A stretch of DNA of 64,000 nucleotides from contig CAWEJX010000015.1 of the NCBI GenBank assembly GCA_963809485.1, positions 128,001-192,000 on the forward strand, written 5' to 3'. This document shows, piece after piece, positions 1 to 64,000 of this stretch. How positions within the stretch are numbered: the stretch's first letter is position 1; each line of letters opens with the position of its first letter. A model generated the notes under the pieces. That model was not told the DNA's origin and did not search any database. It saw nothing but the letters and a program-made list of their open reading frames with translations. The stretch comes from an uncultured Acidobacteriota bacterium. Lineage in GTDB: Bacteria; Acidobacteriota; UBA6911. Position numbers and translations under genes: made by a program.

Positions 1-1199
1 GGCCAGGATATGGACAGAGAATATGCAGATCCGAACCCGACCGCGGCCAAGAGTGCGTGGTTAGGGTCTATGGGCTTTCGAAGTAAAAGCAAACGAGCAA
101 TAAAAACTACATACATCAAAAAGCCCCCCAGCAGTGTGACGTAGCACAATATGAGTGTTGCCAATCGACTGCCGTTTGGCGGAAGTCCTTTGATGCGGCT
201 GCCAACAACAATGGCCACAATAGCTAAAACTGCTGCCAACCAATACCATTCTGATACTTGAACAGGTTCCTTTTTTCGCCCGCTCCAATGTATCAAATTC
301 CATACTGCTAGAATCAGGACAGCCGCAGCCGCAGCGAATGCATAGCTAAGCATTTTAAATGTAAGGTGTATCGGGCGGAAAAGAGAGAGAACCAAGCCAC
401 CTTTGCTTGAGGGGCCCTTTGCGAATACCTGTTCCCAAAAAACTTCAAATAAACCATCGTCCAGAAGCCAAAAAAAGGTAAAAGCAAATATCGCGCATGT
501 ACCTATCGCAAGACCTGCAATAATAGGCAACGCCCCTTTTGTCTCGCGCCTATTCCAAAATACAAGTGAAAGAGTTCCGATAACTACTGCAAGACAAATA
601 ATGCCGACGGACTGTTTCACGGCACAGGCAAAGCCCAGGAATATGCCGCTAATTAGAGCGAGAGCAAGTCTGTGCCCGTGGCGCTTCGCATAACAGGCGG
701 CAGCCAAAACCCATGTCCCGAGCAGACAAGCGTCGACAGAAATATGATTATAGAAAAAGGGATAATCGGCAATATCGCCAGATGCGAAAACAAAAGCTGC
801 CACGACCACGAAAGAGGAAAATGCTGGCCTAGCGATCCTGCAAAGCCAAAAGTAGAGCCCAACCGCACTTACCAGTCGCAATAATGCCCCAAATGCCCAC
901 AAAACAATAAGCCGATCCCCCCCGATAGTGGTAAGCGCTCTTATCAGCCAGATCGATCCTGGCGGACTGGATACGTAAAAATCTCTAAAAGGCAAAAAAT
1001 TGAACCTGCTGCTAATTGCGCAAAACAGCTCTCCACCGAATGTGGGAGATAGATATCGGTTCCACCATAAAGAAAGGAAAAATGCCGTCGTGGCCAGAAC
1101 AGCAAATGCACCCAACCATTCCTCGAGGTTTACACGTAAGCTTGGCGGCAAGATTTCAGTCCCATTCTGATGTTTGTATCCGTTGAGACCGATTATCAT
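1..1199 (-). CDS. Polytopic GT-C-like membrane glycosyltransferase, 3' end outside the window (absent from ORF track)
   Basis: Hand translation from ATG at 1199 (GAGAGG RBS) stays open to base 1: MIIGLNG...WWNRYLSPTFGGE...LPFRDFYVSSPPG...FACAVKQSVG. Many hydrophobic helices; LP(F/Y)RDF..PPG and KQ motifs are typical of GT-C/PMT-like proteins. Confidence 0.75.
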   Translation of the reverse strand, partial: MIIGLNGYKHQNGTEILPPSLRVNLEEWLGAFAVLATTAFFLSLWWNRYLSPTFGGELFCAISSRFNFLPFRDFYVSSPPGSIWLIRALTTIGGDRLIVLWAFGALLRLVSAVGLYFWLCRIARPAFSSFVVVAAFVFASGDIADYPFFYNHISVDACLLGTWVLAAACYAKRHGHRLALALISGIFLGFACAVKQSVGIICLAVVIGTLSLVFWNRRETKGALPIIAGLAIGTCAIFAFTFFWLLDDGLFEVFWEQVFAKGPSSKGGLVLSLFRPIHLTFKMLSYAFAAAAAVLILAVWNLIHWSGRKKEPVQVSEWYWLAAVLAIVAIVVGSRIKGLPPNGSRLATLILCYVTLLGGFLMYVVFIARLLLLRKPIDPNHALLAAVGFGSAYSLSISW

Positions 1200-1305
1200 T
1201 GATATCCTCTCACCCCTATTTCGAGCTTTGTCGATTTTGGTCTTCTATGCCCACCACTGGCTAGAAACTCTCCCGCGAATAGGTTTCCTGAACATATAGC
1301 AGAAG

Positions 1306-2270
1306 TTAGCCTTGGCGCGAAAAAATGCTGACTGTATCAGAGTTATCGAAATTGATCCGTTCTTTTTCAACTACCAGAGGACGTTTGAGCACCTGCGTGT
1401 GAATAGATCCGAGATATTCGCCGATAATTCCGATAAAAAACAATTGAACGGCGGAAAAGAAAAAAATGCCGATTATAATGGGAGCCATGCCAACCTGGAA
1501 ATTATTCCAAAAGATCAGCTTGTAGATCAAATAACCCAGCGCCACCAACAAGCTGAGTGAGCCGACGCAAAATCCCGCCCACGTTGCCAAGCGAAGAGGT
1601 ATTTTCGAATGACTGGTTATTCCAAGCATGGCGATGTCGTACAAAGAATAAAAATTCTGTTTGGTGAGGCCCCGCTTTCGCAATGGTTGCCGGTATGGAA
1701 TTTCCGTCCGTTCAAATCCGACATCGCAAATCAATCCCCGGAAATAAGGCATCGGATCCTCGATTGTCCTGAGGATGTCTATAATACGGCGGTCGTATAG
1801 GCCAATCCGGTAAAGTTTTTCACCAACGGAAGCTCCGAAAGCCTGCCGATTAAATGGTAATACAACCGACGCATCATAAGGATAAAATGAGACTCGTCGC
1901 TTTCCCTCTTTACTCCAAGGACGATCTTATATCCAGCCTCCCATCGTTCCAAAAACAAGGCGATCATGTCGGGCGGATCCTGGAAATCGGCTACCATCGT
2001 GATAACGGCGTCGCCCGACGCCTGCAGGAGCGCGTGGTGTGGCGACCGCGTGCACCCAAAATTGCGCGAATTGATAATGACCTTGATCCTGTGATCGGAT
2101 GCCGCGAGATGCCTTAGAATGGCCTGAGAACTGTCTGTCGAATCGTTGTCGATGATTATGTGTTCGTATTCATATTTGCCTATGCGCGCAAAAACCTCAC
2201 GCACGCTCCGACAAAGCATCTCAAGGTTTTCTTCTTCATTATAGCAGGGCGTGACAATGGAAATCAGCAT
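1306..2270 (-). CDS. GtrB/ArnC-like polyprenol-phosphate glycosyltransferase (GT2 plus 2 C-terminal TMs); one apparent indel near 1805
   Basis: MLISIVTPCYNEEENL...IIIDNDSTD...SRNFG...ADFQDPP. Restoring one base at ~1805 gives NFTGFGLYDRRIIDILRTIEDPMPYFRGLI, which joins ORF 1306..1752 with two TM helices. Confidence 0.88.
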
Positions 2271-2286
2271 TTGCAACCCGTTCTTT

Positions 2287-3359
2287 TCATTTGAGATAAT
2301 CCTCGTCGATGAAGACTTCCTTATAGCATACCGGAGGTTCCCTTCCCTCAAGCTTGCATATATAATGATCCAGGAATTCTCCCTTGACGCTTCCCAGACA
2401 CGTCTCCTGACGCTGTCCAAAAATCTTATATTCATGCCTCGCTCAAGAATATGCTTCAAGGGTTCTTCAAACACATTGCCGATGGACACGTGAATCCAGG
2501 GACACGGCATCACATCACCGTACCGAGTAATTGACACCATACGCTTAACCGCAATGCACCCTAGGTCAAGACCATATGTTGAAACAAGATGAGTAAAAGC
2601 GTTATATCTTTTTTCAAATTCCCGAACATGGATTAGGTCTTCTTGCGTGAGAATTACATCAGAATGGCCTTCCCATTCCCCAGCCAACTTCGCGAGCATC
2701 AGCACAACGCCGACTCCCAATTTCTCCGTGAACTCCAGAAAATCAATGAATTCCTGCGAGTACGCCCGCTGTTTGGTAACGACCGTGTTCAATAATACGG
2801 AGAGCTCAGCATTTAGGGAGGCGTCAATAGCCTTCAGCACGCGGGCATGTGAGCCGGGTTTCCGGCGAAAATCATCGTGTTCTTTCGGCGAAATGCTGTC
2901 CAGACTCAAATGTACTTTTTCAATACCAATGCTCTTTAGATGCCGCGCCTTCTTATCGTCCAGAAACCATCCATTAGAGTCGATTGCAATATAGAACTTA
3001 TTCGGATCGATGGCTTCCACCAAAAGATCTAGATCATGAAAAATGAGTGGTTCGCCGCCGGTAATTGTTACGTGCGCCAATCCCAATTCATCGGCCTGCC
3101 TAGAAAGCTCACGAACATCATCGAGTGTAAAATGGCGCCGGTGTTGTTTCATCTTGCTGATACAACAATGCTTACAGTGGAAATTGCACCTATAGTCATA
3201 CTGAAATTGCAAAATAGCAATGCTCTCGCCACGCATTGCCTTTGCAGCATAATTGATCACCTTCTCGTAAACGCGAGGCCGCGCGCTCTTGAGATATTCG
3301 CGCTTTCTCACTTCGACTTCCGTTAAGGATCCCTTAACTGTTGACATTTCTGTTTTCAT
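2287..3359 (-). CDS. Radical SAM protein with SPASM/Twitch-like C-terminus; one apparent indel near 2420
   Basis: CNFHCKHC (CxxxCxxC), TGGEP, C..KRMVSITRYGDVMPCP..SIGNV. Adding one T to the T5 run at 2419-2423 gives RFFGQRQETCLG...EDYLK and a stop at 2287. Confidence 0.88.
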
Positions 3360-3654
3360 GAATTAAAACTTTCCAAACGAAGTTCACTCGATCCTTTCCG
3401 GTATTTTTCTAAGGGAAAATATACCCAAGAAACATGCAGCTGAATATTGCACTGGGTGTGGACGGAGCGAATTATCACAATTTACTCTTACCTCCCCTAA
3501 CTTTATGCGAAGTCTTTCCACCCCTCCTCGGGATATTATCTGTGCGCCATAATACCAATAGCTATATGAATCTCTAGAGCCAATAAACAAGCGATTTCAG
3601 CCTCGATACTCATGTCGGCCGCCCCTTTGGCTCGGATTCCTTACTATTTGCACA

Positions 3655-5466
3655 TCAGTTTTCTCGCAAGGCTTTAATGATCATGTTGTCGAGGAACTCC
3701 TCTCGCGACAGAAATGGCCAAAGATCTTCCAGTGGCTTGGAATAGATTGAGCCATCCTCACGCACCGTCGTTGAAATACAGGGCATTCGAATCTCTTCCG
3801 GATCGATCGTTACGTCGCAGATAACAGGTCCTTGCGTATGGATTACACGTCGAATTTTTCGCAAAAGGTCTTTTTGATTCTCAATCTTGGCTGTCGCGAT
3901 TCCATAAGCTTTTGCCACACGAGTCAAATTGGGCAGCATCAAGCCGCTTGAAGCATCCGAGCCAACGAAACGTCCGGCAAAATGGTTACGCTGCATTGTC
4001 CGTATGGAAGCATAACCTTGGTTGTTTAATACGAATACCTTCACCGGCAACTGCAGCCTGGCAAGGGTGGCGAGCTCCTGAATGTTCAGCTGAAAACCTC
4101 CGTCTCCGTCAATGCAAACCGTCTGTCTTACCCCACCACCTAAACATGCTCCTATCGCGGCCGGCAAGCCCAAATCCCATGGCGCCGAGACCGCCCGTTA
4201 AGAAGGCTCGTTGTCCTTCCTTTGACTGGAAGGCTAACATAAATATCTCAATGGCCGCTCCAGAACTGCAAAGCACAATCAGGTCGTTCTGGTCCAGCTC
4301 TTTAGAAAGCACTTCGCTGAAAAAATATGTGCTGACAAATTGAGACAGCGATCGATGTTCGGGCAAGTACAACAGGGTATCTTTGCTTCCAATCCCGGCA
4401 GCGTTGAAGCCAAGAGATGCGATTCTTTCGATGAATGCTTTCTCCGCTGGCGCAACATTTCCTGGATAAATGCACCGGCCTCAGCATGCACCGCAAGCTC
4501 GATAGGCGTATTCATTTTTTGAATTTCCGCCGGATCTATATCGACCATGATCTTTCGGGCAGCTCGAGCAAAATTTGCATGGTTATAGCCTGTTTGCACC
4601 GGATCCAGCCGGCATCCCAACACAAGGAGACAGTCACAGTTCTGAAGGGCAAAATTGGCGCCTCTTGAAGCAAACGCGCCCGGGCGCCCCACATAAAGTG
4701 GATGCTCGTAAGGCATCAGATCCAATCCGTTGGTCCGGCTGGTTAGAACCGGTACACCTAATTCATCAACCAGTTTCCTGAACTCTTTGCAGGCTCCGGA
4801 TAGATGCACGCCGTTGCCCGCAAGGATGATTGGTCGCTCTGCCCGATTGATCATTTCCATCGCTTTCTTCACATATTCAGCAAGCGCAGCCGAATCAAAA
4901 GCTGGGGGCAGTTCAGCGGGATTGAATCCCATGAGTTGATCGGGATTAATAGATGCAGCTTGAACATCCAAAGGAATATCGATCCATACCGGCCCGGGCC
5001 TTCCATAGCGGGCCAGAAATAATGCTTTTTCCAGGTGATATCGTATCGTCGCCGGGTCAATGATAGTAACCGCATATTTGGTAATAGGCTTTACAATCGA
5101 GACAATGTCGACTTCCTGGACGCCCATCTGCCGGACACCAGAATTTAGCATCAGGTCCGATCGCTTTACCTGCCCTGAAAGAACGAGACAAGGAGTGGAT
5201 TCGATCCATGCTCCGGTAATTCCTGTAAGCGCATTCGTGCCTCCAGGCCCTGACGTTACCAGCACAACGCCCAGATCTCCCGTAACGCGGCCATAGGCCT
5301 CTGCAGCTATTGCAGCCGCCTGTTCATGGAGCATGCATACGGGCCGGATGGCCCGGCAGAGGCCGAGGGAATCCACCAAATGCATTGCCCCTCCCCCAGG
5401 AAGGAAGAAGACATGCCGGATCTTTCTTTTCGCCACCGTTTCGAAAACGTAGTCAGTAAGTTTCAA
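3655..5466 (-). CDS. ThDP-dependent acetolactate-synthase-like enzyme (YerE-like in this context); three apparent indels (~4445, ~4366, ~4170)
   Basis: MLHEQAAAIAAEAY, VTSGPGGTNA, RPGPVWIDIPLD, GAMGFGLPAAIG and DGDGGFQLNIQEL...LNNQGY are spread over consecutive ORF pieces. Confidence 0.88.
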
Positions 5467-5598
5467 GGCAAAATCACAAAAAATGAGAAAAAGGTTTTAT
5501 GGTCGGTGACCCATCGAGACAATCAATCTCATAAGCAAATCATAGTTCTTAAGGAAATGCCGGCCCCCAACCATGGGAAAGCAATGCCATTGGGTTCG

Positions 5599-7101
5599 CT
5601 ATCGCATCCAGTATGTAACAAGTGTTTTTCTCTCTGCATTTGCCATAATCAACGGGTCCGTATAATAGGAATCCTCAACATGGTGCTTGGTGGAAATTTC
5701 CTCTATTACCGCCCCGGTCAGAGACCGCATCGTGTGTTTCACCGCTCTTTCGGCTGTAACCACATCCCCTGCACGGTACAGCTGCTCTTTACCATTCAAG
5801 CCGATGTACACGTCGCCATATAGAATATGAAAAGTCTCTTCTTTTAGCTGATGATATTGCTCGGGATGCAGCTGATTGGGTAGCATTACCAGCAGTTTCT
5901 TGCAGTACTCGCGGTTGACGATCTCAAGCATTGTAATGCCGACTTGGCGGAATCTGTCGATCCCATGATGATGGGATATTTCCATATTCACCTGGCTTGG
6001 CAATGATAGGTTGCTGTCCTTGAGTACCTGTTTTACTTCCTGAATGGCCTCATATATTTTATCTCGGTTATTGACTATCCTTAGCTGGGTCTTGAGAACT
6101 GGTTTGTTCTCACTGATTTCCTCTGGGTGTGAAACTCGATGTATTTCGACATTTCATTTGCCGTCAATTGACCATCCTGAACGGGGAATAGCCATGAAAA
6201 TATCACCGGTTGTAATCGGGATCCTTTGGTAATTTTTCGTTTTGCGTAGATGCCGCGCCGTAGACCCTGCAGGTTGGAAAGCTCCTGTTGGCTTGGATTA
6301 TAACGGTTGTCTTGTGGTCCGCACATCATGAATGCCAGGTTGGGCCGATTCTAGCCATCGGCGAACCTGCTCTGGAGTTGAGGAATAGCTGTTTACAGAT
6401 ATACCTTCCCCTGCCACAGCCACATGCTTCTCGAATATATCCGCGCCTTTTGCTATGGCAAGTTTTATGGGATCGGATTGATCAGGCGATTCATGGGTTG
6501 AAAATCCCACAGGAACCTGAGGGTATCGTGCTCGAAGCAGGTCAATCTGATTCATGGCCAGCTCCTCGGGCATTGCCGGATAGGACGCGATGCAATGCAT
6601 CAGAGCCATATCCTTCTGCCTGTGCTGGAAAAAGCTTACCACCTTGTCAATATTATCGATGGACTCACCGGCGACCGAAGCAATTACCGGCTTGGAAGTC
6701 ATCACGATTCGTTCCAGCAGCGGCCAATCAGTAAAAGAACAACTGGCAACCTTTATGATATCAATGCCATGTTGTTCAATCAGATCGACGGAAGCCTCGT
6801 CAAAGGGCGTACAGATAGATATCATTCCCAAGGAATCCAGTTCCTCCTTGAGCCTGCGGAATTGATCCGGGCTTAGGCGTGTTTCAATGAACCGTCGGAC
6901 ATATTTCAGACTACTGTTGCGATACTCCGGATGGATGAATGTATCCAGGTCACGGTACTGAAACTTAAATGCAAAGTGCCAGGGGAATGAACGCGATATT
7001 CTGGAAATCTCCCGTATGATGCGCAGACCCAGCTCGGGCCGTCCCATGTGGTTGTTGGCCAGTTCAAATACGAACAAGGGTGTGACATCGCTGAGTTTCA
7101 T
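5599..7101 (-). CDS. NeuB-family synthase fused to SAF and a C-terminal D-lyxose-isomerase-like cupin; several apparent indels between ~6100 and ~6330
   Basis: ELANNHMG, FKFQ, CTPFDE, KVASCS, HCIASYP, GFSTHE, FEKHV; LRRGIYAKR (SAF); YCKKLLVMLPNQLHPEQYH..KEETF (cupin). AAGGAG RBS before ATG 7101. Confidence 0.85.
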
Positions 7102-7176
7102 GCCGGTTCTCCTTAAGGCAAATATGGCGGCGACGTCCAAATATCATCAATGAGGCAAGGATTCTCCTCAGTCAGC

Positions 7177-8218
7177 TCAGTTAGAGTTACAGCCATAATA
7201 GTCGATTGTGCGGCTTATTGCGTCGGGGAGGGAAATCGAGGATGTTAGCCCCAGTTCAGCCCTTGCCTTGCTTACATCAGGGACATATCGCTCGGAAAGC
7301 ACATTGTGTCTTGCCCGCTTTTTAATATGAACCTCGACACCTCCGCAGACTTCGGCAACACATGCAGCAATTTCTGCAATTGTCATTTCCTGATCCGAAC
7401 CCACGTTATAGGCTTGGCACTGTTTTCCTTCAAACAAAATCGACCATAGCCAGACCGCTAAATCAGCTGCATACAAATAGGAACGATAACTTGTACCATC
7501 GCTTTCCACAATTATTGGCCCGCCGCGAAGTGCGTCACGGATAAAATTTCCAATAGCAAAGTGGCCATCCAAAGGCAGATATGGCCCAACAAAGGCAAAA
7601 CATCGGCCCGTTTTTACGTGGATCCCTGCATCACGAGCGTAGATGCTGCAAAGAAGCTCAGCACAACGTTTGCCTTCCCCATAGGCAGACTCCGGATTCA
7701 TGGTTTCCGGGCCGGAACTGCACTCTTCAGAAATATGGGTGATCGAGGGCAATTGCCGGCCATAGACTGCCCCTGAACTGATAAGCAAAAAACTCTTAGT
7801 ATTATGGCTGACAGCAAAGTCCAATACCCGTCGAGTACCGGCAATAATGGTGTCCAGCATGACTAGGGGATATCGAGTGTTCAGATCTGATGCTGACTCA
7901 GCAGCGGCGTGGATGACAAACGGAAATTCTCCCTCAGGAAAGGCAAAATTCCTAACATCGCCGTTCACAAAACTGATATCCGGATTATGTGCCAAATGTG
8001 GTGCTTTTCGCGCGAATGCATCGATGTTGCGAGTAAGCACACATGTGCTGGCATTTAACGAAAGATTGAGATTTGCCCACGCAAAGCTCTCCAGGAGCCA
8101 GCTGCCAATAAATCCGGTACCGCCGGTAATGAAAACTCTCTGGTTGCGCATTCCTTCCCAAAGGCTGCCGGTCAGGGTAAGTATGTGATCCAGATCCTTT
8201 TCCCAAACGATTACCCAC
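7177..8218 (-). CDS. NAD-dependent sugar epimerase/dehydratase/reductase (extended SDR); likely extra G near 8203
   Basis: [23 protein letters not shown] at 8218 overlaps the rfbH end and gives [13 protein letters not shown] if one G is removed; the ORF track starts at 8151. Confidence 0.88.
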
Positions 8219-9536
8219 CGGCTCTCTCCTGGCAGAAATCATGTATTGTCTGAATCATGAATTGAATCATCGATTCGCTCAGGCCGGGATAGACACCGAC
8301 CCATAACATCCGTTCCATTACGAAATCTGTGTTTTTCAGCTCTCCAACCGTTCGGCATCGGATTCCCTGGTAGGCCGGCTGACGCAGCAGATTGCCTCCA
8401 AAAAGCAGACGGGTCGCGATTTTCCTTGCCTCCAGATATTGGATTAAAGCCGTTCGCGAAAAACAGACTTCCCTACGTATCGCAAGAGGAAACCCGAACC
8501 AGCTTGGTTGCGATCTTTGCGTTGCCTGAGGCAATATAAAGAAGCATTCCAGATCTCGTAGACCTTCGCAGAGCAGACTAAAATTTCGCTGCCGCGCCTC
8601 AATAAATTGCGGCAGCCTTTTTAGCTGAGCCAAGCCGACAGCCGCCTGCATCTCGGTTACCTTCAAGTTATAGCCAATATGGGAGAAGGTGTACTTGTGA
8701 TCATAGCCTTGAGGGAGAGTTCCAAGCTGCCAGCCAAACCGTTTCCTGCAAGTATTATCTTTGCCCGGCTCGCACCAGCAGTCACGCCCCCAGTCTCGGT
8801 AAGATTCTGCAAGTTTTTTGAGCTCGGAGTGGCCTGTGACAACACAGCCACCCTCCCCCATCGTTATATGATGAGCCGGATAAAAGCTGAAGGTAGCCAG
8901 GTCGCCAAAGGAGCCGACCGAACGCCCTTCATATGTCGCACCCAAAGCGTCACAGCAATCCTCAATCAGCCAAAGGCCATGCTTTCGGGCAAAATCAACA
9001 ACCCGGGTTACATCAAAAGGATTACCCAGCGTGTGCGCCACTGCAACAGCCCGGGTTCGATCAGATAAAGCCTCTTCAAGGCGATTTGCATCGATGTTGT
9101 ATGTGGGAATGTCTATATCAACAAATACTGGGACCAGACTGTTTTGGATAATCGGATTGACTGTAGTTGGAAAGCCCGCTGCGACTGTTATAACTTCATC
9201 CCCAGGTTTTAGTTGCCGCTCACCAAGACTTGAAGAGCACAGGCAGGAAAGCGCAACCAAATTGGCGGAGGAGCCTGAGTTTACAAGCAAAGCATGCGGG
9301 AAGCCGAAGGCTCTGGAGAATTCGTTTTCAAATTTCTCGGCAAAAGGTCCGGCCGTAAGCCAGAAATCAAGCGCGGAGTCCACAAGAGATTGAATTTCTG
9401 CTGCTCCGAACACGCGGCCCGAAACAGGGACCGGGCTTTCCCCAGGTATAAACGGCCGGTCGCGAAAAGCTTCCCTATAATATTCAGCAACCAAATCATG
9501 GATCTGCTTCCGATACTGGTCCGCCGTAGCCGTCAC
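8211..9536 (-). CDS. rfbH: CDP-4-keto-6-deoxyglucose 3-dehydrase (E1, RfbH/DdhC)
   Basis: [32 protein letters not shown] (His in place of the PLP Lys), WGRDCWC..G.DNTC Fe-S motif, YDHKY. Confidence 0.95.
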
Positions 9537-10514
9537 GACAGAAATTCCTTATACCAATGAATGGTCTTTTGCAGTCCCTGCTGAAAAGTATATTGCGGTT
9601 CCCAAGCCAGCAAACGTCGCGCTTGCTCAGCACTGAGATATTGGCGTCGAATCTCATTGGAGGCTTCATTCCGAATGTCCGGGAGCAATTCTGAGCGCAT
9701 TTCCTCCAAAATTCTGTTTACCAGGTCGAGCACCGTAATCTGCATCTCGTAGGAAAAATTGAAAGCAAGCCCGTGAAGCTCGTGGTTTTCAGCCAGGCGT
9801 TCGGCAAGAAGAATGTAGGCAGCGGCGCCATCCTCGACATAGATATAATCCCTTGTATATCGGCCGTCTGACCGTATTACCGGGCGCTCTCCATGCAGCA
9901 CGGAACGGATAGTCCCAGGTACGATTCGATTCCAGTTGAGATCGCCGCCGCCAAAAAAATTGGCGCATCGGCTTATAGCGACCGGCAGGCCATAAGTAAT
10001 TGCATAGCATTGGGAAATCAGGTCTGCGCAGGATTTACTGACATCGTAAGGGTATCGTCCCTGAAGGGCGCATTCCTCGCTATAGGGAAGCGTCTCGTGC
10101 TCACCGTAAGCCTTATCTGAAGATGCCACCAGAATTGATGCGAATACCCGGCGACCTCCGGCAGGCCTCGAGAAGGCTCCATGTCCCTCTTATATTGCTT
10201 TCAAAAGTAGAAATCGGATTATTGTTTGCGATGCCGACAATTGTTTGAGCCGCCAAATGAAAGACCGAGCTGATTTCATACTCTCCAAGTATTCGCTCGA
10301 CCAACTCCCGATCACATACATCCCCGCGAACCACCTTGATTTTGTCTATCAGCCTGTCTCGCACCAATTGGCTCTGCGGAAACCAATCCCGAACAAGACA
10401 TACAATATCAGCCCCTTTTCCCAGCAGTCGGCGCGTGAGCCAGCCTCCCAGCAGGCCTGTAGCGCCGGTAACAAACACACGACGCTCAGACCAGTAGGTA
10501 TCCTTTATAGCCAT
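9533..10514 (-). CDS. rfbG: CDP-glucose 4,6-dehydratase-like SDR; one apparent indel near 10140
   Basis: [17 protein letters not shown], (V)[25 protein letters not shown]; located between rfbF and rfbH. Confidence 0.85.
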
Positions 10515-11296
10515 ACTTTCCATGGAGCGCGTCCCGAGGACCACTGATCATTAAGATATTGATATTCGCGATAGGTGTCCATGGCATAAAAAAAGCCATT
10601 ATGCCTGAATGCCTTGAGCTGTCCGTCTGCCGATAAATTTTCAAGCGGTTCGCGTTCGAGAATGCAGTCATCGCCCCGCAGATAGTCAAATACTCCTCGC
10701 TCAAACACAAAAAAGCCCGCGCTTATCCATCCTTCAGAACGAGGCTTTTCCATGAATTGCTTAACATAGCCATCTTCATCCAGGGCAATGGTTCCGAATC
10801 TCGAAATTGGGCGAACCGTTGTAACGGTAGCCAGTTTCCCATGACTTTTGTGAAATGCAACCAGACGGCCGATATCCAGATCGGTGAGGCCGTCGCCATA
10901 TGTCACAAGGAAAGTGTCATCAGTTATATATTTCTGAATCCGCCTGATGCGTCCCCCAGTTTGAACTTCGAGACCGGTATCTGCCAGAGTCACGCAAAAA
11001 TCCTGCTCCCCATGGGAGCCATTATATTGGACATGCGATTGCTTGCCGAGGCAGATGGTAAAGTCGTTATTCATCGCCTCATAATTCAAGAAATATTCCT
11101 TGATCATATTGCCGCGGTAGCCAAGGCAAAGAATAAAGTCATGAAAACCATGTTGAGCATAAATTTTCATGATATGCCATAGAATAGGACGTCCCCCTAT
11201 TTCGACCATAGGCTTGGGACGAAATTCAGTTTCTTCCCGCAATCGGGTTCCGAGACCGCCGCAAAGCATAACCACCTTCATTGGGAAACGCTCCAT
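10505..11296 (-). CDS. rfbF: Glucose-1-phosphate cytidylyltransferase (start may be 11281)
   Basis: [56 protein letters not shown]. Confidence 0.96.
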
Positions 11297-11823
11297 TTGT
11301 TCATGCTTTCTTACCTAAACCATCAGGCTCAAACGCGTACCTCTGCCCATTTCATCGGCGGGCTGCTTTTATATCTATACTATTCCCGGGTAAATAATCT
11401 AAGCAAAACCAAAAAAACTTCGCAAGCCAACAGAAAAAACAAACCGAGAAATCCTGCATCCGTTTCACCTATGCCAAAGGGGATGTACGGGAAGGCTTAA
11501 GATGGCATCACTTTCCAAAATTCCTCGGCAACGAGGCTGTCCCGGATCAAATAGAGAACCTCATTCCATAAACGCATTTTCTTCCCCGAATGATAAATTC
11601 CATAAAATTGATAAATTCAGGACCTTGCGGCTGAATATTAGAACAAAATCGAGCATGCCAAAACAAGGATCCGCGGAAATCCATTTCAGAGTTTCAATAA
11701 ACATTACCATGCTTAGATTCAGGGTCGCCACTGGAGCCAGGGATTCCTAAACAGTAGTTTTGCCCGAAAGAAACATCATGTGGATTAAACAACCTGTAGC
11801 ACGCAGGATTGTTGTTCAAAGCT

Positions 11824-13467
11824 TTACCGAGTAGGCGTCGCCGTGCTTATGTCTTGTACCGATTTGCAGCGAACATAAATTGACGCACCAGGATTGTCGT
11901 AGATTATTGAATAATTTGGATTTGCAGAGATCGACCCCCTCAGAAAAGAGCAGCAGTCTTCCGGGCGTCCGCTCTCGAATGATTTAGCCGAATAGGGCAT
12001 GGCTCTCCTCTTCACAACGTAGATATGCGTAGCAGCCCCAGGGGATCTTTGAAGCCATCGATCCAGGCAGCTGACGCCCTCCTGCGCACACAAAATTAGC
12101 TGTCTGTTCTGACTGACCCTACCCGCGAATTCCCCACCTGGCAGCCATTCGGTTCCCTGCACCGTACCAATGCTGTGACGCTTCGCGAGTGTTGGCAACC
12201 ATTCCGATGACCGGTCAACCGACCAAAGCTCCGAGGTCACAACCAGGAAATTGCTGGAAGCCGGTGTGTTCTGAGAAACCCATCTCATTGCTGCCCGCTC
12301 ATCTTCCGATAGGAAGGATAGCGTATATGTGGATGCTCCGAGACAGGACAAGAATGCGTAGATACCCAATATTAGCATAGCCCATCCGGCTATTTTTTTG
12401 CGCCTGAGTGAACCGGCAGCATTTACATCATCCGTGGAATCAACAGCTTCCACGCCGACAAGCACAGGCCAGAGGACATTTATGGCACCCATTCCGCCAA
12501 GCAATGCTAATGGCACCGCGCCTGTCGTAGTCGGCACCCACCCGTCAAGCGCAAAGGTCGCAAAAACCCAGGCCGGCAACCAGAACTCGCGCCTGAAAAG
12601 ACAGATCAAGACTCCCAGGATAGCGACAAATGCCAAAATGGGTACGAAGGGTTCGCCGGTACCTCCGGATAGGAGAAGCCATCCCAACCCTCCGGCAATT
12701 GACCAACCGTGGTTCGTGCTAGCCATATAGGGCGCCAATCCATGTCTGGAGAGCACCAAAATCCACCATGGGCTGGTTACGACAATCACACCAATACCGA
12801 CAATTAACGAGTTGACAATACTCCGGATATTACGCCCCAAAAACAGAAGCATTAACGCTGCGCTGTATGCAACAAACCATGACATTTGCGGGTGACTGAG
12901 CACAACACCAGAAGAGAAAATAGCAGCCCATATCAGATCTTTTTTCCGGCCTGACGCGTACATCAGATAAATCGACCTCAGCGACAAAATGGCCAAGAGA
13001 AAGCCCACGGATCGCGTCAAACCTCCGCCCATCAGCATCCAGTGAATGGGCTCGGGCAAAAGCGCACATATCAAAGTTGCCGAAAGCACAGTCCATTCCG
13101 AGTGCAGAATGACACGGGCGAATGCGTAGAATGCCACTATCGTCAACATGCTTATTGTAAAGGGCAGCCATCGCAGGATCTCTTCCAACGGCCATTGAAA
13201 CAGCGATTGAATGGCAGCAGAAAGATAAAGCGCCAGCGGCGGATAGGCGAAAGGAATCTTCATTCCGTTATATGAAGTGAAGGCAGGCAATTCAAAATGT
13301 GATGCCTGCAGATCCCGAACCATAGCAAAGAACATTCCGCCGTCCATCAATGGGAAATTGGATGATTGGAGCGGCAGAATACGAACAGCTGCTCCAACGC
13401 ATAGCGCGATGGCCAGAACAGCCATTTTCGTGGATTCAGTAATCGGCGGATCCTTTTCTAGGCGCAT
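11824..13467 (-). CDS. Polytopic GT-C-like glycosyltransferase, paralog of the upstream gene (ORF track start 13545)
   Basis: FPLMDGGMF...TSYNG..IPFAYPPLA, MGGGLTRS, SHP, EWLP..AKR.S..TVQG.EWL; more than 10 TMs plus a C-terminal soluble domain. Confidence 0.75.
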   Translation of the reverse strand: MRLEKDPPITESTKMAVLAIALCVGAAVRILPLQSSNFPLMDGGMFFAMVRDLQASHFELPAFTSYNGMKIPFAYPPLALYLSAAIQSLFQWPLEEILRWLPFTISMLTIVAFYAFARVILHSEWTVLSATLICALLPEPIHWMLMGGGLTRSVGFLLAILSLRSIYLMYASGRKKDLIWAAIFSSGVVLSHPQMSWFVAYSAALMLLFLGRNIRSIVNSLIVGIGVIVVTSPWWILVLSRHGLAPYMASTNHGWSIAGGLGWLLLSGGTGEPFVPILAFVAILGVLICLFRREFWLPAWVFATFALDGWVPTTTGAVPLALLGGMGAINVLWPVLVGVEAVDSTDDVNAAGSLRRKKIAGWAMLILGIYAFLSCLGASTYTLSFLSEDERAAMRWVSQNTPASSNFLVVTSELWSVDRSSEWLPTLAKRHSIGTVQGTEWLPGGEFAGRVSQNRQLILCAQEGVSCLDRWLQRSPGAATHIYVVKRRAMPYSAKSFESGRPEDCCSFLRGSISANPNYSIIYDNPGASIYVRCKSVQDISTATPTR

Positions 13468-13483
13468 ATCACCGGTTTTAGCA

Positions 13484-15155
13484 TTAAGAGCGACGGTAGA
13501 TAACTGCGCCGTCGCCTTCATAGATAAGTGCGTATCTCCCTGCATTAGAAAGCGAGTTGATCAATGCTTTGCAGCAATCGCCAGATTGCGCCGTCCAGAT
13601 CGTGGCTGCAGCAGATCTGCGCTTGGGGATATATATATATTCAACATTTGTATCCGATTGCTCTAACCAGGAATCCAGACACGTTGAGCCGATTGCAGCA
13701 CATTTCTCCAATTCTTCGTGCCGTCTTATTAGAGTGGCAAAACGATTTCCACCCAACCACTCTGAACCCTGGACCGTGCTGATATTCTTGCGTTGGGCGA
13801 TCACAGGAAACCATTCACCGGATCGGTCAGCCGCCCAAAATTCGGACGGTATAGTCACAAAGACTGCATCCGATGGCGTGTTCTCCGCGATCCACGCCAT
13901 AGCCTCACGTTCCGACCTCGGCAAAGGAGCAAGCAGTCCGGCGTTTCCATTTATTGCGGAAAATACGAGATAGCAGATGACAGCAGCATATGCGAAGAAC
14001 CCAATTGAATCGAAAGAAGCTGCTTTTGCAGCTGCGGCATCGTTCTTGAGAAAAACTGGCGCATTTATAGGTCCATCAATAAGGCCTGCAAAATAAACCG
14101 ATAATCTTTCAAGGCCGAGTGCCATCAACAGAGCCAACGCCGCTGTTGATGTTGTATAGGCACTCCTCAAATCCAACAGGAATGCCGCCACGATCCAGAC
14201 AGGAAGAAGAGCTTTCTTCTTGGCCAAAGAACTAATCATTCCGATCGCAGCCAGAAGAGCTGAAAACGGTATCAATTCCTCAGGAGAAGGGCCCTGAACC
14301 AATAATCTAGATATCCCATCCAGACCTGACCAGCCGGGAGCGGCGGCAGATAAAAAAGGTCTTATCCCATGGTAGTACAAAATCATCCCCCACCATAGGG
14401 ATGCCACTATTGCCGCACCGAGTCCAAGCATTACAACCTTTCTTAGATCCCTCAAATTTCGGATATAGAAAACTGAAAAAATTGCAGTCGTGTAAGCCAC
14501 ATAATATGCCATCTCCGGATGCGAAAGCGCAGTAAGGCCGCCAAATGCCATCGCATATAGGAAATGACGCCGGCTTCGGCATCTGAACAAAAAGTAAATA
14601 TGGCGAATCGCAAAAAGCGCGAAGAAAAAGCCAAGCGATCGGGTTAGGCCTCCTCCCATAATCAGGTATAGCGTACTCCTTGGAAGAAGCGCGAAAAAAA
14701 TCACAGCCCACCCGGCAACGAGCTCCCTTCGGGAAAAATGCCAAAGCCAATGAATAAAAAGCGGGAATGCAAAGAAGATTTATAAAAAATGGCAAGAACC
14801 TGAAAATAGAGAGCAGATCCCACTGAGTCAGGCTTTGAAGAATTCCGGCCAGGTAGAAGGCCAGCGGCGGATAGGCGAAAGGTATGTTTGTTCCGTTATA
14901 GGAAGTAAAAAGCGGAAGGCGAAAATGGTTTGCCTGGAGCTCACGGACCATCGTGTAAAACAGCCCGCCATCATTGAGGGGAAAGTCGGTATTGAGCACA
15001 AAAGGCAACCGAACGGCAAGTCCCAGCAATACCGCAACCGAGAATATCAGATATCGATTTCGTTTTTCAGACTGCATTTCGAATATGGCGATCTTTTGCA
15101 TTGAAAAATCAGGCAGGCTCAACATTGAGGCAGCATCCTGTAGCCTGAAATTCAT
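13484..15155 (-). CDS. Polytopic GT-C-like glycosyltransferase; one apparent indel near 14727 (start may be 15077)
   Basis: ORF 14307..15155 (FPLNDGGLF..IPFAYPPLA) and ORF 13484..14704 (MGGGLTRS, SHPE, EWFP, TVQGSEWL) join into a full paralog of 11824..13467. Confidence 0.75.
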
Positions 15156-15406
15156 CCTCTATGCATATCGGATTTTGCGACAACAGACGGTGCAACCTTA
15201 TATCATAGAAACATTGGCATTTCCCGGAAAAAGGCAGGGGAAGAATTGACCGATGTAATAGCCTGCAATCGCCCCATTTCCCCCAGGTTGCCATCCAATT
15301 CCCCCGATTCATTAGAGCTGCCCTTGGCATTTTTTCGCCTGTCGCACAAGTTAGAGATATAATTTGTTCTCCACAATCCGATATATAGCTAAGGCCGGTA
15401 AAGCCT

Positions 15407-16579
15407 ATGATTTCCTATGGATTACATGGTGTGAATTTGGATCTCAACGGATTGAAATACCTGATTGTCGGGGCAGGTTTCTACGGCTGCACCATTGCCG
15501 AACGAATTGCGGAAGATAAGAAGCTAAAAGTTTTGGTAGTTGAAAAAAGAAACCATATTGGAGGAAACAGCTACTCAGAAATAGAGCCGGAAACCGGCAT
15601 CGAATGCCATAAATATGGCTCTCACATCTTTCACACCAAGTCATCTGAAGTCTGGCAATACCTTAACCGGTTCTGCTCATTTAACCACTACAGGCACAAG
15701 GTTTTATCCAGCTACAAGGGTCGGATGTACCCCATTCCGATAAACCTGCAGACAATTAATGCATTTTATGGTTCCTGCCTGACCCCCAGCCAGGCCAAAC
15801 AAATGGTTTTTGCTGAAGCGGAAGGAAAACTGCCTGAGCAGCAGGAGGGGATCGGGACCGCAGCCCTATCGGCTTTCGGAAGGTCACTATACGAAGCATT
15901 CATAGAGGGCTACTCTGCGAAACAATGGGGAATAGATCCATCTCAGCTTCCCAAGGCAACGCTTGACAGGCTGCCGATTCGCTTTAACTACAAAACCGAT
16001 TATTTTGATGATCGGTGGCAGGGGATTCCCATGGACGGCTATGGGAAGCTTTTCGCCTCCATTCTGAATCACAAAAACATCGATGTTATTCTGGGGGTCG
16101 ATTATTACCAGGTGAGTCATTTAGTTCCGAAGGACTGCTGCGTAATTTTTTCAGGGCCAATTGACAGATTTTTCAGCTATCGATATGGAGGGCTGAAATG
16201 GCGATCTATCAGGTTCGAGCAGGAAATACTGGACGTCGGCGACTACCAGGGCACCTCTGTCGTAAATTATCCGGAAGCCAGCGTCGCCTACACGCGTATT
16301 CACGAATATCGGCATTATCATGAGGAAAGATGCTATCCCGTTGATCAAACCGTAATTGCTAAAGAATATCCAATTAATTCGTTCAGCGGTGAAGATCCGT
16401 CCTACCCGGTGAATACTGACAGGGACAAGGAAATCTGCCGGCTTTACAAGGAACAGGCTCAATCGACTCCTAATGTGATTCTCGGAGGAAGGCTGGGAAG
16501 CTACTCCTACCTGAACATGGATGAAGCGGTTTTTCAAGCATTGCAGACATATAATTCATTTATAAAACAGAGGCCCTAA
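15407..16579 (+). CDS. glf: UDP-galactopyranose mutase
   Basis: IVGAGFYG, EKRNHIGGNSY, HKYGSHIFHT, YSAKQWG, YTRIHEYRH, GRLGSYSYLNMD. Confidence 0.95.
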   Translation: MISYGLHGVNLDLNGLKYLIVGAGFYGCTIAERIAEDKKLKVLVVEKRNHIGGNSYSEIEPETGIECHKYGSHIFHTKSSEVWQYLNRFCSFNHYRHKVLSSYKGRMYPIPINLQTINAFYGSCLTPSQAKQMVFAEAEGKLPEQQEGIGTAALSAFGRSLYEAFIEGYSAKQWGIDPSQLPKATLDRLPIRFNYKTDYFDDRWQGIPMDGYGKLFASILNHKNIDVILGVDYYQVSHLVPKDCCVIFSGPIDRFFSYRYGGLKWRSIRFEQEILDVGDYQGTSVVNYPEASVAYTRIHEYRHYHEERCYPVDQTVIAKEYPINSFSGEDPSYPVNTDRDKEICRLYKEQAQSTPNVILGGRLGSYSYLNMDEAVFQALQTYNSFIKQRP

Positions 16580-16633
16580 TAAAAGGATCAATCCGGCATC
16601 GCCGGGGCCGTGAGGTTTAGCGGAGGTCAACGG

Positions 16634-17344
16634 GTGACAGCCAAAAAGTCCCTCGCGATTGTAATGCCCGTGTATAACGAGAGTGCGTGTATTGCAAAGG
16701 TCGTTGAAGACTGGATCCAGGCATTGAACCAGTTAGGCATGGAATTTGAGTTTTTCATTCTGGATGATGGATCTACCGATAGCACCAGCAATGAGCTCGC
16801 CAGATTCCAGGGCGACAAGCGGGTAAAGGTTCTGCGCCACAGCAATAGGGGACATGGGCCAACCATCATGGCCGGCTACCTGCTTGCGTGCGAGTGCGCC
16901 GACTGGGTGTTTCAGACCGACAGCGATATGGAAATGGAATCGCGGCATTTCGCCGGTCTCTGGAACAGGCGCGAGAATTATGATGCGATTATGGCTGTAA
17001 GGAGCGGAAGGCGACAAGAAGCCTCAAGGCAAATCATCAGTTTCATTTCACGGCTAAGTGTCAAAATCCTTTATGGCTCCGGAGTAGTTGACGTCAATGT
17101 TCCCTATAGATTAATGCGCTCAGATGCACTTAAGCCAATTGTTGCGTGCATTCCACCAGACGTTTTCGCTCCCAATGTCATAATTTCCGGATTGCTATCG
17201 CTTGCTGGAGTAAGAATTCTGAATTTACATGTACCTCATGAGGGGAGGAAGACGGGAACCGTATCCATAGCCAGTTGGAGGCTTCTCAAGGGGGTATTCA
17301 GGTCTTTCTATGAGCTGATTTCAGTTCGTTTGAATTACAGATAA
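16634..17344 (+). CDS. DPM1-like GT2, candidate polyprenol-phosphate glycosyltransferase
   Basis: IVMPVYNE, LDDGSTD, NRGHG, QTDSD, DVNVPYRL; GGAGG RBS before GTG 16634. Confidence 0.85.
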   Translation: MTAKKSLAIVMPVYNESACIAKVVEDWIQALNQLGMEFEFFILDDGSTDSTSNELARFQGDKRVKVLRHSNRGHGPTIMAGYLLACECADWVFQTDSDMEMESRHFAGLWNRRENYDAIMAVRSGRRQEASRQIISFISRLSVKILYGSGVVDVNVPYRLMRSDALKPIVACIPPDVFAPNVIISGLLSLAGVRILNLHVPHEGRKTGTVSIASWRLLKGVFRSFYELISVRLNYR

Positions 17345-17376
17345 TCCCATGGGGAGGTTTGTTGAGGATAAGATAT

Positions 17377-18399
17377 CTATTTCACTTCAATGCGCTGCCA
17401 GTCGTCAAGAGCGCGCCAGCGGCCATTCAGCTCCGGCTCAAACACCTCCAGCTGGGTTTCGGTCTCATTGGCGCCAACGGTCTGCTTTTTCTCGACAATC
17501 CTGCGCACCGGCTTTAATCCTGCATTAGAGGAAGCTGGGCCTGGCCGTTCAAGGACTTCCGTGGTCTGCTGCCGGCCGTTTTTCATCGGATTTTGAACCA
17601 CAGTCACGCGGCTATCCAGATTGAACTTGCCCTCGATATTCGGCGCATATGTCTCGGACTGCCACTGGGTCCGGCCGGAGGCATCTTTGGACTCGGTTAT
17701 GCGGAGTTGCTGCGCCAGAGAAAAACGGTTGTTGACGTCGTATCGGTAAACCTGCTCTTCAGTGCTCGTTTGATTTTTCCCCAGGGTGCTTTGGCTTAAC
17801 CGGCGTTCTGCGGCCGTCCAGGAACCGCTTTGGCCGGGCACATATTTCGTCCGGTCGATCTCCACGGCCGCTTCCCCTTTGCGCTTCTCTATTTGCTGGA
17901 TCCGTTCCTGTTCGACCAGGGATCTGTTCGTTCCCGGAAGGAGCAGTGATCTGCTGATTTGGTAGGTATCCGCACCTGCAGGATTCACCTCCTGAACTTC
18001 CTGCTGCACGGGGCTGAAGCTACCGTTTAAATCCTTTCTGGACACAGTACGGACCGCGCGCACGCGGTCGCCGGGGAGTTTTTTGATTTCTTCCACGACT
18101 GTTTCCGTCAACTGGCGCCCGCCATTAGCCGAGGAATTGAATACCCGGCGCGTGATGCGGGTTGTCTGCGCATCGACTTTAACTTCCTCCTGCTCGATTT
18201 CTTTGGACGGACCGCTTTCATTCTGGATTGCGAGAGACCTTAATTTATGGGTTGAATATTTCACACCAGCCGTCTCACCTGAACCATTAAGCCACTGGAA
18301 GGGAGCGTCTTCATCCTTGGCCTGTGCGGAACCCCTGTCAGGCGCAATTGCAAAAATAAGTGCAGCACCCAGTAGCAATTGCATAGCCCATCTATTCAT
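17377..18399 (-). CDS. Secreted hypothetical protein with ~33-aa beta-hairpin-like repeats
   Basis: Signal peptide-like N-terminus (..IFAIAPDRGSAQA), AGAGG RBS, polar strand-like sequence with periodic xDxNG-type turns. Confidence 0.8.
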   Translation of the reverse strand: MNRWAMQLLLGAALIFAIAPDRGSAQAKDEDAPFQWLNGSGETAGVKYSTHKLRSLAIQNESGPSKEIEQEEVKVDAQTTRITRRVFNSSANGGRQLTETVVEEIKKLPGDRVRAVRTVSRKDLNGSFSPVQQEVQEVNPAGADTYQISRSLLLPGTNRSLVEQERIQQIEKRKGEAAVEIDRTKYVPGQSGSWTAAERRLSQSTLGKNQTSTEEQVYRYDVNNRFSLAQQLRITESKDASGRTQWQSETYAPNIEGKFNLDSRVTVVQNPMKNGRQQTTEVLERPGPASSNAGLKPVRRIVEKKQTVGANETETQLEVFEPELNGRWRALDDWQRIEVK

Positions 18400-18511
18400 C
18401 GCGGATTACCTCTTTTCATGATGGCTTTCCACAGCTGTTCGATCTTGATTATATATCCATAAACTCTTTTCCCACAGATCTCGAGATCCACTCCTATAGG
18501 TTTATTGCCTT

Positions 18512-18931
18512 CTAGCTCAGGACCTCAACCGATGAAGAGTCAGATATAGCCGGCATCCTGATGTCAAAAGTCACAAGCGTGGCGTTTTTCGCTCGTGCCA
18601 GAGCCAGCAGATTAACATCCATCACTTGTCTGTTTCCCAGGATTTTCTTCCACAAATCCAGAAACTGCCGGGAAACAGGCGAAGGCAGCAGATCCAAATA
18701 TGCATGTTTGGCATCCGCCACCATGCGGGAAAGGAGTCCGACAACTTCAGCAGGGCTTTTAGATACTCCCACTAAAGAAGAATTGGACGACAGACGCACA
18801 AATCCGAGCTCGGTCAGTGCACAGGTTGCCCATTTGCAGTCGTCGACATCCAATCTGCGCATCGCGGATTCATGAAATTGATGGTTTGGCCATGCGATCG
18901 CCAGCAGTACGTTCACGCCGAGCAGCAGCAA
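18512..18931 (-). CDS. vapC: VapC-family PIN toxin with first catalytic Asp replaced by Gly
   Basis: TTG start 1 nt after the antitoxin stop: MLLLGVNVLLAIAWPNHQFH..WATCALTELGFVRLSSN..QVMDVNLLALA..LVTFD. Confidence 0.85.
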   Translation of the reverse strand: MLLLGVNVLLAIAWPNHQFHESAMRRLDVDDCKWATCALTELGFVRLSSNSSLVGVSKSPAEVVGLLSRMVADAKHAYLDLLPSPVSRQFLDLWKKILGNRQVMDVNLLALARAKNATLVTFDIRMPAISDSSSVEVLS

Positions 18932-18932
18932 A

Positions 18933-19169
18933 TCAGAAGAGTCCTTCTTCATCAATAATTTCCTGGATGCGGGAGGCCGGAATGACAGGGGCATCCGGCG
19001 GAACTTCAAACACCGGAAGCCTTGATTTATCGCGACGGATTGCGGCACGCTGCTTCAGCCCTCTGCGCGCCAGCTCGGAAATAATTTTGCCCAAACGGCG
19101 TCCGGTTGACCGCGAGAGATGCATCGCCGCTTCATAGACATCCTGGTCAAGCGTTACAGTTGTCCTCAT
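18933..19169 (-). CDS. vapB: VapB-type antitoxin
   Basis: MRTTVTLDQDVYEAA..GRRLGKIISELARRGL; AGGAGA RBS; directly upstream of the PIN gene. Confidence 0.88.
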   Translation of the reverse strand: MRTTVTLDQDVYEAAMHLSRSTGRRLGKIISELARRGLKQRAAIRRDKSRLPVFEVPPDAPVIPASRIQEIIDEEGLF

Positions 19170-19241
19170 ATCTCCTAGTATGATAAGGTGATACGCCGAT
19201 GTCAATGCATCACATACCCCTCCGGCTGTTGCGGCCGGCGA

Positions 19242-20660
19242 TTAGGACGCCTGGCTAAAATCCACGGTCCGGGGGACTGCGCCGGAAATGGGCACATTGG
19301 TATCCGAGATATACAGGTTTTCCAGGGCGTCTTCCACCAGCTCACGTGTCAGGCGTATTTCTTTCCCCTGGTAACGGCACGATGCGATGGCATGCTCCAC
19401 GATAAATATTGGGTGAAAGCCGGCACATGGCAATCCGGTCCGCGGGTAGAAATCCTCTAGAAGGAATGCAAGCACTTCATCCGGCAGCGGCAGGCGATAG
19501 TTTCTGCAAACCCTCTGGAAAATGGTGACGTAATCCGTCATGGATGGGGGATCAATGCGAAGTTTGTATTTAACCCGTCTCAGCAATCCGGGATCCATGA
19601 GTTTTTCCGGGGGGAGGTTAGTCGAAAAAATCACCAGTTCGTCGAAGGGAACATCAAATTTTTTGCCTGTGTGGATCGTGAGATAGTCGACTCTTTTCTC
19701 CAGCGGGATAATCCAGCGGTTTAGCAAATCTTTGGGCTGGACCAACTGCCGGCCAAAATCATCGATAATAAAAATGCCGCCGATCGCCTTCACCTGAGGA
19801 GGCGCCTCGTAAAACTTTGACGTTTCGTCATAATCCAGATCGAGCATTTCCAGCGTGAGTTCTCCTCCCGTAATGACAACCGGACGGCGACATTTAACCC
19901 AGCGAGGATCCGGTCTTTTCCTGAGCAGATTTCTATAGTCCTGGCTATTATCCTCCTGGCTGGAAGGCAGCGGAACATGCACGGTCTGATCAAAAATACG
20001 AATAACCTGGCCGTCTACTTCAATACAATGCGGGATATATACGGGCTGCCGCAACACGCTCCCGACTGCCTCGCTGATCGAAGTCTTGCCGTTTCCAGGA
20101 GCGCCGTAAATCAAGAGGGATCGCCCTGAATTTATCGCAGGCCCAAGCCGGCGGACGATGCTCGATGGCAAAGTCAGGTGGGACAGGCAACGGGTCAGGT
20201 CATCCATGGAGATCTTTTCGTTGGTCAGGCTCTGCTTCTTGATCTGGCTTTGATAATGCGCCAGCGGCACAGGCGCGGGGCCTACATATTCGCACTGTTT
20301 AGTGGCCTCAATCGCCAGATCTTTGGCTGCATTGGTAAGCGAATAGCGCGCCACCCGAGAATCAGAGGCGCTGATGCCCCGGATTTCGATGAAACCCTGC
20401 TGCTTCAGCTTGCTCAAAAGATCATCCACTATCCCTTGGCTGAGCTTTAGCTGTGCAGCAATTTGAACGTTGGTCTCCAATCCAAGCATGTAAATGCTTT
20501 TATATAGAAGAGCGCTGACGAATTTGATGTTCAGTCCGGTTTCTTCCAGCTTGGTCGGCATGGGAGGGAAATCCTCCGGATTCACCACAGCTTGCGGGAG
20601 CTCGCTTATAGGTAAACTCATGGCTTGGGCGTGTCCTTTCCCACTACTCATCGGCCTCAC
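19242..20660 (-). CDS. AAA+ ATPase with N-terminal winged-helix-like domain (paralog of 45381..46661)
   Basis: P..LEETGL, YGAPGNGKT (Walker A), TGGELT, IFIIDDFGRQ (Walker B), LLNRWIIPLE, FSTNL, LLRR. Confidence 0.88.
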   Translation of the reverse strand: MRPMSSGKGHAQAMSLPISELPQAVVNPEDFPPMPTKLEETGLNIKFVSALLYKSIYMLGLETNVQIAAQLKLSQGIVDDLLSKLKQQGFIEIRGISASDSRVARYSLTNAAKDLAIEATKQCEYVGPAPVPLAHYQSQIKKQSLTNEKISMDDLTRCLSHLTLPSSIVRRLGPAINSGRSLLIYGAPGNGKTSISEAVGSVLRQPVYIPHCIEVDGQVIRIFDQTVHVPLPSSQEDNSQDYRNLLRKRPDPRWVKCRRPVVITGGELTLEMLDLDYDETSKFYEAPPQVKAIGGIFIIDDFGRQLVQPKDLLNRWIIPLEKRVDYLTIHTGKKFDVPFDELVIFSTNLPPEKLMDPGLLRRVKYKLRIDPPSMTDYVTIFQRVCRNYRLPLPDEVLAFLLEDFYPRTGLPCAGFHPIFIVEHAIASCRYQGKEIRLTRELVEDALENLYISDTNVPISGAVPRTVDFSQAS

Positions 20661-20894
20661 AAACTCTTGTATTCAGTAAAATTTCTGGCTGATTCGCAGG
20701 CAGGCCCTAAGCGCTGCCGGCATTGCTCAAAGATTGCCTCGGAGTTGATCTTGGGATATCATCGCGATCGCATATCATTTAGGGGACTCTTGCCGATATT
20801 AGATATTGTTTGCGCCGGTTGATAAGGTCCGTGCGCTCAGGTAATCATTAACGTTCGGCTGTTCATCGATTCGTACGCCGATACTTGGGTTGTT

Positions 20895-21935
20895 ATGTTC
20901 TGGAAAATCAGGAGAGACCCCACCTTACGCATGCGCGCCACAAGGCTCTACCTTGTGACGGTCATGGTTTGCGTCCTCATGCTTTTCTCCTTCAATGTCA
21001 TTTCACTCTACGAGCAGAACTATAGCGGGAAGGGACTTTCTCAAGAGATAGGGGAATGGAGCGCCTTAGACATATCCGCAAAACGGCAAGTCTATCTGAC
21101 CATATTTGCAATTATCATGTTCCTGTGGATCCTTGGCATCGTTCTCTTTCTTCTGATTCGTGTTTCGGGGGACATACGATGGTTCCAGCAGCGCGCGGAC
21201 TTCGTAAGCGGCGTCTCACACGAATTCAAGACACCGCTGAGTCTGATCCGGCTCTACAGCGAAACTCTGGCAAATGATGACAATGATTTTGCGCCGGAGG
21301 AGCGGAAAAATTACATCCGCATTATCAACCGTGAAAGCGAGCGAATGAGCCGGCTTATAGATAACGTGCTTGACTTTACCAAGATCGAGCAGGGCCGTGT
21401 CCGCCATGAACTGCAGGAGGGCGATCTGGCAGCGGCAGTCTCCCAGATCGTGGCTGACTACTCGGAGTACCTGGAGTGGCGGGGATTTTCTGTCAAAATG
21501 TCCATCTGGCCGAATATGCCATTAGTCAGGTTCAACGTCGAGCAGTTATCTCAGGCGCTTTTAAATCTTCTGGATAATGCGAGAAAATATTCCGGGAAAT
21601 CGCGTCTGATCCGGGTCAATCTCTGGGCGTTAGGGAACGAAGTGGTTGTCGAGGTTCAGGATAAGGGCTTAGGGATATCTGTTGAAGAGCAAACCAGGAT
21701 CTTCGAGCCCTTTTACCGGGCATCAAAAGGGAGTGAAAAAGGCGGCTGCGGTCTCGGGCTATACCTGGTCTCCGAGGTGATGAAGGAACATGGAGGAAGA
21801 ATCGAGCTGGAAAGCGAAGTGGACAATGGAAGCAGCTTCCGTCTCTTCTTCCCTGTCAGTCGGACCCAGCAGGAAAAGGCAAGGAAACAAAAAAGGGCGT
21901 TGTTGAACATAGTCAACACTGGACGGGAAGCTTAG
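20895..21935 (+). CDS. Sensor histidine kinase with 2 TMs and a short loop
   Basis: VSHEFKTPL H-box, NLLDNARKYS, VQDKGLGI, FEPFYR, GCGLGL. Confidence 0.93.
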   Translation: MFWKIRRDPTLRMRATRLYLVTVMVCVLMLFSFNVISLYEQNYSGKGLSQEIGEWSALDISAKRQVYLTIFAIIMFLWILGIVLFLLIRVSGDIRWFQQRADFVSGVSHEFKTPLSLIRLYSETLANDDNDFAPEERKNYIRIINRESERMSRLIDNVLDFTKIEQGRVRHELQEGDLAAAVSQIVADYSEYLEWRGFSVKMSIWPNMPLVRFNVEQLSQALLNLLDNARKYSGKSRLIRVNLWALGNEVVVEVQDKGLGISVEEQTRIFEPFYRASKGSEKGGCGLGLYLVSEVMKEHGGRIELESEVDNGSSFRLFFPVSRTQQEKARKQKRALLNIVNTGREA

Positions 21936-21943
21936 GTCTGATC

Positions 21944-22621
21944 ATGCAAAAGATTCTTATCGTCGAAGACCAGATTGACCTGGCCAATGGTCTTGAAGTC
22001 AACCTGAAGAAGGAAGGCTATAAAATCCTCAAGACAGGAACTGGCGAGGAAGCAATCCAGATGGCAATCCGCGACTTGCCCGATCTAATCATCCTGGATA
22101 TCATGTTGCCCGGAATCAGCGGCCTGGACGTATGCCGGGAACTGCGCCAGAAATCGATCCGAATCCCGATCATCATGCTGACAGCCAAGAGCGAAGAAGT
22201 GGACCGGGTGATCGGGCTTGAACTGGGGGCAGACGATTACGTCACCAAGCCGTTCAGCCTTCGGGAACTGCTCGCCCGCGTACGGGTATGCCTGCGCCGC
22301 CAGCCGCAGCAGGCCGACATTCCACGCTATCGCTTCGGTCATGTCGAGATTGATTTTGAAAAGTATCGCGTGACGGTTCGAAACAAGCCGGTGGAAATGA
22401 CTCAAAAGGAGGTCGAGCTTATCCGATACATGATCCGAAACCGGGATACCGTTCTTTCTCGCGATCGGCTATTGGACGACGTATGGGGATATGATGCTTA
22501 CCCAACTACCCGCACTGTGGACACCCATATTTTGAAGCTGCGCAAGAAACTTGAGGACGATCCAGCTAATCCCAAATACATCCTTTCGGTTTACGGCGGA
22601 GGCTACAAATTTATTGGCTGA
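21944..22621 (+). CDS. OmpR-family response regulator
   Basis: ILIVED, LDIMLP, GADDYVTKPF, RTVDTHILKLRKK. Confidence 0.95.
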   Translation: MQKILIVEDQIDLANGLEVNLKKEGYKILKTGTGEEAIQMAIRDLPDLIILDIMLPGISGLDVCRELRQKSIRIPIIMLTAKSEEVDRVIGLELGADDYVTKPFSLRELLARVRVCLRRQPQQADIPRYRFGHVEIDFEKYRVTVRNKPVEMTQKEVELIRYMIRNRDTVLSRDRLLDDVWGYDAYPTTRTVDTHILKLRKKLEDDPANPKYILSVYGGGYKFIG

Positions 22622-22681
22622 TCCGGGTGTTTCGGAAACCTCAAGAGTAAAGCATCTCCGGCAGAGCCGGGGATTTAGCAA

Positions 22682-23767
22682 TTGAATCAAAGGCTAAGAA
22701 TATTGGCCATGCCCCTTGAAGCCTCCAATCCCTGCATTAAATGGCCGCCACGCAGCGCCATTTTGATTTTCATAGTTCTGGTTCTCATAATTTCCTACGG
22801 GCTTTATATTGCCAGGCCTCCGACCCATGGCGCCATTGGCAACGGCAGGGTTGTAAATGATTCGGATTATTACATCAGCATTATCAAGCACATCCAGGCC
22901 GGCGAAAATTATTATGCGGCGGCAGCCAGTGAAATGCGCCAGAGACAAACTGAAAGCGGAAGCGCTTTTAACTGGCGATTGCCCACACTCTCCTTGCTTT
23001 TGGCAAATCTTCCAGGCGGGAACGCTCCAAATCTGTTGGCCTTTCTATTAGCCCTGGCGACGCTTTTGATCTGGATGACCATTTTCCATGAGAAGCGGTA
23101 TTCTCTGGTGCAGACGGCCATAGGCACGGTGATACTCACCGGGCCCCTGGCCTATAGCTTTCTGTCTGAGCCTATTCTGTATCATGAGTATTGGGCGGGA
23201 ATTCTTATTGCACTATCACTGGCAGTCTACGGGAAGGGTTGGTGGCGAATATCAGTTTTATGCGGCCTCGCCGCTCTTTCTGTACGAGAACTGGCACTCC
23301 CTTTCGTGTGCTTTATGGCGGTCCTGTCGTATGTAGAAGGCCGTCGACGAGAAACGCTGATCTGGCTATTAGGCATCTTTGCCTTTGGCGGAGCATACTT
23401 TTTTCACTGGTCACTGGCCTCAAGTTTTATCTTAGAAGAGAGTGCAGCCGTGCAAAAGGGGTGGCTGGCCTTCGGTGGCTGGCCATTTGTCTTGAGTACC
23501 GCTCAAATGCATCCCTACCTGTTAATCAGCCCGAAATGGATTACGGCAATTTTATTGCCCCTCGCACTTTTGGGCTATGCAGGATGTCCGGGCAAGCTGG
23601 GTTACAGGATTGCCGGTACGGTTGGAATATACGTGATAGCTTATTGCTTTTGGGGCCGGCCTGAGAATGAATACTGGGGATTGCTGTTCGCCTTCATCGC
23701 GCCCCTCGGGCTTTTAAATGCTCCCATATGTTTGAGAAGTCTCTGGCGCTCCGTGCATAATGCATAA
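22682..23767 (+). CDS. Polytopic membrane protein, GT-C-like
   Basis: N-terminal TM followed by an acidic loop (DSDYY..GENYY..FNWRLP), HEYWAG, VRELALP; about 9-10 TMs. Confidence 0.6.
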   Translation: MNQRLRILAMPLEASNPCIKWPPRSAILIFIVLVLIISYGLYIARPPTHGAIGNGRVVNDSDYYISIIKHIQAGENYYAAAASEMRQRQTESGSAFNWRLPTLSLLLANLPGGNAPNLLAFLLALATLLIWMTIFHEKRYSLVQTAIGTVILTGPLAYSFLSEPILYHEYWAGILIALSLAVYGKGWWRISVLCGLAALSVRELALPFVCFMAVLSYVEGRRRETLIWLLGIFAFGGAYFFHWSLASSFILEESAAVQKGWLAFGGWPFVLSTAQMHPYLLISPKWITAILLPLALLGYAGCPGKLGYRIAGTVGIYVIAYCFWGRPENEYWGLLFAFIAPLGLLNAPICLRSLWRSVHNA

Positions 23768-23831
23768 AACGAATAGGTCTCGCATTTTGGCAGATATAGG
23801 GGAGAGACTGTCGCATATTGACTCGTGATCG

Positions 23832-24918
23832 TCATGAACTGGCCGGATTGTCTTTGTGTTTCTTGCTTAGATGAGATGCAAGCGTGACTGTACCCAGCAA
23901 AAATACGGGCATCGCAACCCGGCTTCCGTTTGCGTCGGGCCCCAGAACGTCCAGGTTAAGGGAAGACAGAAGAAGCAACTGAAAAAGAATTGCTGCCCCC
24001 AGAGGGTGGCGCAGTTTCACAGTGATCAGAGCCCAAGCACCTATTCCCACTGCCAGAGGCACTAAATAATAGGCAAATAGCGTGTCGCCGCTCATCCAGT
24101 AACGTATGCTGTCTCGCCAGCCCGCAAGCGGTAGAGTGAACTCAATAATACCTCCTCGACCGTTCTCAACGAGAAAGTGAAGCGCCACCCACCAGGCTCC
24201 AGCGATTAAAGCTGGGATACCCGCCAGAATGAGGCCTTGCCGGTCTCGTCGCCAAACGGCAATCCCTAGTAACAACAACCAGGTCGGTTCCTTAGTCAGC
24301 GTTGCCAGGGTCCCTGCCCCCAAAGCCAATCGATGCCGTTCGTCGATCGAAAAAACAATGGCAGCAAGGCCGGCTGCAAGGGCCAGATTGTCTGCCGTGG
24401 AAATCCGCATACTCATGCTGGCTCCCGGCAAGAGAGCAAACACCAGTGTTGGCCACATGGGGCCCCCCAAGTTTGAGCGAAAGCAATCCTGTTGCCATCC
24501 CACCCGCAAAAAGCGAGAGTGCACCCACCAAGATTGTGGCCGTGATCAATCCTTTGCCGCCTCCGTGTGGATGAATCATCCAAACAAGAAGCGGAAATGC
24601 TATACGCTGAAGGCGATAACGGGGCCGATCCAAATCCGGGGCTATGCGGTTGGGGTGCAGCGGCTGACGCGCAATTGCATAGAATTGCTGGCCGTCGTGA
24701 CCCAATCCCGGGGGAAGCTTGGCGTTGGGAAAATCTTCAAGGAACACCCGGGCTGACGGCCCTTCCGCTCCGGGGAACACCATGCGGGCAGGATGGGTCC
24801 CCAGTAAATTCGCGGCCTTGATCGCACTCGTTGTGGTGAAGGCAGCCGAGACCAATGCAAGCAGCAATACCATAAGAAGTGCATTCCTCTGCACGACATG
24901 CGGCCGGGGCAGGTTCAA
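23832..24918 (-). CDS. AZOBR_p60025-like cell-surface glycopolymer membrane protein (GT-C-like); one extra base near 24465
   Basis: GHDGQQFYAIARQP..LDRPRYRLQRIAFPLL. Removing one G from the G6 run joins it to GGPMWP..TADNLALA..LTKE. Confidence 0.72.
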
Positions 24919-25079
24919 GATTGAAGTCTCCTTGCGTTAGACCAACGACAGACGCAGTTTGAATGCCATTTCCTGCATGGTCCCCTCCAAATCCTTTGCC
25001 ATTTTGGTCCATTCAGAAATGAGGAACAAGCGTAGATTTCAAATTTTAGGGCACTGCTTCGCTTCTCTTTGTCAGCAGC

Positions 25080-25295
25080 TGTCCATACTGCCTGGCGGCC
25101 TCTTCGATCTGTTGGGCTTCGGTATGTAGACTCGACGTACCGCCTGCGGATGATACTTCTCATTCCTAAGATCTTCTGCCAGTTCGCCCAGCCTCCTTAT
25201 CGCTCCGTAGGACTCAATATCCTCGAAACTCTCACCGTGTACCCCTGCTGCCCCGCCATTGGCTCGACAGCAGTCATATGCAAACGCCAAGATGT
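25080..25295 (-). mobile_element. ltrA: Remnant of a group II intron reverse transcriptase/maturase (N-terminal RT0-RT1 only)
   Basis: DILAFAYDCCRANGGAAGVHGESFEDIESYG..RLGELAEDLRNEKYHPQAVRRVYIPKPNRSKRP matches the NxGAxGVDG and YxPxxVRRVxIPKxxGxxRPLG motifs; truncated before RT2. Confidence 0.85.
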
Positions 25296-26762
25296 CTATC
25301 TCGGCCGAACGGCTCCGGCCACGTCAGTTATGGCAGGACGATAAACAGTGGTTTCCGCCAGATTCGCCATCGGCTCATAGTTCTGCATTATCGCGGCCAT
25401 CATATCGGGCGTCCAGCGTTCCGCGATCATTGACTCCGAAATGTTGGTAATCAAAACAAGGGCAAATTTGCGCGCCTTAATGTCTTCAACCACAGGACTC
25501 TGATCCCATTTACCCCTCACAGAAAGCCTTGCGAATTCATAGGGTTGTATCAAGACGTCCTTGTCGCAGACCACCAACGCGGCCATCATCTCATCCGCCA
25601 AAACGGATCCGGGAGTGGAACGAATTACCTCCTCTAATTGGCGCAGTTCCGGCTCGAATGCGCGACGGATCGATACCTGTGATGTGAAAATGCGGCTGCT
25701 ATCATAGGACCAATATATTTGAAAAGCCAAAGTCAATAGCAACAGAGAATGCAATAGAGCGGGAATTTCCTTGCGCCATCGAGAAAGGGCAAAACCAGTC
25801 AGCACACTCATGCCTGCAATGAATTCCAAGAAGTAGTTTATATGAGCGCCAATCTTGCCAACCGTCAGGCTGGAGAGGATTCCCCCCATTAGATAGGCAA
25901 CGGCGAGCCGCGACCATTGCTGACTTCGGATGAAATGAAAAAATTCAAATATAATCAACACAAAGAGTGGCGCATTAATGTAGAAATTTATTCCCCACAA
26001 ATTACCGAGCCCATTTAACATGAATTTGTCAGCAGTAGCGGTTACCGTATGGAAAAGGAAGCCACCATCTGTCAGCCAATTTAGAAATCCTCCAGTCGTA
26101 AGTACCGCAATCGCCAGAGAAGTGACAAATAGAAAAGCCTTGCGCCAACTGCGTGCGCCAAGAAAAACAAAAATGGCGAGAGGGCCGGAAAGCATGTGAG
26201 ATTGTCGAGTAAATATGGCCGCCAGAAAAAGAAGCAGAGAAAATCCCAGCCCCACCCGGGAATCCGGCCATCGAAACGCGACCAGAATCCCCCAAAGGCT
26301 AAGGGCTAAGGCGACCATATCTATTCGAGCCAGACAACCCCAGGTAATAACAAATGGAGAGCATAGGAACAAAGCTCCCGCAATTACTGCAGCCCATTTG
26401 TCTTTGGTAGCCTGGAAGATAATGAGTGCAATGGCCAGGCTGCATGATAGGGTTGCCAGCACCGATATCATTCGCCCGGTAGCATAGGAAAAACCCAGCC
26501 ATTGGCCCGCAAGCGATGTCATCAGCAGATAAATAGGGGGATAGTTGGCCAATATATAGGGGTAGTCGACCAGATCTTTGGCAGGGGGATAAATTGACCG
26601 TCCCTGAGCAAGATTCCGGGCCAGCACTAAAATTGTCCCTTCTCCATAGTCGAGCGGTACGCTGGCTTCCAGAGCATCTATTGAATGAAAAAGAAAGAAT
26701 CCCACCCCGGCTATAAGCAGGACCCCCAGAACAAAATAGGAAATGCCGGTTAGGTATTTCAT
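25296..26762 (-). CDS. ArnT/PMT-like GT-C glycosyltransferase
   Basis: PLDYGEG, NYPP.Y, GRMISV, ARIDM, FTRQ, GKIGA..NYF; many TMs. Confidence 0.8.
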   Translation of the reverse strand: MKYLTGISYFVLGVLLIAGVGFFLFHSIDALEASVPLDYGEGTILVLARNLAQGRSIYPPAKDLVDYPYILANYPPIYLLMTSLAGQWLGFSYATGRMISVLATLSCSLAIALIIFQATKDKWAAVIAGALFLCSPFVITWGCLARIDMVALALSLWGILVAFRWPDSRVGLGFSLLLFLAAIFTRQSHMLSGPLAIFVFLGARSWRKAFLFVTSLAIAVLTTGGFLNWLTDGGFLFHTVTATADKFMLNGLGNLWGINFYINAPLFVLIIFEFFHFIRSQQWSRLAVAYLMGGILSSLTVGKIGAHINYFLEFIAGMSVLTGFALSRWRKEIPALLHSLLLLTLAFQIYWSYDSSRIFTSQVSIRRAFEPELRQLEEVIRSTPGSVLADEMMAALVVCDKDVLIQPYEFARLSVRGKWDQSPVVEDIKARKFALVLITNISESMIAERWTPDMMAAIMQNYEPMANLAETTVYRPAITDVAGAVRPR

Positions 26763-27153
26763 CAGTCATTCGCTCCATCATCGGCCGCTCATAATAAACA
26801 TCATTTTATAAATTGGATCCAGATTAATAATGAAAATGCAGTCTTCGCCTGGGAAATATTGATTTTCAAGCGGGATGCTTCCCCCGACCGCGCCAGCAAT
26901 ACTCTGTAACGGCGCCATTCATTTGGTTTAAGATAGGTATTGGGGCGGATTCCTGGAGCGCGCCTGAATTGGTGTTTTGTTGGATTCGTGCCCTCCATCC
27001 ATCCGATATCTTTATATGATGTGCGGATACGGCAATCAGCCAATTTGAACGTGAAGAATGCATATTTCTAAACATCAGGCTGTTCTCGTGTCCTGCATAG
27101 AAATGATCGATATGGATTAGGAACGCACCTTAAACTCTTGATCGGATACCCGG

Positions 27154-28638
27154 ATGAATGACTCATTGACTCATCGTCACTGGTGGCGGCTTGGCCCCGC
27201 CAATTTGCTGGTTATCGCTCTGTTCACGGCTTTGCTGGCCACAGGCGCAACCCCTATTACGGACCCGGACCTATGGTGGCATCTTGCAACCGGGCGCTAC
27301 ATCGTTGAGACGCATAGCATTCCTCACAAAGATGTATTTTCATATACCGCGTCCGACCACAAATGGATTACCCACGAATGGCTGACCGAGGTGGGAATGA
27401 TTGGTTTGTATCGCCAAGGCGGTCAGGCAGCATTGATAATGGCAACCTCCATTATCATCACTCTTTCCTTTGCCATCATTTACATGCAATGCGCCGCGCG
27501 GCCGCATCTGGCGATTTTTGCGGTGCTCTTCAGCGCACTGGCCTCCGCCGTTACATGGGGGCCGCGTCCGCAGATTCTCAACATGCTCCTCACCGCCATC
27601 CTGCTGTATCTTTTGTACCAGCTTCGGCAAAAAAGGCGCCCCGTCTGGTGGGCATTTCCAGCGCTCATCGCGCTGTGGGCAAACCTGCATAGCGGCTATT
27701 TTTTGGCCTATATCATCATTGCTTCGGTTCTTATCAGCGATTTGCTTGCCCATCTTCTCGATTACCGCACCTCTGCCACTCTCGACGGACGCGCATTGCG
27801 GAATCTGGCTCTGGTGCTGGGCGTTTGCATCATAGCTGCGGGCCTTAATCCCAACGGCTACAAAATATTATGGTATCCATTTGAGACATTGAGCAGTCAG
27901 GCAATGCAGAAATATATCCAGGAATGGGCGCCGCCGGCCTTCAACCAGCCCCGATATTGGCCGGCCATTGCCCTGTTATTTGCCGGAGTTTTGGCCTTTA
28001 TACTAAGCCGCCGGAGGCGCGATCTTACCGATCTGACGCTCTTTTTCGGGCTGTTATTTATGGCCCTGCTCTCAGCTCGACACATTCCCTTTTTCGCCCT
28101 CGTCTCCGCGCCAATGCTGTCACGATACTTTTCGGATGTCGAGTTGGGACGGCTGCGCTGGGACTTGTCTGCTCCATACTTGCCTCGCCCGATGCCTAAT
28201 GCGCTTGTGCTTATCAACTGGCTGCTTGTGCTGGTGTTTGTCGCGGTTGGCGCATCCCGAGTATCCAAGGTGCTGGCAGAAAACCAGCAGGTAAATCCGG
28301 CCCGCTTTCCTGTCCATGCCGTCGAATTCGTCCAGCGGCAGGGATTGGCCACACAACGGATCTACAATTCTTACGACTGGGGCGGATACCTGATATGGCG
28401 GGGTTTCAAAGTCTTTATCGACGGACGCGCCGATGTCTACCTGGATGATTTTATCAATCAATATGCACTTGCCTATTTGATTCAGGATGACTGGCGTGTC
28501 CCCCTGAACAAATTTTCCGTGGATTATATCCTCATCGAGCGGCAGGCACCGCTGGCAATCCTGCTGCGGGAAACCGATGAGTGGCGGCAAATCTATAAGG
28601 ACGATCTCGCAATCATCCTATCGAGATTGCGTCCATAG
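27154..28638 (+). CDS. GT-C-like membrane protein, DxDxWWHL family
   Basis: ITDPDLWWHLATGRYI..IP..D.FSYT, THEWL, RPQ, LWANLHSGY, IQEW, WGGYLIW..FIDGRADVY. Confidence 0.78.
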   Translation: MNDSLTHRHWWRLGPANLLVIALFTALLATGATPITDPDLWWHLATGRYIVETHSIPHKDVFSYTASDHKWITHEWLTEVGMIGLYRQGGQAALIMATSIIITLSFAIIYMQCAARPHLAIFAVLFSALASAVTWGPRPQILNMLLTAILLYLLYQLRQKRRPVWWAFPALIALWANLHSGYFLAYIIIASVLISDLLAHLLDYRTSATLDGRALRNLALVLGVCIIAAGLNPNGYKILWYPFETLSSQAMQKYIQEWAPPAFNQPRYWPAIALLFAGVLAFILSRRRRDLTDLTLFFGLLFMALLSARHIPFFALVSAPMLSRYFSDVELGRLRWDLSAPYLPRPMPNALVLINWLLVLVFVAVGASRVSKVLAENQQVNPARFPVHAVEFVQRQGLATQRIYNSYDWGGYLIWRGFKVFIDGRADVYLDDFINQYALAYLIQDDWRVPLNKFSVDYILIERQAPLAILLRETDEWRQIYKDDLAIILSRLRP

Positions 28639-28755
28639 CGCTCTGCTGCGCTCTTGATCCGCTTCAAGCCAAGGGTAACCCACTAATAGGCTCCCCAGGA
28701 TCAAGTAGCGGGCTGATAAAAGGCCTGTGCAATGAAAATGTAGCAGCCCAAACAT

Positions 28756-29955
28756 CTACGATCCAGACTCCCTTCGGTTTGCCAATAAGGCGCTCCTGCT
28801 TGCTTTGGCTGACTTGCCACCAAGCCAGTAAAGAATCCAGAGCGCAAAGGGCACCCAAAGGTTGGTGAACTCGCCATAGTTGAAATAGGAAAACTTGCAG
28901 GCAATGATTACGACGGCGAGCTGAATACCGGCAAGGCCTGCCGCCAACCACCAATTACGAGCCGGACTGTGCGCGAACCAGACCAAAACCATAATCACAA
29001 CAGGAAGCAAGACAACCCAATCTGTCGTCCAGCAGAAACTGCAGGTCGCGATAGAGAAGAGGAGTATGGAATTCAGGTGGCTGTTCCAGGAGAAATTTGG
29101 CATCCACCGGTGATGCAGAAATATGGTGCCTAACCAACCTGCCAGCATCGGGACAAAACGCAACCACCAAATGGCAGGGGAAAACAGGCACATTAGCAGG
29201 ACGCCTGATGACGGCGTCATCCAAACAAGCGGCCCGGGGCCTGACTTTAGAGCGGCCAGGTATCCAAAGATAGCCGAAGGGTTGATTGCCAAAATCAAGC
29301 ATACCGAGACCAGTAAAAAAATGAGCGTCCCAGCCAAAATCCGCCAGCGCCGTCTCTTCCAGATCCAGAACACAAGTACGATCCAGAACAGATGGATCAG
29401 CTGCGGTTTGAGCGAAATCGCCAGGGCGGCAAAACCACCCGCTAAATCGTGTTTTTGGTCAATAGCCCAGAGAAAAACTATCAAGCCTCCCAGCACCAGC
29501 AAATTGACCTGACCCTGAAACAGAGCCAATAGACAGGGAAGAAACAACAACCCGCCAAGCCAGCCAATCCACCGTCTGGTCGGCGGCCCGCCTGATTTCA
29601 GCCATAGCCAGTCTGCCCCATAAACCAATATTCCGATCCCGACAACGAAAAAAACGCCCCTTGCAATCCCATAGGGCATCAAGATAAAGGGAAGCATAAA
29701 TAAGATAGTCCAGGGCGGATTCCACATAATAGCCGGATTTTCACTTACCCCAACGCTCTTCTGAACCTGTAGAAGCTCATTGGCGCTATATGGATCTCCG
29801 CCCGATAAGAACACTCTGCCGGCCGACCAGTAATTCAGAAAATCGCCAAATTTGAGGAGACCGGATGAAACTGCGCCATCTATTTTGTAGACAATCCAGG
29901 CAGAGAGACCAAGAATGAGAATCCAAATAGAAATGCGTCGAATGCTCATTCCCAT
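28756..29955 (-). CDS. GT87/DUF2029-like glycosyltransferase
   Basis: GDFLNYWSAGR..GGDPY, WNPPW, GQVN, LKPQL. Confidence 0.82.
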   Translation of the reverse strand: MGMSIRRISIWILILGLSAWIVYKIDGAVSSGLLKFGDFLNYWSAGRVFLSGGDPYSANELLQVQKSVGVSENPAIMWNPPWTILFMLPFILMPYGIARGVFFVVGIGILVYGADWLWLKSGGPPTRRWIGWLGGLLFLPCLLALFQGQVNLLVLGGLIVFLWAIDQKHDLAGGFAALAISLKPQLIHLFWIVLVFWIWKRRRWRILAGTLIFLLVSVCLILAINPSAIFGYLAALKSGPGPLVWMTPSSGVLLMCLFSPAIWWLRFVPMLAGWLGTIFLHHRWMPNFSWNSHLNSILLFSIATCSFCWTTDWVVLLPVVIMVLVWFAHSPARNWWLAAGLAGIQLAVVIIACKFSYFNYGEFTNLWVPFALWILYWLGGKSAKASRSALLANRRESGS

Positions 29956-30049
29956 CTGACCTATCTACCCCCGGTTAGCTGCACAGTTTCATAAGTTGTA
30001 TGGACCGGTAATTCATGCACGTGCAAAACGGGGTATCTTCCTCTTCAAG

Positions 30050-31174
30050 CTAGGTGCTCACTGGACTGATTTTGGTTGCAGGGAGCCTTGAGTCGTGGAC
30101 CAACAGCACTATCAGCGCGACCAATGCCGCGAGCAAAATGCCGCCGTAGCGAAGCAATTGAAAAATGTATGGTATGGATGAAAAAAGAAATAGGCTGACG
30201 TAAGTTGTCGGCCTTCGGCCATGCTTAAAAGCAAAGAGCAGAATCGGCAAAAGCAAAAGGCAATCATAGACGTAGCTATGGGAGGTTAGCAGGATGCCCC
30301 CGAGGGCTGCAAATCCATATGAAATTTCAAAATCCGGATGCTTCACTATCCCATAAAGAATTAAAGCAAGAGTCAGTGCAGCAGCATATGCTTCAAGCCC
30401 GGTATTCTGGAAAATACTGTAGATATTGGGCATGGTCCCCATGCCGAGTGACATGTAAGAGCTGCGAATAATATTGTAGTATTCTTTTGGCCATCCAAAC
30501 CCTGCAACAAGAGTGCTGCCGGCTATCCAAAGGGCAACGCCAGATGCAGCGCCACCGAACATTTGCCACCTCTTGTGACGAATGAGCGCGAAGGGAACGA
30601 GAAAAAACAAATGGAACTTGATCAAGCAGGCTGAAAGTGCCAGTCCGGCGAGCCAATGCCGGCCTCTTCTGGCCAATAACAGGCTGGCAGTAAAAAAGAA
30701 AAGGACCAGCGTCACGTCCTGCCCCCTGCCGAGTGCGTGCATCAGTGGAAAAAACAAAAGCATTACAGCCACAATGAGCCTATTCCTCGTCATGAGCAAG
30801 ATCGACCATATGGCAGCCCCCAGGCTCAGGATTTGAAAGAGAAGGTATGCCGTGCGATAGGGCATCCAAGTAAATGGGCGCAGCAGCGCGGCATAGACCG
30901 GAGGCCGGGTGTAATATATTCCGATTGGATGCCACCCCACCGTTCGTTTATGAAATTCCTCGTTTCCCTGAAACGAATACAATTGGTTCGTTCCAACAAG
31001 CGAAGCTCCGGTATAGAGCACGAGGAAATCCTCATGCCCGCGGCCGAATCCGGCCCAATCCATTGAAATACTCCAGAAACACATAGCGGAGAACAAGCCC
31101 ATCAGAATGATCAGGTAGATCAGATAGGTCGAATAATCCGCCGTTTTCCACAGTTTTCCGTCCGGGATATCCAT
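30050..31174 (-). CDS. GT87/DUF2029-like glycosyltransferase
   Basis: DFLVLYTGA, YTRPPVY, GQD, IKFHL, HSYVYD. Confidence 0.8.
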   Translation of the reverse strand: MDIPDGKLWKTADYSTYLIYLIILMGLFSAMCFWSISMDWAGFGRGHEDFLVLYTGASLVGTNQLYSFQGNEEFHKRTVGWHPIGIYYTRPPVYAALLRPFTWMPYRTAYLLFQILSLGAAIWSILLMTRNRLIVAVMLLFFPLMHALGRGQDVTLVLFFFTASLLLARRGRHWLAGLALSACLIKFHLFFLVPFALIRHKRWQMFGGAASGVALWIAGSTLVAGFGWPKEYYNIIRSSYMSLGMGTMPNIYSIFQNTGLEAYAAALTLALILYGIVKHPDFEISYGFAALGGILLTSHSYVYDCLLLLPILLFAFKHGRRPTTYVSLFLFSSIPYIFQLLRYGGILLAALVALIVLLVHDSRLPATKISPVST

Positions 31175-31459
31175 CTTTATCTTTTTTACGAGGCCTTATT
31201 ACACCTGCGTGTAAATTATTAGTATCGAAATTGATCGGGCCATTGACGGAATACGGTTCCACGCACATCTTACCTGTGAAACGGATGAGACGGAAGCGAG
31301 ATCTGCAAGCAGCCTGACTCCCCTCTTGTACGGCCGGGGGCTGATAGCGTTTGAAAACGTTCAGATACAGTCCCATGTCTGAAACAAGATCCGAAAATGC
31401 GTAACCCTGTCCGGGATCCGGTTCTTGACGCAATGGGGAGAGAACGCTAATCTTCGTCC

Positions 31460-32659
31460 GTGAAACACAGATGGCATTTTTTCCTCATACTCTCCGTAAT
31501 AGCCCTGGTCTTTCGATTCGTGCTGAGCATGTCATGGGTCGAAGTTGCGGATACGGCCAACTATCGCACAGTAGCAGAGACCCTGGCCGCTGGAGGTCAC
31601 CTGTACAGAGACACTCCGGGGATCTATCCATATCCCCCGGTTTGGGCTGTTTTCGAACGCGTTGCACTTTACCTGTCACAGAACAGTCCGCTTCCGTTCC
31701 GCCTTTGGATCGAAATTCCCGGGATGCTTGGGGATCTCGGCATTGCGTTGCTTCTTTTTAAAATCGGGAAGTCCTCTCTTTTGTTCGCCTCGCTTTATCT
31801 TTTCAATCCCATTTCGATCGCGATATCCTCGATGCATGGCCAGTTCGATTCGATACCGGTTTTTTTTCTGCTGCTTGCGTGCTTTATCTTTCAGGATCTC
31901 GGCCGTCCCTTCATCGCAATGACCAGCCTCGCAGCCGGAATAGCCCTGAAGTCCTTTCCGGTATTGATGCTTCCCTTTTTCCTCATTCGGATCCGGACTG
32001 TACAGAAGAAGGTCATCGCTCTAAGCATCGCCGTGGGCCCCGTTATTTGCCTGCTGTTCCCATTTTATCTGGCAGACAGCCAGGCTCTGGCAAGACAGCT
32101 CTTCGGGTATGGCGGAGTTGCGGATCATGGTTGGCTTGTGGTTGCGAAAGCAATGGCTGCCTTAATTAAGCCTTCCTTCATCCCGGCTCTCTTGCCGTTT
32201 GGCACGATTTTGGGATTGGCTGCATTCGGCGCGTGCCTGACAATTGCGGGCATCAAGATGTCACAGCTGGTCAGATCGGGTCATGATTTGAACCTTTATG
32301 ATGCTTCCGCATTGGTTTTTACAGCCTTTTTCGCATTCTATCCAGGCATAAGCAGCCAATATTTCATCTGGCTGCTCCCCTGGCTGATTATGCGGGACAG
32401 GGAATCAGCAGCAGTTTACACGGTTTTATCATCCCTTGCGCTGGCAGCCTTCTATGCTTATATATGGCCCGATATTCTATACGGCCCCTTCGATCATATA
32501 GTGGCAGCCCCTTCGTTGCTGGTTGTCCTCTATTTGGGATTCACGCTCTTGTGGTGGCTATTCTGCTTCACACGCTTGCCTTCAATATTTATAAAAGCAA
32601 CCAGGGTCTCCCTTCGAGATTCCCGTCCCGATAGCAATCCTGTCCATGAAGAGGCGTGA
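31460..32659 (+). CDS. GT87/PIG-M-like GT-C glycosyltransferase
   Basis: ADTANY, YPYPP.W, LYLFNP, HGQFDSIP, LKSFP, QYFIWLLP. Confidence 0.8.
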   Translation: MKHRWHFFLILSVIALVFRFVLSMSWVEVADTANYRTVAETLAAGGHLYRDTPGIYPYPPVWAVFERVALYLSQNSPLPFRLWIEIPGMLGDLGIALLLFKIGKSSLLFASLYLFNPISIAISSMHGQFDSIPVFFLLLACFIFQDLGRPFIAMTSLAAGIALKSFPVLMLPFFLIRIRTVQKKVIALSIAVGPVICLLFPFYLADSQALARQLFGYGGVADHGWLVVAKAMAALIKPSFIPALLPFGTILGLAAFGACLTIAGIKMSQLVRSGHDLNLYDASALVFTAFFAFYPGISSQYFIWLLPWLIMRDRESAAVYTVLSSLALAAFYAYIWPDILYGPFDHIVAAPSLLVVLYLGFTLLWWLFCFTRLPSIFIKATRVSLRDSRPDSNPVHEEA

Positions 32660-32769
32660 TGTCCTGTGGCTGTCGCCAATGCCCGGTAATTCCACTTTAG
32701 AAAATCGGAGTCCGGCGCACGTGCAAGTCCGGCGCGGCAGGTGTATTATCGGCATGGAGTGATGCCGCA

Positions 32770-34860
32770 ATGCCGGAGACCGATTACGAAGAGACATTCC
32801 ATCAACCTCAAACCAAAATTCCCCGTGGCAGGCAGCAGCATAAAATTTCAACGTGGATATTGCTGATTGCCGCGATAACACTTTTAGCCCTGGCCATGCC
32901 CGCCCTGCTGGGCCGCGTGTACACAGCCGACGACCTGGGAGAATTCCATCTGCCAATCCGGGACTTCTACGCTCGACAACTGGCCGCAGGCGCACCCTTC
33001 GAGTGGATGCCGGACCTTTATGGCGGATTTTACATTGCAGCCGAAGGCCAGTTAGGGGCCTATCATCCGTTCCACTGGATCCTGTATCGTGCCCTGCCGC
33101 TTCCGATGGCATTTAACCTGGAATTATTGGCCAGCTATCCGATCCTGTTCTGGGGGACCTGGTTGCTGTTGCGCCGTTTAACAGGCAGTAATCCGGCAGG
33201 CCTTTATGGGGCACTCGTTTTCACCTTCGGCAGTTTCATGCTGCTTCACTTCATACACACCAATGCCATCGCGGTCATTGCGCATCTGCCCTGGCTTTTG
33301 CTGATGTTGGATATCGCTCTGGGAACCGAGGTACGCTGGAGACAGGCGACAGCCGAAATGGCTCTTGGCTTATTGGTTGCCTCGCAGTTGCTTCTAGGTT
33401 ATCCCCAGTGCGTATGGTTTACGGCATTGGCCGCGGCCGGCTTGATGGTCTGGCGCTATTCACAGATCAACAAGCCGCTGCATCGCATTGCATCCATATT
33501 GGCAGCCGCTTGCCTTGGCATCGCAACAGGGGCTATCCAATGGCTGGCCACGCTGCAGCTGCTCAACAATTCCACCCGCCAAACAGTCGATGAAGCCTTT
33601 ATCAACACAGGGTCATTGCATCCTCTGAATCTGGTGCAGCTGGTAGCGCCTTACCTTTTTAAGGCGCGGGTCGCAGGGCAAAACACGCATGAATTGGGCA
33701 TATATATGGGCGCCGTACCGCTGGTTCTTTGCATATGGCTGCTGGCCCATCGAAAGCTGTGGGCAGAAAAGCGGAAACTTATTAGAGCCCTGCTCGTTTT
33801 CGGAGCCTTTTCTCTGCTGCTGGCGGCCGGCGAATATGGGGGGTTATACCGCCTGCAGTCATTCATTCCGGTAATTGACCGCTTTCGGTTTCCCTGCCGG
33901 GCTATCGTTCTCGTTCAATTTTGTGCTGCCGGCTGCGCGGGCCTGGCGTTTGCCCTTCTCATGGAACATCCGGGAGTTTTCCAATCGAGCAGGCGATCCC
34001 GCGCCCTGCCGCTTGTGCTCGTCGTTTCCATTGCGTTAGCCCTCATCGGGCCCATCATTCTTCCGAATTATGTTTCAAGACCGCTCTTGGTATGGCTGGG
34101 TCCTGCTCTAATAGCCTCGGCGATTATTCTGGTTTCCCGGGCGGCTCGAGGTTCGCAAGCCGCCTTGTGGGGCCTCGTGCTATTTACGGCCGTGGATCTA
34201 GCCACCTACGGATTAAGCTATTCGGTTTGGCACAAGACCTCCAAACTTGCCGGTTACGTCGCGGCAGCGCCGCGGCCGCCAACAGGCATTAAGGCAAGGG
34301 TCGTCGCGCCCTCAGGAAAGGCCGGGCAGAGCATCGGCAATCATATGTTGTTGGCCGGCTTGACCCGAGTTGACGGCTATGCCGGCCTGCAGCCCACCCG
34401 GCAGCTCGACTATTCTCAAGAGTCTACATGGCGACTGGCCGGGGTCCAGTGGGCCTATCTGCCCGATGGCAAAACCGGCCGGCACAAATGGCATGAAATT
34501 TCTCCGTCAGCTCCGAGAGCACAGTTGCTCGATTCCGACGATGCGGACACTGTTGTCCTCCGCGACTCTCCAGGAAATATTGAAATCGCTGTGCGCACCG
34601 GCACTCAGGCTATGCTGGCCACTACCGAATGCTACGATCCGGGCTGGCATGTTACGGTCGATGGGAGGGACGGAGAAGTTTCACGCGTTGAGAACGATTT
34701 TCTGGGCTGCGCGGTTGCAGCCGGAAGGCACATCGTACAATTCAAATTCCGGCCGCGATGCCGGGAATCCGGGAGCCTTATCTCTTCCGTCAGCCTCGGA
34801 TTGCTGGCTTTGTTTTTTGGCTTGCGATTAAATGCCTTAAAGCGCCAGATGCCGGATTAA
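32770..34860 (+). CDS. YfhO-family GT-C membrane protein
   Basis: DDLGEFHLP..W.P.LYGGF..AEGQ.G.YHP, GYPQ, FRFPCR; C-terminal YDPGW.VTVDG..V.AG.H.V.F.F.P YfhO signature. Confidence 0.85.
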   Translation: MPETDYEETFHQPQTKIPRGRQQHKISTWILLIAAITLLALAMPALLGRVYTADDLGEFHLPIRDFYARQLAAGAPFEWMPDLYGGFYIAAEGQLGAYHPFHWILYRALPLPMAFNLELLASYPILFWGTWLLLRRLTGSNPAGLYGALVFTFGSFMLLHFIHTNAIAVIAHLPWLLLMLDIALGTEVRWRQATAEMALGLLVASQLLLGYPQCVWFTALAAAGLMVWRYSQINKPLHRIASILAAACLGIATGAIQWLATLQLLNNSTRQTVDEAFINTGSLHPLNLVQLVAPYLFKARVAGQNTHELGIYMGAVPLVLCIWLLAHRKLWAEKRKLIRALLVFGAFSLLLAAGEYGGLYRLQSFIPVIDRFRFPCRAIVLVQFCAAGCAGLAFALLMEHPGVFQSSRRSRALPLVLVVSIALALIGPIILPNYVSRPLLVWLGPALIASAIILVSRAARGSQAALWGLVLFTAVDLATYGLSYSVWHKTSKLAGYVAAAPRPPTGIKARVVAPSGKAGQSIGNHMLLAGLTRVDGYAGLQPTRQLDYSQESTWRLAGVQWAYLPDGKTGRHKWHEISPSAPRAQLLDSDDADTVVLRDSPGNIEIAVRTGTQAMLATTECYDPGWHVTVDGRDGEVSRVENDFLGCAVAAGRHIVQFKFRPRCRESGSLISSVSLGLLALFFGLRLNALKRQMPD

Positions 34861-34964
34861 CCGGCCACCTGCGATCCGATGGTTGAAGGGACATGCCAGG
34901 ATTGGCAGGCGCGGCAAGAATTCTGTGTGATACACAGACTATGCGCATCCAGTCTATCAAATCA

Positions 34965-36533
34965 TCATGGTTCGGATCCCTTTTCGAAAAGAATGGAAAG
35001 GCTGTCCTCATAACATGGCAGCCAGCGGCCTGAGCTCCGCGCGGCTTCAATGAGCCTTTTTGAATCCTGATCGTTTTTGTCTTTGGGCAACAAAAGGTAT
35101 CGAATTCCGTATTTTTGCAGAAGCTTTTCCCACGCGGAATCCTGAAAAATCCTAAAATATGACTTCACAAATGCTTCATCGAAAAGATGCACCCTGCCGT
35201 CAAAAAAGGAGCGCTGCCTGGGCCAGAGCCTCCAGATAAGATAATCCCCATACACCTGAGGATGAAAAATATTACCCTGCAAATTATTCCGATCAATAAA
35301 ATCCATGGCTTTGATCGGCGTGGCGGCTTCCTGAAGCGTGTCCTTACGCAACCATATGCGCATCCAGGGAGACTGTAAAACCAAAACAAGAACCATCGCA
35401 ATCAGAATGCCCCTATTTAAAAATGGCACCTCTCCTTTCTTGCGTACTTCCCGAGTGCGGTGCGCTGCTGTGCTAATGAATCTATCCAGATGCACAACAG
35501 ACCAGTCGATTTTTGTCAAATAACCGGCAATCATAGGCGCCGACACAATCTGGAACCAGACGCAGTTGCGCAGCGAAGCCATGGCGTAAGCGCCGAACGC
35601 CAGGTAAATCGCGATTTCAGCAAAAGCCGGCCTCCGGCTTGAACTGATAAGCAAAAAGGTCAGAAGGAAAAAGGGGAGGTAGAACATAATGAAACCATCG
35701 CTTGAATTCACTGCGGGAGGCTGCCATTCGCTGACGTATTTTTGAACAGAAGAGGCATTTAGGATTGTCCGGACATAATCATATACGCGGAAAAATTCCG
35801 GATTTGCCAGGGTAGCCATGAGGCAGAGAACGAAAACCAAGCCGAGCGTCTTTAATCGTCGAATGCCTGCCGCATCATGGTTTCTTCCGGCCAAAACCTC
35901 TATCGATTCGCAGGCCAGGAAAATGAGGATCAGAACCAGGCCTATTATGAAAGCTCCATGAAGGTTCACCCACAAAATCATCAAAAATGGCAGGGCATAT
36001 ATTGCGCCGTTCGGTCTCGATCGATGGGACCAAAGAATCCAATAGAAAAATGAGAAAAGCAGACTGGAGAATACCTGGGGCCGAAGATTCCATGGGAAGC
36101 AAAAACCGACAAGTAGAAGAGAGACGACCGACGGCCATACCAGCTCCGTCGCTTTTCTGCAAAGGAAGGCCAGCGGCAGCAGGATCAGAAAAAGCAATAC
36201 ACCATTGCAAAAACCCACCAGCGCAAAGCCGCCCACCTTATAGATCCAATAAAACAGAACGTCGGCAAGCCAGCTCTGATCGACAAATGCTTCGCCGGCC
36301 GCGGTGAAAGAGAAAATATCGGTTCGCGGGATGGAACGAGTTTCGAATATGACCTGGCCCAATTTGAGATGCCAATAAAAATCCAACAGGCCGAGCGGAG
36401 CAAGAAACCCTCTCACGGCGGCGAAAAAGAGGGGAATGGCAAACCAAAGATGCCGCAGGGTCGGTGCGGGCCAATGCAGTTTTTGAATAAGGCCATTGCT
36501 CGGTACGCTTGATTTACTCATCGTCGCTTCCAT
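34965..36533 (-). CDS. GT-C-like membrane protein, paralog of 27154..28638
   Basis: LDFYWHLKLGQVI..IP..DIFSFT, RPQ, LWVNLHGAF, VSEW, GDYLIW..FFDGRVHLF. Confidence 0.78.
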   Translation of the reverse strand: MEATMSKSSVPSNGLIQKLHWPAPTLRHLWFAIPLFFAAVRGFLAPLGLLDFYWHLKLGQVIFETRSIPRTDIFSFTAAGEAFVDQSWLADVLFYWIYKVGGFALVGFCNGVLLFLILLPLAFLCRKATELVWPSVVSLLLVGFCFPWNLRPQVFSSLLFSFFYWILWSHRSRPNGAIYALPFLMILWVNLHGAFIIGLVLILIFLACESIEVLAGRNHDAAGIRRLKTLGLVFVLCLMATLANPEFFRVYDYVRTILNASSVQKYVSEWQPPAVNSSDGFIMFYLPFFLLTFLLISSSRRPAFAEIAIYLAFGAYAMASLRNCVWFQIVSAPMIAGYLTKIDWSVVHLDRFISTAAHRTREVRKKGEVPFLNRGILIAMVLVLVLQSPWMRIWLRKDTLQEAATPIKAMDFIDRNNLQGNIFHPQVYGDYLIWRLWPRQRSFFDGRVHLFDEAFVKSYFRIFQDSAWEKLLQKYGIRYLLLPKDKNDQDSKRLIEAARSSGRWLPCYEDSLSILFEKGSEP

Positions 36534-36967
36534 AATTCTTACTCATCGAGCAATGGCTTCCCTTTATTATCATTTTGACCGTTACCATAGAAAAAACGTG
36601 AATGGATTTCAATATCCATCTTCGTTCGGCTTTAGAAATCTGCCGTTATCGGGGCTTACGCAGGAGCGGATCCGGACCGCAAGGCCGCAAATGCATCATC
36701 GTAATTAGGGATAAAGTAATGCAGATCACAAGTCGATGAGAGTTCTCAGCGGAGGGTGCCGTGGGCCGGGAATTGGCTGCAGGATATCCGGAAAAAAGGA
36801 GTCATTCAAAAAAGTGCTTTTTGCAATTGTTGACTTTTTGATGACAATTCGACTCCGGCCTATCCGGATAATTTAGCGGTAGGTCCAATTTGGGCGCGAT
36901 CCCCAACCCAAGGGAAGAAACAAATGCAGTCGACAATATTGGCAAAAGGAATTTTTAAAAAAGGAGA

Positions 36968-37180
36968 ATGCATAAAATGTTGAAACTTTACACCTGGTTC
37001 AAAACGACCGCCGACGATTTAAAGCAGAAGCTCAACCAAGAGGAAGGTCAGACGATCATCGAATATGCGCTGATTATCGTCCTGATTGTACTTGTTGCAT
37101 TGGCTACTGCCCCGACCATCGGCGCAGCAATAGCAAATGTCTTCTCGCGGGTGATTGCCAGCTTGACAACCGGAAGCTAG
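36968..37180 (+). CDS. flp: Flp/Fap (Tad) prepilin; start may be 36977
   Basis: EEG|QTIIEYALIIVLI Flp motif, AAGGAG RBS, 70 aa. Confidence 0.93.
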   Translation: MHKMLKLYTWFKTTADDLKQKLNQEEGQTIIEYALIIVLIVLVALATAPTIGAAIANVFSRVIASLTTGS

Positions 37181-37184
37181 TTGC

Positions 37185-37270
37185 TTGCGCCATGGAACCG
37201 GCGCAATGGATATTTTTAACCTGGCATTGCAGCCGGAATCGATGATTGGATATCGATTCCGACTGCAATG
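37185..37270 (+). terminator. Two stem-loops downstream of flp (terminator/attenuator or mRNA stabiliser)
   Basis: TTGCGCC/GGCGCAA (37185-37206) followed by TATTTTT; 19-bp stem CATTGCAGCCGGAATCGAT/ATCGATTCCGACTGCAATG (37225-37270) with one mismatch. Confidence 0.55.
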
Positions 37271-37439
37271 TAATTATCGCAGGCAGGTGAGATCCTTTTG
37301 ACATTGTCAGTAGTTGGTTAACACCTATTTCTGTTCAAACAAAAGGCCTACAATCCGCAATGTCCGCTTTTTGGAGCCATATCTTTATTAATGACAGCAA
37401 AGCGCCGCTAAAGTCAGCCAGGCGCGCGGGAGTAATAGC

Positions 37440-38414
37440 ATGAAAAAACGCATGCTGATCCTGGGTTTATTGGCACTGGTTCTCAGTGTTGGGATCACCT
37501 ATTTGGCATATCGCCTGCTGCAAACCCGCCTTCAGCCGGCACAGCTAACTACCCAAATCGTTGTCGCCGCCAAAAAACTCGGCCTCGGAGTCCGCCTCAC
37601 CAAGGAAGATGTAAAGCTTGCGGAATGGCCGAAATCAGCCCCGCTTGAAGGCAATTTCACGGATATCAATGGTGTTGTGGACCGTGCTTTGATGGTGCCC
37701 ACGCAGGTCAACGAGCCGATTCTGGATTCCAAGCTGGCACCCAAGGAAGCCGGCGCAGGACTGATGGCGCTGATACCCGAAGGGATGCGCGCGTTATCCA
37801 TCCAGGTGGACAGTGTCATTGGAGTGTCTGGATTTATCATGCCCGGCTCCCGGGTAGATTTGATCCTGACAGCTATTCCGCCAAAAGATGTCAAGGGCGC
37901 CAAGGGCGAAGAGCAGGCATCCAAGATTATTCTGGAGAACCTGGAGGTTCTTGCCGCCGGGCAGAATGTTCAGGGCAGCGCCGAGGGAAAACCTCAGACA
38001 GTACAGAACGTCACCCTTCTGGTGACGCCGGACCAGGCACAAAGGGTAGCACTCGCCTCACGCGATGGAAGAATTCAGCTTGCCTTGCGCAACCCGATCG
38101 ACAAGGAAGCTGCCGAGCCGCTGCTGGTGGTGCAAAGCACTCTTTACGCAGGCCCAACAATGGATGATCCCAAAAAGCCTAAGGAAGCCAAACCGGCTGT
38201 GGCTGAAAAGCAGGCAATAGCCAGAAAGGCTCCACCAAAAGTACAAACGGCACCTGCCCCAAAGCAGGTTGCGGCGCCTCCTCCCCCGCCCCCTCCTCAG
38301 CCGCGGATTCTTGCTATCGAGCTGATACAGGGTTCAAAACGGGCTACGCAGAATTTTGAGGAAACCAATCCTGAACAAACCGAAACGCCTACGCAGACAG
38401 GACAACAACAATGA
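37440..38414 (+). CDS. cpaB: Flp pilus assembly protein CpaB/RcpC
   Basis: IVVAAKKL..G, IPEGMRALSI.VD...GVSGFI.PG.RVD, VLAAGQ, VTLLVTP.QA, LALRN; Pro-rich tail. Confidence 0.93.
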   Translation: MKKRMLILGLLALVLSVGITYLAYRLLQTRLQPAQLTTQIVVAAKKLGLGVRLTKEDVKLAEWPKSAPLEGNFTDINGVVDRALMVPTQVNEPILDSKLAPKEAGAGLMALIPEGMRALSIQVDSVIGVSGFIMPGSRVDLILTAIPPKDVKGAKGEEQASKIILENLEVLAAGQNVQGSAEGKPQTVQNVTLLVTPDQAQRVALASRDGRIQLALRNPIDKEAAEPLLVVQSTLYAGPTMDDPKKPKEAKPAVAEKQAIARKAPPKVQTAPAPKQVAAPPPPPPPQPRILAIELIQGSKRATQNFEETNPEQTETPTQTGQQQ

Positions 38415-39838
38415 AGAGCAAAGCAGCTTTGGTTATGCAGATCCTGATGCTGTTTTTCCTATCGGTTGCGATTACGGCATCGAAGAGTGAAGCCGTTGGG
38501 GGATCTCCCGTTTCGCAGGATCAGGATCAACAGACGATGCTTTCATCCTCGAGCCCGCAGGAATTGCTGCGCGTTTTTGAAGGCAAATCCTTTGTGCTCA
38601 ATGCCGCCGAAACCTTCAAGCGGGTGTCGGTAACAAATGATCAGATTGCGACTGCCATGGTTGTGACACCTAATCAGGTTTTGATACATGGCAACAAGCC
38701 GGGAACCGTGTCTCTCCTGCTTTGGAACGAGCGCGAAGAGGTCCAGGCTTTTGATCTTCAGGTCCTGGCGGTTCCAATGAACCTGGAGCCGCTGCGCTCT
38801 ACCTTAAAAACGACCTGGCCGGATCAAGACATAGTGGCAAGCCAATCGGGATCTTCCGTCATGCTCACTGGAACCGTCTCAACCCCGGAAATTGCGGAAC
38901 AGGCCCTTGCAGTCGCCAAGACTGAGGCGGGAAATGTCGTGAGCCTGCTGACTATACCACCGATGAAACAGGTGGTTATGCTGGAAGTGAAATTCGCGGA
39001 AGTGCAGCGCAATGCGGTACGCCAGCTTGGAATGAATATCTTCAGTACAGGCGCCCTGAATACGCCCGGAGTTATCTCTACCCAGCAATTCAGCCCGCCA
39101 TCAGCCACTGATGTTTCATCGTCCATCGGAGGTCGACTTCTTGGATTCGGAACCGAATTCAACTTGACGGACCTGCTCAACATCTTTGTTTTCAGGCCCG
39201 ATCTGAATTTTGGGCTCATGATCAAGGCTCTGAAGCAAAAAAATCTGTTGGAAATGCTTGCAGAACCTAATCTTATGGCCTTGGGAGGCAAGGAAGCATC
39301 CTTCCTTGCCGGCGGCGAGTTTCCGGTGCCAATTATCCAGGGAACCACAGGCACCCCGACCGTCTCGGTTCAGTTCAAGGAATTCGGCGTAAGGCTCAAA
39401 TTCCTGGCCAACCCAAACCCCGATGGGACGATAAACTTGCATGTAGCGCCCGAGGTCAGCGCGCTTGATTATACCAATGCCGTTACACTCAGCGGCTTCT
39501 TGATTCCGGCTTTGCAGACTCGCAGAGCCGAAACCGACATCCAATTAAAGGACGGGCAGAGCTTCGCAATCGCCGGCCTTCTCGACAATCGTGTCATGAG
39601 GATTGACAGCAAAATTCCCTGGTTGGGAGACTTACCCATACTGGGAAATCTCTTCCGCAGCCAGAACTATCAGAAGTCCAATACGGAGCTGCTTGTCATG
39701 ATCACGCCCCGTGTTGTAAAGCCCCTGGATCCTGGGCAGAAGGCCCCGATGCCCTCCTTCCCCGAGCCTTTCCTGGATCAAAAGGAATTCGATGGAAAAA
39801 CGGGGCAGAGTACTGCATCGCCGAAATCAAACGGATAA
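38411..39838 (+). CDS. cpaC: Tad secretin CpaC/RcpA
   Basis: VMLEVKFAEV, LAEPNL..GKEASFLAGGEFPVP, FKEFGVRL, V.PEVS.LD, GQSFAIAGL, KIPWLGDLPILG.LFRS. Confidence 0.94.
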   Translation: MKSKAALVMQILMLFFLSVAITASKSEAVGGSPVSQDQDQQTMLSSSSPQELLRVFEGKSFVLNAAETFKRVSVTNDQIATAMVVTPNQVLIHGNKPGTVSLLLWNEREEVQAFDLQVLAVPMNLEPLRSTLKTTWPDQDIVASQSGSSVMLTGTVSTPEIAEQALAVAKTEAGNVVSLLTIPPMKQVVMLEVKFAEVQRNAVRQLGMNIFSTGALNTPGVISTQQFSPPSATDVSSSIGGRLLGFGTEFNLTDLLNIFVFRPDLNFGLMIKALKQKNLLEMLAEPNLMALGGKEASFLAGGEFPVPIIQGTTGTPTVSVQFKEFGVRLKFLANPNPDGTINLHVAPEVSALDYTNAVTLSGFLIPALQTRRAETDIQLKDGQSFAIAGLLDNRVMRIDSKIPWLGDLPILGNLFRSQNYQKSNTELLVMITPRVVKPLDPGQKAPMPSFPEPFLDQKEFDGKTGQSTASPKSNG

Positions 39839-39966
39839 CATTGGGGGAGAGTTTTGAAGCGATGGCCGTCCAGCTCATGTGTTCTTACTTTATTAATGAT
39901 GGCTCCAGGCATAAAATGTAAGCCTAGCGCTTTAACTCTTGATAGGTAGTAGCCAAGGAAAACAAA

Positions 39967-41139
39967 ATGACAACGCAAAAGCTTTCTGTCGGAATTCTGG
40001 CGCCTCTTGCAGATGTTCGAGATGCATTGTCCGCCCATGTGGAAGCCACGCAATTCGGCATCGTCAAAATCGTCTCAGACGAGTATTGTGCGGTTGAAGA
40101 CGACTATCCCACTCAACGATTTATTGAAGCTCGTCCGGACATAGTCCTGGTGGACATGCACGATCAGCGGGCAGCCATAAAGGCTCTTTTCACCCTGCAC
40201 GCTGTCCTTCCAGAGACCTGGCTTTACGCCTGCGGGGCCCCGAACGATCCCCAACTCATCATCGAAACCATGCAGGCCGGGGCTCGCGAATTCGTGCTTA
40301 AACCGGTATCGGCACGCAGCATCGCATTGGCTTTCGGAAGATACATAGACGAAAGAGACCGAATGCGAACCATCGCCAAAACCCGGGGCAGGATTTACAG
40401 TGTAACGTCCGCCAAGGGCGGAGCCGGCGCCACATCCGTGGCTATCAACATAGCTACCGTCCTGTCAGCAACCAAGGATACGCGGGTAGCGCTTCTTGAC
40501 CTGAACAGCCCCGTCGGCGACGCTGCCTCCTACCTGAATCTTAAGCCGCAATTTTGTTTCACCGATGCATTGGCATCCGCGACAAGATTGGATTCCGTAC
40601 TGCTTGAGACTTTTATGACCAAGTCGGGAAACTTGTCCATCCTGCCCGGTCCGAAACAAGCCAGGTCCAGCGCAATGTCCGGTTCCACAATGGCTAAGCT
40701 GCTTCGGGTAGTCGCCGGGTCCTATACGCACGTATTGCTGGATCTCCCGTCGTCGATGGATCAGGAGATTTTGCAGGTTGCGACCGATGCAAGCGAAGCA
40801 ATTTTGCTGGTTATGACGCCCGAACTGCCGGCTGTATGGCGAACTCACCGGCTTGTGACTATGTTGGCAAGTTCCGGGTGCGGGGATCGTCTGCGCCTTA
40901 TACTCAACCGGGACAACAGCCGGGATGAGATCACGGAAAAGGAGATCACACGAGCCCTCAACTACCCGATCTTTTTCCGGTTGCCGAACAATTACTCTGC
41001 AGCTATCCAGGCGATCAACAAGGGAAAACCTATCGTGGATGTCAATCATTCAAGCCTGGCTGCCAGCTATCGCAGACTCGCACAGGCACTCACCGGAGTC
41101 GCACCGGCTAATCCACGGCGCGGTTTCCGGTTTTTTTAG
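39967..41139 (+). CDS. cpaE: CpaE/TadZ (receiver-like plus MinD-like domain)
   Basis: MQAGAREF, SAKGGAGATS, ALLDL, LILNR, AINKG.P. Confidence 0.92.
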   Translation: MTTQKLSVGILAPLADVRDALSAHVEATQFGIVKIVSDEYCAVEDDYPTQRFIEARPDIVLVDMHDQRAAIKALFTLHAVLPETWLYACGAPNDPQLIIETMQAGAREFVLKPVSARSIALAFGRYIDERDRMRTIAKTRGRIYSVTSAKGGAGATSVAINIATVLSATKDTRVALLDLNSPVGDAASYLNLKPQFCFTDALASATRLDSVLLETFMTKSGNLSILPGPKQARSSAMSGSTMAKLLRVVAGSYTHVLLDLPSSMDQEILQVATDASEAILLVMTPELPAVWRTHRLVTMLASSGCGDRLRLILNRDNSRDEITEKEITRALNYPIFFRLPNNYSAAIQAINKGKPIVDVNHSSLAASYRRLAQALTGVAPANPRRGFRFF

Positions 41140-41150
41140 AGGTAACTTGA

Positions 41151-42440
41151 ATGCAAGATCAGGAATATCTGGACCTTAAAGCAAGCCTTCATTCCAAAGT
41201 CATTAACGAAATCGATCTCGAGAGCCTGAACAGGCTGCCCGAAAATACGGCCCGGGAACAATTAAGGAAGGTCATCCTGGATGTGCTCCAGAGGGAGAAA
41301 ACTCCCCTGACCATGACCGAACGAGAGCAGATTGTGGGCGAAATTCTCGACGAGGTCTTCGGCCTGGGTCCTATGCAGCAACTGCTGGCGGATCCGACTC
41401 TTTCGGATATCCTGGTTAATGGAGCCTATGACGTCTACGTCGAGCGCCGCGGAAAGCTTGAACGCGCCAACGTGCGTTTCAATGACAACGATCATTTAAT
41501 GAGAATCATCGACCGGATTGTCTCGCGCGTGGGCAGACGCATCGATGAATCCTCGCCCATGGTCGATGCGCGTCTGCGGGATGGATCGCGTGTTAATGTA
41601 ATCATTCCGCCCCTGTCCCTGGACGGACCTATACTATCTATCCGGCGGTTCGGCACCGATCCTCTGACAGCCTCCGACCTGCTTGATAACGAGACCCTGA
41701 CGCCGGAAATGCTGGAACTCCTGAAAGCGTCGGTTCAGGGCAAATTGAATGCAATAATTTCCGGTGGCACCGGCGCCGGGAAAACCACTTTGCTGAATGT
41801 CTTGTCAAGCTATATCCCCAGCAGCGAACGTATCATAACAATAGAGGACGCAGCCGAGCTCCAACTCAAACAGGATCACGTCGTGCGACTGGAAACCCGG
41901 CCGCCCAATATCGAGGGTAAAGGCGCGATCAAACAGCGGCAACTCGTAATCAATGCCCTCCGTATGCGGCCCGACCGAATCGTCGTCGGCGAGGTTCGCG
42001 GCGAGGAGGCCATTGACATGCTTCAGGCCATGAATACAGGCCATGAAGGCTCGCTCACTACTGTTCACGCAAATTCCCCCCGGGATGCCCTAAGCCGAGT
42101 CGAAACCATGGTTTCGATGGCCAACCTAAACCTCCCGGAAAAGGCTGCGCGTCAACAGCTGGCCTCTGCCATCCATATGATCGTTCAGGTCACGCGTATG
42201 ACGGATGGCACACGCAAGATCACCAATATCTCGGAAATCACTGGGATGGAAGGCCCGATGATTACGATGCAGGACCTTTTTGTTTTTGAGCGCCAGGGCT
42301 TTGAAGAAAACGGCCGCGTTCGAGGCAGATTCAAGCCCACCGGCATTCGGCCCAAGTTTACCGAAAAGCTATTTGCCGCGGGCATCCGGCTTCCCATGGA
42401 TATGTTTTCGGTGGAACCGACCCTGGCCCGAGCTCGCTAG
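41151..42440 (+). CDS. cpaF: CpaF/TadA pilus motor ATPase
   Basis: [48 protein letters not shown]. Confidence 0.97.
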
Positions 42441-42610
42441 TACAATAGACTCAAAGGCGAAAGCTTCGGGATTCAAGTTCGAGCTCTTTCCTGAAGCTGT
42501 GGTTTTTGCATTTAGGACGGAAGTCAGAAAATGGCAGGATGTCACATATTGGGACAACAAGATATGGGTTTTAGAGCCGACGCACTCAAAACATCCGGGC
42601 AGGTTTGCAT

Positions 42611-43588
42611 ATGAGTCTTTCTATTTTGACAATTCTGATTTTTATTGTAACGCTGTTACTGACAATCAGCCTGTTCTATTTCCTTGTCATAGCCCCGGCC
42701 GAAAAAAGAAGACTGCGCCAGAGGATGGAGACTGTTAATTTTGAATTGGCGACAGCCGATTCTACAAATATTGAAACGCAATTGCTGCGCACCGAACTCC
42801 TCAGCGGAATCCCCTTTTTCCACCGAATGCTTCTCAACGTACCCTGGATGACGAAGCTGCAGCTTTTTGTTCAGCAGGCAGCGGTTGAAACCACAGTCGG
42901 AATGCTTTTGACGATCTCCTTCCTTTGCGGGTGGTTTGTTTTTCTCATTGTCTTGCTCCTTGCCGTACCGGCAGTCCTGGCCCTGATCCTTGGAATTGCC
43001 GCCTTCTGCGTGCCGTTTCTCGTAATTGCAGTTAAAAGACAAAAACGCTTTTTCAGGTTTGAAGAAATATTCCCTGATGCCATCGATCTTCTGGGCCGCG
43101 CAGTTCGCGCCGGGCACGCATTTACCACAGGTCTTGATCTCATCGCCAAGGAGATGCCTTCTCCGGTATCGGATGAATTCAGCCGCACATATACCGAACA
43201 GAATCTGGGCCTTCCTCTGCGGGACGCGCTTGAGAACTTGATGCGACGCATGCCGCTCCCCGATGTAAGGATTTTCGTCACGGCTTTGATGATTCAGAGA
43301 GACTCCGGCGGCAATCTCGCGGAGATTCTCGACAACCTGTCTCATGTTATACGAGAGCGTTTCAAACTTATGCGACAGGTCAGGGTCTACACAGCGCAAG
43401 GCCGTCTGTCTCTTTACCTTCTGTTAGCCATTCCCCCATTTATGGGAATTGCGATGTATTTCCTAAACCGGCAATATATCACGCTGCTTTTTACAGATCC
43501 GCTTGGACTTAGGTTTCTGACAGTCGGAATCATACTTCAGGTCATCGGTTATTTTGTTCTTCGCAAGGTTATACAGCCGAAAATTTAG
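42611..43588 (+). CDS. tadB: TadB platform protein
   Basis: FPDAIDLLGRAVRAGH, IQRDSGGNLAEILDNL..IRER, TAQGRLS. Confidence 0.94.
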   Translation: MSLSILTILIFIVTLLLTISLFYFLVIAPAEKRRLRQRMETVNFELATADSTNIETQLLRTELLSGIPFFHRMLLNVPWMTKLQLFVQQAAVETTVGMLLTISFLCGWFVFLIVLLLAVPAVLALILGIAAFCVPFLVIAVKRQKRFFRFEEIFPDAIDLLGRAVRAGHAFTTGLDLIAKEMPSPVSDEFSRTYTEQNLGLPLRDALENLMRRMPLPDVRIFVTALMIQRDSGGNLAEILDNLSHVIRERFKLMRQVRVYTAQGRLSLYLLLAIPPFMGIAMYFLNRQYITLLFTDPLGLRFLTVGIILQVIGYFVLRKVIQPKI

Positions 43589-43600
43589 GGGCTTGAAATC

Positions 43601-44518
43601 ATGGATATCAGGTGGATTTTTGCTCTCAGCGCAGTTTTTCTTTTCGCGGCGGTCTTTGTCTCGGGCTACGCCCTGCTGATGACCCGGCCCAATGTCGAAG
43701 AGCGTCTTCGTGGAACCCCGCATGTCAAAAAGCGCTTCGATTTGATGAACCTGGTAAGGCATTCGGAAAAAGTCCTGAAGCCCCTGGGGGAAATGCTGCC
43801 GAGATCACCCGAAGAGATGACGCGGCAGGAAAGGAGACTTACATCTGCCGGCATCCGAAGAAGGGATGGTCCATATATTCTATACGGCGTCAAGATAGCG
43901 CTTGTTGTGGTGCTCTTCATCCTTTTCACCGCGGCCTTGCCGATCCGGCTAAATGTAATGCTTTCGATTGCGCTGGCAATTCTTTTCGGGGCGCTTATCC
44001 CTGACCTGATTTTGTCGCGCCTCATCAAGAATAGAAAGGACAGCCTGCAGCGAGCCCTGCCGGATGCCTTGGATCTGGCAGTCGTCTCCGTGGAAGCGGG
44101 ATTAGGCCTGGACCAATCGCTGGTTAGAATCGGGCAGGAACTTAGGAACGTTTACCCATCTTTGAGCGACGAGTTGAACCTGTACAGTCTGGAAGTCAAT
44201 GCCGGGAGGAAGCGAGCGGAAGCCCTGCGAAACCTGGGGCAACGAACGGATGTGGATGACCTAAAATCATTTGTGACCGTCCTTATTCAAACGGACCGCT
44301 TCGGCACCAGTGTGGCGCAATCTCTCAGGGTTTTTGCCGACAGCATGCGTACTAAACGGAGACAACGCGCGGAAGAGCATGCTGCTAAGATGAGCATCAA
44401 GATGATTCCACCGCTGGTTTTCTTCATTTTCCCCGCCATATTCATTGTGGTGCTGGGCCCAGCGGTGATATCGATTATCCGGAATCTGCTTCCCAATCTT
44501 GGCGGCGGAGCGCCCTAA
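43601..44518 (+). CDS. tadC: TadC platform protein
   Basis: LPDALDL..SVEAGLGLDQ, QTDRFGTSVAQSLR, AEEHAAK..KMIPPLVFFIFP. Confidence 0.94.
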   Translation: MDIRWIFALSAVFLFAAVFVSGYALLMTRPNVEERLRGTPHVKKRFDLMNLVRHSEKVLKPLGEMLPRSPEEMTRQERRLTSAGIRRRDGPYILYGVKIALVVVLFILFTAALPIRLNVMLSIALAILFGALIPDLILSRLIKNRKDSLQRALPDALDLAVVSVEAGLGLDQSLVRIGQELRNVYPSLSDELNLYSLEVNAGRKRAEALRNLGQRTDVDDLKSFVTVLIQTDRFGTSVAQSLRVFADSMRTKRRQRAEEHAAKMSIKMIPPLVFFIFPAIFIVVLGPAVISIIRNLLPNLGGGAP

Positions 44519-44534
44519 CCAAAGGAGTGTGTTC

Positions 44535-44627
44535 ATGAATACAGTTCAGATTATTTCGGCAATCCTTGCGGTCATCGTTCTGGTGATTCTCATTCAACGC
44601 CTTCGCTCGCGGCGCACAAAACCTTAA
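44535..44627 (+). CDS. 30-aa single-TM small protein (not in ORF track)
   Basis: AAAGGAG RBS; MNTVQIISAILAVIVLVILIQRLRSRRTKP; fills the tadC-DUF192 gap. Confidence 0.75.
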   Translation: MNTVQIISAILAVIVLVILIQRLRSRRTKP

Positions 44628-44634
44628 ATCAAGC

Positions 44635-45024
44635 GTGCAGCGAGAATATTACTCGGTTCTGAACAAGACTAAGGGGAGTCGGATAGCTTCAAAGACCGAA
44701 GCGGCAGATTCCGCATTTGGGCGCATAAAGGGCCTTATCGGCCGGTTGCCTGAACAGTTTCCCCAGGGCAGGGGAATTTGGATTTTGCCCTGCAACGGGA
44801 TCCATACGTTCGGAATGCGGTTTCCTATAGACGTGGCCTATTTGGACTCCCGGAAACGTGTGGTACTCATTTATCACGCGCTGGTTCCCTATCGAATTGC
44901 CCGCCTGATGTTTAAGGCAAAAAGCGTTCTTGAGCTTCCGGCAGGAACCCTCGAATCCACGCATACTCAGCTAGGGGATGAGCTGGAATTCCGCTTGGTG
45001 CCAAGTGAAGAAAGTACAATGTAA
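44635..45024 (+). CDS. DUF192 family protein
   Basis: ADSAFGRIKGL, PCNGIHTFGMRFPIDV.YLD, SVLELPAG..GDEL. Confidence 0.9.
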   Translation: MQREYYSVLNKTKGSRIASKTEAADSAFGRIKGLIGRLPEQFPQGRGIWILPCNGIHTFGMRFPIDVAYLDSRKRVVLIYHALVPYRIARLMFKAKSVLELPAGTLESTHTQLGDELEFRLVPSEESTM

Positions 45025-45314
45025 TGTATATACATATTCAATGGATCGATCTCCTGCTAACATTAGCGGTGGCTGTCGTTTGCGGGTTCCTGGGCCTGGT
45101 AACCAGCAAGCACTACCGAGGAGCATGGTTCGTAAATATAGGCGTTGGATTTCTGGGAGCATTGGCAGGATTTGCTGTTTCCCGCTCATTTCCGGTTCCC
45201 AATGTTTATATACTGGAGATCGGCATCCACCGCTATCCCATTACCTGGGCAGTCATCGGTTCGGTTTTATTCGTAGCGGCACTGGGATTTTTTATAAAGC
45301 CTTCCCGGCATTAA
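45024..45314 (+). CDS. GlsB/YeaQ/YmgE (transglycosylase-associated) membrane protein
   Basis: NIGVGFLGALAG..PITWAVIGSVLFV; 3 TMs. Confidence 0.8.
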   Translation: MYIHIQWIDLLLTLAVAVVCGFLGLVTSKHYRGAWFVNIGVGFLGALAGFAVSRSFPVPNVYILEIGIHRYPITWAVIGSVLFVAALGFFIKPSRH

Positions 45315-45380
45315 ATCAAAAGAGCGACAGGCAGATAAAAGCTTTCCTTGGCATTGGATATTTGAGAAAGAAGCCCAAAA

Positions 45381-46661
45381 ATGCAACAGCTTACGCAAAA
45401 CGGCAAACAAGCGGCAGTGTTTGATGAGCAGACTCTTTCCCCGATCATGCCGGAATTGCCGGAAGAAACCGGGCTGGATTTTGCTTTCCTCGCCGACCTT
45501 GCACTTAAGGCTGTTGCTTCCGACACGAACTGCACTTCGGAACGAATGGCGGATAAACTCAAGCTTCCGATGGGCATTTCCGAGTCCGTTCTTCAGTATT
45601 TGTATCGCGAGAAATATATCGACATCCTGGAACGATCCGGAGTCCAAAGGAATAAATATGCCATGCTGGATCGTGGATGGGAAAAAGCTCAGCGGCTATT
45701 GAGCGTCTGCGGCTATGTCGGCGCTGCGCCTGTTAACCTCGATACCTACTCTGCCGGCGTCCGGTGGATGCATAAAAATACTGCGAAGGCCGATCCTGCA
45801 AATGTCGCGAAAGCCTACGCGGAGCTTGTCCTTTCTGATCGCGAACTGCAAACACTTGGTCTGATAGCGGATTCACGCCGAAGCTTGTTCCTGACCGGCC
45901 CTACCGGCTGCGGGAAGACGACGGCAGCCAAAGCACTCCATGCAGCGCTTGAAGGAGATATTTGGGTTCCCTATGCTATCGAAGTAGATAACCACGTGAT
46001 CCGGGTATGCGATCTGCACGTTCATCATGCCGTGGATCAGCCCGATGGGCGCTATGACAGGCGGTGGGTCAAGGTAAAACGGCCACTGGTTATAGTGGGC
46101 GGTGAGATGTCTATAGAATCGATGGATTTGATTTTCGCTGCCAACGTTAATTACTATGATGCCCCGTTCCAGGTTAAGGCAAATGGCGGCGTTTTGATCA
46201 TTGATGATTTTGGCCGGCAGCGGATGGAACCTCACGATCTGCTGAACCGATGGATTGTTCCGCTCGAAAACCACGTGGATTATTTAACGTTGCATACCGG
46301 CAAAAAGATTGAAGTGCCGTTCGAGCAGTTGCTGGTTTTTGCCACAAACCTGAATCCAAAGGATCTTGTGGATGAAGCATTTTTAAGACGCATGGGTTAC
46401 AGGCTGGCGTTTACGACACCCACTGCTGAAATCTATTCGCTGATCCTTCAGCGCTACATGGCAGCGCGCGGACTTAATTACAGGCCGGACCTGCTTTTCC
46501 TGCTCCTGGCGCGCTATGAACGCGAGAGCCGGACGATGAAAGCTTGCGAACCCAGGGATCTTATCGAGAGATGCCTGGATATCTGCAGATATGAAAACCG
46601 TCCCAGAGAAATCACCCCCGAAATCCTAGGCCGCGCCTGGGACAATTACTTCGGCGTTTAA
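45381..46661 (+). CDS. AAA+ ATPase with N-terminal winged-helix-like domain (paralog of 19242..20660)
   Basis: PEETGL, TGPTGCGKT, VGGEM, LIIDDFGRQ, LLNRWIVPLE, FATNL, AFLRR, CEPRDL. Confidence 0.88.
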   Translation: MQQLTQNGKQAAVFDEQTLSPIMPELPEETGLDFAFLADLALKAVASDTNCTSERMADKLKLPMGISESVLQYLYREKYIDILERSGVQRNKYAMLDRGWEKAQRLLSVCGYVGAAPVNLDTYSAGVRWMHKNTAKADPANVAKAYAELVLSDRELQTLGLIADSRRSLFLTGPTGCGKTTAAKALHAALEGDIWVPYAIEVDNHVIRVCDLHVHHAVDQPDGRYDRRWVKVKRPLVIVGGEMSIESMDLIFAANVNYYDAPFQVKANGGVLIIDDFGRQRMEPHDLLNRWIVPLENHVDYLTLHTGKKIEVPFEQLLVFATNLNPKDLVDEAFLRRMGYRLAFTTPTAEIYSLILQRYMAARGLNYRPDLLFLLLARYERESRTMKACEPRDLIERCLDICRYENRPREITPEILGRAWDNYFGV

Positions 46662-46749
46662 AAACAATTTCCACAATATAACCGCAGTTCGCAGCTTTCC
46701 TCGTGAGGGCGTCTCTCCATCACGGTCCTCATCCGGAATCATGCTCATT

Positions 46750-46878
46750 TTATTTGCGGGTATTGGCCTCTATCTGCTCCAGAATTTTCTGGAGTCTATT
46801 GGTCTTGCGAATGTAGATTATGGGGAAGTATATGGAAAGGCACGCGATAATGATCACGCAGGCAAACAGAATTTGCAT
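46750..46878 (-). CDS. 42-aa single-TM small protein
   Basis: GGAGGAGG RBS before ATG 46878; MQILFACVIIIACLSIYFPIIYIRKTNRLQKILEQIEANTRK. Confidence 0.7.
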   Translation of the reverse strand: MQILFACVIIIACLSIYFPIIYIRKTNRLQKILEQIEANTRK

Positions 46879-46960
46879 GGAATCCTCCTCCCAAAAAATA
46901 GATTTCGACATCATCATACACAAATACAGCCAGGAATCAATATCAGCCCAAGCCAAGTTG

Positions 46961-47060
46961 TTTAACGCTGACATACGCTGACGCTGGCTGACGAACGCTG
47001 AAAAAATACATATTTTTTGTCAGCGTATGTCAGCTTATGTCCGCGTGTGTCAGCGTTAAA
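46961..47060. repeat. 100-bp REP-like palindrome of ~10-bp tandem units
   Basis: Four (C)GCTGAC units, an A-rich/T-rich centre, then four GTCAGC(G)-like units; terminal TTTAACGCTGAC/GTCAGCGTTAAA is a perfect 12-bp inverted repeat. Confidence 0.8.
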
Positions 47061-47066
47061 AGTGGG

Positions 47067-49178
47067 TTAGCTGGCTTCCTGGGCGAAGCTGAAGTTCAGG
47101 ACGTTGCTTTCGAAGGCCATCAGCCAGGGGAGTTGGCCGGATAAGAGGACCTCAATTGCTGCGGGTTCCATCGGTTTGGCAAAGTAATACCCTTGCCCGT
47201 ATTCACACTTGAGCGTCTGAAGCATGCGCAGCTGTACCAGGTTCTCGATGCCTTCGGCGATGATTTCCATCTGCATGCTCTTGCCCAGTCCCACAATCGC
47301 CTGCGTGATCTTCCAGGTCTCGTCATTCAGTCCCAGGTTGCCGACGAAGGACTTGTCGATTTTCAGGCTGTCAATCGGAAACCGGTGCAGGTAGCTCAAC
47401 GACGAGTAGCCCGTGCCGAAGTCATCCATGTGCAGTTGAATATCCATCGCCTGGATCTGTGCAAGCGTCTTGGAAACGACTTCCGTGTTTTCCATCAATG
47501 CGCTTTCAATAATCTCCAGGCAAAGGCTGTTGGGCACAATTCCGGAACGCTCCAGGATTTTCTGCAGGTCCTTGACCAGCTCTTCACTCGCATAGTGCTG
47601 CGGACAAAGATTTACATTCAGCATTAGAGGATCTTTGTACATCTGCTGCCATTTGGCCATCTGCATGCAGGCTTCAAGCAGAACCCAGCGTTCGAGCGTA
47701 ATGAGAAGGCCTGTGGATTCGGCGACGTTCAGAAAATCCTTGGGATACGTCAATCCGCCCGGCCGCTGCCAGCGCAGCAGCGTTTCGACCCCCGCCATTC
47801 TCCCGGTCTTCAAATTCACAATCGGCTGATAGTGAAGCCTGAATTCCTTCTGGTCCAGCGCTTTGCGGAAATCCGTTTCCAATTTGAGCCGCGCAACCGC
47901 GCTGGCCCTCATGTTGCAATCAAAGATCTCAAACCGGCACCTGGACTCATTCTTTGCCCGGTGCAAGGCCGTATAGGCATCGCGTATCAAATCCTCCGCG
48001 CAGGCATATTCCCCATTGTTGAGCGTGATGCCGATATGAGCCGTCACATACACGGTCTGCCCTTCAAGCTGGAAGGCTTGATTCAGCGCATGCAGCAGAC
48101 GGGCAACCACGATGGTGGCCTGCCTGCCGTCTGCCACATCTTCCAGGAGCAGCACAAAATCGTCGTTTCCGAAATGCGCCACGGTGTCGTTCGAGGACAG
48201 GGTTGACTGAATCTTGCGCGCAATCTGGCACAGCAGCCGGTCCGCCGAAACGTGTCCCATGCTCGACGCAATCGCCTTCATTCCGTCGAGTTCCACTGCG
48301 GCAACGCCGAAAGCCGATCCCTTCGGCCGGGTGTGTTTCAGCGCCCGCTCCATCCGATCCAGCAGCAATACACGATTCGGCAGACCGGTCAGCGGATTGT
48401 ATACTTTACGATCGGTAATGTCGGTCTGCGATCCCGCAATCCGCGTGGCCTTGCCGTTTTCATCGCGCTGCGCAAGCCCCCGGCACAATACCCACCGGTA
48501 GGCTCCGTCGGCATCCGCGATACGGTATTCGCTCTCGAAATGGCTCGTCAGCCCCGCAATATGCTGGTTGATCCTCTTCTCCACCTGCTCCTTGTCGGCC
48601 GGGTGAATCCTGTTGAACCAATCCATGGGGGAACTGCCGATCTGGCCATCCGAATACCCGAGCATCGATTTCCATCGAGGCGAAAAATAGATCTCCTTGG
48701 CCTTCACATTCCAGTCCCAGAGCCCGTCATTGGCGCCCTGGATTGCCAGCGAATAGCGTTCTTCGCTCAAACGCAGCCTCTTTTCCATGCGGTGCTTGTA
48801 AAGTGCGATTTCTATGTGGCTGTGCAGTTCCCTTTCCTCAAACGGCTTGATCATGTAGCCGAAGGGTTCCGTAACCTTTGCACGCTCGAGCGTCTTTTCA
48901 TCAGCGCACGCCGTAAGGAAAATCACCGGGATGTCCAGGCAGGAATGTATGGCCTCAGCCGTCTGGACTCCGTCCATGTTCCCCTTCAGCATGATGTCCA
49001 TCAGCACCAGGTCCGGCCGGCCAGCTTTCACCTTTTCTATGGCATCAGCGCCTGTGGCTGCCGTGCCCACCACTTCATAGCCAAGGATTTTCAGGCTGTT
49101 CGCGAGGTCCAGCGCGACTATGGTCTCGTCCTCGACCACGAATATTCGGATTGGCGTTTTTTTCATCTGTTGGGTCAT
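47067..49178 (-). CDS. REC-PAS-GGDEF(degenerate)-EAL protein, probable c-di-GMP phosphodiesterase
   Basis: FVVEDE..LMDI..KPF (REC), GLWDW..IHPAD (PAS), AHFGNDDF, YQPIV..GVETLLRW, DDFGTGYSSL, KIDKSF, AEGIE, GQGY. Confidence 0.92.
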   Translation of the reverse strand: MTQQMKKTPIRIFVVEDETIVALDLANSLKILGYEVVGTAATGADAIEKVKAGRPDLVLMDIMLKGNMDGVQTAEAIHSCLDIPVIFLTACADEKTLERAKVTEPFGYMIKPFEERELHSHIEIALYKHRMEKRLRLSEERYSLAIQGANDGLWDWNVKAKEIYFSPRWKSMLGYSDGQIGSSPMDWFNRIHPADKEQVEKRINQHIAGLTSHFESEYRIADADGAYRWVLCRGLAQRDENGKATRIAGSQTDITDRKVYNPLTGLPNRVLLLDRMERALKHTRPKGSAFGVAAVELDGMKAIASSMGHVSADRLLCQIARKIQSTLSSNDTVAHFGNDDFVLLLEDVADGRQATIVVARLLHALNQAFQLEGQTVYVTAHIGITLNNGEYACAEDLIRDAYTALHRAKNESRCRFEIFDCNMRASAVARLKLETDFRKALDQKEFRLHYQPIVNLKTGRMAGVETLLRWQRPGGLTYPKDFLNVAESTGLLITLERWVLLEACMQMAKWQQMYKDPLMLNVNLCPQHYASEELVKDLQKILERSGIVPNSLCLEIIESALMENTEVVSKTLAQIQAMDIQLHMDDFGTGYSSLSYLHRFPIDSLKIDKSFVGNLGLNDETWKITQAIVGLGKSMQMEIIAEGIENLVQLRMLQTLKCEYGQGYYFAKPMEPAAIEVLLSGQLPWLMAFESNVLNFSFAQEAS

Positions 49179-49186
49179 GGAAACAC

Positions 49187-52120
49187 TCAATTTTTGGCGT
49201 CCGGGATGCCGATTTCGCAAATAAAGCCGTTCTGGTTGCGGTACCGGATCGTTCCGCCCAACTGCTCGGTCAGGCTGCGAACCAGTTTTAGGCCGAGAGA
49301 ATCGCTTGCTTCGGGATCCCCTCCTTCCAAAAATCCGACACCGCTGTCACGGACTACAAGTTTCAGCCCCTGACCGTCTACGGCGCCAAACTGAACCTTG
49401 ATTTCCCCACCCTCTCCTTCGGGAAACGCATACTTAAATGCGTTGGAAACCAGTTCATTGATGATCAGTCCGCATGGGATAGCAACATCGAGGTTCATCG
49501 GTACCGGATCCACCTCCAGGTTCAGGCGAACGGTGGCGGCATCCACCCGGTAGGAGCGCGACAGGTGGCCTGTCAGGCTGCGCACATATCCCGCAAAGTC
49601 TATCTTGGCAAGGTCGCTGGACTGGTACAGCCGCTCGTGAATCAAGGCCATCGCTTTGACCCGGTCCTGGCTTTCCCGGAATTTCTGGCTTGCCTTGGGA
49701 TCTTCAATTTCCGCACTCTGAAGATTCAGAAGGCTGGAGATGATTTGCAGGTTGTTCTTGACGCGGTGGTGTATCTCCTTGAGCAGAACTTCCTTTTCCT
49801 TCAGCGAAGACTTGATCTGCTCCTCCGCCTGCCTGGAGTCGGTAATATCGCGATATTGCCACAAATGATAGTGGGTTCCTTCATCCACCGAAAGCGGAAC
49901 ATAGTTGCGCAGAAATATCCGATTCTGCCATTCAATTTCCTCGCCCAACACCGGCGTTTTTGCTTTGATGATGCCCTCCATGCGCGAAGCAAACTGGGCG
50001 GTTTGGGCAAAGAGCAGGCGGGAATCGACACCGAAAAGCGCTTGCGGGGGCACGGGAATCTTAAATGTATCGGCGAAGGGCTGGTTCACATGCGTGATCC
50101 TGCGCGCTTCATCCTCAACCAGGACACCCGATTGCAGGTGGTTGATCAGGCTGGAGAGCATGGTCGTCGCCGTGCGCAGCCGATCCTCAGCCTGCTTTTG
50201 TTTTGTGATATCCTCCGCAATTCCCACAATTCTGTATACAGCTCCAGCTTCGTCGCGCACCGGGAAGGCCCGGTCATGGACCCATCGAATGGATCCATCG
50301 GGCCGCACCACCCTGTACTCTTCGTCGTATTCGCCCCAACCCTGTTTCACCAGGGCTTCGGAAACCCGCGTCTGATCCTCTTTGTGAATGGCGCGCAGCC
50401 ACGATCCGGGATCCCGTTGCAGGCTTGTGGTGCTCGCTCCCCAGATTTCCTCATATCCCGGGCTTACATACTGCTTAGTACGCCCGTCGGGCGACGAGAT
50501 CCAGAAAACGGCCTGAATATTTCCCGTGAGCTGCCGGAACTGCTGTTCCACGCGGACACTTGCGATCAGCGTTCCAAGGATCTGCCCAGCCATCTTCAGA
50601 CCATCCACTTCGGAATCCAGCCAGTCCCTGTCAATGAAGCACTGTTCCAGGCCCAGGCAACCCCACCATTGATGGTCCACAAACATGGGGATGATAACGC
50701 CCGAGCGTATGCCCAGGGTTTGCAGCATTTCCTGCCGTTTGCGCGGGCATTCACCGGTCTGGAAAAGATAGGGGTGCCCTGTCGACAATCCACTGGCGCT
50801 TTCTTCTATCATCTGTCCGCGCAGCAAATTCAGCATCCGCTGATCATTCTGATCCGTCGTAAGCCCAGGATTCGTCCATTCGTATAAGCAAGCATTTCCG
50901 ATCTGGCCGCCGAGCCGGTCGATGCGGTTGTCGATCAGAAATACGCGCGTCACTCCGGTGGCCTCACCCAGCTTTGCCGTTATTTCCCGGACACCGGCTT
51001 CCCAACCGGTCTTCCCGAGAAACTGCTGGGCAGCATGCCCTACTGCGTCGAGGATCGCGTCTCTGCGCTTCATCTGCCATTCGGTTCCCCTGGTCTGGGT
51101 GACACCCACCGCGATTCCATAGGCATTGAGTGAAGCGATGACAAGAATTCCCAGCAGAACTTGTGCCAAATCCAGCGCCAGATCCGCCCGGAGAAAGACG
51201 GCAATAGTGGTCCCCATTAACAGAGGCGCGGCCACCGACGCTCCTTCAATTCCGCGTCGAACAGAGGCCCAAACAAGAGGAGTGGAAAGAAGCACAAACA
51301 TCAAAAGCTTTTCGGATACGAATCCTTGAAAAATGAGATAAAGAGCCAGTATGGTCAGACAGACGAAAGAAAGCGCAAAAACGGTATCCTGCCTGTTCGC
51401 ACCGAGCGGCTGAAGGTTCCGGATCAGGGACTCTTTGTCAACCCTAATTCCGAATAATGCCGTCTCAAGCCGTGGAGCCAGATGAACCACCACAAGCGGA
51501 GTGAGCATGTAAATACCGGCTGCGAAGCCGACCGCGTGAATCCGCAACTGTTCCAGGAAGAGGCTCAGTTGGAATGGCTGGCCCATGATGGCATAGCCTG
51601 CCGAAGCCGCACCAAGCATCAGTGAGCCAAACGATCCGATAATCATGAACTTCGCCAGATCCCAACCGTTTTTCAGCGAGATTCGATGCCCGGAAGACAG
51701 ATGCCGGAGACCCGCTGCGGCGGAAATTTCCAGCAGCGCAACACCCAGGCAGCATAGCAATGCTATTGGAACCGGCAATTTTAGCGGGTGCAGCCAGAGG
51801 CCATCCGCTGCGATGGCAAGGACAACTGCAGGCGCATACCAGAGGCCATACGCCAGAAGCAACCCGAGGTTCAGGCCTGCCGTCAGGCTGAATTCGCCGA
51901 ACAAACCGTATATGCCCGTAGTCCGGACGCCCCATTCCAGGGCCATATATGCAAACAGATAAAATACGCAAGGCACGAGCGGGCGCAGGCTGTATCCGAA
52001 CCGCGGGACAAGGCTGAATTCGCCCCTCAGTTCTCCAGCTTCGACTTTTGTGGCTTCTTCCATAGGTATCCGAAGAAAACAGGTGTATTCCATTTTCTTA
52101 TCGGTCAGTCGGCCGTTCAA
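49187..52120 (-). CDS. MASE1-like/GAF/PAS/PAS histidine kinase (HisKA_2 type)
   Basis: Hydrophobic N-terminus, YEWT..IPMFVD.QWWG (GAF), YVSPGYEEIWG (PAS), LKEIHHRVKNNLQ, NELVSNAFKYAF, DSGVG, SLGL. Confidence 0.92.
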   Translation of the reverse strand: MNGRLTDKKMEYTCFLRIPMEEATKVEAGELRGEFSLVPRFGYSLRPLVPCVFYLFAYMALEWGVRTTGIYGLFGEFSLTAGLNLGLLLAYGLWYAPAVVLAIAADGLWLHPLKLPVPIALLCCLGVALLEISAAAGLRHLSSGHRISLKNGWDLAKFMIIGSFGSLMLGAASAGYAIMGQPFQLSLFLEQLRIHAVGFAAGIYMLTPLVVVHLAPRLETALFGIRVDKESLIRNLQPLGANRQDTVFALSFVCLTILALYLIFQGFVSEKLLMFVLLSTPLVWASVRRGIEGASVAAPLLMGTTIAVFLRADLALDLAQVLLGILVIASLNAYGIAVGVTQTRGTEWQMKRRDAILDAVGHAAQQFLGKTGWEAGVREITAKLGEATGVTRVFLIDNRIDRLGGQIGNACLYEWTNPGLTTDQNDQRMLNLLRGQMIEESASGLSTGHPYLFQTGECPRKRQEMLQTLGIRSGVIIPMFVDHQWWGCLGLEQCFIDRDWLDSEVDGLKMAGQILGTLIASVRVEQQFRQLTGNIQAVFWISSPDGRTKQYVSPGYEEIWGASTTSLQRDPGSWLRAIHKEDQTRVSEALVKQGWGEYDEEYRVVRPDGSIRWVHDRAFPVRDEAGAVYRIVGIAEDITKQKQAEDRLRTATTMLSSLINHLQSGVLVEDEARRITHVNQPFADTFKIPVPPQALFGVDSRLLFAQTAQFASRMEGIIKAKTPVLGEEIEWQNRIFLRNYVPLSVDEGTHYHLWQYRDITDSRQAEEQIKSSLKEKEVLLKEIHHRVKNNLQIISSLLNLQSAEIEDPKASQKFRESQDRVKAMALIHERLYQSSDLAKIDFAGYVRSLTGHLSRSYRVDAATVRLNLEVDPVPMNLDVAIPCGLIINELVSNAFKYAFPEGEGGEIKVQFGAVDGQGLKLVVRDSGVGFLEGGDPEASDSLGLKLVRSLTEQLGGTIRYRNQNGFICEIGIPDAKN

Positions 52121-52346
52121 CTATAGTGTTTGGAATCACAAAGCCTGCTTTTATGCTTTTATGGGGAGAGCTGACCGCCGACCAGGAAAATAGAAATATT
52201 TATTCGGGGCTTACCGCAGTCTTACTCTCAGTAAAGCCTTATGTAGCCTTTTGGCGACAATGCTGTGAACCGATTAGAGGGCAGGCATTTAAAGCGGGAA
52301 TCCCCAAGCCTTTCAGCGGATGGACAATAACATCATGCTGTCGGCG

Positions 52347-53081
52347 CTATAAGGCGGCATTGGAGGACGAAAGGATGCGAAGAGATGTCACGGTTTCATC
52401 GATATCGTTGGCAATAATGTTTCTCTCTTGAAATTCATTGAGTACCTCCACCCTTAGATCCGCTTCCTTGGAGATCTTATCCTCAGACGGCAGAGTGGGA
52501 TCCTTTTTGACATGCTCAATTTCGTTCGTGATTCGCTGCCTGACCTCCGCCAAGTGGGCGGTTTCCGAGTTGAGTTGGACCATCTGATCGTAATATTTCC
52601 CCACCAATCGGTAAAATTCGTCCAAATATTTTTGTGCTGCGGGATCACTGAGCCTGCTTTGCTGATCCTTAAGCAACATCAGCATGTTGTACGCCAGAGC
52701 TCGATTCTTACTGAGGCCGTCGCCTTTGAAATCGACGGCATTCCGGTCAAGTTCGGCCATGAAATCCCGGCTTAGCTCTTTAACTCCCTCTAATTCCTGG
52801 TTGGCAGGGGCACTCCGTACTATCACCTTGTTCGTTTCGTCAAGTCCGATCCCCGGGTTCGAAACGCCTTTTGAATGTCTGTAATAACTATAAATGCATA
52901 GCAGGGAGACGATCACGATAACTGGGATGGCCCAATGCAGGACCGCTCGATTGAAATTCATCGACTTGGAGTCATGGATATCTCCAGGATTACCGGAAGA
53001 CAGCGGAGTGGCACACCTCCGGCAGCGGCGGGCATTTCCCCTGTTGATCAGTTTGCACTTAGGACATCTGATTACACCCAA
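52347..53081 (-). CDS. Hypothetical protein: zinc ribbon, single TM, helical extracytoplasmic domain
   Basis: CPKC..CRRC at the N-terminus, WAIPVIVIVSLLCIYSYY TM. Confidence 0.75.
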   Translation of the reverse strand: MGVIRCPKCKLINRGNARRCRRCATPLSSGNPGDIHDSKSMNFNRAVLHWAIPVIVIVSLLCIYSYYRHSKGVSNPGIGLDETNKVIVRSAPANQELEGVKELSRDFMAELDRNAVDFKGDGLSKNRALAYNMLMLLKDQQSRLSDPAAQKYLDEFYRLVGKYYDQMVQLNSETAHLAEVRQRITNEIEHVKKDPTLPSEDKISKEADLRVEVLNEFQERNIIANDIDETVTSLRILSSSNAAL

Positions 53082-53188
53082 TCACTCATACCTTTCGATA
53101 AGTTCGAGTTGGCGTTCCATGCGGCGGCAGCGGCCGAATCCCGGGCTGCAATAATCACAGAACACCAGTTTCTGAACAAACAGGCGAT

Positions 53189-54667
53189 CTAGGGATCCAT
53201 CCCGCTGGTGATTTCTCTGAATGATAGTTGCGTTAAAGGGATAAGGCCGCTACCCATGTTCAATAGCGAGCCGTCGTAGGATGAAATTTGGCTGTTCCCT
53301 CTGATATCAAAAACCGTGGACGTTCCGAAAGTCCACGCCCCGTCAACCTGGGTTAGATTGGCGATAATTATTCCACCGTGAATGCCGCGATTCATGCCGT
53401 GGGCCCAAAAGTCACCCCCGCCTATCACCAGAACGAGTCCATCAAACTCCACGCTGCCGCCCATGGCGCACATGCCCGTTACCACCAGCAGCCCTGCTCC
53501 CGAGATCCCGCCGGTAGCGCTCAAGTCCCCGCTAACGTAGGTAATTTTGGGATTCGAAACAGTCCCTAGATCTACACCGCCGATCGATCCGTCCGTTATT
53601 ATATTATCCGCCACTCGAGGCACCTGGTTATACGCAAAGTCCTGCAGCCAGGCAGGATCCCGCAAGTTCGCTTTTGCGGGATCGGCCATCACACTGGCGG
53701 TGATGTCGGCAATGCAATTAGACGCATCGGCTCCTGTGCAATTTCCGGTGATATTTCCTTTACCTCCTGTGGCAGTTTTCAGGATCTGGTCGGGATAATA
53801 AGCATCCGTCAGATCCGTGTCGATGGTTGCAAGTCCCGGCCCGTCGCTGGTGCCGGTGATGTCAAAGGCGTTTCCCGAAAAATTCGCGTCCACATCGCTT
53901 CCGATTACTATCGCCGGTGAGCCCATGTTGCTAAACGGGGCACCACCCTGTATGAATCTGGATTCAAATATCGCGACCGAATTCCGGCGCCTATTGGCTC
54001 CGGCGCTGTCTGAGATTGTTCCTGCAACCCCAACGGAGCGGACGATGATAATTCCATCCCCGTCAACGAAAGGATTATCCGCCGGATCCCGGGCCAGTTC
54101 CGATGCCTCGCCGTTGTTGTCGGTAACTTTAACGAAATATCGAGCTGTGTTCACCGTCCCCGATCCGTATGGATTTGTGGAAGTGAAAAGGACGCCGGTT
54201 CGGGGTATCAGCACTGTTCCCGAGCCCGTAGTGACAAGCCCATCATCGTTAAGGGAGCTGAGATCGCTTGCAGGATCCGGAAGGTTCAGCGATTGGAATG
54301 TGGCCCAGCCGGTCAGGTTGCGAAAGCTGGCGAAACGGGCGATGCTGAGATATTCCGTTGTGTTGGTGTAAGTTCCATCCGGCCCCTTAAGGGCATCGTT
54401 AAACGAAAGCCCGCGTAGAACCTCGCGTGCATGCTCGAGGCCGGCGCGGGCTGCCCACCTTGCCTGCAACATGCTTTCGCTGTTGTCGCTTATTTTCACC
54501 TCCTCGACACTGCTCATGAACAGATATGCGGAAAACATGGTTAGCAGCAAAAGCGCGATCATGACAAGAACCATCGCGATCCCCTGCTCATCCTTAAGCC
54601 CTCGATGATCAGCGCTGTCGAGTTCGGAGTTCTTAGGCAGATTTGGTTGAGAGGTAATTGTCTTCAT
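53189..54667 (-). CDS. pilX: PilX-like minor pilin with a large Gly/Thr/Asp-rich C-terminal domain
   Basis: EQG|IAMVLVMIALLLL (no Glu5), A.WAARAGLE PilX N-terminal motif, IIVRSVG. Confidence 0.8.
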   Translation of the reverse strand: MKTITSQPNLPKNSELDSADHRGLKDEQGIAMVLVMIALLLLTMFSAYLFMSSVEEVKISDNSESMLQARWAARAGLEHAREVLRGLSFNDALKGPDGTYTNTTEYLSIARFASFRNLTGWATFQSLNLPDPASDLSSLNDDGLVTTGSGTVLIPRTGVLFTSTNPYGSGTVNTARYFVKVTDNNGEASELARDPADNPFVDGDGIIIVRSVGVAGTISDSAGANRRRNSVAIFESRFIQGGAPFSNMGSPAIVIGSDVDANFSGNAFDITGTSDGPGLATIDTDLTDAYYPDQILKTATGGKGNITGNCTGADASNCIADITASVMADPAKANLRDPAWLQDFAYNQVPRVADNIITDGSIGGVDLGTVSNPKITYVSGDLSATGGISGAGLLVVTGMCAMGGSVEFDGLVLVIGGGDFWAHGMNRGIHGGIIIANLTQVDGAWTFGTSTVFDIRGNSQISSYDGSLLNMGSGLIPLTQLSFREITSGMDP

Positions 54668-54692
54668 GGTTTTATCCCAATCGCTTTTGCTG

Positions 54693-55217
54693 CTAAAAGG
54701 GAGCCGGAGCTGCCTTGTAGGGAGGGGTTTGACGGATTAGACCGCCCCTGTCTACAAGAATGTCCACGCGCAGCCCACTGGGAGAAATCAGCCTGATGCG
54801 TCCGGCAGAACCATTTCCTGAAACCGGCAGAGTCCCATCAGGCTGAAATGTCACGTAGCTGCCGGGGAAAGTAACCGCATCGACGCCATCAGCGGTATTC
54901 AGGCTGATACCTTTGGGCAAGTAATAGGGCCCCCTGAGCAGCGTGCCGTCCGACAATTCCACCTGATAGAACCTTGCATTGGAAAAGTTGACACGAAGGG
55001 GTTCATTGCCGGATACCGCCTTGAGTTTAGCCGAATGCAGATAGGTGCAGATCTCTTGAGCCGAGAAAACAGTGCTGTAACTGTTCCACATGGCTATCAC
55101 TCCGGGCACGGCCATAGCGGCAATGATCCCGGCGACACATAGAACGACTGTTATTTCAACGAGCGAAAACCCGGCATTTTGGGGCCAGCCTGAGGCACGT
55201 CCATTCATTTGCATCAC
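54693..55217 (-). CDS. fimT: FimT/GspH-like minor pilin
   Basis: AG|FSLVEITVVL, L.SAKLKAV, VTFQPDG. Confidence 0.8.
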   Translation of the reverse strand: MMQMNGRASGWPQNAGFSLVEITVVLCVAGIIAAMAVPGVIAMWNSYSTVFSAQEICTYLHSAKLKAVSGNEPLRVNFSNARFYQVELSDGTLLRGPYYLPKGISLNTADGVDAVTFPGSYVTFQPDGTLPVSGNGSAGRIRLISPSGLRVDILVDRGGLIRQTPPYKAAPAPF

Positions 55218-55855
55218 CCTAGATTCGGCAGTGCGGCAACGCCGGCAAGAGTAAAGCCAAAGGTCTTTCCTGTACGAGGATTGGCCACGGACGAAGATCC
55301 GTTGATCGTAATCCTTATTGCTCTGACGTCGGCCCCAACCGTTGTAGCCGTCCCATTGTTGTCCAGATATTCCAGAGTTAAGCCGGATATGTAGTTTGCC
55401 AGAGTCTGAACCGTTCCGTCCGCGGCAACAAGCTCAATGCTTTGATCATCCGAATTATATTGGATTGTTATATCTTCATTCGCGTCCAGGATGTCGCCAT
55501 CCGGATCACCCTGGTTGCCTCCTGCCTATCCGGTCAAATCGCTGCAGAGCCGCACTTCGGTCGCGCTTCCTGTTGACACGGGCGTTAACGAAGTTGACAT
55601 CGGATTGTTGCCTGCCTGCACGATGTAACGCTCCAGAGCGCTCATGGCCACCCGGGTATTTTCCATTACGCTCAGAACCTCTGTTTGATATCCCGAGTTG
55701 CTTTGCACATCGGCCAACATCATAAAAACGCCTGAGGACAGACCCAGAATGACCGCCATGGAGACCAGGAACTCCACGAGTGAAAAACCACTCTCTTTCA
55801 ATATCCCCTGATCGCAGGGCAACGGCGCAATGAACTGCTTTCTTGTTTTTTTCAT
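55214..55855 (-). pseudogene. pilW: PilW-like minor pilin interrupted by an in-frame TAG (55526-55528)
   Basis: SG|FSLVEFLVSM..QAGNNP..SDLTG*AGGNQGDPDGDILDANEDITIQY..LANYISGLTLEYLD..DVRAIRITI..LPNLG; the final TGA overlaps the fimT GTG. Confidence 0.82.
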
Positions 55856-56385
55856 CAGCCCCTGTAACTGAAAATGGTTGTTACATTAATTACCTTATTT
55901 TGTCCGACCTTGTTGTTTACCGTTGTCCCGGACCCTGTCCCGGACCTGATCGGCGTTACTGTAACGGTCACCCGGACCGCCCGTAATACCTTGCCCACCC
56001 TGGCGTCCGGCACGGCGGCGACCGTCCAAGCCACGCTATAACGGTTCATTGTATTTTCGTCGTTGGGATTGACGATTTCGACCTGGACGGGGCCATGATT
56101 TCCAACCGTTAGATTTGCATCGCCGGCATTTTCCTTGTACAAGCGCGCCAGAGTTTCCAATTGATTGTTTGCCGCGAATCCGGCAGTGTCCTTGGACCGG
56201 GCAAGCGTAGTTGATTGAATTGAGCTAAAAATCATCGGTCCAACAAACATCAGACCGAGGGCGAGGATAAGCATGGCCATCAGAGATTCAACCAGGCTGA
56301 AGCCTTCCGAACCGGCAGGGTTATAATCCGGCATGGCTTTTCTATCGAATGTTTCGACAGCTGGAATCTCCAAGATCATTTCCAT
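55855..56385 (-). CDS. pilV: PilV-like minor pilin
   Basis: EG|FSLVESLMAMLIL, ANNQLETL, YSVAWTV, VTVTVTP. Confidence 0.82.
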   Translation of the reverse strand: MEMILEIPAVETFDRKAMPDYNPAGSEGFSLVESLMAMLILALGLMFVGPMIFSSIQSTTLARSKDTAGFAANNQLETLARLYKENAGDANLTVGNHGPVQVEIVNPNDENTMNRYSVAWTVAAVPDARVGKVLRAVRVTVTVTPIRSGTGSGTTVNNKVGQNKVINVTTIFSYRG

Positions 56386-56477
56386 ATGCGCATATATCCT
56401 TGGAATGGAATCATGCCATCCCCGTCACCCCGGTATCATCCCTGTTGGGACGCACCTGTTGCATAGCATCAAGGAGA

Positions 56478-56493
56478 AGCAAGAATCGTGCCG
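56478..56493 (-). promoter_or_regulatory. Sigma54 (-24/-12) promoter of the pilVW-fimT-pilX cassette
   Basis: Minus strand CGGCACGATTCTTGCT is GG-N10-GC, close to consensus TGGCACGnnnnTTGCW, ~90 bp upstream of pilV. Confidence 0.8.
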
Positions 56494-56682
56494 GTTTCAG
56501 GCACAACAACACACAATAACTCATTCCTGCAAATGACTAGTTCCAAGGAACTTACGACGGAGAAAATATTCCCCATAATCCGGCGGGCCTTTTTAGGCAG
56601 TGGACTATGCTGATTCACAGCGTGTCCTATGCTGAAAATCAGCCATCGTAAATTTAACATCAAAAAAAGACCGCATTTTGGC

Positions 56683-56699
56683 AAGAGTGTCACACTCTT
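56683..56699. promoter_or_regulatory. Perfect 8-1-8 palindrome, candidate upstream activator site
   Basis: AAGAGTGT-C-ACACTCTT, ~190 bp upstream of the sigma54 site. Confidence 0.45.
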
Positions 56700-57247
56700 C
56701 TCCCCAGATTCAGCACACTTCCTGTCCGTATAAAACAATTATCGGCAGCAATGCCCATAAATATGAGCAATAGTTTTTAGAAGCTTACGCCAAAAATCGT
56801 ATATCCGATTAGTTTAACAAAACGGAGTATCGTCATCCTGCATGGAGGAGTTCAGAAATTTAACCGATGGCGCCGTCGGCCCGGCGATGGGTATGCTCCC
56901 CTTTGATATTGGGGCAGCGCCGGACAACTGGACGTTTGACGAATCGACGAGATGACAGGGGGCTAAAAAGACGATGATGAAACAGGAGCAATTCCATTGG
57001 TAAACCCCCGGATCTGCGGACTCATAGAGTCTGACAGCACCGTCTTTTGAAACGCTGAGATGCGCTGACAAAAGCGCTGACAAACGCCGATTTGTTCGGC
57101 GAGGGTCGGCGAGCAAAAGCCGATGAGGAGCTTCCGATGGAGTTTTCAGGGCACTGTGGCAAGCGCCGTACGGCAAGGAGATGGAGGGTATGAGAAACCG
57201 TACGTTTGCCCGCGTAAGTCAGCGTTGAAGACCGGAGTATCTACCCC

Positions 57248-57300
57248 AACCGCTTTGATCGGTTCAGATCTTGCCTCCGGCTTTGCCGGAGCCACCTGAC
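57248..57300 (+). mobile_element. Possible orphan IS200/IS605-type end hairpins
   Basis: AACCG-CTTTGAT-CGGTT followed by CTCCGGC-TTT-GCCGGAG, resembling recalled IS200-like right ends; no transposase nearby. Confidence 0.45.
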
Positions 57301-57353
57301 CTTATTTATGCGGCATTGCTTATATTGCCATGTATAGAAACTGGTTAAGGTTC

Positions 57354-59786
57354 TCAGCGTATCTCAATTAACCTTATGGCATAGCCGGGCTCCTCCATAA
57401 TTATTTTCAGATTCTCCCCGTTTTGCTCAATAAATTTTGTTAATGCCCGATATTTGGTCCTTAATGTCTTTCCCCGCGTTTTGTCAATCTGGGGCGTATT
57501 GGTGTCAATGATCAGGTATTTAAAGCCGGCATTTTTAAAACGCGCGATGGTTTTTTTATCGTCACGATCGCGAGTAAGATACATAAAAATATCAAGCTGA
57601 TTATCGTCGAGCACAAGTCTGTCATTTTGATGAATGAAGTATTTAATGAAGGTTCCCACTCTATATATTTTCGGCGGATTTTCTTTATTCGCGTCAATAT
57701 CACTGTTAATTATCTTGGAGATATTCAAATATACCGGTATCAATTTTTTCATGTACCCATTTTCATCCATGACTCCTCTGGCATAGGCAAGACCGACAGG
57801 ACTAATGGAAAAGGCTGGTGATGATACTGTTCTCAGACTGATGGCACAAACAAACCAAACAATTAATGCAATGTTCGTTGCATATCGCAAAAACGTCCAA
57901 TAAGGGTTTTTTAGCCGATGAATTACCGCAACGATGAGAATAAGCAAAAAGATGAATCCCCCGTAGCCGTACCAAATCACTCCTTTCGCAATAATTGCCC
58001 ACAATATCCAATACATTGATCCTGCGATTAGTATTTCTTGCCACAGCTGTCGAGAGTTTGTCTCTTCGTTTACAGATGTTCTTACATAAGTGATAAATAT
58101 TAGAGGTACTATTGCGAGAAATATGTAACCAATATCCACATATGCCCCGGAAACAACCGGATTGAAGGTAACGGTAAAGGGAAGCAAAAGATATTTCCTT
58201 ATTCCATGATCAAAACCGAGATATCGGCCCTGTTCCTCATGCACGCCGGTTGATGATATATCCGGCAATTGCCCCAAATTGCCGTTGACAGGAGGATTCA
58301 TCGCGATGACAGGCGCCCTGCTTTTCCCGAATCGCAGGGATTGCATGGATATCTGTCCGGTTTCAGCAATATTCTTAATCCCGTATGGCATGAAAGGCGT
58401 CCATATACATGCCATGAAAACCAGCATCGCCAGAAAGCTTTTTCTCTCCTTTCTTTTGATCATATAAAGCAGGGCGTAGAGCCACAGGATCACTATAAAG
58501 AACAGCGCCGTGTATTTAATGGTAAATGCAAATCCCATAAAAAGTCCGCTCAACCACAGGGATTTCAACTCAGGTTGTCCTCCTTTCCTCCATGACAGAA
58601 AAGAAATAAAGGCAAGCAGCATAAAAAACAGGGCGCCTAAATCCACCTTCATGTCACTGGATGATTGGTACATAACCGTGGGTAATGTGTAAAAAAGCGT
58701 TGCAGCAAATAAAGCGTAGGCATTTGCCTGCGATTTAGAGATATTTCGATGCTCACAACAGGATTGGACAGTCACATAAATACCTGCAAAAGCGAGGATT
58801 CCACCCAGAAAAGAGAGAAAAGAAGCTATGGTGGCGCTATGAAAAAGCACATACCCCAGACTCATGAAAAGTCCCCAGGAGTAGGCCTCTATACCGCCGA
58901 GCAATTCCCCCCGCTGAGCGAGCAAATTCGGAACATTCATATAGACTGCAGTATCATCCCATCCGATTGGAATAGGGCGGATTAATTCAAGGACATTGTG
59001 ACTGAGCACAATCGAAAACAGAAAAAAGAGCAGGATGCGCACATCGGCATAAGGCCCCCGAAAATGCATTTGAGCCCTGAAAAAGGCTTTGAGCCACTGC
59101 CATAATTCTTTATGTGCCAGTGATAAAAATAAAATTACTATTAGCCAGACGGGGGCGCCTCGCAACCAGCCGAACAAGCCCAAAACAAAAAGTGTGAAAG
59201 TAATGAGAACCGCTCCAATGCCGAAAGATAAAAGGAATAACTTGAGACTATAGGGTTCGTCGCGTTTCAGGCGGCTGAAGGCATATTTCCCTATGGAAGC
59301 ACAAATCAAAAGAATGAAGCCAAGGGCGGCAAGTATGAAGCCATAATGAGAAAATATGCCCGGGTAGGGCGTTATGAAAGCACCTGCGTAAATTTGATAG
59401 AATCCGAACCATATGAAAGCAATAAGAAAAAATATAAAGGAAAAAATGATCATCAGTATGAAGGGCGAAAACTTTATATCAATGTTTCTCTCCTTGGCAT
59501 ACAAACGCCTCCATAAACAAAACAGGAAGTAGTCGCCACTGATAACCACGACCATAGACAATAGGGGATAGATTTCCAAGCTTCGCCCAAGGATGGAATG
59601 GAAGATGTGAATGTAATATTGGTGACTAGTTCTCCAGACTATCTGTCCATCCGCAACGCTGACAAAATAGGAGACCGCAACGCAGATAACCCATAGCGCC
59701 CCGATTATGTGCATGAAGATGCCAGCTTGATATTTCACAAAGAAGCCTTTTTTAACTATCCCGGCTCGCGGGATACGGGCCGCCAT
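57354..59786 (-). CDS. Large polytopic GT-C-like protein, AT-rich
   Basis: PIPIGWDDTAVYMNVP, DMKVDLG, FTIKYT, PYGIKN..TG, WYG; more than 14 TMs plus a C-terminal YLIID domain. Confidence 0.75.
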   Translation of the reverse strand: MAARIPRAGIVKKGFFVKYQAGIFMHIIGALWVICVAVSYFVSVADGQIVWRTSHQYYIHIFHSILGRSLEIYPLLSMVVVISGDYFLFCLWRRLYAKERNIDIKFSPFILMIIFSFIFFLIAFIWFGFYQIYAGAFITPYPGIFSHYGFILAALGFILLICASIGKYAFSRLKRDEPYSLKLFLLSFGIGAVLITFTLFVLGLFGWLRGAPVWLIVILFLSLAHKELWQWLKAFFRAQMHFRGPYADVRILLFFLFSIVLSHNVLELIRPIPIGWDDTAVYMNVPNLLAQRGELLGGIEAYSWGLFMSLGYVLFHSATIASFLSFLGGILAFAGIYVTVQSCCEHRNISKSQANAYALFAATLFYTLPTVMYQSSSDMKVDLGALFFMLLAFISFLSWRKGGQPELKSLWLSGLFMGFAFTIKYTALFFIVILWLYALLYMIKRKERKSFLAMLVFMACIWTPFMPYGIKNIAETGQISMQSLRFGKSRAPVIAMNPPVNGNLGQLPDISSTGVHEEQGRYLGFDHGIRKYLLLPFTVTFNPVVSGAYVDIGYIFLAIVPLIFITYVRTSVNEETNSRQLWQEILIAGSMYWILWAIIAKGVIWYGYGGFIFLLILIVAVIHRLKNPYWTFLRYATNIALIVWFVCAISLRTVSSPAFSISPVGLAYARGVMDENGYMKKLIPVYLNISKIINSDIDANKENPPKIYRVGTFIKYFIHQNDRLVLDDNQLDIFMYLTRDRDDKKTIARFKNAGFKYLIIDTNTPQIDKTRGKTLRTKYRALTKFIEQNGENLKIIMEEPGYAIRLIEIR

Positions 59787-59811
59787 TTAAGGACAGGATC
59801 ATTCGTCCATC

Positions 59812-60164
59812 TCAGCGGGATAGCTTGTCTATTTGCGCCTTGAGAATACTGTTATTCTGCGCCAGGTTTTTTACCTGGTCGCTTAACCGCGATATTTTGA
59901 TTGAAAAATGCAGCGAAATCAAAACCAGAAAAACTATGCCGAAAATAAACAGGGTGGTGGTAGGCGCCACGGCCCCGAGCAAGGCCTTGTCAGTTTGACG
60001 AGCAGGTCGTACCAGACGACCAGAAGAGTTAAAGCAAAACCGGTCAGCAGCCACAACCATGAATATTCTTCATGCAATTTTCTGTTTCGCACGAGGCAGA
60101 TGATTACAGCAAAAATCGATAGACTGATAAAGACGGCAGCAATCTTCTGATGGAGCGTCATCAA
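59812..60164 (-). CDS. DUF2304 (GacJ-like) protein; one apparent indel near 59987
   Basis: LVRNRKLHEEYSWLWL (59934..60164) continues in another frame as ALLGAVAP..HFSIKISRLSDQVKNLAQ. Confidence 0.85.
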
Positions 60165-60174
60165 GGTACGCCTC

Positions 60175-60918
60175 CTATATGCTTGATTTCTTTCTTAACA
60201 GAGTCATCAAGATGGCCAGAAAAACGTTGAAGAAATAATGACTGATCCTGATAATACCCCGATGCATGCTCCTGCCTTCGGGGTTCGGCTGCATCCTTAC
60301 AGGTAGTTCCCGCAGCTTGAAGCCCTTGCGATGCAGGTCGATAATAGTATTGGCATCGGGGTAATGGTAAGGGAAGCCGTCTTCTGTAAAATATCGAAAT
60401 ACTGCACGATTCATGCACCGATAGCCGGACGTCGGATCTGTAATGGTTTCGGCCACCAGCAACTTGATAATCTTTCGGAATAAACTGATTGCCATCGACT
60501 TAAACAGGCCCGTCGTCTGCTTGTCGTTTTTCAGAAAGCGGGAGCCAATTGCCATATCACACCGGCGATCTTCAATCATGGCGAACAAATCCGGGATATG
60601 GGAGGGATGATGCTGGCCGTCGCCATCGATCTGCAGAAGAGTCTCATAGTTGTTCATCAGCGCATATTTATATCCCGTCTGCACGGCCACGCCGGCGCCC
60701 ATATTGAAGGGGTGGCGGAGCAGAAGGGCGCCCGCTGAGGCGGCGCGCTCTGCGGTCCGGTCTTCGGAACCGTCATCGATGACCACGATATCCGCCTGGC
60801 TGTACTGCCTGACGCCTTCGATGACGGCGGCAATCTGCTTCTCTTCGTTGTAAGCGGGAATGATGATCAATCTTTTTGTTTGCAATGATTGGCCCCGGTT
60901 TTTGTTCCTAGGATCCAT
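60175..60918 (-). CDS. DPM1/GacI-like GT2, candidate polyprenol-phosphate glycosyltransferase
   Basis: IIIPAYNEE, IDDGSED, HPFNMG.G.AVQTGY, QIDGDGQH, IGSRF, TDPTSGYR; directly followed by DUF2304. Confidence 0.9.
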   Translation of the reverse strand: MDPRNKNRGQSLQTKRLIIIPAYNEEKQIAAVIEGVRQYSQADIVVIDDGSEDRTAERAASAGALLLRHPFNMGAGVAVQTGYKYALMNNYETLLQIDGDGQHHPSHIPDLFAMIEDRRCDMAIGSRFLKNDKQTTGLFKSMAISLFRKIIKLLVAETITDPTSGYRCMNRAVFRYFTEDGFPYHYPDANTIIDLHRKGFKLRELPVRMQPNPEGRSMHRGIIRISHYFFNVFLAILMTLLRKKSSI

Positions 60919-61985
60919 TTTATAAAATGCCAGTACTTGTTCATTGAATAATTCACCAGTGCAAGCTTCCAGTCGCCGATCTCTTCATACCATACCCGAC
61001 CGCTGAACATTCCCACAATATCCCGATCCTTCACCCTGCGCAATGACTGTGAATTGCGCCGCGCCGCCAGGAGGTAATTCCAGCTTTCGAAGCTCAGGAA
61101 GTATTTATAAACCCTTAATTTTTCTCTGAACCATCCCCTCTGCACGGAGAACAGCAACAATCCGAACTCCATAATGACAAAAGGCAATGAAACTAAAAAT
61201 AGGGTGGACAACTGGTAATTTTTGATTATTGCCAGCAGGCGATTTCGATCAAGCCAGTAATATTTCCGGGCGTCCTCGGCAAACGAATGCTTGTGATAGA
61301 CGACTGCCTGCGGAGCTAAAACGCAACGCCGGCCGGCAAGCCGGATCCGCCAGCCCAAATCGTGGTCCTCATTATACAACTGGAATTCTTCGTCAAAGAG
61401 GCCCGTTGTCTCCAGAACCTCTTTTTTATAAAGGACAGCCGCACCCGAGGGGCAGCAGATTTCCTTAACGGGTTGGGAACGAGTTCCAGCATACTCTTCA
61501 CCGTATCCCTCGCAATACCCAAATCCCAGAAAGTGGATAACGTTCCCCAGGCTGTTGACCTTCCGTCTATCGGGCCAAAACATGATTCTCGCCTGCACCG
61601 CCCCTATGGCGGCATCACTTTCCGCCGTTTCCACCAAACGGCTCACACAGCCCGCCTCGATGATCGTGTCCATATTGAACAGTACGATGAAATCAAAACC
61701 CTCCCGCAAAGCCTGCCGCATGGCATCGTTGTTTCCCTTGGCAAAGCCGTCGTTGTTTGCATTCCGGATTATCTCCGCTTCCGGCGCCGTTTCCTTCAGG
61801 AAGGCAAAGCTTGCCTCAGTAGACTGATTGTCCGTGATGAAGAGTTTTGTTTCACCGCCCCAGTCCTGTCTCCTCAGGCTTTCAATACAATCAGCCAAAT
61901 ATTCCCGGCCGTGATCGCCAAAATTGGGGCTGATGACGATGGCTGCTTTTTTCCCCCGCCTTAAGGGCATAATGTAAACTTCCAA
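60867..61985 (-). CDS. GT2 glycosyltransferase (WbbL/rhamnosyltransferase-like)
   Basis: TDNQS, NDGFAKGNN, LFNMD, SGAA, GLFDEEF.LYNED.DLGWR, RNRL. Confidence 0.9.
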   Translation of the reverse strand: MEVYIMPLRRGKKAAIVISPNFGDHGREYLADCIESLRRQDWGGETKLFITDNQSTEASFAFLKETAPEAEIIRNANNDGFAKGNNDAMRQALREGFDFIVLFNMDTIIEAGCVSRLVETAESDAAIGAVQARIMFWPDRRKVNSLGNVIHFLGFGYCEGYGEEYAGTRSQPVKEICCPSGAAVLYKKEVLETTGLFDEEFQLYNEDHDLGWRIRLAGRRCVLAPQAVVYHKHSFAEDARKYYWLDRNRLLAIIKNYQLSTLFLVSLPFVIMEFGLLLFSVQRGWFREKLRVYKYFLSFESWNYLLAARRNSQSLRRVKDRDIVGMFSGRVWYEEIGDWKLALVNYSMNKYWHFIKWILGTKTGANHCKQKD

Positions 61986-62127
61986 TATTTTATGGCGATT
62001 TAGACTCTATATTATTACTGATAGATTTTATCGCGCCATTTTGTTAAAAATAACTTCAAATGGCTTGAGCTGAATATAAATGATTGAAAAACCTTTAGTT
62101 ATGCAGGTTTCACAGTGAAGGAAAATC

Positions 62128-63168
62128 ATGATTGATCGGCCGAAAGTCTCCGTCATTATCCCATGCTTCAACATGGGCCAATACATCGACGAGGCGGTTG
62201 ACAGCGTGTTCGCACAAACAATGCAGGATTTCGAGATTGTCATCGTTGACGACGGTTCGACGGATCATGCAACCATTCAACTGCTGTCAACCTATTGCCG
62301 TCCGAACACGCGAGTCGTGGTCACTAAGAATCAGGGAGTGGCTGCCGCGCGAAATCATGCCATCGAGCATGCAAACGGAAAATATCTATGTGCGCTGGAT
62401 TCTGACGACAAGCTGCATCCCACCTACCTCGAGGGCGCAACTTCGCTGCTGGATAGCGATCCTGCCCTGACATTTGTTTCCTCCTGGGTTCAGATGTTCG
62501 GCGCATCGGATGCCCTATGGAGGCAGGATTCCTGCGACCTCCCGGCATTGCTCTCGGAGTGCACGGTTATGACAGCCGCGCTGGTGCGCGCCGACGCCGT
62601 GCGCTCTGTTGGCGGATACGACACTCGGATGCCGGACCAGGGCGACGAGGATTGGGATTTGTGGATCAGCCTGGTCGAGCGCGGTTATCGCGGAACAATC
62701 ATTCCGGAGGTTCTCTTTTACTATCGACGCCGGCCGGGATCCATGTGCGAAGTGTGCACCACGGGAGAAACCCATCTCCGCCTGGTGCGACACATCATGG
62801 AGAAACATCGGGAAAGCTATCAGAAGCACCTTACAGCCGTCCTCAATCGCAAACAAGCCGATATCGGCGGACTGCTGCATGAAAATTACGTGCTTGAGCG
62901 ACACCTTAACGATCTTTTGCAGCCGATTGTGGAGTCGCGCAGAAAGGAAGTTGAGCGTTTACAGGCGAAGCTTGACCGGTTTGAGAAACGGCCAAAGACT
63001 GAGGCGCATGAATCTCTTGAAACAGTAAAGCGCCAGCTCGAAGAAAAAAAGGCAGAACTGCTATCGAAACAAGCGGAGGTACACGCATTGCGAGCCTCAG
63101 GAAGCTGGCGTATCACCGCGCCAATACGCGCCGCCTACGATGTATGGCTAAAGATAAAGAGCTTATAG
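62128..63168 (+). CDS. GT2 glycosyltransferase with C-terminal coiled coil
   Basis: VSVIIPCFN, VDDGSTD, ARN, LDSDD, EDWDLW; coiled coil ending S.SWRITAP.R. Confidence 0.92.
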   Translation: MIDRPKVSVIIPCFNMGQYIDEAVDSVFAQTMQDFEIVIVDDGSTDHATIQLLSTYCRPNTRVVVTKNQGVAAARNHAIEHANGKYLCALDSDDKLHPTYLEGATSLLDSDPALTFVSSWVQMFGASDALWRQDSCDLPALLSECTVMTAALVRADAVRSVGGYDTRMPDQGDEDWDLWISLVERGYRGTIIPEVLFYYRRRPGSMCEVCTTGETHLRLVRHIMEKHRESYQKHLTAVLNRKQADIGGLLHENYVLERHLNDLLQPIVESRRKEVERLQAKLDRFEKRPKTEAHESLETVKRQLEEKKAELLSKQAEVHALRASGSWRITAPIRAAYDVWLKIKSL

Positions 63169-63182
63169 GTTATGGAGAACGG

Positions 63183-64000
63183 ATGACAGAAATTGCAGTC
63201 ATTGTTTCATGCTATAACCAAGGCAGGACCATCGAGGAGGCGGTCGACAGTGCCCTATCCCAAACGCGTATTCCCGCGGAAGTTATACTCATTGACGACG
63301 GCTCTACCGACATCCTGACAATACAGAAAATCGCTGCTCTCCCGCGTCCGGGTCTGAGAGTAGTCCGTATTGAAAATCGGGGCACCGCAGGCGCCCGCAA
63401 TTATGGGGCACGCTTGACGTCCTCCGACTATCTGGTTTTCTTAGACGGAGACGATATCCTCGAGAGGACATACTTTGAAAAGGCAGGGGCTCTGCTTGAT
63501 GCCCGGCCGGAGTTGGGAGTGATTGCATGTACTCTCCAGGCTTTTGAAGGCGCGGACTATATTTGGACGCCTCCCCCCTTCAATTTTGTTGATGGTTTTG
63601 CCAGGGGAACTCCGCCCGTCACCTCTATGATTCGTCGCACCGTCTTCGATAGCGTCGGCGGCTTTGACGAAAGTTTCGGTTTATTTGAGACGCTCGACTT
63701 CTGGCTCTCGGTCCTTGAACAGGGACACAAGGCAGAGATCATTGCCGAGCCGATGCTGAAATATCGGGTTCGAACATTCTCCAATTACCACAAAATTATA
63801 CAGCCCGAAACATGGATTGAGCGAAGAAACGTCCTTCTGGCCAAACACCGCAAGGCAGTGGAGCAGCACGGCCTGGACATACTTTATGCGGCCGAGACAT
63901 TCATTTTGGAGCAACGAGGGCATCATCGGTCTCTCGAAGAAAAGAAAGCATCCCTGGAGCGGGAGATTGAGGATCTGAATTCACGGATCAAACAGCTTTC
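63183..64000 (+). CDS. GT2 glycosyltransferase, runs off the window (absent from ORF track)
   Basis: GGAG RBS; MTEIAVIVSCYNQG..IDDGSTD..ARNYG..LDGDD..GGFDES. Confidence 0.88.
   Translation, partial: MTEIAVIVSCYNQGRTIEEAVDSALSQTRIPAEVILIDDGSTDILTIQKIAALPRPGLRVVRIENRGTAGARNYGARLTSSDYLVFLDGDDILERTYFEKAGALLDARPELGVIACTLQAFEGADYIWTPPPFNFVDGFARGTPPVTSMIRRTVFDSVGGFDESFGLFETLDFWLSVLEQGHKAEIIAEPMLKYRVRTFSNYHKIIQPETWIERRNVLLAKHRKAVEQHGLDILYAAETFILEQRGHHRSLEEKKASLEREIEDLNSRIKQL

Follow-up and report, generated by a model that had tools for sequence, protein, structure and literature searches.

A Tad-linked array of GT-C glycosyltransferases as a candidate periplasmic glycosylation island in an uncultured Acidobacteriota bacterium

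Nine consecutive genes (g1 to g9) in a 64,000-nucleotide stretch of DNA from an uncultured Acidobacteriota bacterium (the window) all encode polytopic proteins with evidence of a GT-C fold, and the last of them, g9, belongs to a family that is linked to flp and tad genes in three phyla, with GT87 and PMT_2 genes as recurrent companions. The reading that we favor, with confidence that is evenly balanced, is a Tad-linked periplasmic glycosylation island for which the Flp pilin is the likeliest candidate acceptor.

The nine-gene array and its surroundings

The open reading frames initially annotated between 22682 and 36533 are present as described (Table 1), and by a crude Kyte-Doolittle scan every intact product has 5-10 hydrophobic segments. 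The initial annotation had also placed all nine in the GT-C class and had named modeling as the check; the proteins either model with a GT-C fold or fall in GT-C families, on the evidence of two AlphaFold models (g1 and g9), Pfam matches to GT87 or YfhO (g5, g6 and g8), homologues carrying PMT_2 or GT87 domains, and the paralogy of g4 with g9.

Table 1. Features of the window; positions are counted from its first nucleotide.
Feature	Position	Strand	Description
Gene A	3..1199	-	PMT_2-type GT-C, continues past window edge
Radical SAM/SPASM-GT2 fusion	1306..3359	-	Pfam assignment
Nucleotide-sugar genes	6298..11296	-	Pfam: NeuB-like, epimerase, DegT aminotransferase, 4,6-dehydratase in two ORFs, nucleotidyltransferase
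Genes B, C	11824..15155	-	Two paralogous polytopic proteins; C frameshifted; putative GT-Cs
UDP-galactopyranose mutase (Glf)	15407..16579	+	PF03275 at 6e-70
GT2, ArnC/PgfS-like	16610..17344	+	NCBIfam PRK10714 2.1e-16, below cut-off; candidate donor supply
Histidine kinase (HK) and OmpR-type response regulator (RR)	20895..22621	+	Pfam; conserved anchor at the array's other side
g1	22682..23767	+	Minimal GT-C, 361 aa, without soluble domain
g2	23832..24918	-	Polytopic, AZOBR_p60025 family; two frames in assembly
g3	25296..26762	-	PMT_2-related GT-C
g4	27154..28638	+	g9 paralogue; same family, different clade
g5, g6	28756..31174	-	Two GT87 glycosyltransferases
g7	31460..32659	+	GT87/Gpi18-like GT-C
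g8	32770..34860	+	YfhO-family GT-C
g9	34965..36533	-	GT-C enzyme, family without Pfam model; divergent from flp
g9-flp intergenic region	36534..36967	.	434 bp, divergent
flp	36968..37180	+	Flp-type pilin, 70 aa; predicted mature form 43 aa after G27
Tad operon	37440..46661	+	cpaB, cpaC, tadZ, cpaF, tadB, tadC, DUF192 gene, 148-aa ORF, AAA ATPase
Gene D	57354..59786	-	810-aa PMT_2/GT87-like GT-C
GT2, polyprenyl-phosphate sugar synthase-like	60175..60918	-	NCBIfam PpgS 7.5e-29, AglJ 1.9e-23, both below cut-offs; candidate donor supply

The g9 product, which has a 120-aa C-terminal α/β domain, had no match in Pfam or NCBIfam, and none of its homologues (at least 485) carries a Pfam domain. When its AF2 model (pLDDT 91.1, pTM 0.89) was compared with known structures by Foldseek, 28 matches were obtained at E ≤ 1e-3; those listed were GT-C enzymes, with STT3 at the top (2.7e-7). 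Superposition by VIA-align gave a Z of 19.2 for STT3 (450 residues aligned, 17..522; rmsd 5.2) and 17.7 for AglB (445 aligned; rmsd 4.4), followed by Pmt4 (17.6), DPY19 (17.2), PglB (16.6), and ArnT (15.7). Over its full length, C-terminal domain included, g9 is closest to the oligosaccharyltransferases and stands among the protein-modifying GT-Cs (oligosaccharyltransferases, PMT, and DPY19). Asp51 in the first loop is invariant across 59 sequences.

The AF2 model of g1 (pLDDT 91.1) is matched by ALG9 (Z 15.2) and ArnT (Z 15.1), and every one of the 41 rows with Z ≥ 7.4 is a GT-C or PIG-U chain, the next row falling to 4.5; the 239 g1 homologues lack Pfam domains, apart from one among them with a GtrA-like match (PF04138). 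The two halves of g2, separated by a frameshift at a C6 run (24463-24468) and represented by an intact 367-aa orthologue in genome G005, each match NCBIfam NF046093 (4.8e-11 and 9.6e-16; below the 150-bit cut-off). For g3, no Pfam match exceeded its cut-off in the genome-wide scan (PMT_2, 24.1 bits); homologues number 3705 representatives at E ≤ 1e-3, and PMT_2 (PF13231) was found in 23 of the 52 that were aligned (best 5.1e-14). The paralogue g4 shares 27% identity with g9 (1.5e-46) and groups in the family tree with Anaerolineae members that have no tad linkage. GT87 (PF09594) is matched above cut-off by g5 (4.1e-9) and g6 (1.4e-16), homologues of g7 (1e-40 to 1e-85) carry PF09594/PF26314, and g8 matches YfhO (PF09586, 4e-15) together with DUF6044.

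The window makes up about 1% of the genome and has a GC fraction of about 0.50 versus 0.555 genome-wide; it contains 3 of the genome's 18 PMT_2 matches and 3 of its 4 GT87 matches in the genome-wide scan, as well as both of its g9-family genes. Four further GT-C genes had been suggested outside the array, two of which are supported by PMT_2 matches over cut-off: gene A, a 635-aa frame when read past the window edge (PF13231, 32.1 bits), and gene D (PF13231, 28.6 bits; PF09594, 30.3 bits). Genes B and C, which are 35-53% identical to each other, are putative GT-Cs, with only weak DUF6798 matches and an hhalign probability of 27.5% against the g3 family. Following the radical SAM/SPASM-GT2 fusion is a 148-aa ORF whose translation, read by eye, has two hydrophobic segments and which presumably resembles the C-terminal membrane part of a GtrB-type enzyme. 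A scan of 52 ORFs of the window gave no match to a Wzx, Wzy, or ABC-2 family, in agreement with the initial annotation, which had recognized neither wzx/wzy nor wzm/wzt, and no flippase was recognized in the window.

On the far side of g9, across an intergenic region that presumably holds both promoters, the flp product matches PF04964 at 1.7e-6 (28.1 bits, under the 32.2-bit cut-off), contains G/QTIIEY, which fits the G/xxxxEY motif, and can be aligned with 27 Flp genes found beside g9-family genes. The Tad operon that follows has Pfam matches to RcpC, Secretin, ParA-like, T2SSE, T2SSF (twice), and DUF192, and is syntenic with operons in G012, G020, G005, and G018 (58-90% identity).

Linkage of the g9 family to flp and tad

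We collected 78 g9-family loci from public genomes, 41 of them with full flanks, and searched within 8 kb for tad genes by tblastn, adding Flp by HMM. In these counts, which include related genomes and so are non-independent samples, a tad gene was found by tblastn in 35 of the 78 loci (22 of the 41 with full flanks) and at least two different tad genes in 30. With the Flp HMM, 40/78 loci had Flp or a tad gene within 8 kb (Acidobacteriota 23/34, Chloroflexota 16/42, Pseudomonadota 1/2); the distance from the g9-family gene to an Flp gene was 1 kb or less in 20 loci from three phyla and 3 kb or less in 30. Neither tad nor flp was found in the available flanking DNA of 38 loci, and both were absent for 20 of the 89 g9-family gene rows with full flanks.

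A sample of 151 genomes from the phylum (G204 included) contained the g9 family in 54 and cpaB in 24. Both occurred in 12, and in all 12 they share one contig at a distance of 19 kb or less (10 kb or less in 8). Of 85 PMT_2 genes used as a control in 5 of these genomes, none is as close as 20 kb to cpaB. The family is not specific to Tad: cpaB is missing from 42 of the 54 family-bearing genomes, 12 of the 24 with cpaB lack the family, and copies are often several (up to 9 matches per genome). Tad linkage is concentrated on the family tree. The clade of g9 (21 rows, SH-aLRT 98) comprises 17 tad-linked rows, 3 unlinked rows, and 1 whose flank is short, and the corresponding numbers in a second clade are 18, 1, and 4; the tad label requires 17 changes versus 30.1 for shuffled labels, with none of 500 shuffles as low.

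A g9 orthologue is divergent from flp in G012, G017, G020, G055, and G057 (43-60% identity). In the complete genome G012 it directly adjoins RR (as do the orthologues in L035 and L040), and g1-g8 are absent between the two, from which we conclude that g1-g8 form a variable insert. In G005 and G018 it is the opposite end of this tad operon that carries g1, a g2 in one frame, and a g4-like gene, with the g1 orthologues at the 3' end of the operon. In two other genomes flp is likewise flanked by a comparable array, with 6 to 7 or more GT-C genes: L031 (cpaB-flp<>g9-PMT_2-like-YfhO-GT87x3, the YfhO gene being a 65%-identical orthologue of g8) and G041, over about 26 kb (flp x3 <> GT87-PMT_2-GT87 ... 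PMT_2-GT87-TadG-like-g9-RR-HK). A GT87 gene stands beside a g9-like gene within the tad loci of G209 and G076, in the latter between cpaB and cpaF, and g3-like genes adjoin g9-like genes in L050 and L063. The cultured species Vogesella fluminis has a complete set, TadV-flp-flp <> g9-family GT-C-MT-MT-small EamA protein-GT2. The linkage to tad that the initial annotation expected in relatives thus exists for g9, with GT87 and PMT_2-type genes as companions, but not for g1-g8 as a fixed block.

Flp as acceptor and competing explanations

The Ser/Thr-rich tail of Flp had been offered as support for glycosylation; this argument fails because Flp tails from genomes without the g9 family are also Ser/Thr rich. 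The tails have no conserved N-x-S/T sequon or acceptor motif, and no Ser/Thr signature distinguishes family-bearing genomes from the others. Prediction of a complex between g9 and Flp gave a score of 0.59 (runs 0.58, 0.59, and 0.61; best of three controls 0.01), with at least 74% of contacts agreeing between runs and a partner pLDDT of at least 64. Of 157 solved complexes, 116 pass the mark for this score, as do 2 of 215 mismatched pairs; these counts apply only roughly here because our own alignments were used, and scores of 0.60 or less include only 18 of the 157 solved complexes, yet both passing mismatches. The score lends weak support to the pairing, and the packing of a membrane helix on a membrane protein can be spurious. 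A cryo-EM structure of the C. crescentus Tad pilus is reported to show no glycan density (PMC10710030).

A serious rival, although we think it rather unlikely, is that the array uses polyprenyl-P-sugars in the periplasm to make a surface glycopolymer anchored to lipid or to the envelope, either a lipoglycan or an adhesive polysaccharide, and sits beside tad only through shared HK-RR co-regulation of pili and matrix for adhesion, with Flp not the acceptor. The set of nine to thirteen unlike GT-Cs, accompanied by Glf, NDP-sugar genes, and three GT2 genes, with Wzx/Wzy not recognized, resembles the make-up of mycobacterial LAM and arabinogalactan assembly, and the many GT-Cs plus Glf are closer to lipoglycan or cell-wall polymer assembly than to known pilin glycans. 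The NCBIfam name of the g2 family is 'cell surface glycopolymer formation protein', members of the g9 family are present in the 42 sampled genomes without cpaB, and HK/RR is found in 11/78 g9-family loci, 10 of which have tad. Against this stand the immediate proximity of Flp genes in the 20 loci from three phyla, the insertion of g9-like and GT87 genes between cpaB and cpaF in G076 and of a TadG-like gene within the G041 array, the resemblance of g9 to protein-modifying GT-Cs, and the separation of the far commoner PMT_2 genes from cpaB.

It is less probable still that enzymes of the g9 family glycosylate a broad range of periplasmic proteins, as PglL or PglB do, with pilin one of many substrates and the proximity to flp historical. 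The frequent, often multicopy occurrence of the family without cpaB and a fold nearest to general oligosaccharyltransferases would suit such a role, but tad linkage extends to nearly all members of two large clades (17/20 and 18/19 evaluable rows), so that Tad-dedicated subfamilies fit better than one general enzyme. The chance arrival of an unrelated, horizontally acquired glycan island beside tad, to which the lower GC of the window and the G012 arrangement might point, is very improbable and already contradicted by the linkage counts, given the recurrence of the g9-flp neighborhood in three phyla, the 12/12 co-localization of cpaB with the family, and the differently composed arrays flanking flp in L031 and G041.

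Proposed pathway

In the Tad-linked glycosylation island that we favor, g9 would be the core, and the other members (g1, g2, the PMT_2-like g3, the paralogue g4, three GT87 genes, and the YfhO gene) a lineage-variable cassette between g9 and the conserved HK-RR pair. GtrB/PpgS-like GT2s would charge polyprenyl phosphate with sugars supplied by the neighboring Glf and NDP-sugar genes, and the lipid-linked sugars would be flipped across the membrane. Using its invariant Asp51, g9 may then place the first sugar on a periplasmic acceptor, most likely the membrane-anchored Flp pilin before assembly. Of the initially proposed multi-enzyme platform acting on Tad pilin or a surface glycopolymer, the GT-C folds and the tad linkage through g9 stand, and the argument from the Flp tail does not. 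g9 is a specific, still unproven candidate for the glycosylating enzyme of Tad (Flp) pili, on which the remaining GT-Cs may lengthen or decorate the glycan to produce a strain-specific coat.

Nine GT-C-type genes ending at flp

The window belongs to contig C15 of a host genome of 6.04 Mb, assembled in 21 contigs with a GC content of 0.555. By the names of its homologues, the organism falls among uncultured Acidobacteriota. ORF calling placed nine genes, g1 to g9 in genomic order, upstream of the pilin gene flp, and a crude hydropathy scan gave 5-10 hydrophobic segments for each intact product. The flp gene is divergent from g9, 434 bp away, and encodes a 70-aa Flp pilin that matches PF04964 (1.7e-6) and carries a G/QTIIEY motif.

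Coordinates of features in the window and, where a handle precedes the position, in other contigs and loci
Position	Strand	Feature	Remark
3-1199		gene A	outlying candidate GT-C
1306-3359		radical-SAM-GT2 fusion	split; third GT2 resembling polyprenyl-P-sugar synthases
1306-1752	-	ORF after the fusion	resembles membrane tail of GtrB-type enzyme
1779-3359	-	radical SAM/SPASM-GT2 fusion ORF	unusual
3655-5466		TPP enzyme	split
9533-10544		4,6-dehydratase	split
11824-15155		genes B and C	outlying candidate GT-Cs
13484-15155		gene C	split
16610-17344		GT2 resembling polyprenyl-P-sugar synthase	below equivalog cut-off
17377-18399	-	340-aa product	no Pfam family; sole hydrophobic segment at N-terminus
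19242-20660	-	AAA-type ATPase
20895-22621	+	histidine kinase and OmpR-type response regulator (HK-RR)	5' of g1
22682-36533	mixed	g1-g9	candidate GT-C genes
22682-34860		g1-g8	insert
24463-24468		C6 run	site of the g2 split
34965-36533	-	g9
36968-37180	+	flp	Flp-type pilin gene
37440-46661	+	tad operon	cpaB, cpaC, tadZ, cpaF, tadB, tadC, DUF192 gene, small ORF, AAA ATPase
45381-46661	+	AAA-type ATPase
47067-52120	-	two signalling genes	response-regulator-PAS-GGDEF-EAL protein; MASE1-GAF-PAS histidine kinase
52347-56385	-	second filament gene set	GspH-like and GspK-like pseudopilins
57354-59786		gene D	outlying candidate GT-C
60175-60918		PpgS-like GT2 (7.5e-29)	candidate polyprenyl-P-sugar synthase, below equivalog cut-off
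G000:C16:114873-115268		Peptidase_A24 match	281-aa frame, other contig of host genome
L075: 9475-11297		methyltransferases	Vogesella fluminis locus
L025: 8282-9229, 13512-14438		methyltransferases	g9-family locus
L040: 14804-15886		methyltransferase	g9-family locus, G041 array

Against the GT87 family PF09594, g5 and g6 scored 37 and 61.5 bits, both above the gathering score of 25 bits; g7 had no Pfam match itself and was assigned to GT87 solely through homologues (1e-40 to 1e-85) bearing PF09594/PF26314. The product of g8 matched YfhO (PF09586) at 55.7 bits against a gathering score of 28.5, with the match confined to the last 70 residues of the model, and additionally DUF6044. When the genome was scanned with PF13231 (PMT_2), g3 fell below the gathering score (24.1 bits), and 23 of 52 aligned g3 homologues had a PMT_2 match. 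The two halves of g2, described in the initial annotation as AZOBR_p60025-like, do match the family of that name (NCBIfam NF046093; 42.3 and 57.7 bits), both short of its 150-bit cut-off; a literature search for AZOBR_p60025 turned up no paper. g4 is a paralogue of g9 (27% identity).

Neither g1 nor g9 matched a family in Pfam or NCBIfam, and their structures were predicted with a pLDDT of 91.1 each. The g1 model matched ALG9 (Z 15.2) and ArnT (15.1) and a total of 41 GT-C/PIG-U entries down to Z 7.4, the next entry standing at 4.5; it is thus predicted to share the GT-C superfamily fold. Sequence kinship of g3 with g1 (hhalign probability 22.9%), g3 with g9 (0.2%) and B with the g3 family (27.5%) was considered and dropped, these probabilities being too weak. 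Searches of PDB sequences with the g9-family and g3-family profiles and with the single sequence of B gave no relevant match.

The window, about 1% of the genome, holds 3 of its 18 PMT_2 genes, 3 of its 4 GT87 genes and both of its g9-family genes; the clustering is real. Given this clustering and the fold or family evidence for the nine genes, the array of nine unlike GT-C-type genes ending at flp that had been read from the sequence is confirmed. As for the four outlying genes placed in the same class, A (32.1 bits) and D (28.6 bits) exceeded the PMT_2 gathering score, and B and C had only weak matches.

The g2 gene breaks at a run of six C residues, and its orthologue in the related genome G005 is intact; taken singly, the break may stem from faulty assembly or slippage, or mark a pseudogene. 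Five genes of the window are found in two ORFs (g2, gene C, the 4,6-dehydratase, the TPP enzyme and the radical-SAM-GT2 gene), and tadB and tadC are likewise split in the relative G018. The number of split genes, the position of the g2 break exactly at the C6 run and the split tadB/tadC together tentatively suggest assembly indel errors rather than pseudogenes. In four metagenome runs from four studies (bioreactor, sediment, soil and freshwater sediment), the region 22682-37180 was represented by scattered contigs of 150-385 bp at 90-100% identity and low depth, none of which covered the C6 run. Among RNA data sets, none was listed with sequence from 27200-37180.

Predicted fold and closest analogues of g9

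The g9 model gave Z scores of 19.2-10.2 against the 50 entries listed, which were nearly all GT-C enzymes and included three GPI-transamidase PIG-U chains. STT3 ranked highest (Z 19.2 over 450 residues, 17..522), with AglB at 17.7, DPY19 at 17.2, PglB at 16.6 and ArnT at 15.7; Pmt4 reached 17.6 over the membrane part only. STT3 was also the top Foldseek match (2.7e-7). The model thus predicts a GT-C superfamily fold for g9. Residue D51, invariant in 59 of 59 sequences, lies just past the helix 26-44 and, with the loop orientation inferred, corresponds to the acidic residue of the first extracytoplasmic loop. No Pfam family, STT3 (PF02516) included, matched g9 even at E<=10, and its profile retrieved no GT-C from PDB sequences. 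STT3, AglB and PglB are the best whole-length structural matches, C-terminal domain included, yet they share just 8-14% sequence identity with g9, which is not a sequence member of PF02516.

The oligosaccharyltransferases STT3, PglB and AglB carry a C-terminal WWDYG motif, and AglB N-glycosylates archaeal type IV pilins. In the g9 family the C-terminal domain contains a nearly invariant HPQxYGDYLIWRLWP, so that, compared by sequence rather than by structural equivalence, g9 has YGDYLIW where the oligosaccharyltransferases have WWDYG.

PilO/TfpO and PglL are Wzy_C-type enzymes that move preassembled Und-PP-glycans; in contrast, Pfam found no Wzy_C-type family among the window ORFs. All of them modify pilins, and the TfpO gene adjoins pilA (see also bioRxiv 10.1101/2020.04.19.049825). 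According to the same preprint, TfpW of P. aeruginosa group IV is a GT-C that acts as pilin D-arabinofuranosyl transferase and whose gene lies directly beside the major pilin gene pilA; glycosylation of the pilin requires an acidic motif in the first periplasmic loop of TfpW, and a polyprenyl-phosphate donor pathway supplies the sugar. Like tfpW, g9 is a GT-C gene adjoining a major pilin gene (434 bp away here; in 20 of the 78 family loci, no more than 1 kb). The pilin of TfpW is of type IVa, whereas that next to g9 is of the Flp/Tad type, and up to eight more GT-Cs stand alongside g9. In architecture, TfpW (646 residues) ends in a TPR domain and is best modelled on ArnT, whereas g9 (522 residues) best matches STT3 and AglB, and its last 120 residues or so (400-522) fold as a domain of mixed alpha/beta type for which Pfam gives no TPR match. 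TfpW is the closest functional analogue of g9, and STT3, AglB and PglB are its closest structures.

Linkage of the g9 family to tad loci

The g9 family is large (at least 485 members), and no member carries a Pfam domain. When species-representative genomes were scanned, 571 relatives emerged, from which 78 loci in Acidobacteriota, Chloroflexota and two Pseudomonadota were kept. Using tblastn with the Tad proteins of the window, we found a tad gene in the flank (<=8 kb) of 35 of the 78 loci and at least two different tad genes in 30; where >=7.5 kb was present on both sides, 22 of 41 loci had one. An HMM built from Flp sequences gathered in this analysis detected a Flp gene in 38 loci; its distance from the GT-C gene is at most 1 kb in 20 of them and at most 3 kb in 30. 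With both detections combined, 40/78 loci have a Flp or tad gene.

Of 151 genomes sampled evenly from the phylum, including the unpublished G204, 54 carry the family and 24 carry cpaB. Twelve carry both, and in every one of these a family member shares a contig with cpaB at a distance of no more than 19 kb (8/12 within 10 kb); cpaB occurs without the family in 12 genomes and the family without cpaB in 42. PMT_2 genes of five genomes in the sample served as a control for GT-C abundance: of 85, none lies within 20 kb of cpaB; among GT87 genes of the same five, the only one of G076 and two of the five in G209 adjoin a g9-like gene. Among 89 family genes placed in a quick maximum-likelihood tree, the well-supported g9 clade holds 17 tad-linked rows, 3 unlinked and 1 with a short flank, and a second well-supported, acidobacterial clade holds 18, 1 and 4, respectively. 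The remaining clades, that of g4 among them, are unlinked to tad, and the linkage is therefore a trait of subfamilies rather than of the whole family. The linkage to tad for which relatives were to be searched is thus present, mainly in the g9 family.

Orthologues of g9 with 43-60% identity stand divergent from flp in five relatives (G012, G017, G020, G055 and G057). In the complete genome of the same genus, G012, the response regulator directly adjoins the g9 orthologue, which is followed by a pair of flp genes and then the tad operon; g1-g8 are therefore inserted between anchors conserved on either side. G005 and G018 have orthologues of g1 and g2, a g4-like gene and the same HK-RR immediately past the 3'-terminal gene of the tad operon, and G016 has HK-RR and flp with no GT-C gene within the 8 kb examined. 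A locus whose g9 is 66% identical (L031) reads cpaB-flp<>g9-PMT_2-like-YfhO-GT87-GT87-GT87. In G041, with L040 and G041:C6 taken as one contig on account of their equal lengths, three flp genes lie opposite GT87-PMT_2-GT87-methyltransferase-epimerase, and the g9 orthologue with RR-HK follows about 26 kb farther, after further PMT_2, GT87 and TadG-like genes. GC content was discarded as a marker of the insert: the whole window, at about 0.50, lies below the genome value of 0.555, and g1-g8 are no lower than the tad operon.

Methyltransferase genes (class I, FkbM type) recur within the GT-C arrays that are linked to tad in Vogesella and G041, and their products may methylate the glycan. One metagenome protein is 94% identical to g7, and the best g9 homologue on a contig of equal length (21,970 bp) is only 73% identical (P0241/P0004). 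If this is one contig, divergence along the array would be very uneven, which, if real, would indicate cassette exchange or fast evolution of g9.

Genes for two AAA-type ATPases, paralogues with about 38% identity, bracket the HK-RR/GT-C/tad super-locus as a whole, and both are kept in relatives; Vogesella has one between cpaB and TadV. The 340-aa product is kept beside the histidine kinase in G012, G017, L040 and L042 (33-47% identity). A prepilin peptidase gene is absent from the tad locus, and the genome's only Peptidase_A24 match is on another contig. Right after the tad operon come two signalling genes, which suggest cyclic-di-GMP control of the neighbourhood, and then the pseudopilin genes of a second filament gene set. 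At the far end of the window, the radical SAM fusion and its tail ORF have homologues that occur together near g4-like genes in three g9-family loci (L065, L070 and L072).

Candidate donor supply, proposed acceptor and implications

On the membrane's outer face, GT-C enzymes take the sugars they transfer from polyprenyl-phosphate carriers. Three GT2 genes in the window resemble polyprenyl-P-sugar synthases, and the window also has Glf and a group of genes for NDP-sugars. The clearest picture of a complete module, as judged from gene content, is the Vogesella fluminis locus, with TadG, CpaC, CpaB, AAA, TadV, flp and flp on the tad side and, transcribed the other way, a g9-family GT-C of 581 aa, two methyltransferases, an EamA-type membrane protein of 117 aa and a GT2 of 340 aa. 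Systems of the Gtr/Arn type (GtrA/GtrB/GtrV, ArnC/ArnEF/ArnT, CsbB/GtcA/YfhO) combine a GT2 synthase, a small flippase and a GT-C, and all three component types lie beside flp in Vogesella. The window has GT2 candidates, YfhO and many GT-Cs in place of one, and no flippase was recognised among its ORFs. The targets of the known three-component systems are O-antigen, lipid A or teichoic acids; none is known to act on pilins.

In the mechanism we propose, g9 would place the first sugar on membrane-anchored Flp, and the variable GT-Cs (GT87, PMT_2-like, YfhO, g1 and g2) would lengthen the glycan in the periplasm, giving a strain-specific coat. Flp is favoured as the acceptor of g9, and the other GT-Cs as extending the glycan, because of the pilin adjacency, as for tfpW and pilA, the protein-modifier-like fold and weak co-folding support: g9 with Flp scored 0.59 and the best control 0.01, in a pass class to which 18 of the 157 solved complexes belong, along with the two mismatched pairs that passed at all. 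PMC6182317, citing Inoue 2000, states that Aggregatibacter Flp1 is glycosylated. Full-text searches, without supplements, found no paper joining a GT-C enzyme with Flp/Tad.

The large number of unlike GT-Cs, taken with Glf, would fit a glycopolymer built in the periplasm at least as well. Mycobacterial Pmt, PimE/GT87, Emb and Aft are unlike GT-Cs that act serially on polyprenyl-P-sugars outside the cytoplasm, and Glf belongs to mycobacterial galactan synthesis. The window likewise has several unlike GT-Cs, GT87 included, plus Glf, a set that suits such a polymer; it differs in phylum and envelope, in having no Emb/Aft sequence matches and in being coupled to a pilus operon. Also against Flp as the acceptor, the aligned neighbouring Flp genes show no conserved N-x-S/T sequon or acceptor motif, and the family is common without Tad. 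The Ser/Thr-rich Flp tail, noted initially, was abandoned as an argument: tails are Ser/Thr rich without the family too (1-3 Ser+Thr in the last 15 residues without it and 2-4 with it, a tiny comparison of regex-detected Flps from 3/12 and 6/11 loci, respectively), and no alignment column tells family genomes from cpaB genomes without the family. The C. crescentus Tad pilus shows no glycan density according to PMC10710030.

The proposal of a multi-enzyme glycosylation system acting on the Tad pilin or the surface accordingly survives in its GT-C folds and families and its tad linkage and loses its Ser/Thr tail; the interpretation that the locus falls among pilin- or surface-glycosylating GT-C systems, now with a candidate enzyme, is partly supported. 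The narrower reading, that the g9 clade is a dedicated, oligosaccharyltransferase-like Tad Flp glycosyltransferase adding the first sugar to the membrane-anchored pilin for its neighbours to extend, is tentative, and we give it somewhat less than even chances.

Tad/Flp pili are widespread organelles of adhesion and colonisation, and the nameless oligosaccharyltransferase-like family beside flp in Acidobacteriota, Chloroflexota and one cultured betaproteobacterium supplies a concrete candidate gene. Vogesella fluminis KCTC 23713 is cultured and carries the module, which makes the Flp-glycosyltransferase reading testable there. If true, this reading would account for how Tad pili of abundant soil phyla vary at their surface, would add one more family to the protein-modifying GT-Cs, and would provide both the first enzymology of Tad pilus glycosylation and a bacterial counterpart to AglB-dependent archaeal pilin glycosylation.
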